Assembly (NCBI GenBank): GCA_965205265.1
Contig: CBDBGH010000003.1
Coordinates: 3,232,001 to 3,296,000 of the forward strand
DNA length: 64,000 nt
Direction of reading: 5' to 3'
Source: Alphaproteobacteria bacterium
GTDB lineage: Bacteria > Pseudomonadota > Alphaproteobacteria > Bin95
Shown in pieces: positions 1-64,000 of this stretch. How positions within the stretch are numbered: the stretch's first letter is position 1; each line of letters opens with the position of its first letter. Made by a program: the position numbers and the translations under genes. A model generated the notes under the pieces. It saw only the letters and a program-made list of their open reading frames with translations. It did no database searches and was not told the origin of the DNA.

Positions 1-267
1 ACCGGCACGATCATCGGTATGGCCCGGGCGCTCGGCGAACTCGCGCCGCTTATCATGATCGGCATGGTCGCCTTCATCGTGGACGTGCCCCAGGGCCCGC
101 TCGATCCCGCCTCCGCCCTGCCGGTGCAGGTCTATATCTGGGCGGACAGCCCGGAACGCGCCTTCGCCGAGAAGACCGCCGCAGCTATCATCGTCCTCTT
201 GGCGTTCCTGATCGCCATGAACCTGACGGCCGTCATTCTGCGCCGGCGCTTCGAACGCCGCTGGTAG
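1..267 (+). CDS. pstA: Phosphate ABC transporter permease PstA (3' part, truncated by window edge)
   Basis: [17 protein letters not shown]...[17 protein letters not shown] typical PstA C-terminus; directly upstream of pstB. Confidence 0.93.
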
Positions 268-281
268 GAGGCCCGACCCTG

Positions 282-1061
282 TTGAACACGACCTCCGGCA
301 ACCTTGTGCCCAAGCTGACGGCGCGCGGCGTCAACGTCTTCTACGACGATGCGCATGCCCTGAAGCAGGTCGATCTCGACATCCGCGCCCATGAGGTCAC
401 GGCGCTGATCGGCCCGTCCGGTTGCGGCAAGTCCACCTTCCTGCGTTGCCTCAACCGGATGAACGACCTGATCGGGATCTGCCGGGTGGAGGGCGACATC
501 CGCCTGGACGGCGAGGACATCTACGACCCGGCTGTGGACCTCGTCTATCTCCGCGCCCGCATCGGCATGGTGTTCCAGAAGCCCAACCCGTTCCCGAAGT
601 CGATCTACGACAATGTCGCCTACGGGCCGAAAATCCACGGGCTGGCGCGCTCGCGCGGCGACATGGACGAGACCGTCGCGTCGAGCCTGGAGCGCGCCGG
701 CCTTTGGGAAGAGGTGAAGGACCGGCTGGAGGCGCCGGCGACAGGGCTCTCGGGCGGGCAGCAGCAGCGCCTCTGCATCGCGCGGGCCATTGCGGTGAGG
801 CCGGAAGTCATCCTGATGGACGAGCCTTGCTCCTCCCTCGACCCCATCGCCACCGCGCGCATCGAGGCGCTGATCGACGAGCTCAAGCAGAACTTCACCA
901 TCGTGGTCGTGACCCACTCCATGCAGCAGGCGGCGCGCGTCTCTCAGCGCACGGCCTTCTTCCATCTGGGCGACCTGGTCGAGGTCGGCGACACCGACAC
1001 CGTGTTCACCCAACCTGTCGATCCGCGCACGGAAGCCTATATTTCAGGCCGTATCGGCTGA
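282..1061 (+). CDS. pstB: Phosphate ABC transporter ATP-binding protein PstB
   Basis: Walker [50 protein letters not shown]. Confidence 0.97.
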
Positions 1062-1084
1062 CGGAGGACGGGAGGGAGCGTCCC

Positions 1085-1804
1085 ATGAACGACCGCGCCG
1101 AGCATATCTCCAAGGCCTTCGACGAAGAATTGCGCCAGCTCGACAACCGGCTGGCCGAAATGGGCGGCATGGTGGAGGCGCAGCTGGCCGGCGCCGTGGA
1201 AGCCCTCAGGCGCGGCAATACCGAACTCGCCGAGCAGGTCGTCGCCCGCGACAGGGATATCGACGCCCTCGACATCGAAATCGACCTGTTCAGCGTGCGC
1301 CTCGTGGCGTTGCGCCAGCCGGTCGCCGCGGACCTCAGGACGATCTTCGCCGCCATCCGGATCTCTTCCGATCTGGAGCGGATCGGCGACATGGCCAAAA
1401 ACATCGCCAAGCGGACGCATGCGGTAAGCCGTTTTCCGCCGCTCGCGACGACGGCCTCCATCGCCTCCATGGCGCGCGTGGTGCAGACGATGATCAAGCA
1501 GGTCCTGGATGCCTGGACCGCCCGCGACACCGAGGCCGCAGCGGATGTGTTCGCCCGCGATACCGAGGTGGACCAGCACTATGCGAGCCTGTTCCGCGAA
1601 CTCCTGACCTACATGATGGAAGACCCGCGCAATATCGGGCCCTGCACCCATCTGCTGTTCGTCGCCAAGAACCTGGAGCGCGTCGGCGACCACACGACCA
1701 ATATCGCCGAGCAGATCGGCTATGCCGTGCTCGGCACACGGCCGTCGGACCGCGAAACGCACGATCCGACCAACACCCTCGTCCCGGAGGCGGAGGGCCG
1801 ATGA
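1085..1804 (+). CDS. phoU: Phosphate signalling complex protein PhoU
   Basis: EHISKAFDEEL, ALRQPVAADLR, DLERIGD and NLERVGDH repeats; ATG at 1085 after GGGAGG. Confidence 0.96.
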   Translation: MNDRAEHISKAFDEELRQLDNRLAEMGGMVEAQLAGAVEALRRGNTELAEQVVARDRDIDALDIEIDLFSVRLVALRQPVAADLRTIFAAIRISSDLERIGDMAKNIAKRTHAVSRFPPLATTASIASMARVVQTMIKQVLDAWTARDTEAAADVFARDTEVDQHYASLFRELLTYMMEDPRNIGPCTHLLFVAKNLERVGDHTTNIAEQIGYAVLGTRPSDRETHDPTNTLVPEAEGR

Positions 1805-2499
1805 GCGCGGAGCGTCCGCATATCCTTGTCGTTGAGGACGAGGCGCCCATCGTCGAACTGCTGCGCTACAACCTCGAGGCGTCCGGCTATTCGGTGTCGG
1901 TGGCGACGGACGGCGACGAAGCCCTGGAGCGGGTGGCCGAAGACCGGCCGGACGCCGTGTTGCTGGACTGGATGCTGCCCCGCAAGTCGGGACTCGAGGT
2001 CTGCCGGCAGCTGCGCGCGAAGGCGGGAACGCGGATGCTGCCGATCATCCTGCTGACGGCGCGCGGCGAGGAGGCCGACCGGGTGCATGGCCTCGACACC
2101 GGCGCCGACGACTATATCGTCAAGCCGTTCTCGCCGAAGGAGCTGGAGGCGCGCCTCAAGGCGGTGCTGCGCCGGGCGCATCCCGCACTGGTGGAGGAGA
2201 GGCTCGAATATCGGGGCATCGTCATCGACCTCATGCGCCATCGCGTGTCCCGCAACGGGCGCAAGGTGCATCTCGGACCCAGGGAATACCGCCTGCTGCG
2301 CACCTTCATGGAACGGCCGACGCGGGTGCTGACGCGCGGCCAACTGCTCGACATGGTGTGGGGCCGGGACGTCTATGTCGAGGAGCGCACGGTGGATGTC
2401 CACATCCGTCGGCTGCGCAAGGCGCTGAACGGCGAAGGCGAGCCCGACGCGATCCGCACCGTGCGCTCCGGCGGCTACGCGCTCGACCTCGACCGCTGA
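1801..2499 (+). CDS. phoB: Phosphate regulon response regulator PhoB
   Basis: Receiver (VVEDE, LLDWMLP, GADDYIVKPFS) plus winged helix (VWGRDVYVEERTVDVHIRRLRK); ATGA overlap with phoU. Confidence 0.95.
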   Translation: MSAERPHILVVEDEAPIVELLRYNLEASGYSVSVATDGDEALERVAEDRPDAVLLDWMLPRKSGLEVCRQLRAKAGTRMLPIILLTARGEEADRVHGLDTGADDYIVKPFSPKELEARLKAVLRRAHPALVEERLEYRGIVIDLMRHRVSRNGRKVHLGPREYRLLRTFMERPTRVLTRGQLLDMVWGRDVYVEERTVDVHIRRLRKALNGEGEPDAIRTVRSGGYALDLDR

Positions 2500-2574
2500 T
2501 CCGGTTCGCCGCCATCATGGCGGGGCGCCGGAGCCCCGCGCTATAGTGGCGGACCGCCGGAGGAGCGCCTTCGT

Positions 2575-3276
2575 ATGATCGACGCCTATTACTGGCCGAC
2601 CCCGAACGGCTGGAAGATTTCCATCGCGCTTGAGGAGATGGAGCTGGACTACCGCATCGTGCCGGTGAATATCGGCCGCGGCGGCCAGTTCGAACCGGAT
2701 TTCCTGAAGATCAGCCCCAACAACCGCATGCCCGCCATCGTGGACCACGACCCGCCGGGCGGCGGCGCGCCGGTCTCCGTGTTCGAGAGCGGGGCGATCC
2801 TGCTCTACCTGGCGGAGAAGACGGGCCGGTTCCTGCCGACCGGCCTGCGCGGCCGCATGGAGGTGATCGAGTGGGTGATGTGGCAGATGGGCGGCCTCGG
2901 GCCGATGCTGGGGCAGTCCGGCCATTTCCGCTTCTACGCGCCCGAGACCATCCCCTATGCGGTCGAGCGCTACACCAACGAGATGCTGCGGCTCTACGGC
3001 GTGCTGGACCGGCGGCTGGAGGGGCGGGAGTTCATCGCCGGCGACTATTCCATCGCCGACATGGCCTGCTGGCCCTGGGTCATCACCTACAAGCGCCAGG
3101 AGGTCGATCTCGACAGCTTCCCGAATGTTAAGCGCTGGTACAAGGGCCTCCAGCAGCGCCCGGCGCTCCGGCGCGGCTATGAGGTCGGGCGCGAGTTCGG
3201 CAGGCCGACCGGCCAGTGGGACGAAGAGGCCCGCAAGCATCTCTACGCCCATCCCAATCCCGGAGCGGCGCAATGA
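2575..3276 (+). CDS. Glutathione S-transferase, YfcG/nu-class-like
   Basis: YWPTPNGWK, ISPNNRMPAI, FESGAILLYLAEK, YSIADMACWPW. Confidence 0.92.
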   Translation: MIDAYYWPTPNGWKISIALEEMELDYRIVPVNIGRGGQFEPDFLKISPNNRMPAIVDHDPPGGGAPVSVFESGAILLYLAEKTGRFLPTGLRGRMEVIEWVMWQMGGLGPMLGQSGHFRFYAPETIPYAVERYTNEMLRLYGVLDRRLEGREFIAGDYSIADMACWPWVITYKRQEVDLDSFPNVKRWYKGLQQRPALRRGYEVGREFGRPTGQWDEEARKHLYAHPNPGAAQ

Positions 3277-3740
3277 TCGAGATCAACGGCATGGCGCATG
3301 TCATCCTGACCGTGAGCCGGTTCGAGGAGGCGCGCGAATTCTACTGCGGGCTCCTGCCCTTCCTCGGCCTGCAGAAGGTCTATGACGGCAACAACTTCGT
3401 CTATCACGTAGGCGGGCGCACCGCGCTCGGCATCCAGCGCCCGGCGCCGGAATATGAGGGCGAACGCTTCGAGCAGAACCGGGTCGGGCTCCACCATCTC
3501 TGCTTCCGGGCGCGCTCGCGCGAGGATGTGGACGAGGCGGCGGCGAGGGTCCGCGAGCTCGGCGGGAAGATCGACCGCGGCCCTCTGGAGGGCGATTTCG
3601 CGCCCGGCTATTACTATTTCGTCTTCGAGGACCCGGACGGTATCCGGCTGGAAATCAACTATGTCCCCGGCAAGGGCCTGCTCGCCACGGAGACGCCCAT
3701 GTCCCCGAGCGACGACCCCGACTGGGACCAGAACCCGTAA
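3273..3740 (+). CDS. VOC/glyoxalase family protein
   Basis: GMAHVILTV, GLHHLCF, YYFVFEDPDGIRLE; ATGA-coupled to the GST gene. Confidence 0.88.
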   Translation: MIEINGMAHVILTVSRFEEAREFYCGLLPFLGLQKVYDGNNFVYHVGGRTALGIQRPAPEYEGERFEQNRVGLHHLCFRARSREDVDEAAARVRELGGKIDRGPLEGDFAPGYYYFVFEDPDGIRLEINYVPGKGLLATETPMSPSDDPDWDQNP

Positions 3741-3782
3741 GGCGAAACCGCCTTGCCGGCAACCGGACAGGGATATCGAACC

Positions 3783-4547
3783 ATGCGTTTCTGGATCGTT
3801 TCGGCCTTTGCGCTCCTGTTTGCCACCGGGGCGGCGGCGGCTCCGCCGGTCGAGTGGACCTCGGAGGAAAGCGCGGCGCGCTTCGCAAGTTCGTCGCACA
3901 AGGCGGACTTCTTCCCCCTCAGCAACCACTTCGTCAGCCAGGACAACAGGATCTATTGCGGCCCGGCCTCGTCGGCGATCGTGCTGAACGCGCTCCGGCT
4001 GGGCAAGCGCGAGGGGCTGCCGCAGGACCGCCGCCCCATTGCCGCCGAGGACATGGCATGGCTGCCCGACGGCTTCGACCCGTTCCTCGGCAAATACACG
4101 CCGAACAACGTGCTGATCGCGGGCACGAAGAGCGTGGTCGAGGTTCTCGGCAAGCCCATCGAAATCGAGGGGGAGTGGAAGAAGGATTTCGGCCTGCAAC
4201 TGCATCAGCTCGCGCAGGTGCTCCGCGCGCACGGGCTCACCGTGACGATACGGGTCGTGGACGACGGCGCGGCGGCGGCGCCGCTCGTCGAAGAACTTGC
4301 CCGGAACCTCGCAACCCGCGACGACTATGTGCTCGTCAACTACGCCCGCAAGGCGCTCGGCCAGACGGGCGGCGGGCACATCTCGCCGCTCGCCGCCTAT
4401 GACCGCGCCAGCGATTCCTTCCTCATCATGGATGTGAACCCGAACCGGGCGCCCTGGGTCTGGGTCGGCGCGGCCGACCTTATCGCCGCCATGCGCACCT
4501 TCGACACCGTCGAGAACCGGGGCTACCTGCTCATATCCGATCCCTGA
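3783..4547 (+). CDS. Phytochelatin synthase family protein (prokaryotic type, signal peptide)
   Basis: Q..YCGPAS (Cys), GGGHISPLAAY (His), IMDV (Asp) triad; ENRGY; N-terminal hydrophobic leader. Confidence 0.88.
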   Translation: MRFWIVSAFALLFATGAAAAPPVEWTSEESAARFASSSHKADFFPLSNHFVSQDNRIYCGPASSAIVLNALRLGKREGLPQDRRPIAAEDMAWLPDGFDPFLGKYTPNNVLIAGTKSVVEVLGKPIEIEGEWKKDFGLQLHQLAQVLRAHGLTVTIRVVDDGAAAAPLVEELARNLATRDDYVLVNYARKALGQTGGGHISPLAAYDRASDSFLIMDVNPNRAPWVWVGAADLIAAMRTFDTVENRGYLLISDP

Positions 4548-4560
4548 CGCGCGCAGTCCC

Positions 4561-5013
4561 TTACCCGGGCAGCGAGTCGAGGAAGCCCTGGAGGATATAG
4601 ACTGCCGCCAGCGTGTCCTTGGCGGCGCGGCGGCGGCGGCGGGTTGCGTCGTCGGCCAGCATGGCGCGCTCGACCGCGTTGGTGGAGAAGCGCTCGTCCC
4701 ACATCAGCGCCGGCAGGTCGCGGTGCGCCATCAGGTTCACCGCGAACTGGCGCACCTGCCGGGCGCGCCTGCCTTCGCGGCCGTCGAGGTCGAGCGGCAA
4801 CCCGACCACCAGCGCCGCGGCGCCGCGCTCGTCGAGCGCCGCCAGCAGCATCGCCGCCGTGTCCGCAAACCGCTTCGCGCGGCGCACGGTCCCCGCCGGG
4901 GAGGCCACGCGCCGGTCCGGGTCCGAGACCGCAAGCCCGACCGTCCGGTCCCCCACATCCAGCGCCAGCAGCCGCCCGGCAGCCGGCAGGTCCTCAGCTT
5001 CGACGAAGGGCAT
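4561..5013 (-). CDS. ruvX: Holliday junction resolvase-like / pre-16S rRNA nuclease RuvX (YqgF)
   Basis: LLALDVGDRTVGLAVSD, VVGLP, WDERFST, D.LAAVYILQGFLD. Confidence 0.93.
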   Translation of the reverse strand: MPFVEAEDLPAAGRLLALDVGDRTVGLAVSDPDRRVASPAGTVRRAKRFADTAAMLLAALDERGAAALVVGLPLDLDGREGRRARQVRQFAVNLMAHRDLPALMWDERFSTNAVERAMLADDATRRRRRAAKDTLAAVYILQGFLDSLPG

Positions 5014-5423
5014 GGGCCGTGCCGTTCCCCTTCCCTTACTTCCGGCCGTCGTGGCGACGCCGGTTTCCGACGGGGCTTGCCAGACCGGTCAGGGGATCAG
5101 TTTGACGGCGGCGAGCAGGACGGCATTGGCGGCGATCACAATGCCGACGAGCCGCCAGCCGAGAGAGGACATGCGCTCCATCAGGTCCGTCTTGAGAACG
5201 GCGAGCGCGGCTTCCAGTTCCGGGCGCGTAACCGGATCGCCGGCGTCGGAGGCGATCCTGAGCTGGGCGGCGAGAACCTTGGCGGCTTTGCGGTCGATGC
5301 CGGCGTTCTCGATCGCCTCTGCGGCGGCGAGCGTGTCGAACTGTGCGGCCATGAAGGTATCCTGTCCTGTGGGATGAGTCGGTGTCAAGCTGCCGGCAGG
5401 TCCTCAGCTTCGACGAAGGGCAT
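4982..5423. repeat. 32-bp direct repeat (4982-5013 and 5392-5423) equal to the first 11 codons of ruvX, flanking a small gene
   Basis: GCCGGCAGGTCCTCAGCTTCGACGAAGGGCAT read at both positions. Confidence 0.92.
5089..5352 (-). CDS. Small DUF1640/CCDC90-like coiled-coil protein with C-terminal TM helix
   Basis: FDTLAAAEAIENAGI..., VTRPELE..LKTDL, hydrophobic tail ending in KL. Confidence 0.55.
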   Translation of the reverse strand: MAAQFDTLAAAEAIENAGIDRKAAKVLAAQLRIASDAGDPVTRPELEAALAVLKTDLMERMSSLGWRLVGIVIAANAVLLAAVKLIP

Positions 5424-5427
5424 CGCT

Positions 5428-5724
5428 TCAGTTCGCAACGCCCTTGCTGGCATGGAGCCGGTCTCGCAACTCATGGCAGTCAACGATGACGCGCTTGCAG
5501 CGATAAAGGAGACGATGCTCTTGTTGATCGGAGTAACCCGTCGGTCTTCCGTCTTTCTTTCTCACTACCCAAGATGCTTGCGGTCGAATGTTTCCTAGAT
5601 ACTTACCAACGCTCTGTGCTGGGACGCCGATCACACCACCGACTGCACCATATGTTGCCCGAATGCAGTTGGCGTTCAGGTAGCAAAGAACTTCGTCGGC
5701 CGTGCACTGTTTATCGGAAGACAT
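5428..5724 (-). CDS. Hypothetical protein resembling the MGMT/ATL DNA-binding domain, without the PCHR motif
   Basis: ATYGAVGGVIGVPAQSVGKYL resembles the Ogt HTH; TGATG-coupled to the monooxygenase stop; visibly lower GC. Confidence 0.45.
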   Translation of the reverse strand: MSSDKQCTADEVLCYLNANCIRATYGAVGGVIGVPAQSVGKYLGNIRPQASWVVRKKDGRPTGYSDQQEHRLLYRCKRVIVDCHELRDRLHASKGVAN

Positions 5725-6179
5725 CAATCCTCCTGTGCCAGCAATTCGCGCTGCGTCCTGCCTTTGTATTCGGTGCGGAAGCGGCCGCGGCGCTGGAGGA
5801 TGGGCACCACCCGGTCCACGAACTCCTCAATGGCGCCCGGGCTGTAGATCGAGGAGAGCATGAAGCCGTCGCCGCCGGCCCGGTCGAAAAACGCCTCCAT
5901 CTGGTCCGCGACGCTCTCCGGCGTGCCGACGAATTGCGGCAGGCTCACGCTCTGCCCGTGGCGGCGCGCGACCTCCGCCAGGGTCATCGGCGTGCCGTCC
6001 TTCTTGCGGAAGCGCGTGCGCATGCGCACCAGCTCCGGCTCCGGGCGCTCCAGCATGATGTCGTCGTCGCCGATCCCGGCGAGGTCCATGTTGAGATGGG
6101 CGGAGAGGATGGCCTTCCCCCCCTCGACCGGCACCAGCTCGTTGTGTTCCTCCTGCTTCTCGCGCGCATGCGCCTCGCT
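5724..6179 (-). pseudogene. Duplicated 3' fragment of the NtaA/DmoA monooxygenase (long target duplication of the IS)
   Basis: 5726-6179 matches 8096-8549; retains the original stop codon at 5724-5726. Confidence 0.9.
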
Positions 6180-8095
6180 CCTGACTTCGACGGTTGGGCT
6201 GACTTCTGACCGATCTCGCGTCTGGAGTTTTCAGTAAAGCCAATGAGTTGGCAGTTGCGGTGCGGTCAAGCTGCGTTGTAGTGCCTAGTAAATCTTTGAG
6301 ACTGTCAATGCCTCCGCCACGCGCTACACTCCCCCCATGTTCGTGCGCATCAAGACCTCCCCCAACAGCCCGCGACGCTCGGTCCAGATCGTCGAGGCCG
6401 TGCGCGACGGCGGCAAGGTCCGACAGCGCATCGTCCGCCATGTCGGCGTGGCCATGGACGAGGACGAGCTCGAGCGCCTGAGGCAGCTCGGCGAGTACGT
6501 CAAGGCGAAGCTGGAGGACGAGCGTCAGCCGGCATTGTTTGCGCCCGAGAAGATCGCTGAGCAGGCGATCCGTGTCGGCCGCCGGGGGGACGGCAAGGAG
6601 GAACTCCCGGTCGACCTCAAGCAGCTTGAAGAGGAGCAGCGCCTGATCACAGGCATCCACGAGGTCTATGGCGAGATCTACCGGCTGCTGGGCCTCGACG
6701 CGCTGCTGCCGCGCTCGCGCTACCGGGCCTCCCATGACGCGCTGTTCCATGTGGTGATGGCGCGGGTAGCCAACCCCGACAGCAAGCGGGGCAGCGTGCG
6801 CCGGCTCGAGGAGGACTTCGGCGTGAGTCTTCCGCTCGAGAAGGTCTACCGGATGATGGATCAGCTCGACGCGACGGTGATCGAGCGACTGCGCACGCGC
6901 GTCGGCGAGGCGAGCCGGTCGCTGCTGCCGGAGCCGGTCGCGATCCTCTTCTTCGATTGCACCACGCTCTACTTCGAGACGGCCGCCGAGGACGAGCTTC
7001 GCCAGCACGGCTTCAGCAAGGACGGCAAACACAAGGACTCGCAGGTTCTGCTGGCGCTGATGGTGACGCGCGAAGGGCTGCCGATCAGCTACGAGGTCTT
7101 CCCCGGCGCCACCTACGAGGGACACAGCATGGTCCCGGTCCTGCAGGACATGCAGCGCCGCCACCAGGTGGAGCGCACGGTATGCGTGGCCGACCGGGGC
7201 ATGCTGAGCGCCGACAACCTCGACGCCATGGACGCCATCGGCGGCGAGTATGTCGTCGGCGCGCGGCTGCGCAAGCTGCCGCTCGCGCTGCTGGGGCAGG
7301 TTCTCGACCCCGGGACCTATGCCCCGCTGGAGGGCTCACAGGACCGCCGGGTCGGCGAGTGGGAGTACAAGGGCCGTCGCCTGATCGTCGTCTTCTGCCC
7401 CCAGCGCGCACGCAAGGACGCGCACGAGCGCCGCCATCAGGTGGAACGCCTGCTCGACAGGCTGGCCCGCAGCGACAATCCCAGGGAACTGCTCTCCAAT
7501 CACGGGGCGAAGCGCTTCATCGCCGTCGAGGGCGACGCACGGCTCACGGTGAACCCGGAGAAGATCGCCGAGGCCGCACGATGGGACGGGCTCACCGGCG
7601 TCATCACCAATCTGCGCGACGCGCGCGTCACCGAAGTGATGGCTCACTACCAGGGGCTCTGGCAGGTCGAGGAGAGCTTCCGGATCACCAAACACGACCT
7701 GAAGATACGTCCCATCTGGCACTGGAACCCGGACCGGATCCGCGCTCACATCGCCATCGCCTTCCTGGCCTTCGCCTGCGTTCGACACCTTGCGTACCGC
7801 GTCGCCATCCAGAAGCGGCGGATGTCCCCGGAGGTCATCCGCTCCGCCCTCGTCCACCGCCAGTGCTCCCTGCTGCGCTGTCGGCAATCGGGCAACCGCT
7901 ACGTCATCCCCTCGAAGCCGACACCGGCGGCGGAGCAGATTTACGCAACCATGGGGCTGCCCCTGACGATCACCCCGTATCAACTCGCCTGACCGTCGAC
8001 GAAGCACGGCTCGAAGAAATGCCGGATGTAGTGCCTAGCCGAAATGAGAACCAGGCAATATCAACTACTTATGCGAATCAACCGTCGAAGTCAGG
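6180..8095 (+). mobile_element. IS1634-family insertion sequence, 1916 bp, copy 1
   Basis: Perfect 17-bp terminal IRs CCTGACTTCGACGGTTG (6180-6196, 8079-8095); 454-bp flanking direct repeats; second copy at 17125-19040. Confidence 0.93.
6337..7992 (+). CDS. IS1634-family DDE transposase
   Basis: FFDCTTLYFE, GFSKDGK, VADRGM, LWQVEESFRITKHDLKIRPIWHW. Confidence 0.93.
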   Translation: MFVRIKTSPNSPRRSVQIVEAVRDGGKVRQRIVRHVGVAMDEDELERLRQLGEYVKAKLEDERQPALFAPEKIAEQAIRVGRRGDGKEELPVDLKQLEEEQRLITGIHEVYGEIYRLLGLDALLPRSRYRASHDALFHVVMARVANPDSKRGSVRRLEEDFGVSLPLEKVYRMMDQLDATVIERLRTRVGEASRSLLPEPVAILFFDCTTLYFETAAEDELRQHGFSKDGKHKDSQVLLALMVTREGLPISYEVFPGATYEGHSMVPVLQDMQRRHQVERTVCVADRGMLSADNLDAMDAIGGEYVVGARLRKLPLALLGQVLDPGTYAPLEGSQDRRVGEWEYKGRRLIVVFCPQRARKDAHERRHQVERLLDRLARSDNPRELLSNHGAKRFIAVEGDARLTVNPEKIAEAARWDGLTGVITNLRDARVTEVMAHYQGLWQVEESFRITKHDLKIRPIWHWNPDRIRAHIAIAFLAFACVRHLAYRVAIQKRRMSPEVIRSALVHRQCSLLRCRQSGNRYVIPSKPTPAAEQIYATMGLPLTITPYQLA

Positions 8096-9413
8096 AATCC
8101 TCCTGTGCCAGCAATTCGCGCTGCGTCCTGCCTTTGTATTCGGTGCGGAAGCGGCCGCGGCGCTGGAGGATGGGCACCACCCGGTCCACGAACTCCTCAA
8201 TGGCGCCCGGGCTGTAGATCGAGGAGAGCATGAAGCCGTCGCCGCCGGCCCGGTCGAAAAACGCCTCCATCTGGTCCGCGACGCTCTCCGGCGTGCCGAC
8301 GAATTGCGGCAGGCTCACGCTCTGCCCGTGGCGGCGCGCGACCTCCGCCAGGGTCATCGGCGTGCCGTCCTTCTTGCGGAAGCGCGTGCGCATGCGCACC
8401 AGCTCCGGCTCCGGGCGCTCCAGCATGATGTCGTCGTCGCCGATCCCGGCGAGGTCCATGTTGAGATGGGCGGAGAGGATGGCCTTCCCCCCCTCGACCG
8501 GCACCAGCTCGTTGTGTTCCTCCTGCTTCTCGCGCGCATGCGCCTCGCTCTCGCCCAGGATGGGCTGCATGCCGAACAGGATGCGGCAGGCCTCCGGCGG
8601 GCGGCCGAAGGACGCCATGCGCTCCTTGATGTCGGAAAGATAGGCGCCTGCGTCCTCGGCCCGCGGCTGGATGGCGAACACGGCGTCGGCGTAGCGCGCG
8701 GCGAAGTCGCGCCCGCCGGGCGAGGTGCCGGCCTGGAGGATCGCCGGGCCGTTCTGCGGCGAGCGCACCACGTTGAGCGGCCCGCGCGAGCGGAAGAACT
8801 CGCCCTCATGCTCGATCCGGCGCACCTTCGAGGCATCGGCGAAGCGCGCGCCCTCGCGGTCCAGCAGCACGGCGTCCTCGTCCCAGCTGTTCCAGAGCTT
8901 GCGGCAGACCTGCATGTATTCGTGCGCGCGCTCGTAGCGGCGCTCCGTCGCCTCGCGCTCGACGCCGTAATTGGCGGCCTGGTTGCTGTTGATGGAGGTC
9001 ACCACATTCCAGCCGGCGCGGCCGGAGGTCATGTGGTCGAGCGTCGCCCAGAGGCGCGCGGCGTAGAAGGGATGCTGGTTCGAGACCGAGAAAGTCGCCG
9101 CGAGCCCGATGCGCTCCGTCACCGCGCCGAGCCAGCCGAGCAGCGGCACCGGGTCGTGCTCGGGCGCCTGCACGGCGTAGCGCAGCGAGGGCTCCAGCGA
9201 GCCCTGGTAGGTGTCCGAGATGTAGTTGAGGTCGGCGAAGAACACCATGTCGAACAGGCCGCGCTCGCAGGTGCGCGCGATATGCTCGTAGAGGCCCGGC
9301 CGGGCCCAGTCCCAGGAGGGGTCGGTCTTCGGGTGCCGCCACATGGCGAGGCTGTGATAGGTCGGCCCGTGCGTCAGGAACTGGGCCAGGTGCATTTTCC
9401 CGCCGCGCGCCAC
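8091..9413 (-). CDS. NtaA/DmoA/SnaA family FMN-dependent monooxygenase (LLM class)
   Basis: ERGLFDMVFFAD, LDHMTSGRAGWNVVTS, RSPQNGPAILQAGTS, FAARYADAVF; stop codon now lies inside the IS terminal repeat. Confidence 0.92.
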   Translation of the reverse strand: MARGGKMHLAQFLTHGPTYHSLAMWRHPKTDPSWDWARPGLYEHIARTCERGLFDMVFFADLNYISDTYQGSLEPSLRYAVQAPEHDPVPLLGWLGAVTERIGLAATFSVSNQHPFYAARLWATLDHMTSGRAGWNVVTSINSNQAANYGVEREATERRYERAHEYMQVCRKLWNSWDEDAVLLDREGARFADASKVRRIEHEGEFFRSRGPLNVVRSPQNGPAILQAGTSPGGRDFAARYADAVFAIQPRAEDAGAYLSDIKERMASFGRPPEACRILFGMQPILGESEAHAREKQEEHNELVPVEGGKAILSAHLNMDLAGIGDDDIMLERPEPELVRMRTRFRKKDGTPMTLAEVARRHGQSVSLPQFVGTPESVADQMEAFFDRAGGDGFMLSSIYSPGAIEEFVDRVVPILQRRGRFRTEYKGRTQRELLAQEDS

Positions 9414-9472
9414 CGGGCCCCCCTAGCCGTCCGCCAGCGGCGCAACCGCCGTCCGGCGTTCCGGCCCTCTTC

Positions 9473-9561
9473 CCGTCATGCCCGGACTTGTTCCGGGCAT
9501 CCACTTCCACCGCTGCGATGGCCCCCGAGGGAGATGCCCGGAACAAGTCCGGGCGTGACGG
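9473..9561. repeat. REP-like palindromic element (GTCATGCCCGGACTTGTTCCGGGCATC type)
   Basis: 29-bp inverted arms 9473-9501 and 9533-9561; related copy at 54691-54779. Confidence 0.8.
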
Positions 9562-9606
9562 AGAAGGGAACGCGGCAACAACACACAAACCTCCCGTTCG
9601 GGGCTT

Positions 9607-10275
9607 CTAGCCGTCCGTCAGCGCGTCGCCGCCGAAGCGCTCGCGGGTCGCGATCTCGGCGACGCTCAGGCGGCGGAGCTTCGTCAACTGGCGCACCGGC
9701 CTGCCGAGCGGCACGACGGCCGCCACGGCGAATTCCTCCGGGATGCCGAGCAGGCGCTTCACCTCCGGCTCCTCCGCGACCGCAAGCGTGGTGATGGTGC
9801 CGCCGAGCCCCGCCTGCCGCGCCGCCAGCAGCGTGTTCCAGACGAAGGGGTAGATCGACGCGCCGGAAATGACGCCGACGCGGTCCAGATAGCGGTCCAT
9901 CGAGGCGACGGCGCCGAGATCGACGATGAACACCAGCACCACCGGCGCTTCCCGGAACGGCTCGGTGAGCCGCGAAGGCGGCCGGGTGGCGGCGGCCTCC
10001 TCGTCCGTCACTGCGGAGGGATGCACCGTGTTCCAGGGGCTCTCGCCGCGCTTGACCTGAGCCGCATAGCGTTTCGCGGCGGGGACGGCCAGTTCCGCCA
10101 GCCGGCCCTTCGTCTCCGGGTCGCGCACCACGATCACCCGGTTGCCCTGCCGGTTGCCGCCGCTCGGCGCGAAGCGGGCCGCTTCCAGCAGCCCGTATAT
10201 CGTCTCGTCCGACACCGGGTCTTCCGTGAAGTCCCGGCAGGCGAAGGTGGTCCGCATCGCCTCGTCGAGTTCCAT
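9607..10275 (-). CDS. Nitroreductase family protein
   Basis: MRTTFACRDF, ARFAPSGGNRQG, LLAARQAGLGG, VVPLGRP. Confidence 0.9.
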   Translation of the reverse strand: MELDEAMRTTFACRDFTEDPVSDETIYGLLEAARFAPSGGNRQGNRVIVVRDPETKGRLAELAVPAAKRYAAQVKRGESPWNTVHPSAVTDEEAAATRPPSRLTEPFREAPVVLVFIVDLGAVASMDRYLDRVGVISGASIYPFVWNTLLAARQAGLGGTITTLAVAEEPEVKRLLGIPEEFAVAAVVPLGRPVRQLTKLRRLSVAEIATRERFGGDALTDG

Positions 10276-10496
10276 GGCCCTCCGTCTCCCCCGATTGCCT
10301 GACCCGAGCGGGACTCTCGCAGCATCCGCGCCCACCGGCAAGGGAGCGCCGGCCTCTCCGGGGGAGGACTTTCTTTCCGCGCGACCGTTTCCGTCTCCCC
10401 TCGCTCCCCAGCTGCCGCCCCCTTTTTCGTCGCCCCGGACGCCCGCGGGACGAACCGGGGCCTGTCCCCGCCGCTTCGACCCCGACGGACCGTGTT

Positions 10497-11501
10497 CTAG
10501 CCGCGGCTGCGCCCGCGCATTCTTTGCCTTGCGTCGCTGAGCAGCGCGCCGGCGCCCCAACCCGCCGGGCCGCTGCGCTCCAGCGCTTCCAGAATCCCGA
10601 TCAGGTTGTCGTCGCGGACCCGCTCCAGCTCGCGGATCGACAATCCGGCGGCCTGGCGGTCCGACTGCTCGGCGATGGCGTCGGTCAGGGCGCCGTCAAG
10701 CTCGGGAACGTCGGTCAGCTTCGTCCAGGGCAGGGCGAGGCACGGCCCGAACTGCTCCATGAAGTGGCGCATGCCGGCCTCGCCCCCGGCCAGCCGGTAG
10801 GTCTGGAACACGCCCATCTGCGCCCAGCGCAGGCCGAAGGAATAGCGCATGGCGTCGTCGATTTCCCCGACCGTCGCAACGCCGTCATGCGCCAGCCAGA
10901 GCGCCTCGCGCCAGAGTGCTTCCTGCAGGCGGTCGGCGATGAAGGCGTCGATCTCCTTGCGCAGCACGAGCGGCTTCATGCCAAGGCCCGCATAGACGGC
11001 GCATGCGCGTTCGACCGCTTCCGGCGCGGTCCGGCGCCCGGCGACGACCTCCACCAGCGGCAGCAGATAAACGGGGTTGAACGGATGGCCGACCAGCATC
11101 CGTTCCGGGTGCCGCATATCCTCCTGCATGGCGCTCGGCAGCAAGCCGGAGGTCGATGACGCGACGACGGCTCCGGCCGGGGCGGCCGCGTCGATTTCCG
11201 CAAGGACCCGGCGCTTCAAGTCGAGCCGCTCGGGTACGCTCTCCTGCACGAAGCCCGCGCCGTCAACGGCTTCCGCGACGCTCCGGGCGACCCGCAGCAG
11301 GCCGGGTTCCGGGCGCATGTCCCCGAACAGGCGGCTATAGGCGCGCTCGGCATTGGCCAGAACCGCCTTTGCGCGCAGGCCGGCCTCCGGGTCCGGGTCG
11401 CAGAGCGAAACGTCGATGCCGTTCAGCACGAAGCGGGCCGCCCAGCCGCTGCCGATGACGCCGCCGCCGACGCAGGCCGCGCGCTGGACGCCGTCCGTCA
11501 T
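10497..11501 (-). CDS. lcdH: Carnitine 3-dehydrogenase / 3-hydroxyacyl-CoA dehydrogenase family
   Basis: GGGVIGSGWAARF, VQESVPERLDLK, ASSTSG, GHPFNPVYLLPLVE, GLRWAQMG; adjacent to BKACE gene. Confidence 0.8.
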   Translation of the reverse strand: MTDGVQRAACVGGGVIGSGWAARFVLNGIDVSLCDPDPEAGLRAKAVLANAERAYSRLFGDMRPEPGLLRVARSVAEAVDGAGFVQESVPERLDLKRRVLAEIDAAAPAGAVVASSTSGLLPSAMQEDMRHPERMLVGHPFNPVYLLPLVEVVAGRRTAPEAVERACAVYAGLGMKPLVLRKEIDAFIADRLQEALWREALWLAHDGVATVGEIDDAMRYSFGLRWAQMGVFQTYRLAGGEAGMRHFMEQFGPCLALPWTKLTDVPELDGALTDAIAEQSDRQAAGLSIRELERVRDDNLIGILEALERSGPAGWGAGALLSDARQRMRGRSRG

Positions 11502-11525
11502 GCTGCGCGCCCGGCTGCGCCTTGC

Positions 11526-12428
11526 TCAGCGCCTGCGCAATGCCAGCCTGTCGCGCACCGCTTCCGGACCCAGCACCCGCACGCCCATGTTCCCCATTAT
11601 GGCGACCGCCCGGCGGACAAGGTCGGCATTGGTCGCGAGCACGCCCCGGTCGAGCCAGATATTGTCCTCCAGCCCGACCCTGACATTGCCGCCGGCAAGC
11701 ACGGCGAGCGCGGCGTAGGGAAGCTGGTTGCGGCCGAGCGAAAAGGCCGAGAAGGTCCAGCCGGCCGGCAGGTTGTTCACGAGCGACATGAGCGTGCCGA
11801 TATCGTCCGGGGCGCCCCAGGGAACGCCCATGCAGAACTGCACCATGACCGGGTCGTCGATCAGGCCCTGTCCGGCCAGCCGCTTGGCGAACGCCAGATG
11901 GCCGGTGTCGAAGACCTCGATCTCGGGCCTGACGCCGAGCGCCTGCACGCGCTTCGCCATGTCCGCCAGCATGGCCGGCGTGTTGGTCATGATGTAGTCG
12001 CCTTCGCCGAAATTCATCGTGCCGCAATCGAGCGTGCAGATTTCCGGCAGCAACTCCGCGACATGGGCGAGCCGCTCCCCGGCGCCCGCCATGTCGGTGC
12101 CCGCCTGCAAAGGCGGCAGCGGCCGGTCGGTCGGCCCGAGCGTGAGGTCGCCGCCCATGCCGGCGGTCAGATTGAGCACGACATCGGTGCCCGATTCCCG
12201 CACCCGTTCCACAACCTCGCGGTAGAGTGCCGGGTCGCGTGCCGGCCGGCCGGTTTCCGGGTCGCGCACATGGACATGGATAACCGCCGCCCCGGCGCGC
12301 GCAGCCTCGATTCCGGCCTCGGCGATTTCCGCCGGTGTCACCGGCACCCTGTCGGAGCGGCCGGTCGTGTCGCCGGCGCCGGTCAGCGCACAGGTGATGA
12401 AGGCTTCGCGGCTGGGATTGAGCGCCAT
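11526..12428 (-). CDS. 3-keto-5-aminohexanoate cleavage (BKACE) family protein, probably dehydrocarnitine cleavage
   Basis: [35 protein letters not shown]. Confidence 0.9.
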
Positions 12429-12500
12429 GATCCGGTCCTCCCTGTCCGTCTTGCGCGCGCTCCTTCGGTGATGCGGCGCGGCAGGGAGTCCGTAGCCCTT

Positions 12501-12634
12501 TCAGGACGCGCCGAAACGCCCGGCTGCGTCATCGAGGCGCACGAATTCCGCACCGAGGCGGCGAAGGCCCTGGATCAGCCTTTCGAGGAACAGCATCCGG
12601 TGGCCCCGGCCGATCACGAGCGGGTGGAAGGTGT
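12501..12634 (-). pseudogene. C-terminal remnant of a polysaccharide deacetylase gene
   Basis: TFHPLVIGRGHRMLFLERLI...GAEFVRLDD is the typical C-terminus; similarity stops abruptly about 40 bp before cas3. Confidence 0.7.
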
Positions 12635-12674
12635 GACGATTTGGAATAGAGTCTCCCCAATCTACGGAGAGAAT

Positions 12675-14930
12675 TTGCCCCACTACGCACATAGCAGCGA
12701 TCGGGACGAGTCGGAGTGGCATTCGCTGCGCGAGCATCTGATCGAAACCGGCGCACGAGCGTCCGGATTTCTCGAACCTGTGGGCTGTGGAGAGCTGGCG
12801 CAAACAGCCGGGCTCTTGCACGACCTCGGGAAATACAGCCGAGAATTTCAAGCACGACTGCGCGGCGGCCCTCCTTGCGACCATTCGACCGCGGGCGCCA
12901 GGGTTGCAATCGAAAGATACGGAAATAGCGACGCGCGCAGAGCATCGCCCGGAAAGATGCTCGCCTTTGCAATTGCGGGTCACCATGCAGGCTTAGCCGA
13001 TGGCGTAAACGGAACGGAGCCTCGGGCGCTGGCCGACCGACTGCAAGCCGTCATTCCGGAAATAGCCCCGGTATGGCAGCAGGACCTGAGCCTTCCCCAG
13101 CTTGCGCCGCCTCCGTTGAAACCGCGCGACAGGGAAATGGCCGGTTTCTGTGCGGCTTTCGCGACCCGCATGCTCTTCTCGGCGCTCGTGGACGCCGACT
13201 TTCTCGACACCGAAGCCTGGTATGCCGGTTGCGAAGGCCATCCGGCTTTACGTGGACATCATCCTCCGCTTGCCGGGCTTCTGGATCGTCTGGATGCCTA
13301 TCTCAATGCGTTGATGGCGAGTGCTGACGATACCGAAGTTAACCGGGTGCGCTGTAGGGTTCTGGAGCGGGCCCGTGCGAAGGCGGCCGAAGCGCCGGGA
13401 CTGTTCACCTTCACTGTGCCCACGGGCGGAGGAAAGACGCTTTCGTCGCTGGCCTTCGCCCTTGAGCATGCTGTGCGCCATGATCTGGCGCGTGTGATCT
13501 ACGTCATTCCCTATACGAGCATCATCGACCAGACAACCCGCGTGTTCCGAGAAGCACTCGGAGCGGGAGACGGGGACCTGGCCGATTTTGTCGTCGAACA
13601 TCACAGTGCTTTCGACGAAGAACGGGCCCGGAACCGGGAGGCCCGGGACAAGCTGCGGCTCGCCATGGAAAATTGGGATGCGCCGATAGTTGTCACCACC
13701 GCAGTCCAGTTCTTCGAGAGCCTGTTCTCCAACAGACCTTCCCGCTGCCGCAAGCTGCACAACATTGCGAACAGCATCGTCATCCTCGACGAAGCGCAGA
13801 CTCTGCCCTTGGCATTGCTGCGGCCTTGCGTTGCCGCGCTCGATGAGCTTGTCCGGAACTGGAAGGCGAGCATCGTGCTGTGTACGGCCACCCAGCCGGC
13901 GCTCGCGGCGACGGACGGTTTCGTTGGTGGATTGACGGGATTGAGGGAGATTGCACCTGAACCGGCCGATCTGCATCGGCGTCTGCAACGCACCCGGATA
14001 CGCCAGGAGGGAATGGTAACGGACGTGGAACTGGGCGAAAGGTTGTGCGCCGTGCCGCAATCGCTTTGCATCCTGAACACGCGCCGGCATGCGCGCGAAC
14101 TCTTCGAAATGATCCGTCAGGCAACCGGAAGTGTTCATCTGAGCACCTTGATGTGCGCGGCGCACCGGGGCGAGGTGCTGCAAACAGTCCGCCACCGCCT
14201 TGCCGAAGGCGAAGCGGTGCGCCTGGTCGCCACGTCCCTGATCGAGGCGGGCGTCGATGTGGATTTTCCGGTTGTCTGGCGTGCAGAAGCCGGCCTCGAA
14301 TCGATCGTGCAGGCTGCGGGTCGATGCAATCGGGAAGGCAAGGCGGCGCTGGGCGATGTCTTCGTGTTCGAGCCTGCAGAATCCGAGGGGCGGCGGCCTC
14401 CCGGCGACGTGTCCAAGCGAGCCGATGCCGCACGCCGTGTCATGCGGCATCGCGACGACCCGGCGATGCCGGAGGCGGTCCGCTCGTATTTTCAGGACGT
14501 GTACTGGATCGAAGGCGGTGGACTGGATCGGAAAGACATTCTCCGCGCTTTTCGTGAGCGCGCGAGGAGTTTCGATTTTCCCTTCGCAACCGTGGCCAGG
14601 GACTTCCGCATGATCGAAACGGGTATGGTCCCGATCATCGTTCCTTGGCAAGGTACGGATGGCAGCGACGATATGGCTGACCGGTGTCTTCGGGAGCTGG
14701 ATTTCGTCGAGCGTCCCGGCCGCGTCGCCCGCAGTCTTCAGCCATACACAGTCCAGGTGCCGCCGCAGGTGCGTCGCAGACTGCTTGACGCGCGCGCTGT
14801 ACGATTTGTCCGCGAAGATGCTTTCGGCGAGCAGTTTGCCTTGCTGGAGAATCTGGACCTGTATCGGCCGGATATCGGGTTGACATGGGACGATCCGGCC
14901 TTCCGGATAGCGGAAGGACTTGTATTCTGA
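12675..14930 (+). CDS. cas3: CRISPR-associated helicase/HD nuclease Cas3 (type I-C)
   Basis: HSLREHL, LLHDLGK, IAGHHAGL, LVDAD, PTGGGKT, DEAQ, QAAGRCNREG; TTG start after GGAGAG. Confidence 0.95.
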   Translation: MPHYAHSSDRDESEWHSLREHLIETGARASGFLEPVGCGELAQTAGLLHDLGKYSREFQARLRGGPPCDHSTAGARVAIERYGNSDARRASPGKMLAFAIAGHHAGLADGVNGTEPRALADRLQAVIPEIAPVWQQDLSLPQLAPPPLKPRDREMAGFCAAFATRMLFSALVDADFLDTEAWYAGCEGHPALRGHHPPLAGLLDRLDAYLNALMASADDTEVNRVRCRVLERARAKAAEAPGLFTFTVPTGGGKTLSSLAFALEHAVRHDLARVIYVIPYTSIIDQTTRVFREALGAGDGDLADFVVEHHSAFDEERARNREARDKLRLAMENWDAPIVVTTAVQFFESLFSNRPSRCRKLHNIANSIVILDEAQTLPLALLRPCVAALDELVRNWKASIVLCTATQPALAATDGFVGGLTGLREIAPEPADLHRRLQRTRIRQEGMVTDVELGERLCAVPQSLCILNTRRHARELFEMIRQATGSVHLSTLMCAAHRGEVLQTVRHRLAEGEAVRLVATSLIEAGVDVDFPVVWRAEAGLESIVQAAGRCNREGKAALGDVFVFEPAESEGRRPPGDVSKRADAARRVMRHRDDPAMPEAVRSYFQDVYWIEGGGLDRKDILRAFRERARSFDFPFATVARDFRMIETGMVPIIVPWQGTDGSDDMADRCLRELDFVERPGRVARSLQPYTVQVPPQVRRRLLDARAVRFVREDAFGEQFALLENLDLYRPDIGLTWDDPAFRIAEGLVF

Positions 14931-15004
14931 CGGATGCCGCGACGACAAAGAGCTATATTTGGTTCGATTTTCGCGACGATCCGGGTTTCGGGAGAGCTTG
15001 GGCG

Positions 15005-15676
15005 ATGCCGTACGGGATAAGGCTGCACGTCTGGGGCGAGTATGCGTGCTTCACGCGGCCCGAGATGAAGGTCGAGCGCGTGAGCTACGACGCCATGACG
15101 CCGTCAGCCGCTCGCGGCATCCTGGAGGCGATCCACTGGAAGCCTGCGATTCGCTGGGAAGTCGACCGCATTCACGTCCTGAGGCCGATCCGGTTCGAGA
15201 CGCTGCGGAGGAACGAACTGGGCAACAAGATTCCGGCAGGCAACGTTACGAAGGCGATGCGGGCCGGATCGACCGAGGGCTTGCGGACCGTTGTCGAAGA
15301 CGACCGCCAACAGCGGGCCGCCACATTGCTGCGAGACGTGGGATATGTGATCGAGGCGCATTTCGTGTTGACTGCGGCGGCGGGTCCCGACGATTCGGAG
15401 GTGAAGCACCTGGCCATGTTCAACCGGCGCGCCGCGAGAGGGCAATGTTTCCATCGGCCCTATCTCGGAACCCGCGAGTTCGCGGCGGACTTTGAGCTGG
15501 TTGACGATACGATGCCCATGTCGTCCCTGCCCGAAACCGATCGGGACCGGGATCTGGGCTGGATGTTGTTCGACATTGACTATGCCGACGGTTCCTCGCC
15601 CCGTTTCTTCCGCGCCCGGCTCAGCGGTGGCGTGATCGAAGTGCCGGCATGGAATTCGCCGGAGGTCCGAGCATGA
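15005..15676 (+). CDS. cas5: Type I-C Cas5c (Cas5d)
   Basis: ACFTRPEMKVERVSY, TPSAARGILEAIHWKP, PYLGTREF. Confidence 0.96.
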   Translation: MPYGIRLHVWGEYACFTRPEMKVERVSYDAMTPSAARGILEAIHWKPAIRWEVDRIHVLRPIRFETLRRNELGNKIPAGNVTKAMRAGSTEGLRTVVEDDRQQRAATLLRDVGYVIEAHFVLTAAAGPDDSEVKHLAMFNRRAARGQCFHRPYLGTREFAADFELVDDTMPMSSLPETDRDRDLGWMLFDIDYADGSSPRFFRARLSGGVIEVPAWNSPEVRA

Positions 15677-17124
15677 CGATTCTTCAGGCCCTCGCCGGTC
15701 ACTATGACCGTATCGCGTCCAGAGGCGCGGCGCCGCCCTACGGTTTTTCTAATGAGAAGATTTCGTATGCCATTCTGTTGTCGCAGGACGGACGGGCGGT
15801 AGATGTCCAATCCCTTCAGGACATGTCGGGAAAGAAACCGCGGCCGGGCATCCAGGCTGTTCCCCGGCCTGTGAAACGGACTTCCGGGATCGCATCCAAC
15901 TTCCTCTGGGACAAGACCGCCTACGCTCTTGGCGTGAAGGCCGGTGCCGACGCCGGAGACTTTGTGCTTGCTGAACGTGAGTTCGCGGCCTTCAAGAATC
16001 TGCATGAGGATCTGCTGGCCGGTTCCGAAGACGAAGGATTGTCGGCGTTTTTGGCTTTCTTGAGATCATGGGAACCGGCGTCGTATGGGATTCTGCGGCA
16101 TGCCAAGGACATGCTCGGCACAAACGTGGTTTTCTGCTTGGACGACGGAGAACGCCGGTTTCTGCATGAACGGCCAGCGGCGCGGGCCGTATGGGCGAAC
16201 CATCTCGATCGGGGCGGCTCCGAAGGCTTGTGTCTGGTTACCGGCGACCGAGGGCCGGTCGCACGCCTGCATCCGGCAGTGAAGGGTGTGCGAGGTGCTC
16301 AATCCGGGGGCGCCTCGATCGTATCCTTCAATCTTGACGCGTCCGAATCCTTCGACAAACGCCAGGGAGCCAATGCGCCGGTCTCTGAACGGGCCGCATT
16401 TGCCTATACAACAGCGTTGAACGCCTTGCTTGCACCCGACAGCGGTCAGCGCATCCAGATCGGCGATACGACGACGGTCTTCTGGGCAGAGGCAGCGGAT
16501 CCGAAACAGTCGGAGGCTGCGGAAGGCCTGTTTTCAATGTTGGCTGAACCGCCAACGAACGAGCAGGCGGCTGCAAGGGTTCGGGACAAGCTCCAGGCGA
16601 TTGCCGAAGGGCGCCCCCTTGCCGAAGCCGCACCCGATGTCCGGGAGGACACTCGGTTCTACGTGCTCGGTCTGGCGCCGAATGCCGCGCGGCTGTCCAT
16701 CAGGTTCTGGTATGCGGAGACTATCGGCGCATTTGCCGAGCGGATCGTCCAGCATTGGCGTGATCTGCAGCTGGAGCCGGTACCGTGGACATCGCCGCCG
16801 CCTGTCTGGCGTTTGCTTTACGAGACCGCACCGCAGCGCAAGGCTGACAATATCCCGCCGACGCTCGGTGGGGCCTTGATGCGCGCCATACTGACCGATA
16901 TGCCTTATCCGCGCTCGCTGCTGGCGGCCGTGGTGACGCGCATGCGCGCCGACAAGGATATCAATGGAACGCGCGCAGCTATCTGCAAGGCCGTTATGGC
17001 GCGCAATCACCGCCTAGGCTTCGAAGAGGAGACTGCCCCAGTGAGCCTGAATCCCGAGGAGAGAAACCCGGCCTACCGGCTCGGGCGCTTGTTTGCCGTT
17101 TACGAAGGGCTGCAGCGCTCAGCC
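15673..17124 (+). pseudogene. cas8c: Type I-C Cas8c/Csd1, 3'-truncated by IS1634 copy 2
   Basis: MTILQALAGHY, CLVTG, LAPNAARLSIRFW, AYRLGRLFAVYE.LQ then runs into the IS end at 17125. Confidence 0.92.
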
Positions 17125-19040
17125 CCTGACTTCGACGGTTGATTCGCATAAGTAGTTGATATTGCCTGGTTCTCATTTCGGCTAGGCACTACATCCGGCA
17201 TTTCTTCGAGCCGTGCTTCGTCGACGGTCAGGCGAGTTGATACGGGGTGATCGTCAGGGGCAGCCCCATGGTTGCGTAAATCTGCTCCGCCGCCGGTGTC
17301 GGCTTCGAGGGGATGACGTAGCGGTTGCCCGATTGCCGACAGCGCAGCAGGGAGCACTGGCGGTGGACGAGGGCGGAGCGGATGACCTCCGGGGACATCC
17401 GCCGCTTCTGGATGGCGACGCGGTACGCAAGGTGTCGAACGCAGGCGAAGGCCAGGAAGGCGATGGCGATGTGAGCGCGGATCCGGTCCGGGTTCCAGTG
17501 CCAGATGGGACGTATCTTCAGGTCGTGTTTGGTGATCCGGAAGCTCTCCTCGACCTGCCAGAGCCCCTGGTAGTGAGCCATCACTTCGGTGACGCGCGCG
17601 TCGCGCAGATTGGTGATGACGCCGGTGAGCCCGTCCCATCGTGCGGCCTCGGCGATCTTCTCCGGGTTCACCGTGAGCCGTGCGTCGCCCTCGACGGCGA
17701 TGAAGCGCTTCGCCCCGTGATTGGAGAGCAGTTCCCTGGGATTGTCGCTGCGGGCCAGCCTGTCGAGCAGGCGTTCCACCTGATGGCGGCGCTCGTGCGC
17801 GTCCTTGCGTGCGCGCTGGGGGCAGAAGACGACGATCAGGCGACGGCCCTTGTACTCCCACTCGCCGACCCGGCGGTCCTGTGAGCCCTCCAGCGGGGCA
17901 TAGGTCCCGGGGTCGAGAACCTGCCCCAGCAGCGCGAGCGGCAGCTTGCGCAGCCGCGCGCCGACGACATACTCGCCGCCGATGGCGTCCATGGCGTCGA
18001 GGTTGTCGGCGCTCAGCATGCCCCGGTCGGCCACGCATACCGTGCGCTCCACCTGGTGGCGGCGCTGCATGTCCTGCAGGACCGGGACCATGCTGTGTCC
18101 CTCGTAGGTGGCGCCGGGGAAGACCTCGTAGCTGATCGGCAGCCCTTCGCGCGTCACCATCAGCGCCAGCAGAACCTGCGAGTCCTTGTGTTTGCCGTCC
18201 TTGCTGAAGCCGTGCTGGCGAAGCTCGTCCTCGGCGGCCGTCTCGAAGTAGAGCGTGGTGCAATCGAAGAAGAGGATCGCGACCGGCTCCGGCAGCAGCG
18301 ACCGGCTCGCCTCGCCGACGCGCGTGCGCAGTCGCTCGATCACCGTCGCGTCGAGCTGATCCATCATCCGGTAGACCTTCTCGAGCGGAAGACTCACGCC
18401 GAAGTCCTCCTCGAGCCGGCGCACGCTGCCCCGCTTGCTGTCGGGGTTGGCTACCCGCGCCATCACCACATGGAACAGCGCGTCATGGGAGGCCCGGTAG
18501 CGCGAGCGCGGCAGCAGCGCGTCGAGGCCCAGCAGCCGGTAGATCTCGCCATAGACCTCGTGGATGCCTGTGATCAGGCGCTGCTCCTCTTCAAGCTGCT
18601 TGAGGTCGACCGGGAGTTCCTCCTTGCCGTCCCCCCGGCGGCCGACACGGATCGCCTGCTCAGCGATCTTCTCGGGCGCAAACAATGCCGGCTGACGCTC
18701 GTCCTCCAGCTTCGCCTTGACGTACTCGCCGAGCTGCCTCAGGCGCTCGAGCTCGTCCTCGTCCATGGCCACGCCGACATGGCGGACGATGCGCTGTCGG
18801 ACCTTGCCGCCGTCGCGCACGGCCTCGACGATCTGGACCGAGCGTCGCGGGCTGTTGGGGGAGGTCTTGATGCGCACGAACATGGGGGGAGTGTAGCGCG
18901 TGGCGGAGGCATTGACAGTCTCAAAGATTTACTAGGCACTACAACGCAGCTTGACCGCACCGCAACTGCCAACTCATTGGCTTTACTGAAAACTCCAGAC
19001 GCGAGATCGGTCAGAAGTCAGCCCAACCGTCGAAGTCAGG
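17125..19040 (-). mobile_element. IS1634-family insertion sequence, copy 2 (inverted relative to copy 1), no flanking duplication
   Basis: Same 17-bp IRs, same 1916-bp length and identical transposase translation; flanks are cas8c and a 6-nt spacer remnant. Confidence 0.93.
17228..18883 (-). CDS. IS1634-family DDE transposase
   Basis: 551 aa, translation identical to 6337-7992. Confidence 0.93.
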   Translation of the reverse strand: MFVRIKTSPNSPRRSVQIVEAVRDGGKVRQRIVRHVGVAMDEDELERLRQLGEYVKAKLEDERQPALFAPEKIAEQAIRVGRRGDGKEELPVDLKQLEEEQRLITGIHEVYGEIYRLLGLDALLPRSRYRASHDALFHVVMARVANPDSKRGSVRRLEEDFGVSLPLEKVYRMMDQLDATVIERLRTRVGEASRSLLPEPVAILFFDCTTLYFETAAEDELRQHGFSKDGKHKDSQVLLALMVTREGLPISYEVFPGATYEGHSMVPVLQDMQRRHQVERTVCVADRGMLSADNLDAMDAIGGEYVVGARLRKLPLALLGQVLDPGTYAPLEGSQDRRVGEWEYKGRRLIVVFCPQRARKDAHERRHQVERLLDRLARSDNPRELLSNHGAKRFIAVEGDARLTVNPEKIAEAARWDGLTGVITNLRDARVTEVMAHYQGLWQVEESFRITKHDLKIRPIWHWNPDRIRAHIAIAFLAFACVRHLAYRVAIQKRRMSPEVIRSALVHRQCSLLRCRQSGNRYVIPSKPTPAAEQIYATMGLPLTITPYQLA

Positions 19041-20559
19041 AGCAGGGTCGCCCCCCGCGCGGGGGGCGCGGATTGAAACTGGCGCGGCACGGCGGTCTTC
19101 GGCGCGCTCGACAGTCGCCCCCCGCGCGGGGGGCGCGGATTGAAACCGCACCGACTGCGCGCGCGTGAGGCGGATGTGGCGTCGCCCCCCGCGCGGGGGG
19201 CGCGGATTGAAACGCAATCATTCGACCGAGGCCGTCGAGCGGGCGCAAGTCGCCCCCCGCGCGGGGGGCGCGGATTGAAACATTGTCATCGGTCACAGGC
19301 CAGTAATCCAGCGCGAGTCGCCCCCCGCGCGGGGGGCGCGGATTGAAACAACGATCAAGAATGCCAGATCCTTCTGCACGCCCGTCGCCCCCCGCGCGGG
19401 GGGCGCGGATTGAAACATTGTCGTCGGTCACGGGCCAGTAATCCAGCGCGAGTCGCCCCCCGCGCGGGGGGCGCGGATTGAAACCGAGCTCGCCTGGGAC
19501 ACGGGCTTCGTGCCGGGCGTCGCCCCCCGCGCGGGGGGCGCGGATTGAAACAACTTTTTCCCGCGCGGCTTCCGGATCGGCGCGAGTCGCCCCCCGCGCG
19601 GGGGGCGCGGATTGAAACCCCCACTGATTTTGCTGATGATCCTGCTGATCTGGTCGCCCCCCGCGCGGGGGGCGCGGATTGAAACCCCATGGCCAAGCGG
19701 CAGGAAACCCTCCTCATGAGGTCGCCCCCCGCGCGGGGGGCGCGGATTGAAACATTTATACGCGCGATGGCGGGCGGTCGTGGAACCGGTCGCCCCCCGC
19801 GCGGGGGGCGCGGATTGAAACTGGTGCTGGAAACCGGCATCGATCCTGAGGCGCGTCGCCCCCCGCGCGGGGGGCGCGGATTGAAACGAGCGGATCGTCG
19901 AGAAGCTTGTCCGCGTGCGTCGTCGCCCCCCGCGCGGGGGGCGCGGATTGAAACCTTCACGGCCTCGTTGACAGAAAATCTTCCGGAAGGTCGCCCCCCG
20001 CGCGGGGGGCGCGGATTGAAACGCTTTGCGTCCGGCGACGAATGCGGCGAATGGGAAAGTCGCCCCCCGCGCGGGGGGCGCGGATTGAAACGACACGACC
20101 ATCTACGCCCGCCATCCGCTGTTTGGTCGCCCCCCGCGCGGGGGGCGCGGATTGAAACAGCCTCGATCAGCGCCGGGTGCTGGCGCAGGGGGTCGCCCCC
20201 CGCGCGGGGGGCGCGGATTGAAACATTGCCCAGCAGTGATCGGTGTGCGGAAAACACCGGTCGCCCCCCGCGCGGGGGGCGCGGATTGAAACCTCCTTCC
20301 ACGGGATATCCTCCCTGGAAGCTTTCGTCGCCCCCCGCGCGGGGGGCGCGGATTGAAACATTGCCCAGCAGTGATCGGTGTGCGGAAAACACCGGTCGCC
20401 CCCCGCGCGGGGGGCGCGGATTGAAACCTCCTTCCACGGGATATCCTCCCTGGAAGCTTTCGTCGCCCCCCGCGCGGGGGGCGCGGATTGAAACCTCCTT
20501 CCACGGGATATCCTCCCTGGAAGCTTTCGTCGCCCCCCGCGCGGGGGGCGCGGATTGAA

Positions 20560-22254
20560 CCTAAATCCGGCGGTTGGAGGGCGTGATCGCCCTCTCGGCG
20601 CGGTTGGAATGGTCGATTTCGGGTTCGATTTCAGCACGCTGGCGCGGCCCGAGGGGGCGGCAGCCAGGGCTGACGGCCCGGCTCGCGGCCGTGGAGGTAT
20701 TTTTTGAGCGCTTCGGCGAGGATCCGGCGCCAGCGATCCTCGGCGCTCAACTGCTCCGCACTTTGCCTCACGGTCCGGAAGAAGCCGGCGATCCGCCGCA
20801 GGGCAGCAGCCACCGCCTCGCGCCGCCCGTGGTGGGAGGTCACCGTCAGCCGGGGCTGGCCGGCGTGCCAGGTCTGGCGGGCGACGCCGTGCAGCAGCAG
20901 CGGCCGGCTGGTGATCGCCTCGCGGTGGCGCTCGGGACCGGCGAGGCGGACGAAGAGGCTCCACCAGTCGTAGATGAGCGCGATCAGCCGGGCCATGTGG
21001 CGGCAGCGCGTCAGGTCGTGCGTGGTGAAGCCTCCCCAGCCCCACTGGTTCTTCAACTCGTCGAAGCCGTTCTCCGCGTCGGCCCGGTCGCGGTAGAGCT
21101 GGGCCACAGAGCGCACCTCCAGATCGAGCGAGGTGGCCAGCACCGCGAACTCCCATACCCCGGTGCCGGGCTGCGCCTCGGTCCAGAACAGCTCGCCCTG
21201 GGCGGTGTCGCCGCGCGTCAGCGCCAGTGTCGCCGGAAGCCGGCGGCGCAGAACCACGGCCCGGCGCAACCGGCTCCAGCCCTGCAAGCGCAGATCGGCC
21301 CCGATCCCCTGCCAGCCCTGGCCCGCATCCTCCCAGCCGTCCCGCGCCATCTGCCGCTCGGCAAGCCGGCGCGCGCCCCTGGTCAGGCGCAGCTTGAACA
21401 GATAGTCCAGACCCGCCGCCTCGCACGACGCCATGTTGCCCTCGCTGCCCCAGTCCTTGTCCCCCCGCACCAGGCGCGGCCAGCGGTCCCGGCCGAGACG
21501 GTCCAGCAAAGCCCACAAGGACGGCGCCGCCCGGTTCGAGCGGTGATGATTGCCCGGCGCAACCTCGACATCCAGAACCAGCCGCGTGCCCGCCATCAGG
21601 AACGCATGGCAGGCGTGCGAGGGACGGCCCGGCTTCTTCGGGTTGTAGCTCACCACCGCCCCCTCCTGGCGGCCGTAGAGCGGCTTGATCGTCGTGTCGC
21701 AGTCCAGAACCCAAGGCTCGCTCAGCAGCGGGCGGACCGTGTCGTCGAGATGGCCCTGAAGCCACGTTGTGCCCTCATCCGCCCCGGTCCGCTCCAGACC
21801 GCGCCGGACCGAATCCTCGCTCGCGACCTTGCCCATCCCCAACAGCGCCGGGTTCACCCCGTCCCCGCGCAGCGCCGTGATGTGCGCATGGCGAGACTGG
21901 CCCGCCAGAACCGAAAGCAGCACCGTCCCCAGAACGTCCCGCTTCGAAGGCGCGTTCGGGCTCGTGTAGACGAGCGGGCAGTCCGCCACCAGCGCCTCGA
22001 AGCGACCGCTCACCTTCAGATATTCCGCGAAGAACGCCAGATGGCCAAGCGGCGTCACCGCCGCATCCGGGTCCCATTCGACGTGAACCGTGCCGCCGAA
22101 GGTGTCCACCTTCACAGCCTCGCAGGCGAGGTCCCGCACAGCGCCAGAACCCTCACCCGCAGGGTGACCCTCTCGGCCCCATCCAAATCCGCTCATACCC
22201 GCAGTCTACAAGGGCCACGGCGAATCCAGACCCCGATCAACTGCCGGATTTAGG
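20560..22254 (-). mobile_element. IS1380-family insertion sequence (1695 bp) inserted in CRISPR repeat 23
   Basis: 17-bp IRs CCTAAATCCGGC(G/A)GTTG; 5-bp target duplication TTGAA at 20555-20559 and 22255-22259. Confidence 0.9.
20631..22196 (-). CDS. IS1380-family transposase
   Basis: LDCDTTIKPLYGRQEGA, LVRGDKDWG, YRDRADAENGFDELKNQWGWGGF. Confidence 0.88.
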   Translation of the reverse strand: MSGFGWGREGHPAGEGSGAVRDLACEAVKVDTFGGTVHVEWDPDAAVTPLGHLAFFAEYLKVSGRFEALVADCPLVYTSPNAPSKRDVLGTVLLSVLAGQSRHAHITALRGDGVNPALLGMGKVASEDSVRRGLERTGADEGTTWLQGHLDDTVRPLLSEPWVLDCDTTIKPLYGRQEGAVVSYNPKKPGRPSHACHAFLMAGTRLVLDVEVAPGNHHRSNRAAPSLWALLDRLGRDRWPRLVRGDKDWGSEGNMASCEAAGLDYLFKLRLTRGARRLAERQMARDGWEDAGQGWQGIGADLRLQGWSRLRRAVVLRRRLPATLALTRGDTAQGELFWTEAQPGTGVWEFAVLATSLDLEVRSVAQLYRDRADAENGFDELKNQWGWGGFTTHDLTRCRHMARLIALIYDWWSLFVRLAGPERHREAITSRPLLLHGVARQTWHAGQPRLTVTSHHGRREAVAAALRRIAGFFRTVRQSAEQLSAEDRWRRILAEALKKYLHGREPGRQPWLPPPRAAPAC

Positions 22255-23212
22255 TTGAAACGACCTACCGGCAGGCGGTTTCGCCTGCGCGCTGGGGTCG
22301 CCCCCCGCGCGGGGGGCGCGGATTGAAACAGGACCTCCGTCGTCACGTCCTCCCAGAGGTCGAGTCGCCCCCCGCGCGGGGGGCGCGGATTGAAACTTGC
22401 GACGAGAATGCACTTGACGCGCCAGGCCGGGTCGCCCCCCGCGCGGGGGGCGCGGATTGAAACTACCTGATCCAGCATGCCGCTGCCGCCGACATCACGT
22501 CGCCCCCCGCGCGGGGGGCGCGGATTGAAACCGGCGCGGGCTGGCGCGGTGGGCGGTCGATAGCCAGGTCGCCCCCCGCGCGGGGGGCGCGGATTGAAAC
22601 AGCTTCCAGCGCGACGCCGTCGATCAGGTCATGGGTCGCCCCCCGCGCGGGGGGCGCGGATTGAAACGTTCCTCTCGATACCGAGAGCCACTTCGCGATC
22701 GTCGCCCCCCGCGCGGGGGGCGCGGATTGAAACACCTGCACACGCCGAAAGCCCGGAACGGCGCCGAGTCGCCCCCCGCGCGGGGGGCGCGGATTGAAAC
22801 TACGACCTCTGCGTGGCAGCGGTAGCGGGCTGCCGTCGCCCCCCGCGCGGGGGGCGCGGATTGAAACCGTCACCCAGAGCCATTTGCGATGCAGCTTCGC
22901 CGTCGCCCCCCGCGCGGGGGGCGCGGATTGAAACACCCTGCCCTCCGCCGCATTCTCGCCGCAATCCTGTCGCCCCCGCACGATGGCTTGGCGGCGCCGA
23001 ACGCGAGTTCCGCACGCGCATCGAAGGCCGTGACGACAACCGAAGCCGGAACTCCCGCAGGACTCTCTGACAGGCATGCGTCATTCACCGCTTCGGCGAC
23101 TGCGGTTCGCGGCGCCCCCGCGAGCCGGAGATTTCGTGCAGGACCGCCCCCCCGATATCTCCTGGCGCGAAAGGCGGCGGCGCCATGCGGCAGACTCTCC
23201 CTTCCGGGTTGC

Positions 23213-23680
23213 TCAGTCCCGCACGAGCGCCGCCTGTATGCGGAAGAACTCCTCGATCTCGCTGGAGACGTGGATCCGTTCGGACAGGAGGGTGCCGTGG
23301 GCGATCCGGTTGCGGACGTTGTAGAACTGCATCGCCCGCCTCCATTCGCCGCTGCCCCGTTCGAGAACCAGCGTCAGGCGGTTCTCGAAGCCGAGGCCCG
23401 AGAGTCGGCGGTCGTCCGGGTTGTACAGCGACCAGGCCCGGCGCTCCCGCCAGCCGCCATGCGCCTGTCCATGCCGGATGGCGTCCCGGCAGGCCTCGTC
23501 GATGTCCGCCTCCAGCTGGCCCCAGGCCAGCACGAAATACGCCTGGTCGTTGATCTCCTGCTCGCGCGCGACGCGGTCGCGCTCCCCGGTCTCGCCGGCC
23601 GCGTCGTGCCGCATGCGCAGATCCTTGAGAAAACCGTCGATCCGTTCGTACGACCCCGCGATGGCAAGAAGGCCGCTCAC
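23213..23680 (-). CDS. Putative HEPN-domain protein
   Basis: Helical 155-aa protein with RNRIAH (Rx4H) and N-terminal YFVLAWGQLE segment. Confidence 0.6.
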   Translation of the reverse strand: MSGLLAIAGSYERIDGFLKDLRMRHDAAGETGERDRVAREQEINDQAYFVLAWGQLEADIDEACRDAIRHGQAHGGWRERRAWSLYNPDDRRLSGLGFENRLTLVLERGSGEWRRAMQFYNVRNRIAHGTLLSERIHVSSEIEEFFRIQAALVRD

Positions 23681-24114
23681 TGGAGGATTCGTCTCAGCCA
23701 GTCCGGAGTCACCGTCTCGCGATCACGCCAACTTCCGGCAGGCGCCGCCTGCCAGTCTGGCGCCTCGAAATTCTCGGCGGCATCGACGATGAGATACGGC
23801 CGGCCGCCGCGCTCCACATCGACCCGGCCATTGTTGCCGATGATCCACAGTGCATCCGGCTTGAGCCTGACCACCTCGCCGGTCCGCCCGTGGAGTTCGA
23901 GCGTGGGCATCCGCCTCGCCGCGATGCCGAATTCACGCATCATCTTCTCGTGCATGAGCACGGGGGCGCCCCGGCGGGCCTCCCAGCCGTCCGGCAGCCA
24001 TTCGCCGATCATTCCATAGAGGCCGTTCAGACGCGCCTCCCAGTCCTCGACCCGCCGCGTCACATGCCTCGCGTCGATGGCGTCGCTGGTGACTTCGTCG
24101 AGAACCGTGTTCAT
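23677..24114 (-). CDS. Hypothetical protein coupled to the HEPN gene
   Basis: ATG at 24114 after GGAAGG; GTGA overlap with the HEPN ORF; protein-like composition. Confidence 0.7.
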   Translation of the reverse strand: MNTVLDEVTSDAIDARHVTRRVEDWEARLNGLYGMIGEWLPDGWEARRGAPVLMHEKMMREFGIAARRMPTLELHGRTGEVVRLKPDALWIIGNNGRVDVERGGRPYLIVDAAENFEAPDWQAAPAGSWRDRETVTPDWLRRILQ

Positions 24115-24447
24115 CGAACCCTTCCCTGTCGCCATCCGCCTGCCGGTCGAGCCATCGGCCATTGGCGCGGCAACACGCCCGAACTCACCATACGGACAGC
24201 CGCAGAGCGTTTCAACGATGCCGAACCGATGGCGGTTCCAGGCGCTGGCATGACCGTTGTCGGCGACGATGGCCCGGGGCGCGACGTCGGGCGCCTGAAC
24301 CGATCCGTCCGCACGGCTCGCCAACTCATCGCTTCCCGGTCCGGACCGCCGGGCGTGGACAGCGTTCCCCGGGCGGGCCTTCGCCGACAGTTTCTGCCAC
24401 AGGACAAGCCCTGGAACGCCCCTCCGCACGCTTCTGGCAGCAACCGC

Positions 24448-27366
24448 TCACAGTCCCATCTCGCGATCGACGACCTTCGGCGCGCGGGACGGCTCCCTTG
24501 CGGGTTCCGGCGTCAGCTCCCGCGCCGGCTCCCGCGCGGCTTCGGGGACCGCCGGCCCGCGTCCGCCGCGCGCCTTCTCCGCCTCGCCCCCGAGCGCTTC
24601 GAGGGCGGCGATGCGCTCGCCGGTGGCGGCCTCGATCCGTTCCTTCAGCGCCGCCCTGTCGTCGGTGACCAGTTCGGCGCTGTCGCGCGCGCGGGAGATT
24701 TCCACGTAGAAGCTCTTGAGCGTGGTCAGGTGCGGGTGCCCTGCTTCCATGGCGGCGATGACGCGGTCGACGGTGCGGCCCTGGAAGGCATGCACGGTGG
24801 CGGCCCAGGCGCGGTCGATGTGGCGCAGCTGCGGGTCGCCCTGGCGCAGGTCGAGCCGGCGCCCGTCCTCGAGGCGGAAGGCGACCCTGCCGCCGCGCAC
24901 TGACGCGACCTCGGCGGTGCCGCTGTTGAGCAGGCCGAGGCCCGTGTCGTTGCGGGTCCAGCGGATGCGGTCGCCGGCGCGCAGTTCGATCCCTTCGCTG
25001 CGGTAGACCTCGACGCCCCCGGCGCGGGCGGCGAGCCGGTTCGGGTCCCAGGCGACCGGCCTGCCGCCGGCGCCCTCCAGGTTCACGGTCGCGGATGCGT
25101 GATCGACCCCGAGCACGCGCAGTTCGTCGCCCTTCTCCACCCCGAGGCGTCTGTAGGGGCGGTGGAACGCGACGATGTCGCCGGGGCTGTAGTTCGCGGC
25201 GAGGGTCTTCTCCGCATTGGTCCAGCCGCGCGAGACCAGCCGTTCCTCCGTCATCGCGGGACCGTGCACGGCCCCCTCGCGCACCAGGCGCTCGCGGACG
25301 ATGCCGTTGATCGCCTCGCGCAGGTCGTGGCTGGGCGCCATCAGCCCCGTCCTGTCGCGCTCTTCCGGCGACAGCACGAGCCAGCGCGCGGCCGCCGCGC
25401 CCGCGAGATTGTCCGGCTTCGCCTCGGCCACGTTCTCCCCGAGCTTCGAGAACGCCCGCGCGACATCGCCGGCGATGCTGGCCTCGACGGCCTCCTTCAG
25501 CGCCGGGTCGCGCTGGCGCAGGATCTCGTCCATGACCGCGGTCTTCATGCCCGCCTGCTGCAACTGGGCGAAGGGCCTGCCGGCGTCAACCGCGTCGAGC
25601 TGCTTCGCATCGCCCACCAGCACCACCCGGGGAATGCGCAGGCTGTGGGCGATCCGGAGCAGGTCGCGGGTCTGGACGGTGGAGGCGAAGGAGCCTTCGT
25701 CCACGACCAGCACGGTCCTCCGCCAGGCGGCGCGCATGGCCCGCTCGCCCCTGCGGGTCATGCGGCCTTCGGCGACGCCGACGTTGCGGGCAAGGAACCT
25801 CTGGAGGGTCTCGGACCCGATTCCGGCCTCGGCTTCGAGGGTGCGGGCGGCCGAGGCCGAGGGGGCGAGGCCCTTCACCGCGTAGCCCCTCTTCTTCAGG
25901 AGCGCGCGGACGCGGCTCAGCATGGCAGTCTTGCCGGACCCGGCGTAGCCCTGGACGCCGACGGTGCGGTCCCTCTCCGACAGGATGAGCTTCACCGCCG
26001 CCTTCTGGCCGGCGGTGAGCGGTCCGTTGCGCAGGGCCTTGTCGACGGCGCGGGCGCGCATCGGCGCGGCGCCGCGTCCCGCGCCGGCGCGCATGAGGGC
26101 GATCGTCTCCCGCTCGTCGGCGACGGCGCGGTCGGTGGTGAGCAGCCCGTCCATGCCCGGCATGCGGGCGGGAAGCAGGGTTCCGGCCGCCTCGCGGGCG
26201 GCGATGTCGCGTTCGATGGCGCCGATCGCCGCGGCGCCCGGGTTCCATGCGAGGGCGGCGGCGAGCAGATCGGTGCGGGCGAACACCGCCTCGCGCTCCG
26301 AGAGATGCGCGACCGCCCAGGAGACCGCCTCCGCCGCAGGGGCAGCGTTTTCCATCGCCGGAGAGGCATCGCGTCCGGCCAGCGCGGCCCCGCCGCCGTT
26401 CTCCCGCCCGGTCTCGCGGCCGGTCTCCCTCCCGGCCGCCCTGGACGCCGCTTCGGCCACGAGTGCCGGCGCATCGAAGCCGAGTTCCGCCGCCTGCCCG
26501 AGCCAGCTCGCCCTCAGCGCGGTGCGGTCGACATCGCGCTTGGCGGCGCGGGTGAACAGCGCCGCGCGCTGGGCCATGCGCGGGTTCTCCGCCGTTCCGT
26601 TCAGCCCGCGCCCGGCCAGCGCGGCCTCGATCTCGGCGCGCCGGGTCGAGAAGGCATCGATCACGTCGCGGGAGACGCCGGCGATCTCGAAGCGCCCGTC
26701 GGCATGGGTCTTCCCGATGCCGTATCCGAGCTTCGCGAGCGCCGCCGCGAGTTCGTTGCGGTAGAGGGCGCCGAGCAGCATCTTGGAAGCGTAGAGCTTC
26801 TCGTTGGCCATGGTCCGCCATTTGCCGTCGGGACCCTGCAGCATGTTGGCGATCACCGCATGGGTGTGGAGCGCCGGATCGAGGTTCCGCGAGGCGTCGT
26901 GCCTGAAGGTGGCGATCACCGCCTTCTGGCCGCCGGCGCGGACCATGCGGCCGGTGGCGGGATCGCGCATGCGGGTCTCCGCCGCATGGCGCTCGAACCG
27001 GTCGAGGGCGCGCCCGACGGCGCGGTCGTGGGCCTCGACGACGCGCGCGTCGCCGCCCACGAGGGCGGCGAGCGAGACCGACTTCGGCGCGCTGAAGGTG
27101 AGGTCGCGGCCGGGACGGTGCTGGAACGCGCCGTCCTTGCCCACCCGGCCCAGCCGCTTGCCGGAGCCGTCCGGGATGCGGCCTTCGAGAACCGCGCGGA
27201 ACGCCTCCGGATCGACCGGGCCTTCGAGGCCGAGCGCCTCCGCGCCCCGGCCCGCCCAGGCACTGGCCTGCCGGTGGTCGGGCGAATCCTTCGCGTAATA
27301 GCCGTCCCTTTCGTAGTAGCTCGCCCCCTGGGCGGGCGCGGCGACGGCGCCGATCGAGGCGACCAC
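24448..27366 (-). CDS. traI: MOBF conjugative relaxase-helicase (TrwC/TraI)
   Basis: YYERDGYY, DLTFSAPKSVS, HDASRNLDPALHTH, FSTRRAEI, GYAGSGKT, HAFQGRT. Confidence 0.94.
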   Translation of the reverse strand: MVASIGAVAAPAQGASYYERDGYYAKDSPDHRQASAWAGRGAEALGLEGPVDPEAFRAVLEGRIPDGSGKRLGRVGKDGAFQHRPGRDLTFSAPKSVSLAALVGGDARVVEAHDRAVGRALDRFERHAAETRMRDPATGRMVRAGGQKAVIATFRHDASRNLDPALHTHAVIANMLQGPDGKWRTMANEKLYASKMLLGALYRNELAAALAKLGYGIGKTHADGRFEIAGVSRDVIDAFSTRRAEIEAALAGRGLNGTAENPRMAQRAALFTRAAKRDVDRTALRASWLGQAAELGFDAPALVAEAASRAAGRETGRETGRENGGGAALAGRDASPAMENAAPAAEAVSWAVAHLSEREAVFARTDLLAAALAWNPGAAAIGAIERDIAAREAAGTLLPARMPGMDGLLTTDRAVADERETIALMRAGAGRGAAPMRARAVDKALRNGPLTAGQKAAVKLILSERDRTVGVQGYAGSGKTAMLSRVRALLKKRGYAVKGLAPSASAARTLEAEAGIGSETLQRFLARNVGVAEGRMTRRGERAMRAAWRRTVLVVDEGSFASTVQTRDLLRIAHSLRIPRVVLVGDAKQLDAVDAGRPFAQLQQAGMKTAVMDEILRQRDPALKEAVEASIAGDVARAFSKLGENVAEAKPDNLAGAAAARWLVLSPEERDRTGLMAPSHDLREAINGIVRERLVREGAVHGPAMTEERLVSRGWTNAEKTLAANYSPGDIVAFHRPYRRLGVEKGDELRVLGVDHASATVNLEGAGGRPVAWDPNRLAARAGGVEVYRSEGIELRAGDRIRWTRNDTGLGLLNSGTAEVASVRGGRVAFRLEDGRRLDLRQGDPQLRHIDRAWAATVHAFQGRTVDRVIAAMEAGHPHLTTLKSFYVEISRARDSAELVTDDRAALKERIEAATGERIAALEALGGEAEKARGGRGPAVPEAAREPARELTPEPAREPSRAPKVVDREMGL

Positions 27367-27367
27367 G

Positions 27368-29455
27368 TCAGAGGCGCCGCATCGGGCGGAAGTTTCCGGC
27401 TCCGGTGCTGCCTTCGCCGGTCGCCGCCTCCCCTGCTTCGGCGCTCTTCGCGGACGAGGAGTCGGCGTCCATGCTCGCGCCGGCCCTCCCGACCCCTTCC
27501 TTCCCGCGCTGTCCGCCGTCCGCGCCGGCCTTGGCTCCGCCGTCCCGTTCCGCGGCCTGCGGGCCGTCGGAGTCCGGCTTTCCGGCGTCCTTTTCCGCCG
27601 TCGTCCGTTCCGGCGGCATGAGCGCGAGCTTGCCCTGCGGGCCGCCGTCCCCGGTTTCCGGCCCTGCCGCTTCCGGCTGCGGCCGGGCGGCCTCCGCCGG
27701 GGCCGTCTCCCTCGGCACGAACCGCTCGGCCGCCTTGGCCCGGTCGACGTATTTCAGGCGGATGGGCGCGACCGGCAGCGGTCCGGGGAAGCGGAGCCAG
27801 CCCGAGAGGCTTTCGAGCTGCATGATCTCGGAGGCGAGCGCCAGCGGGCGCAGTTCGCGCTTCGGGGTGAGCGAGACGCCGTCGCGGATGGTGTTGGCGC
27901 CGTAGGAGAAGCCTTCCGCGACCTCCTCGACCTCGCTGCGCCCGAGGCTGTCGGCCGACCACTGGGCGGTGTCGCGGTCGGGCGCGGCGAGCACCGCGCG
28001 GGTGCCGCAGAGGCCGGAGATGGTCTCGGCGCCGTTGCGCCCGTAGAGGTCGCGCAGGGCGGAGACGACCTGGATGCCGAGCACGAAGCAGCCGCCGAAC
28101 TGGCGGCTCTCGGCGAGGCCGGGCTGCAGGCTCGGCACCTGGTGCAGGGTGGGGAGTTCGTCGAGCACGACCCAGATGCGCCGGTCGTCCCGCTGCTCCA
28201 GCGAGAGCATGGCGTTGACCGCGATCTCCAGCCAGGTCGAGATGAGGCCGCGCAGGGACGCGTGCTGGTCGCCGCGCGAGGTCAGGAACAGGAACCCGCC
28301 GCCCCCGCCGCCGGCCTCGTCCGAGACCCAGTCGCGGATCGAGAACGGGGGTCCGGTATCGGGGAGGTATTCCAGGGCGCCGATGTTGGCGGTGAGCATG
28401 GCGCGGACCGAGAGCGCGGTCTTCGGATTGTCGGGATCGACGATGGATTGCGCCACCGTGCCCTCCATGGCCTGCGCCAGGGCCGTGAGGTCGGTCTTGA
28501 GCAGGTGGTCGACCAGCACCCGGTTCTCGGTGACGCCCCTCTCGCGGAGCACGCCGGCGCCGTTGGCGAACAGCTGCCGTGCGGCGGTGACCCAGAAGGG
28601 ATCGACCGTGTCCTTCTGCTGGGGGATGAGGGCGGCGGCCATGGTGTCGAAGTCGCGGGGACTGCGGGCCTCGTGGAAGGGCGACCAGCGCGGCGCCCTT
28701 GCGTCGAGGGGATTGAGCAGGATGTCGCGGGCGGGATCGAAGAAGGCGCGGGTGTAGCTTCCCATCTTGTCGTAGATGACGCAGCGCTCGCCGCGGGCGC
28801 GGATCTGGGCGACGAGATCGGAGATCAGCACGGTCTTGCCCGACCCGGTGGTGCCGGAGACGATGGTGTGGCGGGTCTCGGCGCGTTCGGGCCAGGGGAT
28901 GCCGGCGATGCGGCAGGGCGGCGGGGCCGCCCTGGCCGAGACGAGCGCGAATGCGCGGCGATGAAGCGGGCGGATGCGCCATCGCAGCTGGCGCGCGGTC
29001 GCGAGTTCCGCGCCCCGGATGCGGCGCCGGGCTTCCAGTTGCCGGCCGCGGATCCGGAAGAGGACGAGGAAGAGCGCCATCGCGGCCGCCGCCGCCTTGG
29101 CGCCGAGGATGGCGCCGGCGAACACCACCTCCTTGAGCTTCGCGCGCATGGCGCGGGCCCGGGGCGCGGCGGCGATGTCGGGGAGGGCGGAGACCACGGT
29201 GCTGCCGTCGGGCTGGCGCACCTCCTGGCGGGAGGTGCGCTTGTAGCCGATGCCGAGCTTGGCCTCGGCGACGGTGACCATGGCGGCGGCGTACCATTCG
29301 TAGCCGGTGGTGCGCTCCCACACGAACCAGGCGGGAACGGCGACGACGGAGAAGGCGGCCAGGAAGGCGCCCGCGCGCAGCAGCTGGCCCCACATGCGCA
29401 GGCCGTGGAAGACGGTCTGGCCGCCCCGCAGCGTGCTCGATCCGACGGCTCTCAT
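27368..29455 (-). CDS. traD: Type IV coupling protein TraD
   Basis: GTTGSGKT, IYDKMG, LNPLDAR..WSPF, LDELPTLH, ESRQFGGC. Confidence 0.93.
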   Translation of the reverse strand: MRAVGSSTLRGGQTVFHGLRMWGQLLRAGAFLAAFSVVAVPAWFVWERTTGYEWYAAAMVTVAEAKLGIGYKRTSRQEVRQPDGSTVVSALPDIAAAPRARAMRAKLKEVVFAGAILGAKAAAAAMALFLVLFRIRGRQLEARRRIRGAELATARQLRWRIRPLHRRAFALVSARAAPPPCRIAGIPWPERAETRHTIVSGTTGSGKTVLISDLVAQIRARGERCVIYDKMGSYTRAFFDPARDILLNPLDARAPRWSPFHEARSPRDFDTMAAALIPQQKDTVDPFWVTAARQLFANGAGVLRERGVTENRVLVDHLLKTDLTALAQAMEGTVAQSIVDPDNPKTALSVRAMLTANIGALEYLPDTGPPFSIRDWVSDEAGGGGGGFLFLTSRGDQHASLRGLISTWLEIAVNAMLSLEQRDDRRIWVVLDELPTLHQVPSLQPGLAESRQFGGCFVLGIQVVSALRDLYGRNGAETISGLCGTRAVLAAPDRDTAQWSADSLGRSEVEEVAEGFSYGANTIRDGVSLTPKRELRPLALASEIMQLESLSGWLRFPGPLPVAPIRLKYVDRAKAAERFVPRETAPAEAARPQPEAAGPETGDGGPQGKLALMPPERTTAEKDAGKPDSDGPQAAERDGGAKAGADGGQRGKEGVGRAGASMDADSSSAKSAEAGEAATGEGSTGAGNFRPMRRL

Positions 29456-29604
29456 GGCCGGGGGTTCCCTTCGGTTGCAGGGGCAGGGGCGGTCCGCGCC
29501 GCGCGGAGGCGGAGCCGGGCGGCGGTCCGGAAGGGGCGGGCGCGGCCGGAGTGGGTCGCCGGCGACGCGTCCCGTCCCCCGCCCCTGCCCGGAAGGAAAC
29601 CGTC

Positions 29605-29967
29605 ATGCCGCGCCGTTCGATACCGTCCCCGAGCCAGCCGCCGCGGCCCCGCCGCGCCACCTGGCGTGAGCGCCTCGTCGTGCTCGGGCCCCTGGGCGTT
29701 GCGGCCCTCTGCACGGCGGTTACGGCCATCCTCGGGACCGGCATGGAGATCGCCGCGCCGCTCTGGCTGGCTGCCCTCACGTGGACCGTGCCGTCCTCGC
29801 TCGCCCTGGCGCTCCGGCGCGGCGTCGTCCTCAGCGACTGGAGCGCGTTCCGATACCGCGGCTGCGACCGCGCCCGCGACGATCTCCTCAGCTGGAGCAC
29901 GAAGACAGGGGCGTATGCGTATCTCCGCGTCGCCGAGGAACACGAACGCCTGATGCGCGGCGACTGA
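29605..29967 (+). CDS. Small two-TM membrane protein convergent with traG (candidate entry exclusion)
   Basis: ATG after GGAAGG; two hydrophobic segments; lies between traG and traD. Confidence 0.55.
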   Translation: MPRRSIPSPSQPPRPRRATWRERLVVLGPLGVAALCTAVTAILGTGMEIAAPLWLAALTWTVPSSLALALRRGVVLSDWSAFRYRGCDRARDDLLSWSTKTGAYAYLRVAEEHERLMRGD

Positions 29968-29990
29968 GGCCGGCCTCTCCGTCCCCGGCG

Positions 29991-32954
29991 TCACGGCGAG
30001 GAGGCTCCCCAGCCCGCCTGGCCCCCCGGCTCGCGGACCGGGGCAGGCGGACCCCGATCCGGGCTCCCGTCGGACGGCGGCCGCCTTCCGTCGTCGCCCG
30101 GCATGGCGTCGGGGGCGGCGTTCCGCGCGCTGCCGTAGAGCTTGCCGGCGAGCCAGTCGCCGACCACGGGCAGGTTCTCCGTGGCATGGCGCTCGAAGGA
30201 CTTCTCCGTCTCGACCGCCACCCCGGCGACGCCCCGTGAGACGTCGTCTCCCGTCACGGTCTGGCGCGCTTCGCGGGCGGCGCCCTTCATGATCAATTCG
30301 ATCTTCGTCTCGACCCGTTCGGCGCGAGCCGCGGCCTCCGCCTCGCCCGACGCCGGCGCGCCGGCTTGCCCCGCCCGGTCGCGCACGCCTTGCGCCCAGC
30401 CGCCATGGGCGGCGGCGGTCTCGCCGGCATGGGCGTCGCGCAGCCTGCCCGCCGCACCCTCGTAGTCGGCCGCGCCGCCGACAGTGGCGGGGTCCGGCCC
30501 GGCGGGCGCGGGATAGTGTTCGGCGATGAAGGCGGCGGCGTGCCCGCGCAGCGCCTCGGCGTCCTCCGGGGTCTGCGGCGAGGCGAGGCGCATGGCTTCG
30601 GCGGCGCCGACCGGGCGGCCGTCGAGGCCCGGGCGCTCCGCGAGCCAGGCGAAGAAGGGCTGGCCGAGTTCGCGTTCGATCGCCTGCGCGTCGCTGCGCA
30701 CCTGCGCCGCCTGTTCCGACCAGCTCTCGGATTCCTGGCGCGCCAGCGAGGCCCGCTCCTGGAACGACTGCATCCGCGTCAGGTTGGCCGACAGGCTCTC
30801 GTCGAGGCTGGCGAGTTCCGAGTCCCCCGTCTGCGTCGAATACCGCCTCGACGCCTCGGCCACGCGGCCCCAGGTCTCCGTCACCCCGTGCTGGCGGTCG
30901 TACTCCTTCACCCGGTTCCAGGCTTCGGCCTCGATGGTCTGGCCGCGCCACATCACCGAGCCGTCCGCCCGCGCCCTGACGATGAAATCCCAGCCGCCGC
31001 CGACGCTCGCCTGGCCGGTCAGCACCGCCGCCTGGTCGCGCGTGATGCCGGCCGCCTCCGACATCCTCTCGACATGCGACTCCAGCGCCTGCGCCTGGCT
31101 GCTCTCGCTCTCGGTGACTCCGCGGGCGAAGGCCTCGCCGGTGCTGACGTCATGGCTGTAGCGCTCGATCATGGCGGTGGCGTCGGTGACGGCGGCGTTG
31201 CGCGCCTGGCCCGCCTCGGCCGACCAGTGGCGCGACAGGCCGCGGGCCTGCGCGGCGCGGGTCTCGTGGCTCGTCGCAAGGGATTCCGACAACCGCACGC
31301 TCGCCGCCGGGATGCGGCTGGTGGCGGCCCCGGCATCGGCGACCACCGACCCGTCGCCGGTCACGGTCATCGCCGCCCCGGCGGGCGCATAGCCGGTGTA
31401 GCGGCCGGTATCGACATGGGGCGAGGTGCGGATCTGGCGCCCCTCCAGGGTGGCGAACCGGTGGGTGTCGTAGCCCGTGTTGGCGAGCGAGAGATTGCCG
31501 GTCGTGCCTTCGTGCGCGGCCGAGGACGCCGCGTCCTGGCCCACCGCCAGCACCGAGGTCGCGAGCACCGTCGCCTTGGAGAGGCCGTAGGCCAGGGCGG
31601 CCGCCAGGAACGGCACCGACATGGAGAGATAGCCCGACATCACCGCCACGTCGGCGGCGACCGCCCGGATGCCGGCCTGGGCGACCAGCGAGATGCCGAT
31701 GTCGCCGTCGGGCATGAGCGCGGTCACCGCCATGCGCTCGGCCGCCTCGCCCATGGCGATGCGGTGCAGCACCGCATAGAGCGGCCCCCAGGACTGGAGC
31801 CACACCAGCCCGGTCACATACGAGCGGAAGATCGCCGTCCCCGCCGGGGTCAGCATCAGCAGCACCGCCATCGGGAAGGCCCCGACATAGAGGCACTCGA
31901 AGACGATGCGGAGCAGCGGCACCCAGGTCTCGGCCTGGCGCCCGATGGCGCGGTAGGCCGAGACGGTCTGGGCCTCCGCCCTGGCCTCGGTATAGGCTCG
32001 GAGCGCGGCCGCGTTGCCGGCCTCCGCCGCCCACTGCTCGCCGGCGTCGTGGACCGCGTTCAGCACCATCTGCTGGCGCATGATCTCGGCCGCGCTTCGC
32101 GACGCGCCGATCAGGAAGCCGTGGGCGGCAGGGAGTGCCGCCAGCAGTTCGGCCCGGGCCAGCGCCTCGGTCCCGGCGTCCGGGAAGATGCGCCGGCCGA
32201 ACACCGCGCCGGCGCGCGCGATCTCGGCGTTCCACTGGCCGTTCAGCCGTCCCGCCGCATCCCGGCAGGTGACAACCTGCCGGTCGACCGGCGTCGCCCC
32301 GGTGCCCGACGCCGGCTGCCTTGTCGCGAACTCGACCATGCGCGCCGGCGAGGCGCCGGCCGAGGGCGACCCGGTGGCGGTGACCAGCGACCAGATGTCG
32401 GTCGATTCCCGCAGATCGTCGGCCGAGACGTGGCCCAGCAGCAGGGCCGGGAACACGCACTGGCGGGCATAGTTGCGGACATTGCGCGCGAACACCGCGT
32501 CGGTGATCTCCAGCCGCGTCGCCTTCGCCGCCAGCCGCGCCCCGAAGATCAGCCCGTGGCGGCGGTAGGCGAGGTCGTTCGGCAGCGCGAAGGCCTGCTC
32601 GGTGAGGCGGGTGAGGCCGTCGCCGACCTGCGACGTGAGCGAGGCGAAGAGCGCCAGGCCGATCGGCACGTTGGCCACCACGGCGGGTGCCAGCGCCGGA
32701 TCGAGCCGGTCGACCACCCGCACGGTGGCCTTCGGCACGATCATCGCGCCCCACACGGCGGCGAACAGCAGGATCCACTTCGCGTTGTCCTTCCACGAGC
32801 CGCCGAAGGCGGTGCGGAACAGGATCCACCCGAGACCGGCGATGCCGGCCAGCTGCGCCAGCGTGATGTAGGCGCCGCCGCCGGTGATCGCGGCGACCGC
32901 GTTCAGCAGGTCGACCAGGTAGGTCCCGCCGCCCAGGGTGAAGAGCTCGTACAT
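29991..32954 (-). CDS. traG: F-type mating-pair stabilisation protein TraG
   Basis: MYELFTLGGG..L...LNAVAA, VANVPIGLA, WLQSWGPLYAVL, LSMSVPFLA. Confidence 0.9.
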   Translation of the reverse strand: MYELFTLGGGTYLVDLLNAVAAITGGGAYITLAQLAGIAGLGWILFRTAFGGSWKDNAKWILLFAAVWGAMIVPKATVRVVDRLDPALAPAVVANVPIGLALFASLTSQVGDGLTRLTEQAFALPNDLAYRRHGLIFGARLAAKATRLEITDAVFARNVRNYARQCVFPALLLGHVSADDLRESTDIWSLVTATGSPSAGASPARMVEFATRQPASGTGATPVDRQVVTCRDAAGRLNGQWNAEIARAGAVFGRRIFPDAGTEALARAELLAALPAAHGFLIGASRSAAEIMRQQMVLNAVHDAGEQWAAEAGNAAALRAYTEARAEAQTVSAYRAIGRQAETWVPLLRIVFECLYVGAFPMAVLLMLTPAGTAIFRSYVTGLVWLQSWGPLYAVLHRIAMGEAAERMAVTALMPDGDIGISLVAQAGIRAVAADVAVMSGYLSMSVPFLAAALAYGLSKATVLATSVLAVGQDAASSAAHEGTTGNLSLANTGYDTHRFATLEGRQIRTSPHVDTGRYTGYAPAGAAMTVTGDGSVVADAGAATSRIPAASVRLSESLATSHETRAAQARGLSRHWSAEAGQARNAAVTDATAMIERYSHDVSTGEAFARGVTESESSQAQALESHVERMSEAAGITRDQAAVLTGQASVGGGWDFIVRARADGSVMWRGQTIEAEAWNRVKEYDRQHGVTETWGRVAEASRRYSTQTGDSELASLDESLSANLTRMQSFQERASLARQESESWSEQAAQVRSDAQAIERELGQPFFAWLAERPGLDGRPVGAAEAMRLASPQTPEDAEALRGHAAAFIAEHYPAPAGPDPATVGGAADYEGAAGRLRDAHAGETAAAHGGWAQGVRDRAGQAGAPASGEAEAAARAERVETKIELIMKGAAREARQTVTGDDVSRGVAGVAVETEKSFERHATENLPVVGDWLAGKLYGSARNAAPDAMPGDDGRRPPSDGSPDRGPPAPVREPGGQAGWGASSP

Positions 32955-32967
32955 TATGTATGCGCCC

Positions 32968-34395
32968 CTACCGCGATCCGGCGCCAGCGGCGCCGCGGGC
33001 GAAGGCGAGCGCGGCGCGCAGGTCGGCCGAGAGCGCGCCGGCCAGTTCGGTCTCGATCAGGCGCAGCTTCTCGACCACGGCGAGCGCGGTGTTGAAGCGG
33101 GCGAGGCCTTCCGAGCGGTGCCGGGCGAGCGCGATGCGGTTGTGGCGCAGTCCCTCGCGCCAGCGCCGCAGCCGGTCCCCGTCGGCGATGTCCAGCGTCC
33201 CGGCGCGTTCCTCCACCATGCGGTGCAGGTCCGAGAGCCAGACCTGCATGACGTCGAGCGCCACCGCCTCGGCGAGAACGTCCATCTCCTGGTCCACTAC
33301 CGCGCCCCGATAGGCCACCGCCGCGTTAGCCACCCGGTAGACCGGCAGCGTGGTGAGGTTGACCAGCCCCAGCGCCGCCGGCGGCGGGGCCGTGTCGGAC
33401 CTGACGGCGTCCACCAGGTCGCGCAGCAGGCCGGCGACCCGCGCCCGGAAGCCCCGGTTCGCGGGGATCGTGACGCTCGCCAGGGCCGGATTGAGACAGC
33501 GGGCGGTCTCGTCGCAGCGGTAGACCGGGAGATTGCCGCCGCCCTCCATCAGCGTCTCGGTCACCCGGCGGTCGAGCGCCAGCGGCTCCAGGATGCGCAC
33601 CCGGGGACCCGAGGCGTCCCCATCCGAGACCGGCGCGGTGACGATCACCGTGCCGGTCACCGCCATGGCGAACTCGGCAAGCGCCGCATCGCCCGTGAGG
33701 AAGGCCGAGGCCCGCACCGCCTTCCAGGCGTAGTTGACGTTGACCGGCACCTGGCCGGCCATCGCCCCGGAGGCGGACGCCAGCGTCGAGTTCCGCTTGC
33801 CGCCGGCGCCGCAGCCATGGCGGGCGGCGGCGTAGTCCGAGAACAGGCCCTGAGACGTGCCGATGGCGGCGCAGATGGCGGCGCTGGCCCGGTCGTTCTT
33901 CGCCCAGGCGGCGCCGACCAGCGCCTGGGCGGTCTCGCAGCTGTCGAGGTTCTGGGCGTTCACCCACTGGGCGAGCGCGCGCAGCTTCGACATGGTCTCG
34001 GCGATCACCGGGCTGATGGTCTCCAGCGCCAGCTCGAAGGCGAAACCGGCGGCGTTCTGGGCCACCGCGCGGCCGAAGGCGATCAGCTGGTCGGAGTCGA
34101 TGAAGGAGAAGGCGCCCGCGAAGGCGTCGATGCCGCCGCAGCCGGCGCGGAACGACGGCAGGCTCGCGGTGGCGATCTGCTCCGCGCGCACCGGCGCCCT
34201 GAGATAGAGGTTGCCGAGCGTCCAGTGGCCCGAGGCCTGGCCGTCGAAGGCGGTCGGACCGGTGACGTTCACCGCCGCGCCGCGCCAGAAGGACTCCATC
34301 TCCGACAGCACGTCGGCACCGGCGGGTGTTGCGGCGGACAGGATCGCGGCAAGCGCCAGTGCCGGAACGGCATGTCTCTTCCATTCAATAGTCAT
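32968..34395 (-). CDS. traH: F-type pilus assembly protein TraH
   Basis: PSFRAGCGGIDAFAGAFSFI, NAAGFAFELALETISP, NLDSCETAQALV. Confidence 0.93.
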   Translation of the reverse strand: MTIEWKRHAVPALALAAILSAATPAGADVLSEMESFWRGAAVNVTGPTAFDGQASGHWTLGNLYLRAPVRAEQIATASLPSFRAGCGGIDAFAGAFSFIDSDQLIAFGRAVAQNAAGFAFELALETISPVIAETMSKLRALAQWVNAQNLDSCETAQALVGAAWAKNDRASAAICAAIGTSQGLFSDYAAARHGCGAGGKRNSTLASASGAMAGQVPVNVNYAWKAVRASAFLTGDAALAEFAMAVTGTVIVTAPVSDGDASGPRVRILEPLALDRRVTETLMEGGGNLPVYRCDETARCLNPALASVTIPANRGFRARVAGLLRDLVDAVRSDTAPPPAALGLVNLTTLPVYRVANAAVAYRGAVVDQEMDVLAEAVALDVMQVWLSDLHRMVEERAGTLDIADGDRLRRWREGLRHNRIALARHRSEGLARFNTALAVVEKLRLIETELAGALSADLRAALAFARGAAGAGSR

Positions 34396-35254
34396 GTCCG
34401 GGCTCCAGTTGGGTGAGCGCGAAGATGCGTTGCGCCATGACGTCCTCGGCCATGACGCCGAAGCCGACCGGCAGCACGCGTTGCGTGGCGGTGTCGAACA
34501 GCACGAGGGCCGGCGCCGGGGCTTCGCCGAGGCCGAGCCGGGCGGCGCGGCCGTTGTCGGCCACCGCCTCGGGCCAGCCCTCCAGCGCCGCGCCGGTGAG
34601 CGAGACCGCGAGCACGTCGAGGCCGTGGCGCAGCGCGAAGGCGCGCAGCAGCGGGCCGAACACCCTGCACCCCGCGCAGCCGGCATGGCCGAGATAGATC
34701 AGCCCATAGCGGTCCTTCAGGCCGGCCAGCGCCCGGTCCCGCGCCGCGCGGCGCTCGTCCGACCAGACCTGGCGGGCGAGCGCCCCCACCGGGCGCTTCA
34801 GCGTGTAGTCCAGTTCCGGCGTTGCCCACACCGTGCGCCGGAAGGCGTCGGAGAACGCCGCCGCCCTCTGCAATGTCTCCTGTTGCAGGCGCAGATAGGC
34901 CGTCACCTTCTCCGGCGTCGGATCGAGAATCGCCTCGGCGCGGGCCTCCTCCAGCACCCGGCGCAGCGCCGCAATGCGCTCGGTGGCGGGTCTCTCAGAG
35001 TCCACGGCAGATGGCGGCGCGGATTGCGGAATGGCGCGTTCGTTCTCTGTTTCCTGACGGTCGCAGTAGAAGTGCCAGCCGAGGGACGGCCCGTATTCCG
35101 CCGCCTGTCCCGGACCCGGTCCGGGGCACCACGACCGCCATTCCCCGCCTGCCGCCGGTGCGCCCAGGGCGGCCCACACGCCGAGCGCCGCAACGGTCCG
35201 CACCACGGCGCGCTTCAGCGTCCGCAGGGCGGCGGACTTCCCGGAGGCCGTCAT
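34385..35254 (-). CDS. traF: F-type TraF (thioredoxin-like)
   Basis: GWHFYC, AILDPT, PELDY, CAGC, PVGFGVMA. Confidence 0.9.
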   Translation of the reverse strand: MTASGKSAALRTLKRAVVRTVAALGVWAALGAPAAGGEWRSWCPGPGPGQAAEYGPSLGWHFYCDRQETENERAIPQSAPPSAVDSERPATERIAALRRVLEEARAEAILDPTPEKVTAYLRLQQETLQRAAAFSDAFRRTVWATPELDYTLKRPVGALARQVWSDERRAARDRALAGLKDRYGLIYLGHAGCAGCRVFGPLLRAFALRHGLDVLAVSLTGAALEGWPEAVADNGRAARLGLGEAPAPALVLFDTATQRVLPVGFGVMAEDVMAQRIFALTQLEPGHDY

Positions 35255-36402
35255 CGCGGGTTCCTCCGGTAGAAGTCGCGGATGCGGTCCTGCATGAGCG
35301 TCCGGGTGTCGCCGGCCTCGGGCAGCGCGACGGCGGGCGCCGCCGCGCCATCCAGAAGGTCGGCCGTGAACTCCGAGAGGTCGAGGGCGGCGAAGTCGAT
35401 GCGCTCGACCTCCGGCACCGTGAACCCCCGGCAGCTCCCCCAGCCGATGCCCAGCTGCGGCCGCGCCTGCTCGTGCAGGATGCGCCCGAGCTTCGACGGG
35501 AACACGCACCAGGCCCGCGTCCGGCGGAGGCAGACCCCGAGAACCCGCTTCGAGCACCAGGACCCGAGATAGCGGGTCGTGCCCGCGACGCGCTCCTGGG
35601 CGAGTTCGATCTCCGAAGCCGAGCACCTGGCGAGGCCGGACAGCATGCCGCCGCCCGTGCAGCAGTCGGCCAGCCCGCCCAGATGGATATGGCAGGTCCG
35701 GCGCTTGCCGGTGAAGATGCTCAGGGTCGCGGGGTCGAACCCCTCGCCGCCCATCCCGACCGCAAGGTTCAGCCGCGTCGCCGCTTCGGCAAACCCGGTG
35801 TTGGCCCGCGGCTCCACGCTCCCGCAGTCCGCGCCGACGCACCAGGAGACGCTGCCGCAGGCCCCGCCGCGCCCGGTGTCGGCGACATCGGCCGTGCAAT
35901 CGGTCACGCTGCCCGAGGCGATATTGTCCGCGCCATGGGCGGGCACCCGGGGAGCGGCGGCGATGGCCCTGCCACGCGCCACACCGGGATCGGCGACTGT
36001 CACGGGCCTCTCGGGCCGCACCGACGCGCCTTCGGTCGCCATCCGCCCGGCAACGCCGCCGGGATCGTCCGGGTCGGCCAGGCGCCGCTGCGCCTCGCCC
36101 GCCATGGTCGTGTCCGTGAGGCCGCGCTCCGGCAGGTCCGTGCCGACGTAGCCCGGCACCGTCGCAGCCTTCGTGGCGTCGCGCGCGATGGCGCTCGCCG
36201 TCGCTGCGCCGGCCTGACCGATCTCGCGGGCGGTCTCCTTCGGGTCGATCGACTGCGCCTGGGCCGCCATGCCGGAGACAACCCACAGCATCAGGCAGAC
36301 GAGCGCGAACATGGCCAGCCAGACGAGCAGGCGGACGATCCGGGTCATGCGGTCGATGGCGACCGAGACGCGGTCGCCCGAAGAATCGAGCCGTTCCGTC
36401 AT
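35251..36402 (-). CDS. traN: TraN-like mating-pair stabilisation protein (short form)
   Basis: Cys-rich C-terminus DCC...YLGSWCSK..LGVC...WCVFPSKLGRILHEQAR.QL...CRGFT...IDF..LDLSEF. Confidence 0.85.
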   Translation of the reverse strand: MTERLDSSGDRVSVAIDRMTRIVRLLVWLAMFALVCLMLWVVSGMAAQAQSIDPKETAREIGQAGAATASAIARDATKAATVPGYVGTDLPERGLTDTTMAGEAQRRLADPDDPGGVAGRMATEGASVRPERPVTVADPGVARGRAIAAAPRVPAHGADNIASGSVTDCTADVADTGRGGACGSVSWCVGADCGSVEPRANTGFAEAATRLNLAVGMGGEGFDPATLSIFTGKRRTCHIHLGGLADCCTGGGMLSGLARCSASEIELAQERVAGTTRYLGSWCSKRVLGVCLRRTRAWCVFPSKLGRILHEQARPQLGIGWGSCRGFTVPEVERIDFAALDLSEFTADLLDGAAAPAVALPEAGDTRTLMQDRIRDFYRRNPR

Positions 36403-37151
36403 GGTCGGCCCTCCCCATACAGGCGTTCGAGAAAGGCCTTCGCGACCGTGCGTCCGGCATCGCCTTCATCCGCGACCGCCTCCAGCGCGGCAACGAGGCC
36501 GATGTTCCCGGCAACGAGATCGTGCAGCGGAGCGGCGTCGCCTGAGCAGCCCCGGCTCTCGCAGGGCGGCACGCCGCCCGGCGCGACGACCACGGCGGGC
36601 ACGCGCGTCACGGCAAACAGGCGGAACAGGCGCGGGTCGATGGCAACGCCGGCGTCCGTCCCGCCAAGCCGTTCGCCGATCCGCTTCGCGGTCTCCGGCA
36701 AGCCGCCTTCGCCCACGCCGCGCAGCACCAGCGGCGTGCCCGACCTTGCGGCGTCATCCGCCCATTGCCGCCAGCTCGCCGCCGGCACCGACAGGCTGAT
36801 GAAGATCAACACCTCCGCCGAGGCGGGGCGGTGGTCTGCGAATGCACCCGCATGGCGTTCGGCCGGCAGCGGGGCGGGGAGCGGCCCCGCATCCTGTCCG
36901 GGAACCGCCTGCCGCGCGGTCTCTCCCGCCTTCTCCAGCACCCGGTCGATGACGCCGCGTGTCCAGGCGCCGAGCGAGCCATCGCCGCCGTTCCCCGCAC
37001 GGCGCATGACGTCCTCGACAAGCCGGCTTGCAGCCGCTTCGGGAGTCCCGGCCGGCGGGCTTCCGTCCGCCCGGACAGAACCGGGAGGGCCGGCCGCCAG
37101 CAGCGAAGCAGCCAGGAGCGCCGCTGCGAAGCCCCGCCGAACACGCTTCAT
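36399..37151 (-). CDS. trbC: F-type TrbC pilin assembly protein
   Basis: FISLSVP, LVLRG, IDPRLFRLFAVTRVPAVV, D.VAGNI. Confidence 0.88.
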   Translation of the reverse strand: MKRVRRGFAAALLAASLLAAGPPGSVRADGSPPAGTPEAAASRLVEDVMRRAGNGGDGSLGAWTRGVIDRVLEKAGETARQAVPGQDAGPLPAPLPAERHAGAFADHRPASAEVLIFISLSVPAASWRQWADDAARSGTPLVLRGVGEGGLPETAKRIGERLGGTDAGVAIDPRLFRLFAVTRVPAVVVAPGGVPPCESRGCSGDAAPLHDLVAGNIGLVAALEAVADEGDAGRTVAKAFLERLYGEGRP

Positions 37152-37195
37152 TTCTTCATCCTCTGCACTCGATTTATCCAGGCGTTTCAACAGGT

Positions 37196-38194
37196 TCACA
37201 TCGAACAGCAATTGCGTTTCCTCCACAGCAGGTAGCCGAAGCTCTCGCCCGAGACGGGCAGCTCGCGGAGCGACTCCCACAACACCGAGGAGCGCCCGGT
37301 CGGGTTGCAGCCCGTCATCGGCGTCGTTGCCGGCACCGGCTGGGTCATCTGCCAGCGGTACTGCGACTTCTTCATCACCGGCATCGGATAGCGCCCGCAG
37401 AGCGCGGCCGATCCGGATGTTCCCCAGGCGATCCCCGTGCGGTGCAGCCGGTAGACCAGCCGCTGGGCTGCCAGCAGCGAGGCCTGCACGCCGCCGACAT
37501 GGGCCGCGACATTGCCGGTCAGCGGATACATCCCGCCCTGGCAACCGGCGCACCAGAACAGCGCATCGAGCGGCAGGGCCGCGGTCGCGGCCGCGCAGTC
37601 GGCTGCGCAGGCGGCCTGGGCCGGCAGGCCGGCGAACAGCGCCGCCTCGGGGTTCAAGAGGAACGACAACTCGTCGTCGAGCCAGGCCGGGTCGAGTTCG
37701 GAGACCCAGGCGATGTCAAGCGACCCGCCCTCCAGGCAGCCCAGATCGAGCAGGGCGCCGATCCACGACAGCAGCGGATATGTGTACCAGTGCGCGTGCC
37801 AGACCGAGCCGGCCGCGCCGTCGCCGCCCGAGGAGCCGGTGCGGCCCCTTGCGGCCGGCAGGCCCGGATCGATGGCGAGGCCGCCGAGATTGGGGAAGCA
37901 CCACGGCGTGCGGGTCACGTCCACCAGCCTTGCCGGCTCCCAGACGCCGAGCGCGAGGCCGATGCGGGGGATGGGCGAGCCGCAGACGCAGACCGGCGAG
38001 GACGGGTTGGGCGTGTCCGGCGCGCCCGAGGCGCTGCCGACGGTGACCGGCCCGATCGAGATCGGGAACAGGCATTCCCAGCAGACATCCGCGACCGGGT
38101 TCACGAACCGCCCCGTGCAGGTCTGCGCCGGGGCCGGCGCGGCCCACAGCATCGCCACGACAAGGGCTGCCACGGGAAGGACGCGCCGGGTCAT
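37196..38194 (-). CDS. traU: F-type TraU
   Basis: CTGRFVNPVADVCWECLFPISIG, FWCAGCQGGMYP, GYLLWRKRNCC. Confidence 0.95.
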   Translation of the reverse strand: MTRRVLPVAALVVAMLWAAPAPAQTCTGRFVNPVADVCWECLFPISIGPVTVGSASGAPDTPNPSSPVCVCGSPIPRIGLALGVWEPARLVDVTRTPWCFPNLGGLAIDPGLPAARGRTGSSGGDGAAGSVWHAHWYTYPLLSWIGALLDLGCLEGGSLDIAWVSELDPAWLDDELSFLLNPEAALFAGLPAQAACAADCAAATAALPLDALFWCAGCQGGMYPLTGNVAAHVGGVQASLLAAQRLVYRLHRTGIAWGTSGSAALCGRYPMPVMKKSQYRWQMTQPVPATTPMTGCNPTGRSSVLWESLRELPVSGESFGYLLWRKRNCCSM

Positions 38195-38568
38195 GCCCCG
38201 GATCCCCCATCGCCGTCTTCCGGCCGCCGCTTCGCCAGCACGCTCACCATTCCCTGCGGCCCGGCGGCGACGATCTCGTTGACGCTGCGTTCCACGCCGT
38301 CGGAGCCGGTGTATCTCCGGGTCGCGAGCCGGCCTTCGACCAGCACGGCATCGCCCTTCTTCAGCATCCGTTCGACGATGCCCACGGCCGGGCCGTAGAC
38401 CGTGATGCGGTGCCATTCGGTCGACTCGACGGTCTCCCCGTTCCGGTCCTTCCACCGTTCCGTCGTGGCGAGGCTGAAGGACGCCGCCTTGTTGCCGTTG
38501 GCGAGAGAGCGGATCTCGGGGGCGCGTCCGGCATGGCCGAGCAGGGTCGCGCGGTTCACGGTCAGCAT
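38191..38568 (-). CDS. ssb: Single-stranded DNA-binding protein lacking the acidic C-terminal tail
   Basis: VNRATLLGH, FSLATTERWKD, TEWHRI, VEGRLATRRY. Confidence 0.9.
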   Translation of the reverse strand: MLTVNRATLLGHAGRAPEIRSLANGNKAASFSLATTERWKDRNGETVESTEWHRITVYGPAVGIVERMLKKGDAVLVEGRLATRRYTGSDGVERSVNEIVAAGPQGMVSVLAKRRPEDGDGGSGA

Positions 38569-39278
38569 GGCTTGCGTCTCCTGTTGTCCGGTCGATGAGT
38601 TGTCGGGACCGCCTGGCAGTCCGCCGCAGGCCGGTCGTCGATCGGGATTTCCGTGAGGCGCAGGAGCCGGCCTTCCTGCGCGACCAGCGTGGGCGTGGCG
38701 CGGATCGCGAAGCGCTCGGCGAGCCGCCCGCCCGCATCGAAGAAGAAGGGCCGGCCGTGGCGGCGCATGAGATCGAGCGGCCGCCCGGCGAGCAGCACGA
38801 TCTTCGCGGGACGATGATGGGCCAGCGCCCAGGCAATCTCGGCTTCGCGCCGGCCGTCGACGAACAGCAGGGCGCGCGTCAGCGGCAGACGCTCCAGCGG
38901 GTCGAGCCTGGTCCCGGCGGCGGCGATCAGCGCGCCGTCCGGGCCGCGGATGTCCTGCGCCACCGTCACAGCGGGATCGAACAGGCGGCTCTTGCGTTCC
39001 CGCGCCGGCGCGATGCCCGGCACGGGGTCCGGCGCTTCCAGCGTTCGCCGCGCCCGCTCGCGAGCTTCCTCTTCCAGCCGCACCAGTGCGCCCGAACGCT
39101 GCATCTCCGCGAGCCGCGCCTCGATCGCCGCCAGCAGGTCCGGCTCGGCCACCGGCCAGGTCGCGCCGCGCATGCCCAGGTCCTTCGCCGAAGCCCCGGA
39201 CACGATCCCGGCCACCGGCGCGGCCAGCATCAGCGCGACGCAAAGGGCCGTGAGGGAAGGCGGGATCAGGCGCCTCAT
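38562..39278 (-). CDS. traW: F-type TraW
   Basis: KDLGMRGATWPVAEPDLL, FDPAVTV, FFFDAGG.L..RF.I..TP. Confidence 0.92.
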   Translation of the reverse strand: MRRLIPPSLTALCVALMLAAPVAGIVSGASAKDLGMRGATWPVAEPDLLAAIEARLAEMQRSGALVRLEEEARERARRTLEAPDPVPGIAPARERKSRLFDPAVTVAQDIRGPDGALIAAAGTRLDPLERLPLTRALLFVDGRREAEIAWALAHHRPAKIVLLAGRPLDLMRRHGRPFFFDAGGRLAERFAIRATPTLVAQEGRLLRLTEIPIDDRPAADCQAVPTTHRPDNRRRKPC

Positions 39279-39850
39279 CGCCGCGCCTCCGTCGCCGCAT
39301 CCTCCGGCCCGGCCAGCGGTCCTTCGAGTCCGAGCCGCGGAATATCCGGCAGGGCGATGGCGCGTCCGAGGATGCGTTCGCGCGGCACAAGCCCGATCTC
39401 CCCGTAGCGGCTGTCGTGGCTGTCGATGTGATCGCCGTGCAGGTAGTAATGCCCCGCCGGGATGATTCCGGACGCAATCGCTTCGAGCGGCCGCCCGTCG
39501 AGCGCATGGCTCTTGGCCCGGCCCGTGGCGACGCCGTCCACTCGCACCGTGCGGTCGGCATCGACCGCGACCGCCATGCCCGGCGTGCCGCGCACGGTCT
39601 TGAGATACGGGACCGGAGAGCCCGCCACCTCCGGCGGCTCGAACAGCACCCGGTCGCCGACCTCCGGGGCTGCGCCGAACAGCGGGACGGCGGCATAGCC
39701 CCAGGCCCCGTCCGACCAGCTTGCATTGACATGCACCCGCGAGACGGTGGCGAGCCACAGCGCCGCCAGCGCCGCGAGCAGGGCAAGGCCGATCCGGGCG
39801 CGGCGCCTGCCGGCGGACCGTTCCGCCGCTCCTTCGATGCGCGCGCTCAC
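39275..39850 (-). CDS. S26-family conjugative signal peptidase (TrhF/TraF-like pilin processing)
   Basis: N-terminal TM, VNASWS, YLKTVRGTPG, SHDSRY..IG. Confidence 0.85.
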   Translation of the reverse strand: MSARIEGAAERSAGRRRARIGLALLAALAALWLATVSRVHVNASWSDGAWGYAAVPLFGAAPEVGDRVLFEPPEVAGSPVPYLKTVRGTPGMAVAVDADRTVRVDGVATGRAKSHALDGRPLEAIASGIIPAGHYYLHGDHIDSHDSRYGEIGLVPRERILGRAIALPDIPRLGLEGPLAGPEDAATEARR

Positions 39851-40209
39851 CGCCGGCGCTCCCGGACAGCATCCGGCTGCGCCAGCATTTCGGCGAGCAC
39901 AAGACGGACCCGGTCGGTGAGATCGGGCGCTCCGGCCGCCACGGCGCGGGCGGGCACCAGGACGACCCGGCCGCGCTCCGCGACATGAGCGAGCGCCTCC
40001 TCCAGCGCCGCCGCCCAGATGCGCGTCTCTACGGGCGGCAGGTCAGCGCGGGCCGCGTCGCCCGCCCGTTCCGCCACGATTTCCGCCAGCCGCACGGTCG
40101 CGACGCGCGGCCCGCCGCCATCGGCGAGGCGCACCGTCGCGGCAGCGACCGCCGCGGCGACGCCGGCCGACAGCAGGACGGCGGCCACCAGCACGCGAGC
40201 CTCGTTCAC
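39847..40209 (-). CDS. trbI: TrbI-like F-type T4SS protein
   Basis: N-terminal TM, VVLVPARAVAAGAPDLT, position between traC and traW. Confidence 0.72.
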   Translation of the reverse strand: MNEARVLVAAVLLSAGVAAAVAAATVRLADGGGPRVATVRLAEIVAERAGDAARADLPPVETRIWAAALEEALAHVAERGRVVLVPARAVAAGAPDLTDRVRLVLAEMLAQPDAVRERRR

Positions 40210-40523
40210 CGCGCGTCTCCCGCCGCGTCTTGACGCGCGGTCATCCGGACGTATGCGCGGGTGTCGCGGTGCCTGAACCAGGCCGTGCCGTCCTCGTCGT
40301 GGAACATGTAGAGGTAGTGGCCGGCCCAGTTGCCCGCCGACGGTTCGGCCGAGAGCAAGCCCGCCAGGATCGCGGCGCGGAACACCGCCTCGGCGTCGCG
40401 CACGACCCGCAGGGCCGGCGCGCCCCGGCGGCGCCGGTCACGCCGCCAGCGGCCGCGCGTCATCGTTCCGTTCCTTCCCATGCGCCCTTTCCGTTGCTCT
40501 CTCCGTCTGCAGGTTCGCGACAT
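40206..40523 (-). CDS. Hypothetical protein inside tra operon
   Basis: Protein-like core FRAAILAGLLS...AGHYLYM...FRHRDTRAY; overlaps trbI start; start codon uncertain. Confidence 0.55.
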   Translation of the reverse strand: MSRTCRRREQRKGRMGRNGTMTRGRWRRDRRRRGAPALRVVRDAEAVFRAAILAGLLSAEPSAGNWAGHYLYMFHDEDGTAWFRHRDTRAYVRMTARQDAAGDAR

Positions 40524-41199
40524 CGTCCTTCTCCTCGTTGCCTTCGGTCGGGTTGCGGCTTTCCCCGGAAGCGCCTGCGGCGCCGGGCGGCGCGGCGAGC
40601 GCGCGGTAGCGCGCCAGCCAGAGCCGCGCCGCCCGGCCCGGTTCGACCGGGCGGATGCGTCCGGTCAGCGGCGGGAACGCCATGCCGGTGCCTGCGCCGG
40701 GCGCGCCGCCAGCGCAGAACGCAGCGAGATCGCGGCGCTCGGCGGCGGCGGTCATGCGGGCGACGAAGCGCAGCAGTTCCGCCTCGTCGGCCGTGGGCGC
40801 GCCGTCGAGGCCGGCGGCTTCGCGCACGGCCCGGTCGATGGCGGCGCCGGCGCGCCGGGACCGTTCGGCGGCCCGCGCCGAGGCCGGACCGTTGGCTTCG
40901 ATGTCGCCCAGCCAGGCGATGCGGGCGTCGGCGAGGAGCGCGTGGAGCGCCAGCCGCCGCCGCTCCCCGGGTCCGGCGAACGCCTCGACCGCCTCGCTCG
41001 CCACCACGGCGCGCTGCGCAACGGCGTAGAACCGGCGCGTGCGCCCGCCCCAGAGGCAGGTGTTGGCCAGCACATGGGCCAGCGCCTCGAAGTCGATGCC
41101 GGCCGTCGTCACCGTTTCCGGATCGCCCGGCCAGACGAGCGGCCGTTCCGGGTCCGCGGTCCCGGCGCGCCGGTTCCCGCCCTGCGTCTTCATGGCCAT
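40438..41199 (-). CDS. YfbR/YfdR-like HD-domain protein with substituted metal ligands
   Basis: IDFEALAHVLANTCLWGGR..FYAVAQRA...ALHALLADARIAWLGDI versus family YSVAQHS / LLHDAAEAYLGD. Confidence 0.65.
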   Translation of the reverse strand: MAMKTQGGNRRAGTADPERPLVWPGDPETVTTAGIDFEALAHVLANTCLWGGRTRRFYAVAQRAVVASEAVEAFAGPGERRRLALHALLADARIAWLGDIEANGPASARAAERSRRAGAAIDRAVREAAGLDGAPTADEAELLRFVARMTAAAERRDLAAFCAGGAPGAGTGMAFPPLTGRIRPVEPGRAARLWLARYRALAAPPGAAGASGESRNPTEGNEEKDDVANLQTERATERAHGKERNDDARPLAA

Positions 41200-43786
41200 T
41201 CAATCTCTCCCGTTGCTGTCGTTTGCGATGGTCCGGATTGCCCGGTTCCGGCGCCTGCGGTTCCGTCCCCGCCCGCGAGCCGGTCGATGGCCTCGATCGT
41301 CGTCAGCCCCTCGGCCTTGAGCCGCTCGACCGCCGCGAAGGCGGGGCCGCGCGAGGAGAACAGCGCCACCGACCACGGATCGAGCACCAGCCGCGCCACC
41401 CGCCAGCCGTCCGGGCCGTGCAGCACCAGTTCGGCGTATCTGCCGTCGGCCGTGGTCAGGCTCTTGAGCGCCCTCTCCATGCCGGGATCGCAGTGGATGC
41501 GCTTCTCCTGCTTCAGCAGTTCGACCGACTCGTCCTTCTGGGCGAGGAAGATCACCCAGTCCGAGTTCTCCCAGGCGGCCCGTGCGGCCGGATTGGCGTA
41601 GTAGTCGTTGACCGACTGGGTGCCGGTGATGAGAGCGCCGCGATACTTGCGCGCCCGTCTGGCCGCGCCTTCGAGGAACGCCTTCGAGTCCTCGCCGGAG
41701 AGCAGGTCCCAGGCCTCGTCGATGACGATCGCCTTCGCCCGCGTGCGCTCCCCGTGATACATCCTCTGGGTGGCGAGGAAGACCACCAGCATCAGCACGA
41801 CGGCCTGCACGTCGCCCCGTCCCTTGAGTTCGGCGAGTTCGAACACGGTGAGCGCGTTCTCCAGGTCGGGGACGTTGCTTCCCGCGAACAGCCTTCCCAT
41901 CGGCCCGCCCGGGCACCACGGCCCCAATGCCGTCGCCATGTCCTTGGCCCGCCGGTCGTCGCGGGCATGCAGGTTCTCGCGCACCGTGCCGAGATCGACC
42001 TCGTTGCCTCTCTCGTCCCAGGCCGCCGCGATGGCCTCGGCGATCAGCGCCGCCTCGATGTCGTCGATGGAGCCGCGCCGCCGGCACATGCGCCCGATGA
42101 CGCCGGCCAGCATGGCGAAGCACTCCTCGCGGTAGTCGCCGTCATGGGCCGCCGTGCCGGCGTCGATCATGGCGAAGGGGTTGAGGCAGGCCGGGTCCTT
42201 GCCGAAGGCGATGAACGCGCCGTCGAGGGCTTCGGCCGTGTGCTGGAACGAGCGGCCGTCGTCGATCACCACGGCCTCGCCGCCGGCGCCGATCAGGCCG
42301 GTCACCAGTTCCTGCATCAGCACCGACTTGCCGGAACCGGACTTGCCGGTGACGGCGACGTTGTAGTTGCCGGCCTCGTTGGCGAAGGGCGACCAGCCGG
42401 CCGGCTGGCCCCGGCGCCCGACGAGGAACAGGACGGGCGGCGTCTCCGCCGAGGCCGGCCCGGGGGGCGCGCTGCCCTGGCCGCGCCACTCGCCGTGGAT
42501 GGGGGCGAGATCGACCGCCGAGGAGGTCAGGAGGGTCTTCATCCGGCCCATGCGTTCGAGATCGGCGTCGAGGCCGCCCGCCGGGACCATCGGCAGGCAT
42601 GCGAGCCAGGAGGGCAGCTGCATGTAGCGTTCGGCCCCGACACGCCAGCCCTGGCCGTGGTAGATGGCGCGCACCGCCTGCTCGGCCTCGTCGATGGCGT
42701 CGAGCGGGGCGTAGACCGCCACCGTGTAGCAGGCCCGGACCAGCCGCTCGCCGTCCTTGAGGCGCTCGGTGACGAACTGCCAGTCGCGCGCCTTCTCCGG
42801 CAGGCCGGGGAGATAGCGCGCGATGCCGGTGCCGGCCTGCTGGGTGGCGCGCGCGCTCTTCAGGAACGCCCGCTCGCCGGCGGCGGCATCGCCCGTCATC
42901 ACCGTCAGGCAGGTCAGCACCGGGCAGCCGGGCTGGAGGAAGTCGCGGTGGAAGTCGCCGATCAGCGCGTTGCCGCGCCAGCCGGGCCAGACCTCGGGAA
43001 AGGCCAGCGCCACAGCACCCGGACCGCGACGTCCGGGCCGTCGGGATCATGGAACACGAGCCCGGTGGGGTGGACGGTGAGCGCGCGGCCCGGCGCGGCG
43101 CATTGCCGGTGCAGGGGATCGCACGGCGCCCAGCGCCGGTGCGGGCGGGCGAGACCGTCCATGTCCCTGTCCACCGTCGGCGCGGCCAGTTCGGCGGCGA
43201 GCGAGAGCAGCCCGTCCGGGCCGAGCCGCCGAGCCGCCGCCCCGGCCGAGGCCAGCGTGCCTTCGAGCGCCCGGCGGAAGGCCGAAAGCGCCGTCTCGGA
43301 CGCCGGGCCGGGCGGTCCCGCCAGGCAGGCGGTCACGAACACCCGGTAGTCCGACAGCGTGAAGGGCGGGCCGCCCGGATGCAGCGGACGCCAGCCCGCG
43401 CCGTCGAAGAGGCGGCGCCTGCGGCGCGCCATGCCGGCCTGCACCGGACCCGCGTGCCTGCGCGGCGCGGCCCAGCCGTCGAGCGCCGCGCCGAAGCGCG
43501 GGCTCGCCCAGTGGATCGCCTGCACCGTGCAGCGCTCCGGGGCGGCGTCGGCCAGGGTGCCGGCGAGCGCCCCCAGGGTCTCGGCGTCGATGCCGGCGAA
43601 GGGCGGGACCTCCAGCACGAAGCCGACCGAGCCGGCATTGACATGGAGTTCGCCGCGTTCGTCGAAGGCGCGCCACGGCAGCAGGTCGTGGAGCGCCGCC
43701 GGGGTCTCGGGGAGAGACCACGGCTCCAGCCCCGCCGGGCCCTCGAACAGGTCGGCGAGCCGGGCCAGCATCCCGGACCGGCTCAC
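41190..43786 (-). pseudogene. traC: F-type VirB4-like ATPase TraC with apparent 1-bp frameshift near 43011
   Basis: N-part (HDLLPWRAFD, SVGFVLEV) and C-part (NYNVAVTGKSGSGKS, IDEAWDLL, RRARKYRG) in different frames. Confidence 0.88.
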
Positions 43787-44364
43787 GGCAGCCTCCAGCG
43801 CGCCGGCGCGATCACGACCCGCACCCAGGACGCCTCGCGCCAGACGCCGTCGGCATCGACGAAGGGCGCGATCCACACCCGGGCGATCGTCTCCGGCCTG
43901 CGCAGGCTGTCTGCGATCTCGTCGGCGGCCGGAGCGGAAGCCTTCTCTTGCGTTGCCGCCGGGCTGCCGGTGGCCGTGGCGGCGGCTTCCTTCTCCGGAC
44001 CGTCCTCGCCGGCGAACAGGTTCGCGATCCAGGCGAACGGATCGCAGCCCCGGATGCACGCGTCCCCGGTCCCGCCGTCCGGCGCCGTCATGGGCGGCGC
44101 CGGCGGGGCCGGCATCGCGGGTCCGCCGGTCCGCGTCACTGCCGGATCGGCCGCGGCGACGCTGGCGCACTGTGTCCCTTGCGCGAGCGGGCACTGCCAG
44201 TCCTCGCCCACATGGGTGGCGGCGCAGCCTGCGAGCGCCAGCGCCGCGAGAGCCGCCGTGAGCGGTGCCGTCAGCGGTGCCGTCAGCGGCGCCGCCGGCA
44301 TTGCCTGCGGAGCCGCCCGCAGGGTCGGCCGCCGGCCGCGCATCGTGGTCGTGCGTTCAGTCAT
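43783..44364 (-). CDS. traV: F-type lipoprotein TraV
   Basis: Lipobox LAGC, WQCP...C.SV, R.PE.IARVWIAPFVDADG. Confidence 0.9.
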   Translation of the reverse strand: MTERTTTMRGRRPTLRAAPQAMPAAPLTAPLTAPLTAALAALALAGCAATHVGEDWQCPLAQGTQCASVAAADPAVTRTGGPAMPAPPAPPMTAPDGGTGDACIRGCDPFAWIANLFAGEDGPEKEAAATATGSPAATQEKASAPAADEIADSLRRPETIARVWIAPFVDADGVWREASWVRVVIAPARWRLP

Positions 44365-45622
44365 TCTCGTTCCTCCTGCGTGGGGGTTCGGTGTCGGGCC
44401 GGCCGTCGAGCCGCGTGCCCTCGAGAAACACCACGGTGACCGCCGTCCCCGCCTGGAGCTGGATCACCGGCTGGTACTGCTCGGCGCGGCGGATCATGTA
44501 GTCGGCGACCTTGCCGCCCGCCGAGGCCGCGCCGGAGCCCAGCCCCGCGCGGCCGATGTCGCCGAGCCCGGTATTGGCGACCGCCGCACCGCCGCCGGTG
44601 GCAACCGCCTGGGGCGCGAACGCCCCCGAGACCCCCTCGCCGAGACCGGAGACGAGGCCGGCGAGGAACGCCTTCTCCACCAGCGCACCCTCGCGGCTCA
44701 CCACCGGACCGCGCACCCCGACCTTGCCGGAGCCGGCGACGAAGCCCGCCACCGGGGTCTCCACCACCGTGCCGGGCTCCCCGCCGGCGCAGGTCAGCGT
44801 CCTCAAGCGCGCATAGACCTTCTCGGAAGAGAGGTCGCCATGGGCCGCGGCCGTCACGGTGCAGCCGTCGAGGTCGACCGGCAGCGCCGCGCCGCCGCCG
44901 TCGGCCGCCGTCCATCCCGGACCGGTGATCCTCAGCAGCACCGGGCGCGGGTCGCCCTGGCTCGCGACCCCGGCCGAGGCGTCGACGCCGGCGATCACCA
45001 CCGCCTGCGCATGGGCGCCCGCCGGCAGCCACAGCGACAGCGGCTTCGCCGCCTCGGTCCCGGGATCGCCGAACACCGGTGCCTCCAGGTCGAAGCGCCG
45101 GATCAGCGGCGCCTCGGGCGGCGGCGCGGCGGCGTCTCCACCGGACGGAACCGCGCCCGGGTTGGCGGGCGCGAACACGCTGCCCGGAGCCGGGACCTCC
45201 GGCGGCGGATCGTCCGCGCCCCGGGCGCGCTCCGCCTCCCCGAGCGCCGCGGTCAGGGTGTCGATGACGCCCTTCGCCTCGTCGGCCTGGCTCCGCAGGC
45301 GGTCCTGGAGGCGGCGGTTGTCGTCGGCCAGGCGCCGGTTCTCGTCCTGCATCGCCTCGAGGTCCGCCTCGATCCGCCCGATCCGCGTCTCCGAGCGCCG
45401 CGTCCAGCTCTCCTCCGCCGTGCCGGGCCCGGCGAGTTCCGCCGCGATCCGCGGCGCCGGCGCGGGCGCCGTGCCGCCGGAGCCGGCAATCCAGGCGGCG
45501 ACGCCCAGCAGCGCCGCCGCCGCCAGAGCCGAGAACAGCAGGACCTGGCGCTGGCGCACCTGCCGCGCGCCGCCGTCCGGCGCGGCGTTCAGGGACGCCG
45601 CGGTCCTGCCCGGCGCGCTCAT
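44357..45622 (-). CDS. traB: F-type TraB (VirB10-like)
   Basis: WLPAG, GVDA, GDLSSEKVY.R...L.C, GKVGVRGPVV, ADYMIRRAEQYQPVI. Confidence 0.92.
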   Translation of the reverse strand: MSAPGRTAASLNAAPDGGARQVRQRQVLLFSALAAAALLGVAAWIAGSGGTAPAPAPRIAAELAGPGTAEESWTRRSETRIGRIEADLEAMQDENRRLADDNRRLQDRLRSQADEAKGVIDTLTAALGEAERARGADDPPPEVPAPGSVFAPANPGAVPSGGDAAAPPPEAPLIRRFDLEAPVFGDPGTEAAKPLSLWLPAGAHAQAVVIAGVDASAGVASQGDPRPVLLRITGPGWTAADGGGAALPVDLDGCTVTAAAHGDLSSEKVYARLRTLTCAGGEPGTVVETPVAGFVAGSGKVGVRGPVVSREGALVEKAFLAGLVSGLGEGVSGAFAPQAVATGGGAAVANTGLGDIGRAGLGSGAASAGGKVADYMIRRAEQYQPVIQLQAGTAVTVVFLEGTRLDGRPDTEPPRRRNEND

Positions 45623-46347
45623 CGCGACCGTCCTTCGCGCACGGCCACGGCGAGCCGGCCGTGCCCGGATCCGGCCTCCGGCGCCGCAAGCCACACCGCC
45701 GCGATGCCGGGACCGAGGCGCGCGGCCAGCGCCGCCGGGCCGGACGGCGCATCGGGTCCGGGATCCAGCACCAGCGCCGTGAACCGCGGCCCGCGCCAGG
45801 TCTCGATGACCTGCGGCGCTTCATCCGCCGCGGCACCCGCGCCTTCGATCGCGTAGCCGGCGAGCGGCTCCCGGTTCGCCACCGCCTGGATCAGTTCGGC
45901 GATGGCGGCGATGCGGGGCGCGCTCTCCCGGACGGCCGCCGCCGGCGCCGCCGCGATGGCGGCGTTGCGGATCAGGATCTGCGCCGGGCCGCCCTCCGCC
46001 GGCGTCAGCGTCAGCCGGTAGGTGAAGCCTCTCTCGGTGCCGACGAAAAGCGCCACCGGCGAGCCCGGACCGGGAGCGCCCGCGCCGTCGGCCGGCGGCC
46101 GCAGCCACAGGTCGCCCGATCCCGGATCGTGCTCGACCCGGTAGCCGCCCGGCGCCCGGATCACCCGCGCCACCCGGTCGCCCAGCAGCGCGATCCGGCT
46201 CACCCCGGCGGCCGCGACCTCGGCCGCAAGTTCGGCATGGTCGGCGGCATCCAGGATCTGCGTCGCCGACGCCGCCCCCGCCTGCCACAGCAGGAGCGCC
46301 GCGGCCAGCATGCCCGCGCAGCCTGCCTTTGGTCGTGTCGTTCTCAC
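45619..46347 (-). CDS. traK: F-type TraK (secretin-like)
   Basis: Signal peptide, SRIAL.GDRV, GDLWL, FVGTERGFTY.L.L.P; position between traE and traB. Confidence 0.82.
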   Translation of the reverse strand: MRTTRPKAGCAGMLAAALLLWQAGAASATQILDAADHAELAAEVAAAGVSRIALLGDRVARVIRAPGGYRVEHDPGSGDLWLRPPADGAGAPGPGSPVALFVGTERGFTYRLTLTPAEGGPAQILIRNAAIAAAPAAAVRESAPRIAAIAELIQAVANREPLAGYAIEGAGAAADEAPQVIETWRGPRFTALVLDPGPDAPSGPAALAARLGPGIAAVWLAAPEAGSGHGRLAVAVREGRSR

Positions 46348-46901
46348 CGTTCGTCCTCCATCTCCTCGAATCTCAGCAGTCCCAGGCGGCCGCCCTCGAC
46401 GCGGAAGGCGAGCCGGTAGGCCTTGCGTTCGCGCGAGACTTCCTCGCGCCCGATCCAGGCCGCGAGACGGCCCCGCACCTCGACGGTGAGCGTCTCCGGA
46501 TCGGCGGCGATGCTCTCCGGATAGAAGGCCGTGGCGAGGTCGCGCCGCGCCATGCGCTCGGCCTCCGCCGCCACCCAGGCGCCGATCGCGCCCCGCGCCT
46601 CCGGCGCGCTCATCCGCGCCGCCGCCTCGCGCACATGGCCGGCGTTCTCCGGCGTCAATGTCAGCAGGGTCACCGCGGCGGTGCGCGCCGCGTCCTCCAG
46701 ATAGCGCCGGCCCGCCCATGTGCTGCCGACCTCCCACACCGGGCCGGAGACCGCCGGCACCAGCACCGTGGTCGCGTCCCGCCCGGCCATGCCGACCGAG
46801 AGCGCCAGGTTGGCCACCAGCGAGAGGGCGAGCAGGCCCGCAAGGGCAAACCGCGAATCCCGCGCCCTGCGCGCCTCCGCGTCCCTGACATCCCGGCGCA
46901 T
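46344..46901 (-). CDS. traE: F-type TraE
   Basis: TM then TVLVP, YLE..A......LTLTPEN, FYP, V.G.L..WIG. Confidence 0.88.
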   Translation of the reverse strand: MRRDVRDAEARRARDSRFALAGLLALSLVANLALSVGMAGRDATTVLVPAVSGPVWEVGSTWAGRRYLEDAARTAAVTLLTLTPENAGHVREAAARMSAPEARGAIGAWVAAEAERMARRDLATAFYPESIAADPETLTVEVRGRLAAWIGREEVSRERKAYRLAFRVEGGRLGLLRFEEMEDER

Positions 46902-46904
46902 CGC

Positions 46905-47198
46905 TCAGCCCACCCGGCGCCGGACATGGCTCGGCGGCGCCGCCTTCAGGCGCAGCGCGAAGTCCGGCAGGAACCAGTAGAAGGCGCCCTGCACGACATT
47001 GGCCCCGCCGCCCCGCTTGACGCGGCGCAGCAGCCACCAGCCGGCGGCCCCGGCAACAAGGCCGGTCACGAAGGCGTTGGCGGCAAGGCCGAGCAGGGCC
47101 GGGCCGATCAGCGCCGCCGCCTCGTCCACGGTCCAGAACAGCCAGCGTTCCGGATCGTCGAGCCGGCGCGGGATCGCATGGCGCGCGGCGCCATTCAT
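46905..47198 (-). CDS. traL: F-type TraL
   Basis: IPRRLDDPERWLFWTVDE, YWFLP, PPSHVR. Confidence 0.92.
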   Translation of the reverse strand: MNGAARHAIPRRLDDPERWLFWTVDEAAALIGPALLGLAANAFVTGLVAGAAGWWLLRRVKRGGGANVVQGAFYWFLPDFALRLKAAPPSHVRRRVG

Positions 47199-47208
47199 CG
47201 CCCCGCCC

Positions 47209-47544
47209 TCACACGATCGCCGTGCCGACCAGGCCGGTGACGATGCCGGTGCCGGCCCCCGCGGCGATGCCGACGCCCACCGCGCCCATCAGCTGCATGG
47301 CGTTGAAGCGCAGCACCGAACCCACCAGCGCGGCCCCCACCGCCAGCGCCGCCGCCAGCTGGCCGCCGGTGCCCTCGACGATGTTCTCCACCGTCCCCAG
47401 CGGGCCCGCAAAGGTGCTGTCCGAGGCCGCCAGCGCCCCGTCCGCGCCCGCCAGCACGGCCGCTGCCGCCGCGAACGCCGTCAGCGTCCCGGCAGCGGCG
47501 GCAGGCGCCGCATCTCCGTTCGGCCGGGCCAGCCCCGCCGTCAC
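47209..47544 (-). CDS. traA: Conjugative pilin TraA
   Basis: Leader plus two hydrophobic helices; immediately upstream of traL; GTG overlaps upstream stop. Confidence 0.78.
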   Translation of the reverse strand: MTAGLARPNGDAAPAAAAGTLTAFAAAAAVLAGADGALAASDSTFAGPLGTVENIVEGTGGQLAAALAVGAALVGSVLRFNAMQLMGAVGVGIAAGAGTGIVTGLVGTAIV

Positions 47545-48242
47545 CGCCGCCTCCGGCCGCGCGGGCGGTCTTCCCGGTCGCCGTCGTCCGAGGTCGAGGT
47601 CCGGCGCCGTTCGGCGGCCCAGGCCACCAGATCGGCGCGCGCATAGCGGATGCGCGTCCCGAACCTGTGGAACGCCGGCCCCTGGCCGGTCACCCGGTAG
47701 CGGTCCAGCGTGCGGGGCGAGAGCCCCAGAAGGGCCGCGGCCTCCCGCGTCCCCATGTATTCCGGCAGTCCATCGTTCACCGCAGCGTCTCCTTCCCTGT
47801 CGTCTTCGGTTGTTCCGTCCGCCCCGCCGGCTCCGCCGTCCGCCAGGGCGGCGCGCATCGCCGCGCGCTCGGCCTGTGTGCAGCGGGCCGCCATCCAGCC
47901 CAGCACCCGGTCCGCGGTATCGAGCCGCGGCGACGAACCCCGGCGCAGCCGCGCAACGAAGGACGGGTCCCCCACCGCCTCGTGCCCCAGCACGTAGGGC
48001 TTGGTGCGCGTCGCCGCGACGAAGCCGTCGACCTCGGCCCGGAAGGCCGGTCCGACCGGCGCCGCACCGATGAAGGCGAGCACCCGGTCCGCGGTGTCGA
48101 GCCGCGGCATGCGCCCGCGCATCAGCCGGGAGACGAAGGACGGATCGCCCAGCGCCTCGATGCCGAGCCTTGCGGGCGCCGCGCCGGTGCGGTCGAGATA
48201 GGACCGCACGGCGTCGCGGAAACGGGTGGAAAGGGCGTTCAT
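47541..48242 (-). CDS. Regulator: two tandem Cro-like HTH repeats fused to an excisionase/AlpA-like HTH
   Basis: Internal repeat GDPSFV.RL.RG..PRLDTADRVL twice; C-terminal YMGTREAAALLGLSPRTLDRYRVTGQGPAF.RFG.RIRY. Confidence 0.75.
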   Translation of the reverse strand: MNALSTRFRDAVRSYLDRTGAAPARLGIEALGDPSFVSRLMRGRMPRLDTADRVLAFIGAAPVGPAFRAEVDGFVAATRTKPYVLGHEAVGDPSFVARLRRGSSPRLDTADRVLGWMAARCTQAERAAMRAALADGGAGGADGTTEDDREGDAAVNDGLPEYMGTREAAALLGLSPRTLDRYRVTGQGPAFHRFGTRIRYARADLVAWAAERRRTSTSDDGDREDRPRGRRRR

Positions 48243-48250
48243 GGCGAGGG

Positions 48251-48302
48251 AAGATAGGCGGGCGGATTGTCGTTGACAATCGTATCGTTTAGTGAATACG
48301 CT
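48251..48302. promoter_or_regulatory. Back-to-back sigma70-like promoters sharing a palindromic operator
   Basis: Palindrome GATTGTC-GTT-GACAATC 48265-48281; + strand TTGACA(48273)-N18-TACGCT; - strand TTGTCA-N17-TATCTT(48256-48251). Confidence 0.6.
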
Positions 48303-48346
48303 ATGCCATCGCCTGACAGGCGGCGACAGACCAGCGAGGCAGCCCC

Positions 48347-49060
48347 ATGGAACGCGACCCGGTACGACAGACAATCCGCGATCTCCTCTGGAAGCGCGGC
48401 ATGACCATGCGCGAGGCGTCGCTCGCCATCGGCCGCAACGTCTCCTACCTGCACGGTTTCCTCGAACGCGGGAGCCCCAGGGTGCTCTCCCACCGCGACG
48501 CCGAGACCCTCGCCGGCCTGCTCGGCTGCAAGGCGGACGCCCTGCACCACGCCGAACGCCCGGCCCGGCGCAAGGCAGCGGGGCCGAAGAAGCGGCGGCA
48601 GGAGACGGGGCAGGGGCCGGAACGGGGGCCGGTCCCGCTCGCCGCCATCCCCGAGGTCGATGTCGAGGCCTCGGCCGGACCCGGCGCGCTCGCCGGCGAG
48701 TACGTCGCCGAGCGTGCCCGCTGGTTCCTCCCCGATGGCATGATCCGCCACGAGGGCGGCGCCAGCCCCGGTGCCATCCGCGCGCTCCGCGTGCGCGGCG
48801 ACTCCATGGAACCCGAACTCTCGGAAGGCGACCGCCTGCTCGTCGACACCGCCCGCCGCGTCCCCGAAACCGGCGAGATGTTCGTCCTCTGGGACGGCGC
48901 CGGGCTCGTCGTCAAGCGCGTCGAGCGCCTGCCCGCCGGCGATGACGCCCCGCCCCGCCTGCGGCTGAAGTCGGCCAACCCCGGCTACGACGACTACACA
49001 TGCCTCGCCGACGAGGTCCACATCGTCGGAAAGGTCCTCTGGACCCTCAGACGGGTGTGA
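48347..49060 (+). CDS. CI/LexA-like repressor (HTH + S24 autopeptidase)
   Basis: HTH ASLAIGRNVSYLHGFL, Ala-Gly site ASAGPG, catalytic GDSMEP and VVKR, GKVLW. Confidence 0.9.
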   Translation: MERDPVRQTIRDLLWKRGMTMREASLAIGRNVSYLHGFLERGSPRVLSHRDAETLAGLLGCKADALHHAERPARRKAAGPKKRRQETGQGPERGPVPLAAIPEVDVEASAGPGALAGEYVAERARWFLPDGMIRHEGGASPGAIRALRVRGDSMEPELSEGDRLLVDTARRVPETGEMFVLWDGAGLVVKRVERLPAGDDAPPRLRLKSANPGYDDYTCLADEVHIVGKVLWTLRRV

Positions 49061-49166
49061 ACGCGGGCGGGTGCGCCATCCTTCCCGCCTTGCCGTTCAG
49101 CCGGCAGGCCGCGCACCCTCGGTGATGCTGCCGAGGCTGAAGGCCATCGCGCGGCCGGGGCGTTGC

Positions 49167-49240
49167 CTGGACAACAAGGCCGAGTACCGCTTCAGGCTCC
49201 GGGCGGTGAACAGCGCCGCCAGTGGCACGGCCACCGACCG
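49167..49240 (+). pseudogene. Possible fragment of a fibronectin type III domain
   Basis: LDNKAEYRFRLRAVNSAASG resembles the FN3 L....Y.F.VRAVN..G.G motif. Confidence 0.35.
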
Positions 49241-49484
49241 GGAAGCCTCAGCGCCAGGGCCGACGGCGATTTTCACCCCACATCCGTCGCCGTGGCGTCC
49301 CGGCATCGGGTTTCGCGTGCGGCGGTATCGCGCCCGCCGATCGTGCGCACGATATGGAGTTGTCGCCATCGGGCCCCGGGCCTTTGCCTGAAGCAGGACA
49401 GCGCAGGCGGCGCCGATGTCCGGGGCTATCGCGAAGCGGCGGCGGTCGCCGCGGAGATGCGCGCCGCGCCGGCGCGGCCGGCGG

Positions 49485-50690
49485 TCATGGCGCGGGACAC
49501 GGAGGATCGGTCTCGCCCGCCAGGTCGGCGCGGAGGCTCTCGGCGACGCGCGCCGCCGACGCCTTCACCGAATCGCGCGCGAGATGAGCGTAGCGCGCCG
49601 TGGTCTGCACCTTCCGATGGCCGAGCATCCGGCCGATCATCGGCAGGCTCTCGCCAAGCGCCAGGGCGCGCGAGGCAAAGCTGTGCCTGAGGTCATGGAT
49701 GCGGACGTCCTTCAGGTCCGCGCGGACCCGCACCGCGAGCCAGGCGTTGTTGAGGTTGCTGAGCCGCGCGCCCGGCCTCGCTCCGGAAATCACCCAGGGA
49801 TTGTCCGGCAGGCGCGGCATCCCGGCAAGCACGCGCCGCGCCGCCGGCGAGAGCGCGACCGAACGCGCGCCGGTCTTCGCGTCGCGCAACCTGATCTCGC
49901 CCGCCTCGAGGTCCACATCGGCCCAGCGCAGCGTCAGGACCTCGTTGCGCCGGCACCCGGTGAGCATCAGCAGGCGGAACGCCGCCACCGCGCTCGGATG
50001 CACCCTGCCCTCGGCCTCGACCGCGTCGAGCGTGCGCCCGAGGCGCCGGAACTCCTCATCGGAGAGGAAGCGCTCGCGGCTCTTCTCCCGATACTTGCGC
50101 ACGAACCGGCACGGATTGCCGCCCTCCGGCGCGATCCCCCACAGCTCGGCCATGCGGAAGAGGCGCGAGAGCATGTCCAGGACCCTGTTCGCCATCGCCG
50201 GCGTCTCGTGCAGGCTGTAGTGCAGCGCCGCGACGCGTTCGCGGCCGATCTCCCCGAGGCGCACCGGGCCGAGCGCGGGCAGCAGGTGCCTGTCCAGGAC
50301 ATGCCGGCACTGGCGCACCGTGGTCGGCTTGCAGCGCACCTTGACGTGCTCCGTCATGCAGCGCTCCGCCACCTCCGCGACCGTGGGGCCGGCGTCCGCC
50401 GGGGCCGCGCCGCCGTCGGGCGCCGGCTCCCTGCCGGCCTTGAGGTCGGCGATGATGCGCGCCGCCTTCGTCCGCGCCTGGTCCGCCGTCATCAGCCCGT
50501 GACGCCCGACGGTCAGCCGGCGCGACCTGCCGCCCGCCCGCGTCTGCACGAGGTAGACCTTCGAACCGCTCGGATACACGCGGACCCCGAAGCCCTGAAG
50601 CTTCGAATCCCAGTGGACCGTCTCCCGCTCGCCCACCGGCAGCGCCTCCACGGTCCGGCGCGAGATCCGCTGTGCGTTCAGCTTCGTCAT
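49485..50690 (-). CDS. Tyrosine recombinase/integrase 2 (arm-binding N-domain)
   Basis: WDSKLQGFGVRV, TGCRRNE, AKTG, HDLRHSFAS, LGH, TARYAH. Confidence 0.93.
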   Translation of the reverse strand: MTKLNAQRISRRTVEALPVGERETVHWDSKLQGFGVRVYPSGSKVYLVQTRAGGRSRRLTVGRHGLMTADQARTKAARIIADLKAGREPAPDGGAAPADAGPTVAEVAERCMTEHVKVRCKPTTVRQCRHVLDRHLLPALGPVRLGEIGRERVAALHYSLHETPAMANRVLDMLSRLFRMAELWGIAPEGGNPCRFVRKYREKSRERFLSDEEFRRLGRTLDAVEAEGRVHPSAVAAFRLLMLTGCRRNEVLTLRWADVDLEAGEIRLRDAKTGARSVALSPAARRVLAGMPRLPDNPWVISGARPGARLSNLNNAWLAVRVRADLKDVRIHDLRHSFASRALALGESLPMIGRMLGHRKVQTTARYAHLARDSVKASAARVAESLRADLAGETDPPCPAP

Positions 50691-50727
50691 CGTCCGCTCC
50701 CGGCTGTCCCCGTGTCCGTCGCGCCCG

Positions 50728-51912
50728 TCACGGATCCGCCCGCTCCGTGAGGATGTCGGCGCCGATGCTGTCGGCGACCCTCGCCGTCGAGGCCCGCACC
50801 GACTCCCGCGCGAGGTGCGCGTAGCGGGCCGTGGTGTCGATCTTCCGGTGACCGAGCAGTTCGCCGATCATGCTCAGGCTCTCGCCGAGCGCGAGCGCCC
50901 TGCTGGCGAAGCTGTGGCGCAGGTCGTGAAGGCGGACGCCGTCGAGGTCCGCGTGCCTGCGGATGCGGTCCCAGGCATCGTTGATGTTGGTCTGGTGAGT
51001 ACCCTTCTTCCGCCCCGGGAACACCCATGGATTGCCGGCGACGCGGGGCAGTGCCGCCAACACCGCCGCCGCCGCGGGCGGCATCGGCACGATGCGCGCG
51101 CCGGTCTTGCTGTCGGCGAACCGCATCTCGCCCGCCTCGAAGTCGAGGTCGTCCCAGGCCAGCCCCATGATCTCGTTGCGCCGGCACCCGGTCAGCACCA
51201 GCAACCGGATCGCCGCCGCCGAGTGACGGGAGGCGAGACGCTTCGCGGGGGCAATGTCGAGCGTGCGTCCGAGCCGTGCGAGTTCCCCGGACGTCAGGAA
51301 CCGCTCCTTCCGGGGGGCCACCTTGTAGCGGGGCACCGACCGGCATGGGTTGCGCCCCGGCGGACGCATCTCCCAGAGTTCCGCCATGTTGAACATCTTC
51401 ACCAGGATGTCGACGCAACGGTTCGCCACCGTCGGCATGCCGCTCAGACCGAACTGGAACGCGAGGATGTCCTTGCGCGCCACCTGCGACACGGGATGCG
51501 CTCCCAGGCCCGGCACGATGTGCTTCTTCAGCATCAGGCCGTAGTGCCTGATCGTATTCGGCTTGCAGTGCATGGCGACGTATTCGCGCTCGTAGCGCTC
51601 GGCCAGATCGGCCACGGTCGGCGCGGGTTCGGTCTCCGGCTCGACAGGCGGCAATCCGGCCTTGATGCGCGCAAGCAGCTTCGCCGCCTCCCTGCGCGCC
51701 TCGGCGGGCGCGATGTCCCCGTGCCGGCCCACGGTCGCGCGGACCGACCTGCCCTTCGCACGGGCCTGCGCCACATAGACCTTGCGCCCCGTGGGGTAGA
51801 CGCGAATCCCGAACCCCGGCAGTTCGCTGTCCCAGAACACGCCGTCCTTTCCGTTGACCGCGAGACGGTCCACGATACGCTTGGTAAGCGTTCGGTCCTG
51901 GCGTTCGGGCAT
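50728..51912 (-). CDS. Tyrosine recombinase/integrase 1 (arm-binding N-domain)
   Basis: WDSELPGFGIRV, TGCRRNE, SKTG, HDLRHSFAS, LGH, TARYAH. Confidence 0.93.
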   Translation of the reverse strand: MPERQDRTLTKRIVDRLAVNGKDGVFWDSELPGFGIRVYPTGRKVYVAQARAKGRSVRATVGRHGDIAPAEARREAAKLLARIKAGLPPVEPETEPAPTVADLAERYEREYVAMHCKPNTIRHYGLMLKKHIVPGLGAHPVSQVARKDILAFQFGLSGMPTVANRCVDILVKMFNMAELWEMRPPGRNPCRSVPRYKVAPRKERFLTSGELARLGRTLDIAPAKRLASRHSAAAIRLLVLTGCRRNEIMGLAWDDLDFEAGEMRFADSKTGARIVPMPPAAAAVLAALPRVAGNPWVFPGRKKGTHQTNINDAWDRIRRHADLDGVRLHDLRHSFASRALALGESLSMIGELLGHRKIDTTARYAHLARESVRASTARVADSIGADILTERADP

Positions 51913-52268
51913 GTCCTCGTTCCTACACCGGGGCGCGAAAGCGTTCGTTCAAGGTGTGACGATGATGAGGACGACGAGGCCAATTCCGTGGTTTGCCGGG
52001 CTTCGCCCGACTTCGCTCTGTGCCATCGTCCCCTCCATCAACGCATGACCGAACGCTTTCCCGGGGCGCCGGAAGCCGGTTCGGGCCCGGACGCGGGTCA
52101 CGTAAGCGGACCGAAAGCGACCGGCTGGAAATCGGGGCGCATTGAAGCGCATCCGGGGCAGGGATGCAAGGACGGAGATGGGCCACCAGACACACAAATA
52201 TAGAGAATTGACAATGGTTTATATCAGAAGAGCGCATCCAGGCGCATGCGAGGCAAGGTAGACAAAAA

Positions 52269-52700
52269 TTGAGTTGTCTTTTCGACACGAATGTGGCCTC
52301 CCAACTCATGCGCCCGGCCCCGGCCGTCGCCGTCGCGGCGTGGATTGCGGAGCGGGACGCCGGAGAGCTTTTCCTGACGGCGATCAGCGAAGCGGAACTC
52401 CTCTACGGCGTCGCCATCATGCCCGCCGGCAGGCGGCGAAACATGTTGGAAGCCGCCATGACCCGGTGGCTCGACCTCGGTTTCACCGGGCGAACCCTGC
52501 CCTTCGACAGCGCCGCCGCCCGCGCCTATGCGGAAATTGCTTCGGGCCGCCGCCGTGCCGGCCGGCCGATCGGCGAAGCCGATTGCCGGATCGCCGCCAT
52601 ATCCCGCTCGCGCGGCGCTATCCTGGTTACCCGCAATGTGCGGGATTTCGAAGAAACGGGCATCCATATCGTCGACCCCTGGTTGGATGCACGGGTTTGA
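52269..52700 (+). CDS. vapC: PIN-domain VapC/FitB-like toxin, no adjacent antitoxin
   Basis: FDTNV, ISEAEL, LPFD, ADCRIAAI, TRNVRDF, IVDPW. Confidence 0.85.
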   Translation: MSCLFDTNVASQLMRPAPAVAVAAWIAERDAGELFLTAISEAELLYGVAIMPAGRRRNMLEAAMTRWLDLGFTGRTLPFDSAAARAYAEIASGRRRAGRPIGEADCRIAAISRSRGAILVTRNVRDFEETGIHIVDPWLDARV

Positions 52701-53078
52701 CGATCCGCGCTGGACAGGACGAGACGGAGCGGGAAGAGGGTGGCTTCGGCTCTACAGGGACGGGGGTAGGAAGATAATGACCGCGTTGGGGGCATGTCGT
52801 TGGGGAATACTCAATGTTCTTGAGCCGTAGACGCAACATTACGAGTAAACGCACTTGTGTGGAGTGTGACAAGAGTATTCTGTATCAGGTCCAGAAGGCT
52901 GCCCATATGTTGCTCACTGTCGTTGACGGAAAGCACCTACACTATAGGGAGTTATAGCTATTGCGGCATTTAAGTGCCCTAGCTCTACTCGACGGGCATC
53001 GCGAAGGATGCTAACCTCTTCTGCCATGCGCCAAACACCAGGACAAAGTCAGCCACCATGGATAAAGGGTCAGCCAAC

Positions 53079-53693
53079 ATGAAATCACTTCTGCGTGTTG
53101 CTTGCGTGACGTTACCGATCTTTGCATTCTCGGTTGCCTATGCGCAGGAGGCTCAAGTTGAACAGATTCAAATATACAAAAATACAAAAGGAATCGTGTA
53201 CTTGAACGAAGCATTTCACATAAACGAAAAATCTGGCCCGGTTCAGGTAAGAAGAGTAGTAGCGCGCCATGTACCAGCCCAGACTGCTACGCTCGCAAAC
53301 GCATATTATGATACTCTTTTTCGATACTTGGAGGATGATGAGAAGGATAAGCTCCGACGATTGGCAAAGGAGACATTGACTATAACCATTGATGCGGAAG
53401 GTAAGGAAGTTGTGGCGGTAAAGTTCGGGATCATTGTTTATGATGCGTTTAAGGAATTTTTGGGTGGCTTAACTGGAGTTACCATGAATCCACCGAAGTT
53501 GGAAATGCAGTGGGAGTATAACCCTGCTTATTTGTTTAAATTTGAGAAGTTTGGCGTAGTGGGTGTGTATGTTCGACAGGCAAGACTGAAGGATGGTTCC
53601 ATTTGGAATTTTGATGAAGACCTCATAACCAGTAAATTATCCAAGAGATTGGGTGAAATCACAAAGGAACAAATTGTCGGTTCTGATAACTGA
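53079..53693 (+). CDS. Hypothetical exported protein, low GC
   Basis: Signal peptide MKSLLRV...AYA; 204-codon ORF in AT-rich DNA is unlikely by chance. Confidence 0.75.
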   Translation: MKSLLRVACVTLPIFAFSVAYAQEAQVEQIQIYKNTKGIVYLNEAFHINEKSGPVQVRRVVARHVPAQTATLANAYYDTLFRYLEDDEKDKLRRLAKETLTITIDAEGKEVVAVKFGIIVYDAFKEFLGGLTGVTMNPPKLEMQWEYNPAYLFKFEKFGVVGVYVRQARLKDGSIWNFDEDLITSKLSKRLGEITKEQIVGSDN

Positions 53694-53917
53694 ATCGACT
53701 GTACATTAACTTAGGATTTTTCTGTGACTGTAGCAACGCATCCGAACACTGCGAAGCCAGCTTCGGCTCGACGGAGCGGGTAGTCGAGGGTACAGACCCC
53801 CTGCCCGAAACGCCAGCTTCATGCCCCGAAGGACCAATCCGTATGAGCCATGTACATGGGCGGAACGGGCCCCGCCCCGATACAGCGGGCGCGGAGGCCG
53901 ACAGGGAAGGCGGGGCC

Positions 53918-54571
53918 GTGCTTGCAGTGGTGATCCCGACGCTGAACGCCGCCGCCGGGCTGCCGGGGGCGCTGGAGTCGCTCGGGCCGGGGCGGGCGCG
54001 GATCGCGGAGGTCGTGGTGGCGGACGGCGGCTCGACCGACGGCACGCGGGCCGCGGCGGAGGCCGGCGGGGCGCGCGTGGTCGCGGCGCCGCGGGGGCGG
54101 GGCAGCCAGCTTCGCGCGGGCGTGGCGGCCACGAGCGCGCCCCTTCTGCTGGTGCTCCATGCCGATTGCCGCCTCGGACCGGGCTGGCCGGAGGCGCTGC
54201 GGGAGGACGGGCAGGCCGGCTGGTTCCGCCTGCGCCTCGACGACCCCGCCCCGGCGGCGCGGCGCGTCGAGCGGCTGGCGAACTGGCGCGCCCGGCGCCT
54301 CGCCCTGCCCTATGGCGACCAGGGCCTCGTGCTGCCGCGCGCGCTCTATGACGCGGTCGGCGGCTACCGCGACATGCCGCTGATGGAGGATGTGGACCTT
54401 GTCCGGCGCATCGGCCGGGCCCGCCTCGCGGAACTGGACGCCGAAATTACCACCTCCGCCGCCCGCTACCGCCGCGACGGCTACTGGCGCCGGCCGCTGC
54501 GCAACCTCGCCTGCCTCTCGCTCTATTTCGCGGGCGTGGCGCCGGAGCGGATCCGGAGGCTCTACGGATGA
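53918..54571 (+). CDS. TIGR04283-type GT2 glycosyltransferase
   Basis: VVIPTLNAA, DGGSTDGT, GRGSQL, LHAD, LPYGDQGL, PLMEDV, TTSAARY. Confidence 0.88.
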   Translation: MLAVVIPTLNAAAGLPGALESLGPGRARIAEVVVADGGSTDGTRAAAEAGGARVVAAPRGRGSQLRAGVAATSAPLLLVLHADCRLGPGWPEALREDGQAGWFRLRLDDPAPAARRVERLANWRARRLALPYGDQGLVLPRALYDAVGGYRDMPLMEDVDLVRRIGRARLAELDAEITTSAARYRRDGYWRRPLRNLACLSLYFAGVAPERIRRLYG

Positions 54572-54617
54572 GGTCCGCCGGCATGCGGCGCAGCGCCCGG
54601 CGTCCCGACCCCCTTCC

Positions 54618-55220
54618 CGTCATGCCTCCATATCGTCATGCCTCCATATCGTCATGGCCGGTCCCATATCGTCATGGCCGGTCCCCATATCGTCATGCCC
54701 GGACTTGTTCCGAGCATCTCCCGCCACCGCCTCCACCGGGCGGCCGCATGGATACCCGGAACAAGTCCGGGTATGACGGAGAGGAGGCGTCCGGGTATGA
54801 CGGAGGGGGCTGCCCTAAGCCTGTCGAAGGAGCCTGTCCTGAGCTTGCCGAAGGGGGTTGCACGGCCGCTGGCCCCTCTCCCGACCTCTCCCCGCAGGCG
54901 GGGAGAGGAGATTTCATGGCGGCGCTCCATTCCGCCTGCCTTGCCTCCTCCCCCGCCTGCCCCGGATCGCAGTCCGGGGCCTGCGGGACGGCCTCTCATT
55001 TCTCCTCCCCCGCTTGCCCCGGATCGCAGTCCGGGGCTTGCGGGGGAGACCGGGTGGGGGGCCGCTTGCGCGTCAGCGCAAGCGGCGGGCGAAGCCCGGT
55101 GAAGGCCCCCCGGCTCGGAGGCCGGGGCAGGCTCGCCGGGAGGCCCTCCCCCGGCTCCTCCCGCAAGCGGGAGGGGGGCGATGGGGCAGACCTCCGCAGG
55201 CGGGAGGAGAGAAACGGGGC
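54618..55220. repeat. Cluster of several REP/MITE-like palindrome families and short tandem repeats
   Basis: CGTCATG..CCATAT x4; GTCATGCCCGGACTTGTTCC stem; CCT.AGC.TG.CGAAGG x2; CTCTCCCCGCAGGCGGGGAGAG; CCCGGATCGCAGTCCGGGG x2. Confidence 0.8.
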
Positions 55221-55280
55221 TGCGGGAGGGGGGCGAGGCAAGCCGCCGCCGAACGCGGGGCCCGCTTCGGACGCCCCGGC

Positions 55281-55889
55281 ATGAGGTCCTGCGGCATGCG
55301 GCGCGGGACGGTGGTGGTGATGCTGCGCGAGGCGCGGCTCGGCGCGGTCAAGACCCGGCTCGGGGCCGATATCGGGCCGGCGCGCGCCACCGCCTTCTAC
55401 CGGCGCATGGCGGCGGAGACGGTGCGCCGGCTGGCGGCGGACCGGCGCTGGCGGGTCGTGCTGGCGGTGACGCCGGACGGGGCGCGCGGCTCCCGGTCCC
55501 GGCGGCTCCGGCGCATCGGGCAGGGCCGGGGCGATCTCGGCCGGCGCATGGACCGGGCGCTCGCCCGCGTGACGCTCCCCGCCCTGCTGGTCGGCAGCGA
55601 CATTCCGGGCCTCCGGCCGCGCCATATCGCGCATGCCTTCCGCCGGCTGTGCGCGGCGCGGGCGGTGTTCGGCCCGGCGGAGGACGGCGGCTTCTGGCTG
55701 GTGGGCATCCGGCAGCGCAGGCGGCTCTTCGCCGGCCCCGTGCGCTGGTCGCATCCCGAAACGCTAGCCGACGCGCTGGCGCAGCTCCCCTTCCCGGCCG
55801 CGCTTGCCGACCGGCTGGCGGATGTTGACGACGGCGCGGCCTGGGCTGCCTATACTCGCCGGCCATGCGCTATTCGATCCTCTCCATAG
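55281..55889 (+). CDS. TIGR04282/DUF2064-type glycosyltransferase
   Basis: GAVKTRL, QGRGDLGRRM, LVGSDIP, FGPAEDGGFWLVG, VRWS, LADVD. Confidence 0.88.
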   Translation: MRSCGMRRGTVVVMLREARLGAVKTRLGADIGPARATAFYRRMAAETVRRLAADRRWRVVLAVTPDGARGSRSRRLRRIGQGRGDLGRRMDRALARVTLPALLVGSDIPGLRPRHIAHAFRRLCAARAVFGPAEDGGFWLVGIRQRRRLFAGPVRWSHPETLADALAQLPFPAALADRLADVDDGAAWAAYTRRPCAIRSSP

Positions 55890-56871
55890 GCGACCACTAT
55901 CCGGGCCGCCCGCGCTCGGTCGCCGGCCTCTATGACGAGGTCATCGGCCAATGCGTGCTCGCCGAAGACCTCGGCTATGAGGCGTTCTTCACCGCCGAGC
56001 ACCATTTCCACGAATACGGCGCCGTGCCGGACCCGGCCGTGCTGCTGGCCGCCATGGCGGCGCGGACCTCCCGTATCCGGCTCGGCACGGCGATCTCGGT
56101 GCTGCCCTTCCGCAACCCGCTCACCGTGGCGGAGAGCTACGCCATGGTGGACATGCTCTCCGGCGGCGGCTGGTGCTGGGCGTCGGCTCCGGCTATCTGG
56201 CGCATGAGTTCGAGGGCTTCGGCGTCTTGCCGGAAGAGAAGCGCGAGCGCTTCGACGAGGCGCTGGAAGTGCTGCGGCTGGCGCTCTCCGGCGGGCCGGT
56301 GAATTTCGACGGGCGCTACCACAAGGTGGAGGGCGTGGCGCTGAATGTCGCCCCGGTGCAGCGCCCGGTGCCGATCCATGTGGCCGTGCTGCGCGCGGAG
56401 GCCGCCTGGCATGTCGGCAGGGCCGGCAATTCCATCTTCTGCGTGCCCTACGCCTCCGTCGCCGGCATGGCGGATGTCGGGACGCTCTTCCGGTCCTTCG
56501 CCGAGGGGCGCGCGGAGGCCGGGCTGGACGGGGCCGGGGACGCCGCGGCCTTCGCCTTCCACACCTTCGTTGCGGAGACCGACGACGAGGCCCGCGAAAT
56601 GGCGGCCGAGGCCTTCGAGCTCTATGTCGCGACCCGGCTCTACGCCCGCCGGCAGGTCTGGGACGACATCATGGCGTCCGGCCTCTCGCTCATGGGCTCG
56701 GTCGAGACCGTGGCGGAGACGCTGCGCCTGCTCGCCGGCTGGGGCCTCGGCCATGTGCTGACCCTGCACAATTTCGGCGGCCTCGCGCCGGAAGCCGTCG
56801 AGCGGTCCATGCGGCTCTTCGCCGAGGAGGCGCTGCCGCGCGCGCTCGCGGCCGGGCCGCGCCTGTCATGA
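55865..56871 (+). pseudogene. LLM-class flavin-dependent oxidoreductase with apparent 1-bp frameshift near 56168
   Basis: AEHHF, RTSRIRLGT, AESYAMVDMLSGG continues as LVLGVGSGY in another frame. Confidence 0.82.
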
Positions 56872-58175
56872 AGACCTCCGACCCCGCCTCCGTCCTCTGG
56901 CAGGCGACCGCCCCGCCGGCCCCGCCGGCGCCCGCGCTCGAAGGCGGGTGCGAGGCGGATGTCTGCGTCGTCGGCGGGGGCTTCACCGGGCTTTCGACGG
57001 CGCTGCACCTGGCCGAGGCGGGCGCGCGCGTCGCGGTCCTGGAGGCGGAGGACCCGGGCTTCGGCGCGTCGGGGCGCAATCACGGCCAGGTGGTGCCGAT
57101 GCTCTCGCGCTACGGGCCGGAGGAGACGGTGGCGCGCTTCGGCCCGGAGGAGGGCGAGCGGTTCAACCGTTTCACCGCCGAGGCGGCGAAGCTGGTCTTC
57201 GAGCTTATCGAGCGCCTCGGCATAGAGTGCGACGCGCGGCCGGTCGGCTGGCTGCTGCCGGTGGACAGCCCGGCCCGCGACGGCATGGTGCGCGCCCGCG
57301 CCGAGGCCTGGGCCGCGCGCGGCATGCCGGTCCGCTACCTGGAGCGCGACGAGACCGAGGCCGTGACCGGCAGCCGCTACTGGCAGGGGGCGCTGCACCA
57401 CGCCTGGGGCGGCAATATCCAGCCGCTCGCCTATGCGCGCGGGCTGGCGAAGGCGGCCATCGGGGCCGGCGCGGCGGTCCATGCCCGCTCGCCCGCAACG
57501 GCGCTCGAACGCACGGGCGGGCGCTGGCGGGTCGAGACGCCCGGCGGCGCGGTGACGGCGGAGCAGGTCGTGCTCGCGACCAACGGCTATACCGGCGGGC
57601 TCTGGCCGGGGCTCAGGCGCGCGGTCGTGCCGTTCCGGATCTTCCTTGCCGCCACGGCGCCCCAGGGCGGCAATGTGCGCCGGCAGATCCTGCCCGGCGA
57701 CATGAGCGTCTCGGACAGCCGCAATATCCTCTGGCCGTTCCGCTGGGACCGGGAGGGCCGCATGGTGATGGGCGGCGACATCGTGCTGCCCTGGCGCGCG
57801 CGCGGCCGCGCCGAGACCGTGGCGCGCCGCCGCCTCCAGGCCGCCTTCCCGGAGCTCGGCGAGGCTGAGTTCGAGTTCGTCTGGGACGGCAAGGTCGCGA
57901 TGACCGTGGACCGGCTGCCGCGCGCCATGGAGCTCGGGCCCGGCGTCTGGACGGCGCTCGGCTACAACGGGCGCGGCGTCGCGCTGGCGACCGCGATGGG
58001 CCGCCTGCTGGCCGGGCGCTGCCTCGAAGGGTTGCAGGCCGACGACCCGGTACCGGCGGCGCTGCGCCGGCCGCATCCCGTGCCGTCGAACCGCCTGGCC
58101 GTGCCGGTCGCCCGCGCCATGCTGCTGCGCTACCGCCGCCAGGATGCGCGCGCGGCCCGCAGCCGGCCGGCCTGA
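56868..58175 (+). CDS. FAD-dependent oxidoreductase (DadA/PuuB family)
   Basis: VVGGGFTGLSTA, GASGRNHG, LATNGY, GYNGRGV. Confidence 0.9.
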   Translation: MKTSDPASVLWQATAPPAPPAPALEGGCEADVCVVGGGFTGLSTALHLAEAGARVAVLEAEDPGFGASGRNHGQVVPMLSRYGPEETVARFGPEEGERFNRFTAEAAKLVFELIERLGIECDARPVGWLLPVDSPARDGMVRARAEAWAARGMPVRYLERDETEAVTGSRYWQGALHHAWGGNIQPLAYARGLAKAAIGAGAAVHARSPATALERTGGRWRVETPGGAVTAEQVVLATNGYTGGLWPGLRRAVVPFRIFLAATAPQGGNVRRQILPGDMSVSDSRNILWPFRWDREGRMVMGGDIVLPWRARGRAETVARRRLQAAFPELGEAEFEFVWDGKVAMTVDRLPRAMELGPGVWTALGYNGRGVALATAMGRLLAGRCLEGLQADDPVPAALRRPHPVPSNRLAVPVARAMLLRYRRQDARAARSRPA

Positions 58176-58211
58176 GGCGCGGGAACGGCGGGGAGCGGCC
58201 GGAGCGGCGGC

Positions 58212-59438
58212 ATGGCTGACAGCGCGTCCCGGTATCCCGCGGCCCGGGCGGCGGCGGCCTTCCTCATCATGGTCGTCGGCACGGCGGGCATGTTCGCCGG
58301 CACGGTCGCCCTCAAGCCGATGCAGGAGGCGTTCGACATCTCGCGCGGCGCGGCGACCCTGCCCTACATGGCGTTCATGGTCGGGTTCGGCCTCGGCGGC
58401 TTCTGGATGGGCCGCTTCGCCGACCGGCTGGGCGCCATGCGGGTCGCGTTCGCCGGCGGGCTGACCCTCGGCCTCGGCTACTGGATCGCCGGGCACGCGG
58501 CCGAGCTCTGGCAGGCGGCGCTGGCGCACGGGCTGCTGATCGGCCTGCTGGGCGCCTCGACCACCATGGCGCCGATGGTCGCGGACACCTCGCTCTGGTT
58601 CGAGCGCCGCCGCGGCCTTGCGGTCGCCATGGTCATCAGCGGCGCCTATGTGTCGGGCATGGTCTGGCCGCCGGTGCTCGAAGCCCTCGTTTACGCCTAT
58701 GGGTGGCGCGACATGTATCTCACGCTCGGGGCGCTGACCTTCCTCTCGCTGCCGCTGCTGGCGCTGGTGCTGCACCGCCCTGCCCCGCGCACCGTGCTGA
58801 CGGGCCCGCTGGAGGCGGCGGAGGCGGCCCGGCCGCTCGGCATGCGGGCGCCGGCGCTCCAGGCGCTTCTCTGCTGCGCGGGGCTCGGCTGCTGCGTCGC
58901 GATGGCCGCGCCCCAGGTCCATGCGGTGGCGATGGCGGACGATATCGGCCTCCGGCCGGCGGACGGCGCGCTGATGCTGTCGCTGATGTACGGGTTCGGC
59001 ATTGTGAGCCGGCTCGGCTCCGGCTGGATATCGGACCGCATCGGCGGCCTGCGCACCCTGGCGCTCGGCTCGGCCGGCCAGGCGGCGGCGCTGCTGCTGT
59101 TCCTGCCGGCGGACGGGCGCATCGCGCTGCTGGTCGTCGCCGGGCTGTTCGGCCTTTCGCAGGGCGGCATCGTGCCGTCTTACGCCATCATCATCCGGGA
59201 GTATTTTCCGGCCCGGCAGGCGGGCGGGCGCATCGGGCTGGCGCTGCTGTTCACCATGCTCGGCATGGCTTTGGGGGCCTGGCTCGCCGGCGCGGTCCAC
59301 GACCTCACCGGCAGCTACCGGGTTGCCTTCGCCGGCGCGGTCGCGGTCAACATCGCGCATCTGGGGGTCGCCGCATTCCTGGTGCGCCGGGCGGCCGCCA
59401 TGCGCCGGTCGGGGGGCGTGGCGGCGCTCGCGGCCTGA
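58212..59438 (+). CDS. MFS transporter
   Basis: About 12 hydrophobic segments, GRFADRLG and GWISDRIG motifs, WFERRRGLA. Confidence 0.9.
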   Translation: MADSASRYPAARAAAAFLIMVVGTAGMFAGTVALKPMQEAFDISRGAATLPYMAFMVGFGLGGFWMGRFADRLGAMRVAFAGGLTLGLGYWIAGHAAELWQAALAHGLLIGLLGASTTMAPMVADTSLWFERRRGLAVAMVISGAYVSGMVWPPVLEALVYAYGWRDMYLTLGALTFLSLPLLALVLHRPAPRTVLTGPLEAAEAARPLGMRAPALQALLCCAGLGCCVAMAAPQVHAVAMADDIGLRPADGALMLSLMYGFGIVSRLGSGWISDRIGGLRTLALGSAGQAAALLLFLPADGRIALLVVAGLFGLSQGGIVPSYAIIIREYFPARQAGGRIGLALLFTMLGMALGAWLAGAVHDLTGSYRVAFAGAVAVNIAHLGVAAFLVRRAAAMRRSGGVAALAA

Positions 59439-59467
59439 GCGGCAACGGACCGACGGGAGGGGAACGG

Positions 59468-60172
59468 ATGACGGAAAGGATAGCACTGGTGGCGGGCGCC
59501 GGGCGGGGCACGGGCGGCTCGGTGGTCCGGCGGTTCGCGGCCGGCGGCTACCGGGTGGCGATGCTCGCGCGGTCCGAATCGCGGCTCAGCGAATACGAGG
59601 CGGCGATTCCCGGCACGCTGGCGATTCCCTGCGACATTACGGACCGCGAGGCGCTAGCCGACGCCGTGGAGCGGGTCCGGCGGACGCTCGGGGACGATCC
59701 GCATGTCGCGGTCCACAACGCCGCGCGCGGCAGCCGGGCCGGCTTCCTCGACCTGGACCCGGCGGACCTCCGGGCCAATTTCGAGGTCAATACGATGAGC
59801 CTCCTCCACCTGGCGCAGCTGACCGCGCCCGCGATGATCGCGCGCGGCGGGGGCGCGCTCATGGTGACCGGCAACACATCGACCTGGCGGGGCATCCCGC
59901 GCTTCTCCGGCTTCGCGCCGACCAAGGCGGCGCAGCGCATCCTCGCCGAGTCGATGGCGCGCGAGCTCGGGCCGAAGGGCGTGCATGTCGCCTATATCGT
60001 CATCGACGCGGTGATCGACCTGCGCTGGACCCGGCGGCGGTATCCCGGCAGGCCGGACGACTTCTTCATCAGGCCGGACGCCATCGGCGAGGAAGTCTTC
60101 CGCATCGCGCACCAGGACCGCTCGGCCTGGTCGTTCAATGTCGAAATCCGCCCTTTCGGAGAGCCCTGGTGA
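59468..60172 (+). CDS. SDR family oxidoreductase
   Basis: GAGRGTG, HNAA, F...KAAQR, ARELGPKGVHV, IRPFGEPW. Confidence 0.9.
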   Translation: MTERIALVAGAGRGTGGSVVRRFAAGGYRVAMLARSESRLSEYEAAIPGTLAIPCDITDREALADAVERVRRTLGDDPHVAVHNAARGSRAGFLDLDPADLRANFEVNTMSLLHLAQLTAPAMIARGGGALMVTGNTSTWRGIPRFSGFAPTKAAQRILAESMARELGPKGVHVAYIVIDAVIDLRWTRRRYPGRPDDFFIRPDAIGEEVFRIAHQDRSAWSFNVEIRPFGEPW

Positions 60173-60633
60173 GCGATACGCCCAAAGGACCGAGTCCCGT
60201 AGGGGAAAGCCGCATCCGCGAGGCCATCGTGCGCGGGCCCTACGGCGTCCATCTCGGCATCGAGCTGGCCGTGCTGGAAGCCGACCGCGCGGTCGTCCGG
60301 CTGCCCTGGCGGCCCGAGCTCGGCAACGGCGCCGGCATCTATCACGGCGGCGCAACGGCCTCGCTGATCGACACCGCCGCCACGGCCGCCGCCTGGACGA
60401 GTCCTTCGGTCGTCGAGGCGACGAAGGGTGCCACGGTCGGGTTCACCGTCAACTTCCTCTCGCCGGGGCTGCAGGGCCGCGGCCTGAGCGCAGAGGCCGT
60501 GGTGTTGCGCCGGGGCGGCTCGCTCACCGTCGTGGACGTGCTGGTGACGGACGATGACGGGCGCAAGATCGCCCGCGGCGTCGTCACCTACAAGCTCGGC
60601 CGGGGCGGCGCATCGGGCACGGCGTTCGATTGA
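60169..60633 (+). CDS. PaaI family thioesterase
   Basis: NGAGIYHGGATASLIDTA, VNFLSP, RRGGSL. Confidence 0.88.
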   Translation: MSDTPKGPSPVGESRIREAIVRGPYGVHLGIELAVLEADRAVVRLPWRPELGNGAGIYHGGATASLIDTAATAAAWTSPSVVEATKGATVGFTVNFLSPGLQGRGLSAEAVVLRRGGSLTVVDVLVTDDDGRKIARGVVTYKLGRGGASGTAFD

Positions 60634-60674
60634 TACGATTGTCGTTCGCTCGACAACTGTCGGCGTCGCGTCTC

Positions 60675-60784
60675 AACCGTCGCCCCGGACCCCGATCCGG
60701 GGCCCAACCTCAGCCGGCTCAGCCTGCTACAGGGCCGGGAGATGGACCCCGGCTCTCCGCTTCGCTCCGGCCGGGGTGACGGTT
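60675..60784. repeat. REP-like palindromic element between convergent genes
   Basis: AACCGTCGCCCCGG ... CCGGGGTGACGGTT arms with internal hairpins. Confidence 0.6.
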
Positions 60785-60828
60785 AGGGGCTTGACCGCAT
60801 ATGCGTTTCAACCCGAACGGATCGTCCG

Positions 60829-61611
60829 TCAGGCCAGCCCGCGCAGGAAGTCGGCGCGCGCCCTGGCGGCGCCCATCAGCAGCGGCAGGTCGTTGCCGGC
60901 GAGCACCAGCCGCGCGCCCATGGCGATATAGCGCCCGGCAAGCTCCTCGTCATAGACGCCGCCCATGCCGGCATGCTTGCCGTTGTTGCGCGCCGCCGAG
61001 ACCACGCGGTCATAGGCGTCGGTGACCCGTTCGTGGCCGAACTGCCCCGGAATGCCCATCGTGGCGCAAAGGTCGTTGGTGCCGATCAAGAGCGCGTCGA
61101 TGCCCTCGACCGAAGCGATCTCGTCCGCCGCTGCGACGGCCTCGGCCGTCTCGATCATCACCACGGTGAGCGTCGCGCCGTTGATGAGCCGCGCGGCCTC
61201 GCCCACCGGCAGCGCCTCGTATTCGAGCTGCGCCATGCCGCCCGCCACCGAGCGCCTGCCGACCGGCGGGTAGAGGCAGTTGTCGCGCACCGCCTCGGCC
61301 TGGGCCCGGCTGTCCACATGCGGCACGACGATGCCCTGCGCGCCGGCGTCCAGCAGTCGGGTCGCATGGAAATGCTCATGCGCCGAGGCGCGCGGGATGG
61401 GCGAAATGCCGGCGTCCAGCGCCGCCGCGCAGATCTGCGCCGCCGTATCGACGGAGAACGCGCCGTGCTCCAGATCGACGAACAGCCAGTCATAACCGCA
61501 GACCGCCGCGATCTTCGCGATCTCGGGCATGCGGGCGAGACGCAGGCCGAGCCCGAGCGCAAGCTCCCCGGCTGCAAGCTTCTCCTTGGTGCGGTTGGCG
61601 ATCAGGGCCAT
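60829..61611 (-). CDS. HpcH/HpaI aldolase family protein
   Basis: DWLFVDLEHG, LDAGAQGIVVPHV, YPPVGRR, VMIET, IGTNDL. Confidence 0.92.
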   Translation of the reverse strand: MALIANRTKEKLAAGELALGLGLRLARMPEIAKIAAVCGYDWLFVDLEHGAFSVDTAAQICAAALDAGISPIPRASAHEHFHATRLLDAGAQGIVVPHVDSRAQAEAVRDNCLYPPVGRRSVAGGMAQLEYEALPVGEAARLINGATLTVVMIETAEAVAAADEIASVEGIDALLIGTNDLCATMGIPGQFGHERVTDAYDRVVSAARNNGKHAGMGGVYDEELAGRYIAMGARLVLAGNDLPLLMGAARARADFLRGLA

Positions 61612-61737
61612 GGCGGCACAACTCCTTGCCTGTTCCGCCCTCCTCATGGCACGAAGTCGAAGCGGCGTCCAATCCTCGGGGGCGCTGTTGGCATGCTGTA
61701 AGGAATACCGGTTTCCGGGGACCGGCGGGGAGTAGCG

Positions 61738-62016
61738 ATGGAGTGGCCGCAGCTGGTGGGGCTGGCGATCCTTGCGGGGCTCGGATTCGTGGTGCATTCG
61801 ACCGTGAAGCTGATGAAGCTGCGCCGGGCGGCGCAGCGCAGGCGACCGCTGATCGAGTTCCGGGAGATCGCCGTGCTGCTGCATCCCGGGCGCTATGACC
61901 CCGAAGAAGTCAGACTGGTTCGACGCAACTTCCTGGCATGTCTCGTCGTGCTGGCGCTGGTGGTCCTGTTTCTGGCTGCAAATCCGGACGGGCTGCGCCT
62001 GGAGGCCCCGGATTGA
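61738..62016 (+). CDS. Small hypothetical membrane protein
   Basis: Two hydrophobic segments; GGGAG upstream of ATG. Confidence 0.55.
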   Translation: MEWPQLVGLAILAGLGFVVHSTVKLMKLRRAAQRRRPLIEFREIAVLLHPGRYDPEEVRLVRRNFLACLVVLALVVLFLAANPDGLRLEAPD

Positions 62017-62079
62017 CGCGGGTTCGGCCGGCCGCCTAATCTGCCGGCGCTCGAACCGAGCCCCCGGAGCGGAACGACC

Positions 62080-62214
62080 ATGATCGAAGAAGACCCCAAC
62101 GAACCGATGCCAGACCGGATGTCCATCTGGACGACGCTTGCCGGCTATGGAGGCGGCGCATTGATCGTCTTCATCATGTTCGAATGGGCGCTCTCCGCCA
62201 CGCAGATCAACTGA
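62080..62214 (+). CDS. Possible 44-aa single-TM protein (not in ORF track)
   Basis: MIEEDPNEPMPDRMSIWTTLAGYGGGALIVFIMFEWALSATQIN; GGAG upstream. Confidence 0.4.
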   Translation: MIEEDPNEPMPDRMSIWTTLAGYGGGALIVFIMFEWALSATQIN

Positions 62215-62229
62215 ACGGCCCGCCGGGCG

Positions 62230-63549
62230 TCAGCTGTCCATCAGCCGCGGCAGGTACAGCACGATATCGGGGAACAGCATCACCAGCGTGAGCCCGATGA
62301 TCTGCAACCCGATAAACGGAAGCACCGACCCGAAAATTTGTTGGAGCGTGATATCCGGCGGCGCGACGCTCTTCAGCCAGAAACAGGCCGGGCCGAACGG
62401 CGGCGAGAGGAAGTAGATCTGGATGTTCATGACGAACAGCACGCCGAACCAGATCGGATCGAAGCCGAGTCCCACGACGACCGGAGCGAAGATCGGCACC
62501 GTGATATAGGCGATCGCGATCCATTCCATGAATGTGCCGAGCACGATCAGGATGCCCATCATCACGAAGATGACGCCAAGCGGCGGCAGGTCGAGGCCCC
62601 TCAACAGGCCCTGCATGAAGTCGTTGCCGCCGATGATGTTGTAGATGCCGACGAAGCTCACGGCACCCAGCACCAGCCAGATGATCGTGCCGACCGTAAT
62701 CATCGTCTTGCGCAAGGCCTCCTGAAGCATCGGCCAGGAGAGCCGCCGGCGCGCCGCGGCGGCGCCCATCGCTCCGAACACGCCGACCGCGGCGGCTTCG
62801 GTTACGGTCGCGATACCGCCGTAGATCGAGCCCAGTATCCACACGATGACCAGCATCGGCAGGATGAGCCCTTTCATCTTGGCCGCCTTTTCGGCCTTCG
62901 ACATGCCGGTGAGGTCGCCGGCGGACAGGGGCGCCAGCTCCGGTTGGAAATGGCACCGGATCAGGATGTAGGAGATATATAGGCTTGCGAGCAGCAGTCC
63001 CGGCAGGAACCCGCCCAGGAACAGGCCCGAAATCGACACATTCGCCGTCAGCCCGTAGATGATCATGATGACCGAGGGCGGAATCAGGGTTGCGAGCGAG
63101 CCGCCGGCGCAGATCGTGCCCATGGCCAGCTTCTTGTCGTAGCCGAGCCGCAGCATTTGCGGCAGGGCGATCAGGCCCAGCATGACGATCTCGCCGCCCA
63201 TGATGCCCGTCATCGCCGCCATTATCACAGCAACCAGGGTGGTCTGGACGGCGACGCCGCCGCGCAAATTGCCGGAGATGATCGACATGGCGTCGAACAG
63301 GTCCTCGGCGACGCCCGAGCGCTCCAGCAGGTTCGCCATGAAGACGAAGAGCGGGACGGCTACGAGGGGATAAGCCTCGAGCAGGCCTTGGGCGTTGGCC
63401 GCCACCAGGAACAGGCCGGGAAGGTCGAAAAACGCCAGCGCCGTGCCAATGGAAACCGTGAGCGTGACGATGCCGAGCGGCATGCCCGTCATCATCAGCA
63501 GGATCATGGAGATGACGATGACGAGCGTCGCGGTCTGGATATCGACCAT
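62230..63549 (-). CDS. dctM: TRAP transporter large permease
   Basis: LVAVPLFVFMA, GSLATLIPPS, GGIATVTEAAAVG, FDPIWFG, LSPPFG. Confidence 0.93.
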   Translation of the reverse strand: MVDIQTATLVIVISMILLMMTGMPLGIVTLTVSIGTALAFFDLPGLFLVAANAQGLLEAYPLVAVPLFVFMANLLERSGVAEDLFDAMSIISGNLRGGVAVQTTLVAVIMAAMTGIMGGEIVMLGLIALPQMLRLGYDKKLAMGTICAGGSLATLIPPSVIMIIYGLTANVSISGLFLGGFLPGLLLASLYISYILIRCHFQPELAPLSAGDLTGMSKAEKAAKMKGLILPMLVIVWILGSIYGGIATVTEAAAVGVFGAMGAAAARRRLSWPMLQEALRKTMITVGTIIWLVLGAVSFVGIYNIIGGNDFMQGLLRGLDLPPLGVIFVMMGILIVLGTFMEWIAIAYITVPIFAPVVVGLGFDPIWFGVLFVMNIQIYFLSPPFGPACFWLKSVAPPDITLQQIFGSVLPFIGLQIIGLTLVMLFPDIVLYLPRLMDS

Positions 63550-63554
63550 ACCGG

Positions 63555-64000
63555 TCAGTCTCCCGGCTGCCGGGTGCTTTTGGGAACGCTCTCGTCCCTG
63601 AAATGCTTGGCGAGATTGACGATCAGCTGGACGCCGTAGATCAGCGCGCCAACGAAAAGCAGCGTCTTAAGGATGGCCGGCTCGGGCGAATTGAATGAAG
63701 TGCCGCTTCGCTCCACGGCGCCGAGCGCATCGATCATCGGATGCCAGAGCGCATAGACGAAGGTCCACATCGCCGCGAGGCTGACAATCAGGATGAACAG
63801 GTCGAGCCACCATCGCCCGCGCCCCTGGACGCGCTCATAGAGGACAGTGATCGAGATATGGGAGCGGCGCATGGTGATGTAGCCGCCCGACAGCGCCCAC
63901 GCCGATGCGCAGACGACCATCACGACCTCGAACGCCCACTGTGTCGGCGCATTGAAGAAGTAGCGGCGCACGACCTCGTAAACCGTGACGGCGGCGCAGA
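63555..64000 (-). CDS. dctQ: TRAP transporter small permease (5' end beyond window)
   Basis: YEVVRRYFFNAPTQWAFE, HISIT, ERSGTSFN; upstream of dctM. Confidence 0.88.
   Translation of the reverse strand, partial: CAAVTVYEVVRRYFFNAPTQWAFEVVMVVCASAWALSGGYITMRRSHISITVLYERVQGRGRWWLDLFILIVSLAAMWTFVYALWHPMIDALGAVERSGTSFNSPEPAILKTLLFVGALIYGVQLIVNLAKHFRDESVPKSTRQPGD

Follow-up and report, generated by a model that had tools for sequence, protein, structure and literature searches.

Can one autocleaving repressor and one fusion protein, set directly before a pilin operon, couple the excision of a conjugative element to its transfer? This question is raised by a locus in a 64,000-nucleotide stretch of DNA (hereafter the window), for which a first-pass annotation had proposed an undescribed system, namely a lambda-like CI/Cro-type switch joined to the transfer genes through a Cro-Cro-Xis fusion. 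Few families of conjugative elements have a regulation that is understood in detail, and for the elements of uncultured bacteria hardly anything is known of it. The module described here is compact, conserved and apparently testable, since it comprises one repressor, a promoter pair and a fusion protein before a whole transfer operon. With modest confidence, we lean towards the view that the locus serves as control module for an integrated conjugative element of the F-type (MPF_F, TrwC/MOBF), ~26–29 kb long, and works by the steps proposed below. The parts of the switch are as follows.

48347–49060, + strand: S24 repressor gene, CI/SetR-like, 237 aa (Pfam and sequence reading)
48336–48339: GAGG Shine-Dalgarno of the repressor gene
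48243–48346: control region of 104 bp between the divergent repressor gene and fus
48273–48302, + strand: presumed repressor promoter, TTGACA (48273–48278), 18-nt spacer, TACGCT (48297–48302)
48251–48279, − strand: predicted fus/tra promoter, TTGTCA-17-TATCTT
48265–48281: palindrome GATTGTC-N3-GACAATC spanning the shared −35, candidate operator
47541–48242, − strand: fusion gene, here called fus, 233 aa
48060–48242, − strand: XRE-like repeat 1 of fus, residues 1–61
47838–48059, − strand: XRE-like repeat 2 of fus, residues 62–135
about 47604–47759, − strand: RdfS-type winged HTH of fus, with a disordered linker between it and repeat 2, and a conserved, acidic/Ser C-terminal tail

The repressor consists of an N-terminal XRE-type HTH followed by an S24 autopeptidase domain, the latter recognized by Pfam (Peptidase_S24 PF00717, E 2.7e-16; 59.8 bits, cutoff 23.3). 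The Ala-Gly, Ser and Lys autocleavage residues that had been read from the sequence are borne out by 29 homologues, in which A110-G111 and S153 (GxSMEP) are invariant and the Lys of the VVK motif is kept in all except one frameshifted copy. By its domain and catalytic residues, the gene product would be a LexA/CI/SetR-type autocleaving repressor, with both cleavage and operator binding predicted, and the host genome encodes RecA as well as two LexA genes. A search for solved structures related to the repressor by sequence returned none, its plasmid-borne relatives all have ≤34% identity, and no ImmA ORF is seen between 49060 and 49485.

In the control region, two −35 hexamers, TTGACA on the + strand (48273–48278) and TTGTCA on the − strand (48279–48274), overlap within the palindrome, as first described. 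The leftward TTGTCA-17-TATCTT is the sole sigma-70-like match on both strands of 40000–52500 (0.1 expected), and the region 22000–40000 holds one further match, located 3′ of the relaxase gene. The presumed promoter of the repressor is weak, as its −10 agrees with the consensus at 3/6 positions and fails a sigma-70 consensus scan; its blocks are conserved in the alignment of intergenic regions. The leftward −10 ends 8 nt ahead of the fus ATG, so that the fus mRNA is predicted to be leaderless, in agreement with the earlier proposal, and no Shine-Dalgarno is visible ahead of fus. This leaderless layout recurs in 33 of 51 distinct upstream regions, compared with 0.28 in shuffles, and the start codon is ATG in 32 of the 33. 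A shared −35 core, TTGTCAA, is present in 15/16 distinct short-gap intergenic regions, and both promoter patterns lie on one common −35 in nine of the 12 distinct long-gap regions. Together these comparisons support back-to-back promoters with a common −35, and a leaderless start, as features of the family. The palindrome does not share this breadth: it is confined to the near relatives of the window, while other lineages have direct repeats instead. Such lineage-specific repeats, with 10–12 bp spacing, are found in 14/16 control regions (1.5 ± 1.2 in shuffles), and the control region of the window itself has no exact direct repeat. A conserved leaderless start of a 24-kb operon would offer a clean case for leaderless translation outside model phages.

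The reading of the 233-aa protein as Cro-Cro-Xis stands in two respects, the tandem repeat and the C-terminal HTH_17/RdfS-type domain, and is overstated in the identification of the repeats with Cro. The two repeats match each other with an hhalign probability of 99.5% (E 7e-23), and residues 1–120 are modelled by AF2 with pLDDT > 94. No Cro family is found among the Pfam matches of fus, and HTH_3 (PF01381) stays under its cutoff of 23 with 19.5 bits and E 0.001. The XRE folds matched by the repeats, which include controller C proteins, HipB, the lambda cI NTD and P22 c2, score Z 5.0–5.7, a range under the trust level advised for the tool; similarly, the best ESM Atlas score for residues 1–135 is 0.88, to small unnamed proteins, and lies under the level at which that tool gives more than a lead. 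Compared with the HTH of the repressor itself, the repeats show no specific resemblance (11% hhalign probability), and therefore shared operators are not implied. The label "Cro" is a functional guess, and the repeats are tentatively XRE-like, in a generic way and by their fold only. The tandem domain has no family model, and its own profile, compared with 1.84 billion representatives, gathers 325 clusters at E ≤ 1e-10. Stand-alone proteins of this N-terminal domain amount to only 13 short matches, mostly fragments, and none of 140 matching plasmid records covers ≥80% of fus, only the HTH_17 part being matched.

The C-terminal domain is recognized by Pfam as HTH_17 (PF12728, E 3.5e-11; 43.6 bits, cutoff 27), and the NCBIfam "excise" model TIGR01764 reaches 19.7 bits, under its cutoff of 28.8. 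RdfS of ICEMlSymR7A (Mesorhizobium), PDB 8DGL, is its sole PDB match by profile (E 6e-14), and the two structures agree with a Foldseek TM of 0.74, an rmsd of 1.7 Å and 39% identity (VIA Z 9.6). RdfS is a proven recombination directionality factor (RDF) encoded by the leading gene of a conjugation operon, and its binding targets include attP and its own promoter (PMC11963761). These comparisons support a close relationship between the C-terminal domain and RdfS, from which an RDF role is predicted for fus.

The conservation of the fusion beside traA/traL and S24 genes, on which the first-pass annotation depended, was confirmed by searching. The architecture of fus is conserved in 475 protein clusters, and the layout of S24 repressor, fusion and pilin-TraL-TraE is complete in 28 of 62 usable loci, which are not independent, several of them being near-identical copies inside one genome. 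The S24 gene accompanies 37/53 long forms and 0/9 short or one-repeat forms, and all strong loci come from metagenome-assembled genomes (MAGs). The module is not restricted to pilin/F-type operons: it also heads a type IVB pilus operon, and it occurs without tra genes in 21 of the 62 loci. This wider use would suit an alternative that we consider unlikely, in which fus serves chiefly to regulate transcription of the long operon, either as an activator or as an AlpA-like processivity factor, and excision is carried out by another factor. HTH_17 proteins do include regulators, one source naming a family member "regulator AlpA", MerR-type regulators fill the fold-match list of fus at Z 6–7, and RdfS itself both activates and represses promoters (PMC11963761). 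However, an RDF is the closest solved relative of the C-terminal domain in both sequence and fold, and one locus (L065) encodes an 87-aa short form, with HTH_17 only by Pfam, between a tRNA-Ala-adjacent integrase and a pilin gene, which is the classic position of xis. The same order of integrase, short form and pilin was found in two further loci (L066 and L068) by tRNA scan and tblastn. The family is present many times per genome in MAGs that their submitters assign to several phyla, which may make it relevant to gene flow in the communities concerned.

Downstream of fus, the transfer genes are arranged on the same strand.

47209–47544, − strand: pilin-like ORF in the traA position, 111 aa
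24448–47198, − strand: F-type transfer genes (Pfam and NCBIfam), in the order traL, E, K, B, V, C, trbI_F, S26 peptidase, traW, U, N, F, H, G, traD, TrwC relaxase
46905–47198, − strand: traL
46344–46901, − strand: traE
44357–45694, − strand: traB
27368–29602, − strand: traD, TrwB type
24448–27753, − strand: TrwC relaxase (PF08751, E 4.5e-83)

As had been noticed, the fus stop TGA (47543–47541) overlaps the GTG (47544–47542), the presumed start of the pilin-like ORF, to give GTGA. This ORF has no match to a Pfam or NCBIfam family and is conserved upstream of traL in related loci. The same-strand run, previously put at ~24 kb, extends down to 24448 and measures 23.8 kb, with a traG-traD gap of about 390 bp. 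By their profile matches, of which that of TraW is weak (E 8.7e-4), the transfer genes are assigned to an F-type (MPF_F) set with a TrwC/MOBF relaxase. In the window, traC is split over two frames, with the switch near 42983–43013, and because of this frameshift the copy may be inert. On a broader view, which we think very unlikely, the whole locus is a decaying remnant without present function, and its conserved layout results from recent copying, not from selection. Related copies (L001, L003 and L004) indeed stop after fus or traL, and an IS21 element interrupts one paralogous switch in a genome that is rich in IS copies. Yet records that carry the labels of several phyla retain the module at 47–66% protein identity, its frames, catalytic residues and promoter geometry being intact, and the contigs of four runs contain no indel variant at the traC frame switch, an observation that does not prove the frameshift. 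Because of the repeated copies, the contigs of these four runs give only fragmented pieces at the locus; they confirm the sequence of the switch, and no clear excised-circle or empty-site joint was found in them. In public runs of two studies, short contigs spanning 47302–48555 and 47227–48061 show zero differences, and a search for runs containing 46800–49200 found none of RNA.

The place of fus at the head of the tra operon invites comparison with TraY of F-like plasmids, which is encoded directly 5′ of traA and has an internally duplicated DNA-binding fold. Fus resembles TraY in this position and in its internal duplication, and it might accordingly belong to the accessory factors of the relaxosome, as the counterpart of TraY in F or of TrwA in R388, with the control region as oriT and the nick near the shared −35; we regard this as decidedly unlikely. 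TraY is a ribbon-helix-helix protein, whereas a Pfam scan of fus (E up to 0.1) gave no match to TraY or to a ribbon-helix-helix family, and the fold differs. Furthermore, the tra genes would be the first to enter the recipient on that strand, unlike in F. A 46%-identical paralogue of fus is indeed followed directly by a 208-aa ORF and a TrwC relaxase. In 4/6 lineages, the conserved core includes TATTGTC, the heptamer found just 5′ of the R388 TrwC nick (PMC4176350), and RdfS is needed for mobilisation even without excision (PMC11963761). In the window, an inverted repeat, CGTAT-N10-ATACG, abuts the conserved core, but it is not conserved in position, and the window reads GATTGTC in place of TATTGTC. 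Two overlapping −35 hexamers together with a repeated half-site account for most of the heptamer, and ATTGTCWA, present twice in the window, reaches that number in 10/100 shuffles.

Returning to the favoured reading of an element control module, the S24 repressor would hold the strong leftward promoter shut, and would also control its own synthesis, because its weak promoter uses the same −35 region. DNA damage, through the RecA filament, would lead to self-cleavage at Ala110-Gly111, whereupon the leftward promoter would become active and produce a single long leaderless mRNA, possibly covering the full 23.8 kb. The fusion protein would be the first product of this mRNA, and the pilin and the whole transfer machinery would follow. 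Its RdfS-type winged helix would direct recombination as an RDF and would, in addition, either regulate its own expression or activate transfer functions, and its two covalently linked XRE domains would act as a single-chain "dimer" on the repeats of the control region, fixing the ON state in a Cro-like manner. With a likely switch protein joined to a likely excision factor, fus would illustrate the coupling of commitment, excision and transfer in such elements. A bolder form of the proposal, which we hold to be doubtful, makes fus a bifunctional "single-chain Cro plus RDF", in which the XRE pseudo-dimer binds the lineage-specific repeats round the shared −35 and silences repressor synthesis, by which the cell is committed, and the RdfS domain both drives excision and takes part in building the relaxosome at an oriT within the same ~100 bp. 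If this were true, damage sensing, commitment, excision and the onset of transfer would all depend on two proteins and a single short piece of DNA, and the module would be a portable cassette, set before operons of the F-type or of type IVB pili in records whose labels name several bacterial phyla.

The wiring of this locus is not of an undescribed kind, as had been suggested, because both ICEBs1 (ImmR/Pxis) and the rdfS operon of ICEMlSymR7A are already known. In ICEBs1 of Bacillus subtilis, xis is the first gene, and the repressor and xis genes are divergent. One repressed promoter serves the excisionase and the conjugation genes there: ICEBs1 genes are expressed from the major promoter Pxis, which is repressed by ImmR, and de-repression follows repressor cleavage (PMC9956884). 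The differences are that ImmR is cut by a separate protease, ImmA, whereas the present repressor has its own S24 domain, that the Xis of ICEBs1 is small and stand-alone whereas fus is a fusion, and that ICEBs1 has a Gram-positive host and an unrelated conjugation system. In ICEMlSymR7A, rdfS is reported, like fus, as the first gene of an operon of conjugation genes. RdfS, however, has 91 aa with one extra N-terminal helix, where the C-terminal domain of fus is preceded by a pair of XRE-like domains (135 aa); rdfS is turned on by FseA, an activator under quorum-sensing control, where the partner of fus is an S24 repressor; and rdfS heads traF-msi107 of a different transfer system, where the fus operon is F-type. 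A plasmid relative with the rdfS-type gene layout was typed as MPF_T. What is new here is the tandem-XRE/RdfS fusion, the leaderless layout with a shared −35, and the use of such a switch on F-type elements; the wiring resembles that of known elements and the fused protein is new, as a literature search found no published description of the fusion family.

Two further systems share parts of the design. Phage lambda has an S24 autocleaving CI and divergent promoters, with a weak repressor promoter next to a strong lytic-side promoter, all of which have predicted counterparts at this locus. In contrast to PRM/PR, the −35 hexamers here overlap on opposite strands; the leaderless mRNA would be on the "Cro side", whereas in lambda it is that of cI from PRM; and the "Cro" of this locus joins a covalent tandem with an excisionase-type domain in one protein. 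SXT also has F-type transfer genes, and the elements of the SXT/R391 family integrate at prfC and have a MOBH relaxase, compared with the TrwC/MOBF relaxase found here. Their CI-like repressor SetR is SOS-cleavable, as proposed for the present repressor, and the transcript made on de-repression includes a predicted Cro-like gene (PMC4542580). SXT, however, acts via FlhCD-like SetCD at 11 promoters, while here the tra genes directly follow the switch, and the earlier observation that no such activator is visible extends to the whole genome, in which FlhC/FlhD gave no match (the E. coli control was positive). ICEAfe1 was considered as a described relative and rejected, since the available part of its description places the tra genes in four separate clusters and mentions no such switch.

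Beyond the repressor gene lies a recombinase unit.

49433–52291, − strand: tandem tyrosine integrase unit, 2.86 kb
49485–50690 and 50728–51912, − strand: tyrosine integrases

The end of this unit has no att-like repeat elsewhere in the window, its 18-nt end occurring once, and no direct repeat joining the element ends was found. The loci L005 and L009 have no integrase within about 5 kb beyond the repressor gene, and the spacers of an adjacent CRISPR array do not match the element. The idea that the unit targets PIN-toxin genes was dropped because its second copy does not adjoin a PIN gene. The two adjacent integrases are a separate, independently duplicated unit, which occurs elsewhere in the genome with 99% identity and without the switch.

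The conjugative element in the window is headed by a divergent switch, in which an S24 autopeptidase-type repressor gene and fus, a fusion gene encoding two XRE-like repeats and an RdfS-type HTH_17 domain, are separated by a 104-bp control region (48243-48346). A complete F-type transfer gene set, recognized by Pfam and NCBIfam matches, extends from 48242 down to 24448 on the minus strand of the window, whose G+C content is 70%.

Features of the switch and transfer region
47541-48242, minus: fus, 233 aa, first gene of the transfer region
47209-47544, minus: pilin-like ORF, 111 aa, second gene, 5' of traL
minus, in order after the pilin-like ORF: traL, traE, traK, traB, traV, traC
minus, in order after traC: F-type trbI, S26 signal-peptidase-like gene, traW (a weak match), traU, traN, traF, traH, traG
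minus, last genes: TrwB-type coupling protein, then TrwC-type relaxase
48347-49060, plus: S24 repressor gene, 237 aa, beginning 104 bp from fus
49485-50690 and 50728-51912, both minus: tandem tyrosine integrase genes beyond the repressor gene

Every feature named in the first-pass annotation is present. As it had read, the fus stop codon overlaps the GTG start of the pilin-like ORF (GTGA), at the head of same-strand tra genes. This ORF has no family match in Pfam or NCBIfam; related loci keep it 5' of traL, with 58-98% identity. In the window, traC is split over two frames, with the change of frame within 42983-43013, an intact 919-aa paralogue matching frame -1 as far down as 42983 and frame -3 from 43013. 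Intact traC paralogues of 919 and 992 aa exist in the same genome, and the split is due to a true frameshift or to an assembly error. The genome also contains a 55%-identical fus paralogue that has an S24 gene of its own and is truncated by an IS21 element. That the locus in this genome is a decaying remnant is, in our judgement, very improbable. ARAGORN places a tRNA-Ala(cgc) at 26162-26247, within the TrwC relaxase gene; this call is most likely false.

The repressor matches Peptidase_S24 well above cutoff, and the autocleavage residues first proposed for it (Ala-Gly, Ser and Lys) are borne out among 29 homologues from related loci, in which Ala110-Gly111 and Ser153 are invariant and the Lys of the VVK motif is absent from one frameshifted copy only. 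The host genome has RecA and two LexA genes. Aligned as profiles, residues 1-61 and 62-135 of fus match with a probability of 99.5% (E 7e-23), and the internal duplication, as judged from sequence, is real. The AlphaFold2 model, built on a 20-sequence alignment, has a mean pLDDT of 83.4 (>94 over residues 1-120), with a four-helix unit in each repeat and a disordered linker at residues 138-158. The earlier description of the repeats as Cro-like holds as to the duplication; in structure they come closest to XRE-type proteins (restriction-modification controller proteins, RsaL, HipB, the lambda cI NTD and P22 c2) at Z 5.0-5.7, values that alone are no proof, and Pfam HTH_3 falls below its cutoff in them. 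The excisionase-like C-terminal domain is an HTH_17 domain (Pfam), for which RdfS is the sole sequence relative among solved structures (E 6e-14) and also ranks first by structure (Foldseek TM 0.74, rmsd 1.7 Å, 39% identity; VIA, Z 9.6). RdfS is the recombination directionality factor of ICEMlSymR7A, which acts in excision, transfer and autoregulation (PMC11963761); the RdfS-type domain of fus would likewise be an excision and transfer factor and an autoregulator, while its tandem XRE domains would form a single-chain dimer on the control-region repeats. That fus is instead purely a transcription factor is unlikely.

The control region proved to be arranged as originally described, with TTGACA at 48273-48278 (plus) overlapping TTGTCA at 48279-48274 (minus) inside a palindrome at 48265-48281, and with the leftward -10 ending 8 nt 5' of the fus ATG. 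The leftward TTGTCA-17-TATCTT is the sole sigma-70-like match on both strands of 40000-52500 (0.1 expected), and the only one in 22000-40000 lies downstream of the relaxase gene. No Shine-Dalgarno sequence precedes the fus ATG; GAGG stands 7 nt before that of the repressor, whose putative promoter (TTGACA-18-TACGCT, -10 matching 3/6) appears weak. Short contigs from public data of two studies show no differences over this stretch. Of 16 distinct short-gap control regions in the family, 15 have the shared -35 core TTGTCAA, and both promoter patterns lie on one shared -35 in nine of the 12 distinct long-gap regions. TTGnnn-16/18-TAnnnT with its end 5-9 nt 5' of an in-frame start codon occurs in 33 of 51 distinct upstream regions, versus 0.28 in shuffles. 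Leaderless mRNAs are known to need AUG, and the start codon is ATG in 32/33 of these leaderless-geometry regions, in agreement with that need. The palindrome of the window is not general across the family. Exact direct repeats of at least 5 nt at 10-12 bp spacing occur in 14/16 control regions (shuffles, 1.5 ± 1.2 regions, maximum 7 in 1000); they span the fus -10 or run from just 5' of the -35 into it, the repeated words vary between lineages, and the window has an imperfect direct repeat only.

The same region could be read as an oriT, with fus as a TraY/TrwA-like relaxosome protein, since fus is in a traY-like position, the heptamer TATTGTC is common to control regions and the R388 nick region (PMC4176350 section 11), an inverted repeat adjoins the heptamer position in the window, and a 46%-identical paralogue in the same genome is followed directly by a 208-aa ORF and a TrwC relaxase gene (L078 5894-10211; C3:3421893-3426210 of G000). 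However, the heptamer is mostly accounted for by the two -35 hexamers and the repeated half-site, and the window reads GATTGTC, not TATTGTC; we consider this reading quite improbable. In L078, a Cas3 gene runs divergently upstream of the paralogue.

From the observed anatomy, conservation and residues, we infer every activity in what seems the most likely mechanism, towards which we lean, namely an SOS-opened leaderless promoter serving fus and the transfer genes. The repressor would shut this strong promoter and control its own weak promoter via the shared -35; RecA-stimulated self-cleavage would then open the former, giving a single transcript with fus first and the transfer genes after.

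In ICEBs1, xis is the first gene on the Pxis transcript. Pxis is the major promoter repressed by ImmR, and absence or cleavage of the repressor allows expression of most ICEBs1 genes from it (PMC9956884), a likeness in that a repressor-controlled main promoter would drive the element genes here too. In ICEMlSymR7A, rdfS is the first gene of a conjugation operon, an arrangement that PMC11963761 describes as common among ICEs and plasmids of proteobacteria, and the likeness is an RdfS-type gene heading that operon; the layout also occurs on a Novosphingobium plasmid. SXT/R391 shares the idea of a CI-like, SOS-linked repressor (PMC4542580), but SetCD is missing here, as the first-pass annotation had noted (FlhC and FlhD are absent from the genome), and the relaxase is of TrwC type, so the element is no member of that family. 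The interpretation in the first-pass annotation is supported in part: its candidate for an undescribed system stands for the fusion and falls for the switch logic, which is like that of ICEBs1 and ICEMlSymR7A. We found no description of the fusion or switch in a literature search with most subscription journals outside its scope, which leaves absence unproven. New are the fusion of a tandem XRE region with an RdfS-type domain, the leaderless layout on a shared -35, and the use of the pair as a cassette before F-type and type IVB pilus operons.

The fusion is conserved: full-length fus has 475 cluster representatives at E <= 0.001, none with a specific name, and coverage of the query is >=91% in nearly all of the 120 representatives listed. 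The full-length form is on no plasmid in PLSDB. Scanning species-representative genomes yielded 76 loci, almost all in metagenome-assembled genomes, which submitters assign to Alphaproteobacteria, Gammaproteobacteria, Binatia, Acidobacteria, Gemmatimonadetes, Nitrospinota, Chloroflexi and other groups. Short contigs may carry an incorrect bin label; some Alphaproteobacteria and Binatia loci are on contigs >1 Mb. Several genomes have three to five copies.

Layouts of the 62 loci with enough flank, window included (short form, HTH_17 only)
long form, S24 yes, tra yes: 28 loci
long form, S24 yes, tra no: 9 loci
long form, S24 no, tra yes: 4 loci
long form, S24 no, tra no: 12 loci
one-repeat form, S24 no, tra yes: 2 loci
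short form, S24 no, tra yes: 5 loci
short form, S24 no, tra no: 2 loci

An S24 gene stands beside 37/53 long forms versus 0/9 shorter forms, the loci being non-independent and the short-form set biased by the two peptide patterns used for the scan. Short-form L065 has the order tRNA-Ala, integrase, 157-aa ORF, 87-aa HTH_17 gene, pilin and tra (Pfam), and L066 and L068 have the same order of tRNA, integrase, HTH_17 match and pilin-tra (tRNA scan, tblastn); this is the classic xis position, and the HTH_17 match is 67-70% identical to the fus C-terminus. In L005 and L009, housekeeping genes are found a few kb past the repressor gene, placing the switch at an edge of the element. In L011 (6528-8381) and L041 (6610-8247), the repressor and fus pair stands before a gene for a PilN-family type IVB pilus secretin (NCBIfam E 1.7e-45 and 4.9e-47; 78% identical to each other), which puts the switch at the head of a non-F-type pilus operon too. 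Further ORFs past the secretin include a weak PilP-like match (E 0.0084, below cutoff) and a CFI-box-CTERM protein, and L013 and L016 have a similar-sized ORF without Pfam match at the secretin position. Short locus L054 has three fus matches of 37-43% identity (146-829, 5200-5886 and 6001-6705), the last two adjacent and the first ~4.4 kb upstream. Very large surface-protein genes with fn3, Calx-beta, SWM repeat and Ig-like domains adjoin the switch in L034, L036, L045, L046, L063 and L077; their open frames are ~790-1875 aa, some cut by the locus end, and they may be cargo.

The integrase pair and its flanks form a sharp-ended 2.86-kb unit (49433-52291) that recurs 99% identical at C3:438979-441838 of the same genome without the switch. 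Both enzymes are P4-type tyrosine integrases, encoded in tandem and sharing 51% identity, and about twenty such pairs are scattered over the genome. The unit ends 23 nt inside a PIN-domain ORF (52269-52700). An A+T-rich patch at 52190-52235 (minus), 5' of the second integrase gene, has the window's only other ATTGTCAA; two matches per window were reached in 10/100 shuffles, and the patch may serve as an arm-type or regulatory site or have arisen by chance. No att-type repeat linking the element's ends was found. The left end, at ~23.0-23.2 kb, adjoins a CRISPR array (19047-22977), in which a 33-nt repeat occurs at least 33 times and which an IS interrupts (transposase ORF 20631-22205). About a dozen of its spacers recur in a second array (C3:4049306-4051833), and none matches the conjugative element. 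In the neighbouring 12500-19000, a Cas5d gene is at 14789-15673 and another IS at 17228-18928, whose minus-strand DDE_Tnp_1 transposase ORF equals in length and Pfam score an inverted counterpart at 6292-7992 (plus). The two bracket ~9 kb of cas remnants and metabolic genes (luciferase-like monooxygenase, nitroreductase, 3-hydroxyacyl-CoA dehydrogenase and BKACE), which looks like a composite-transposon or inversion layout.
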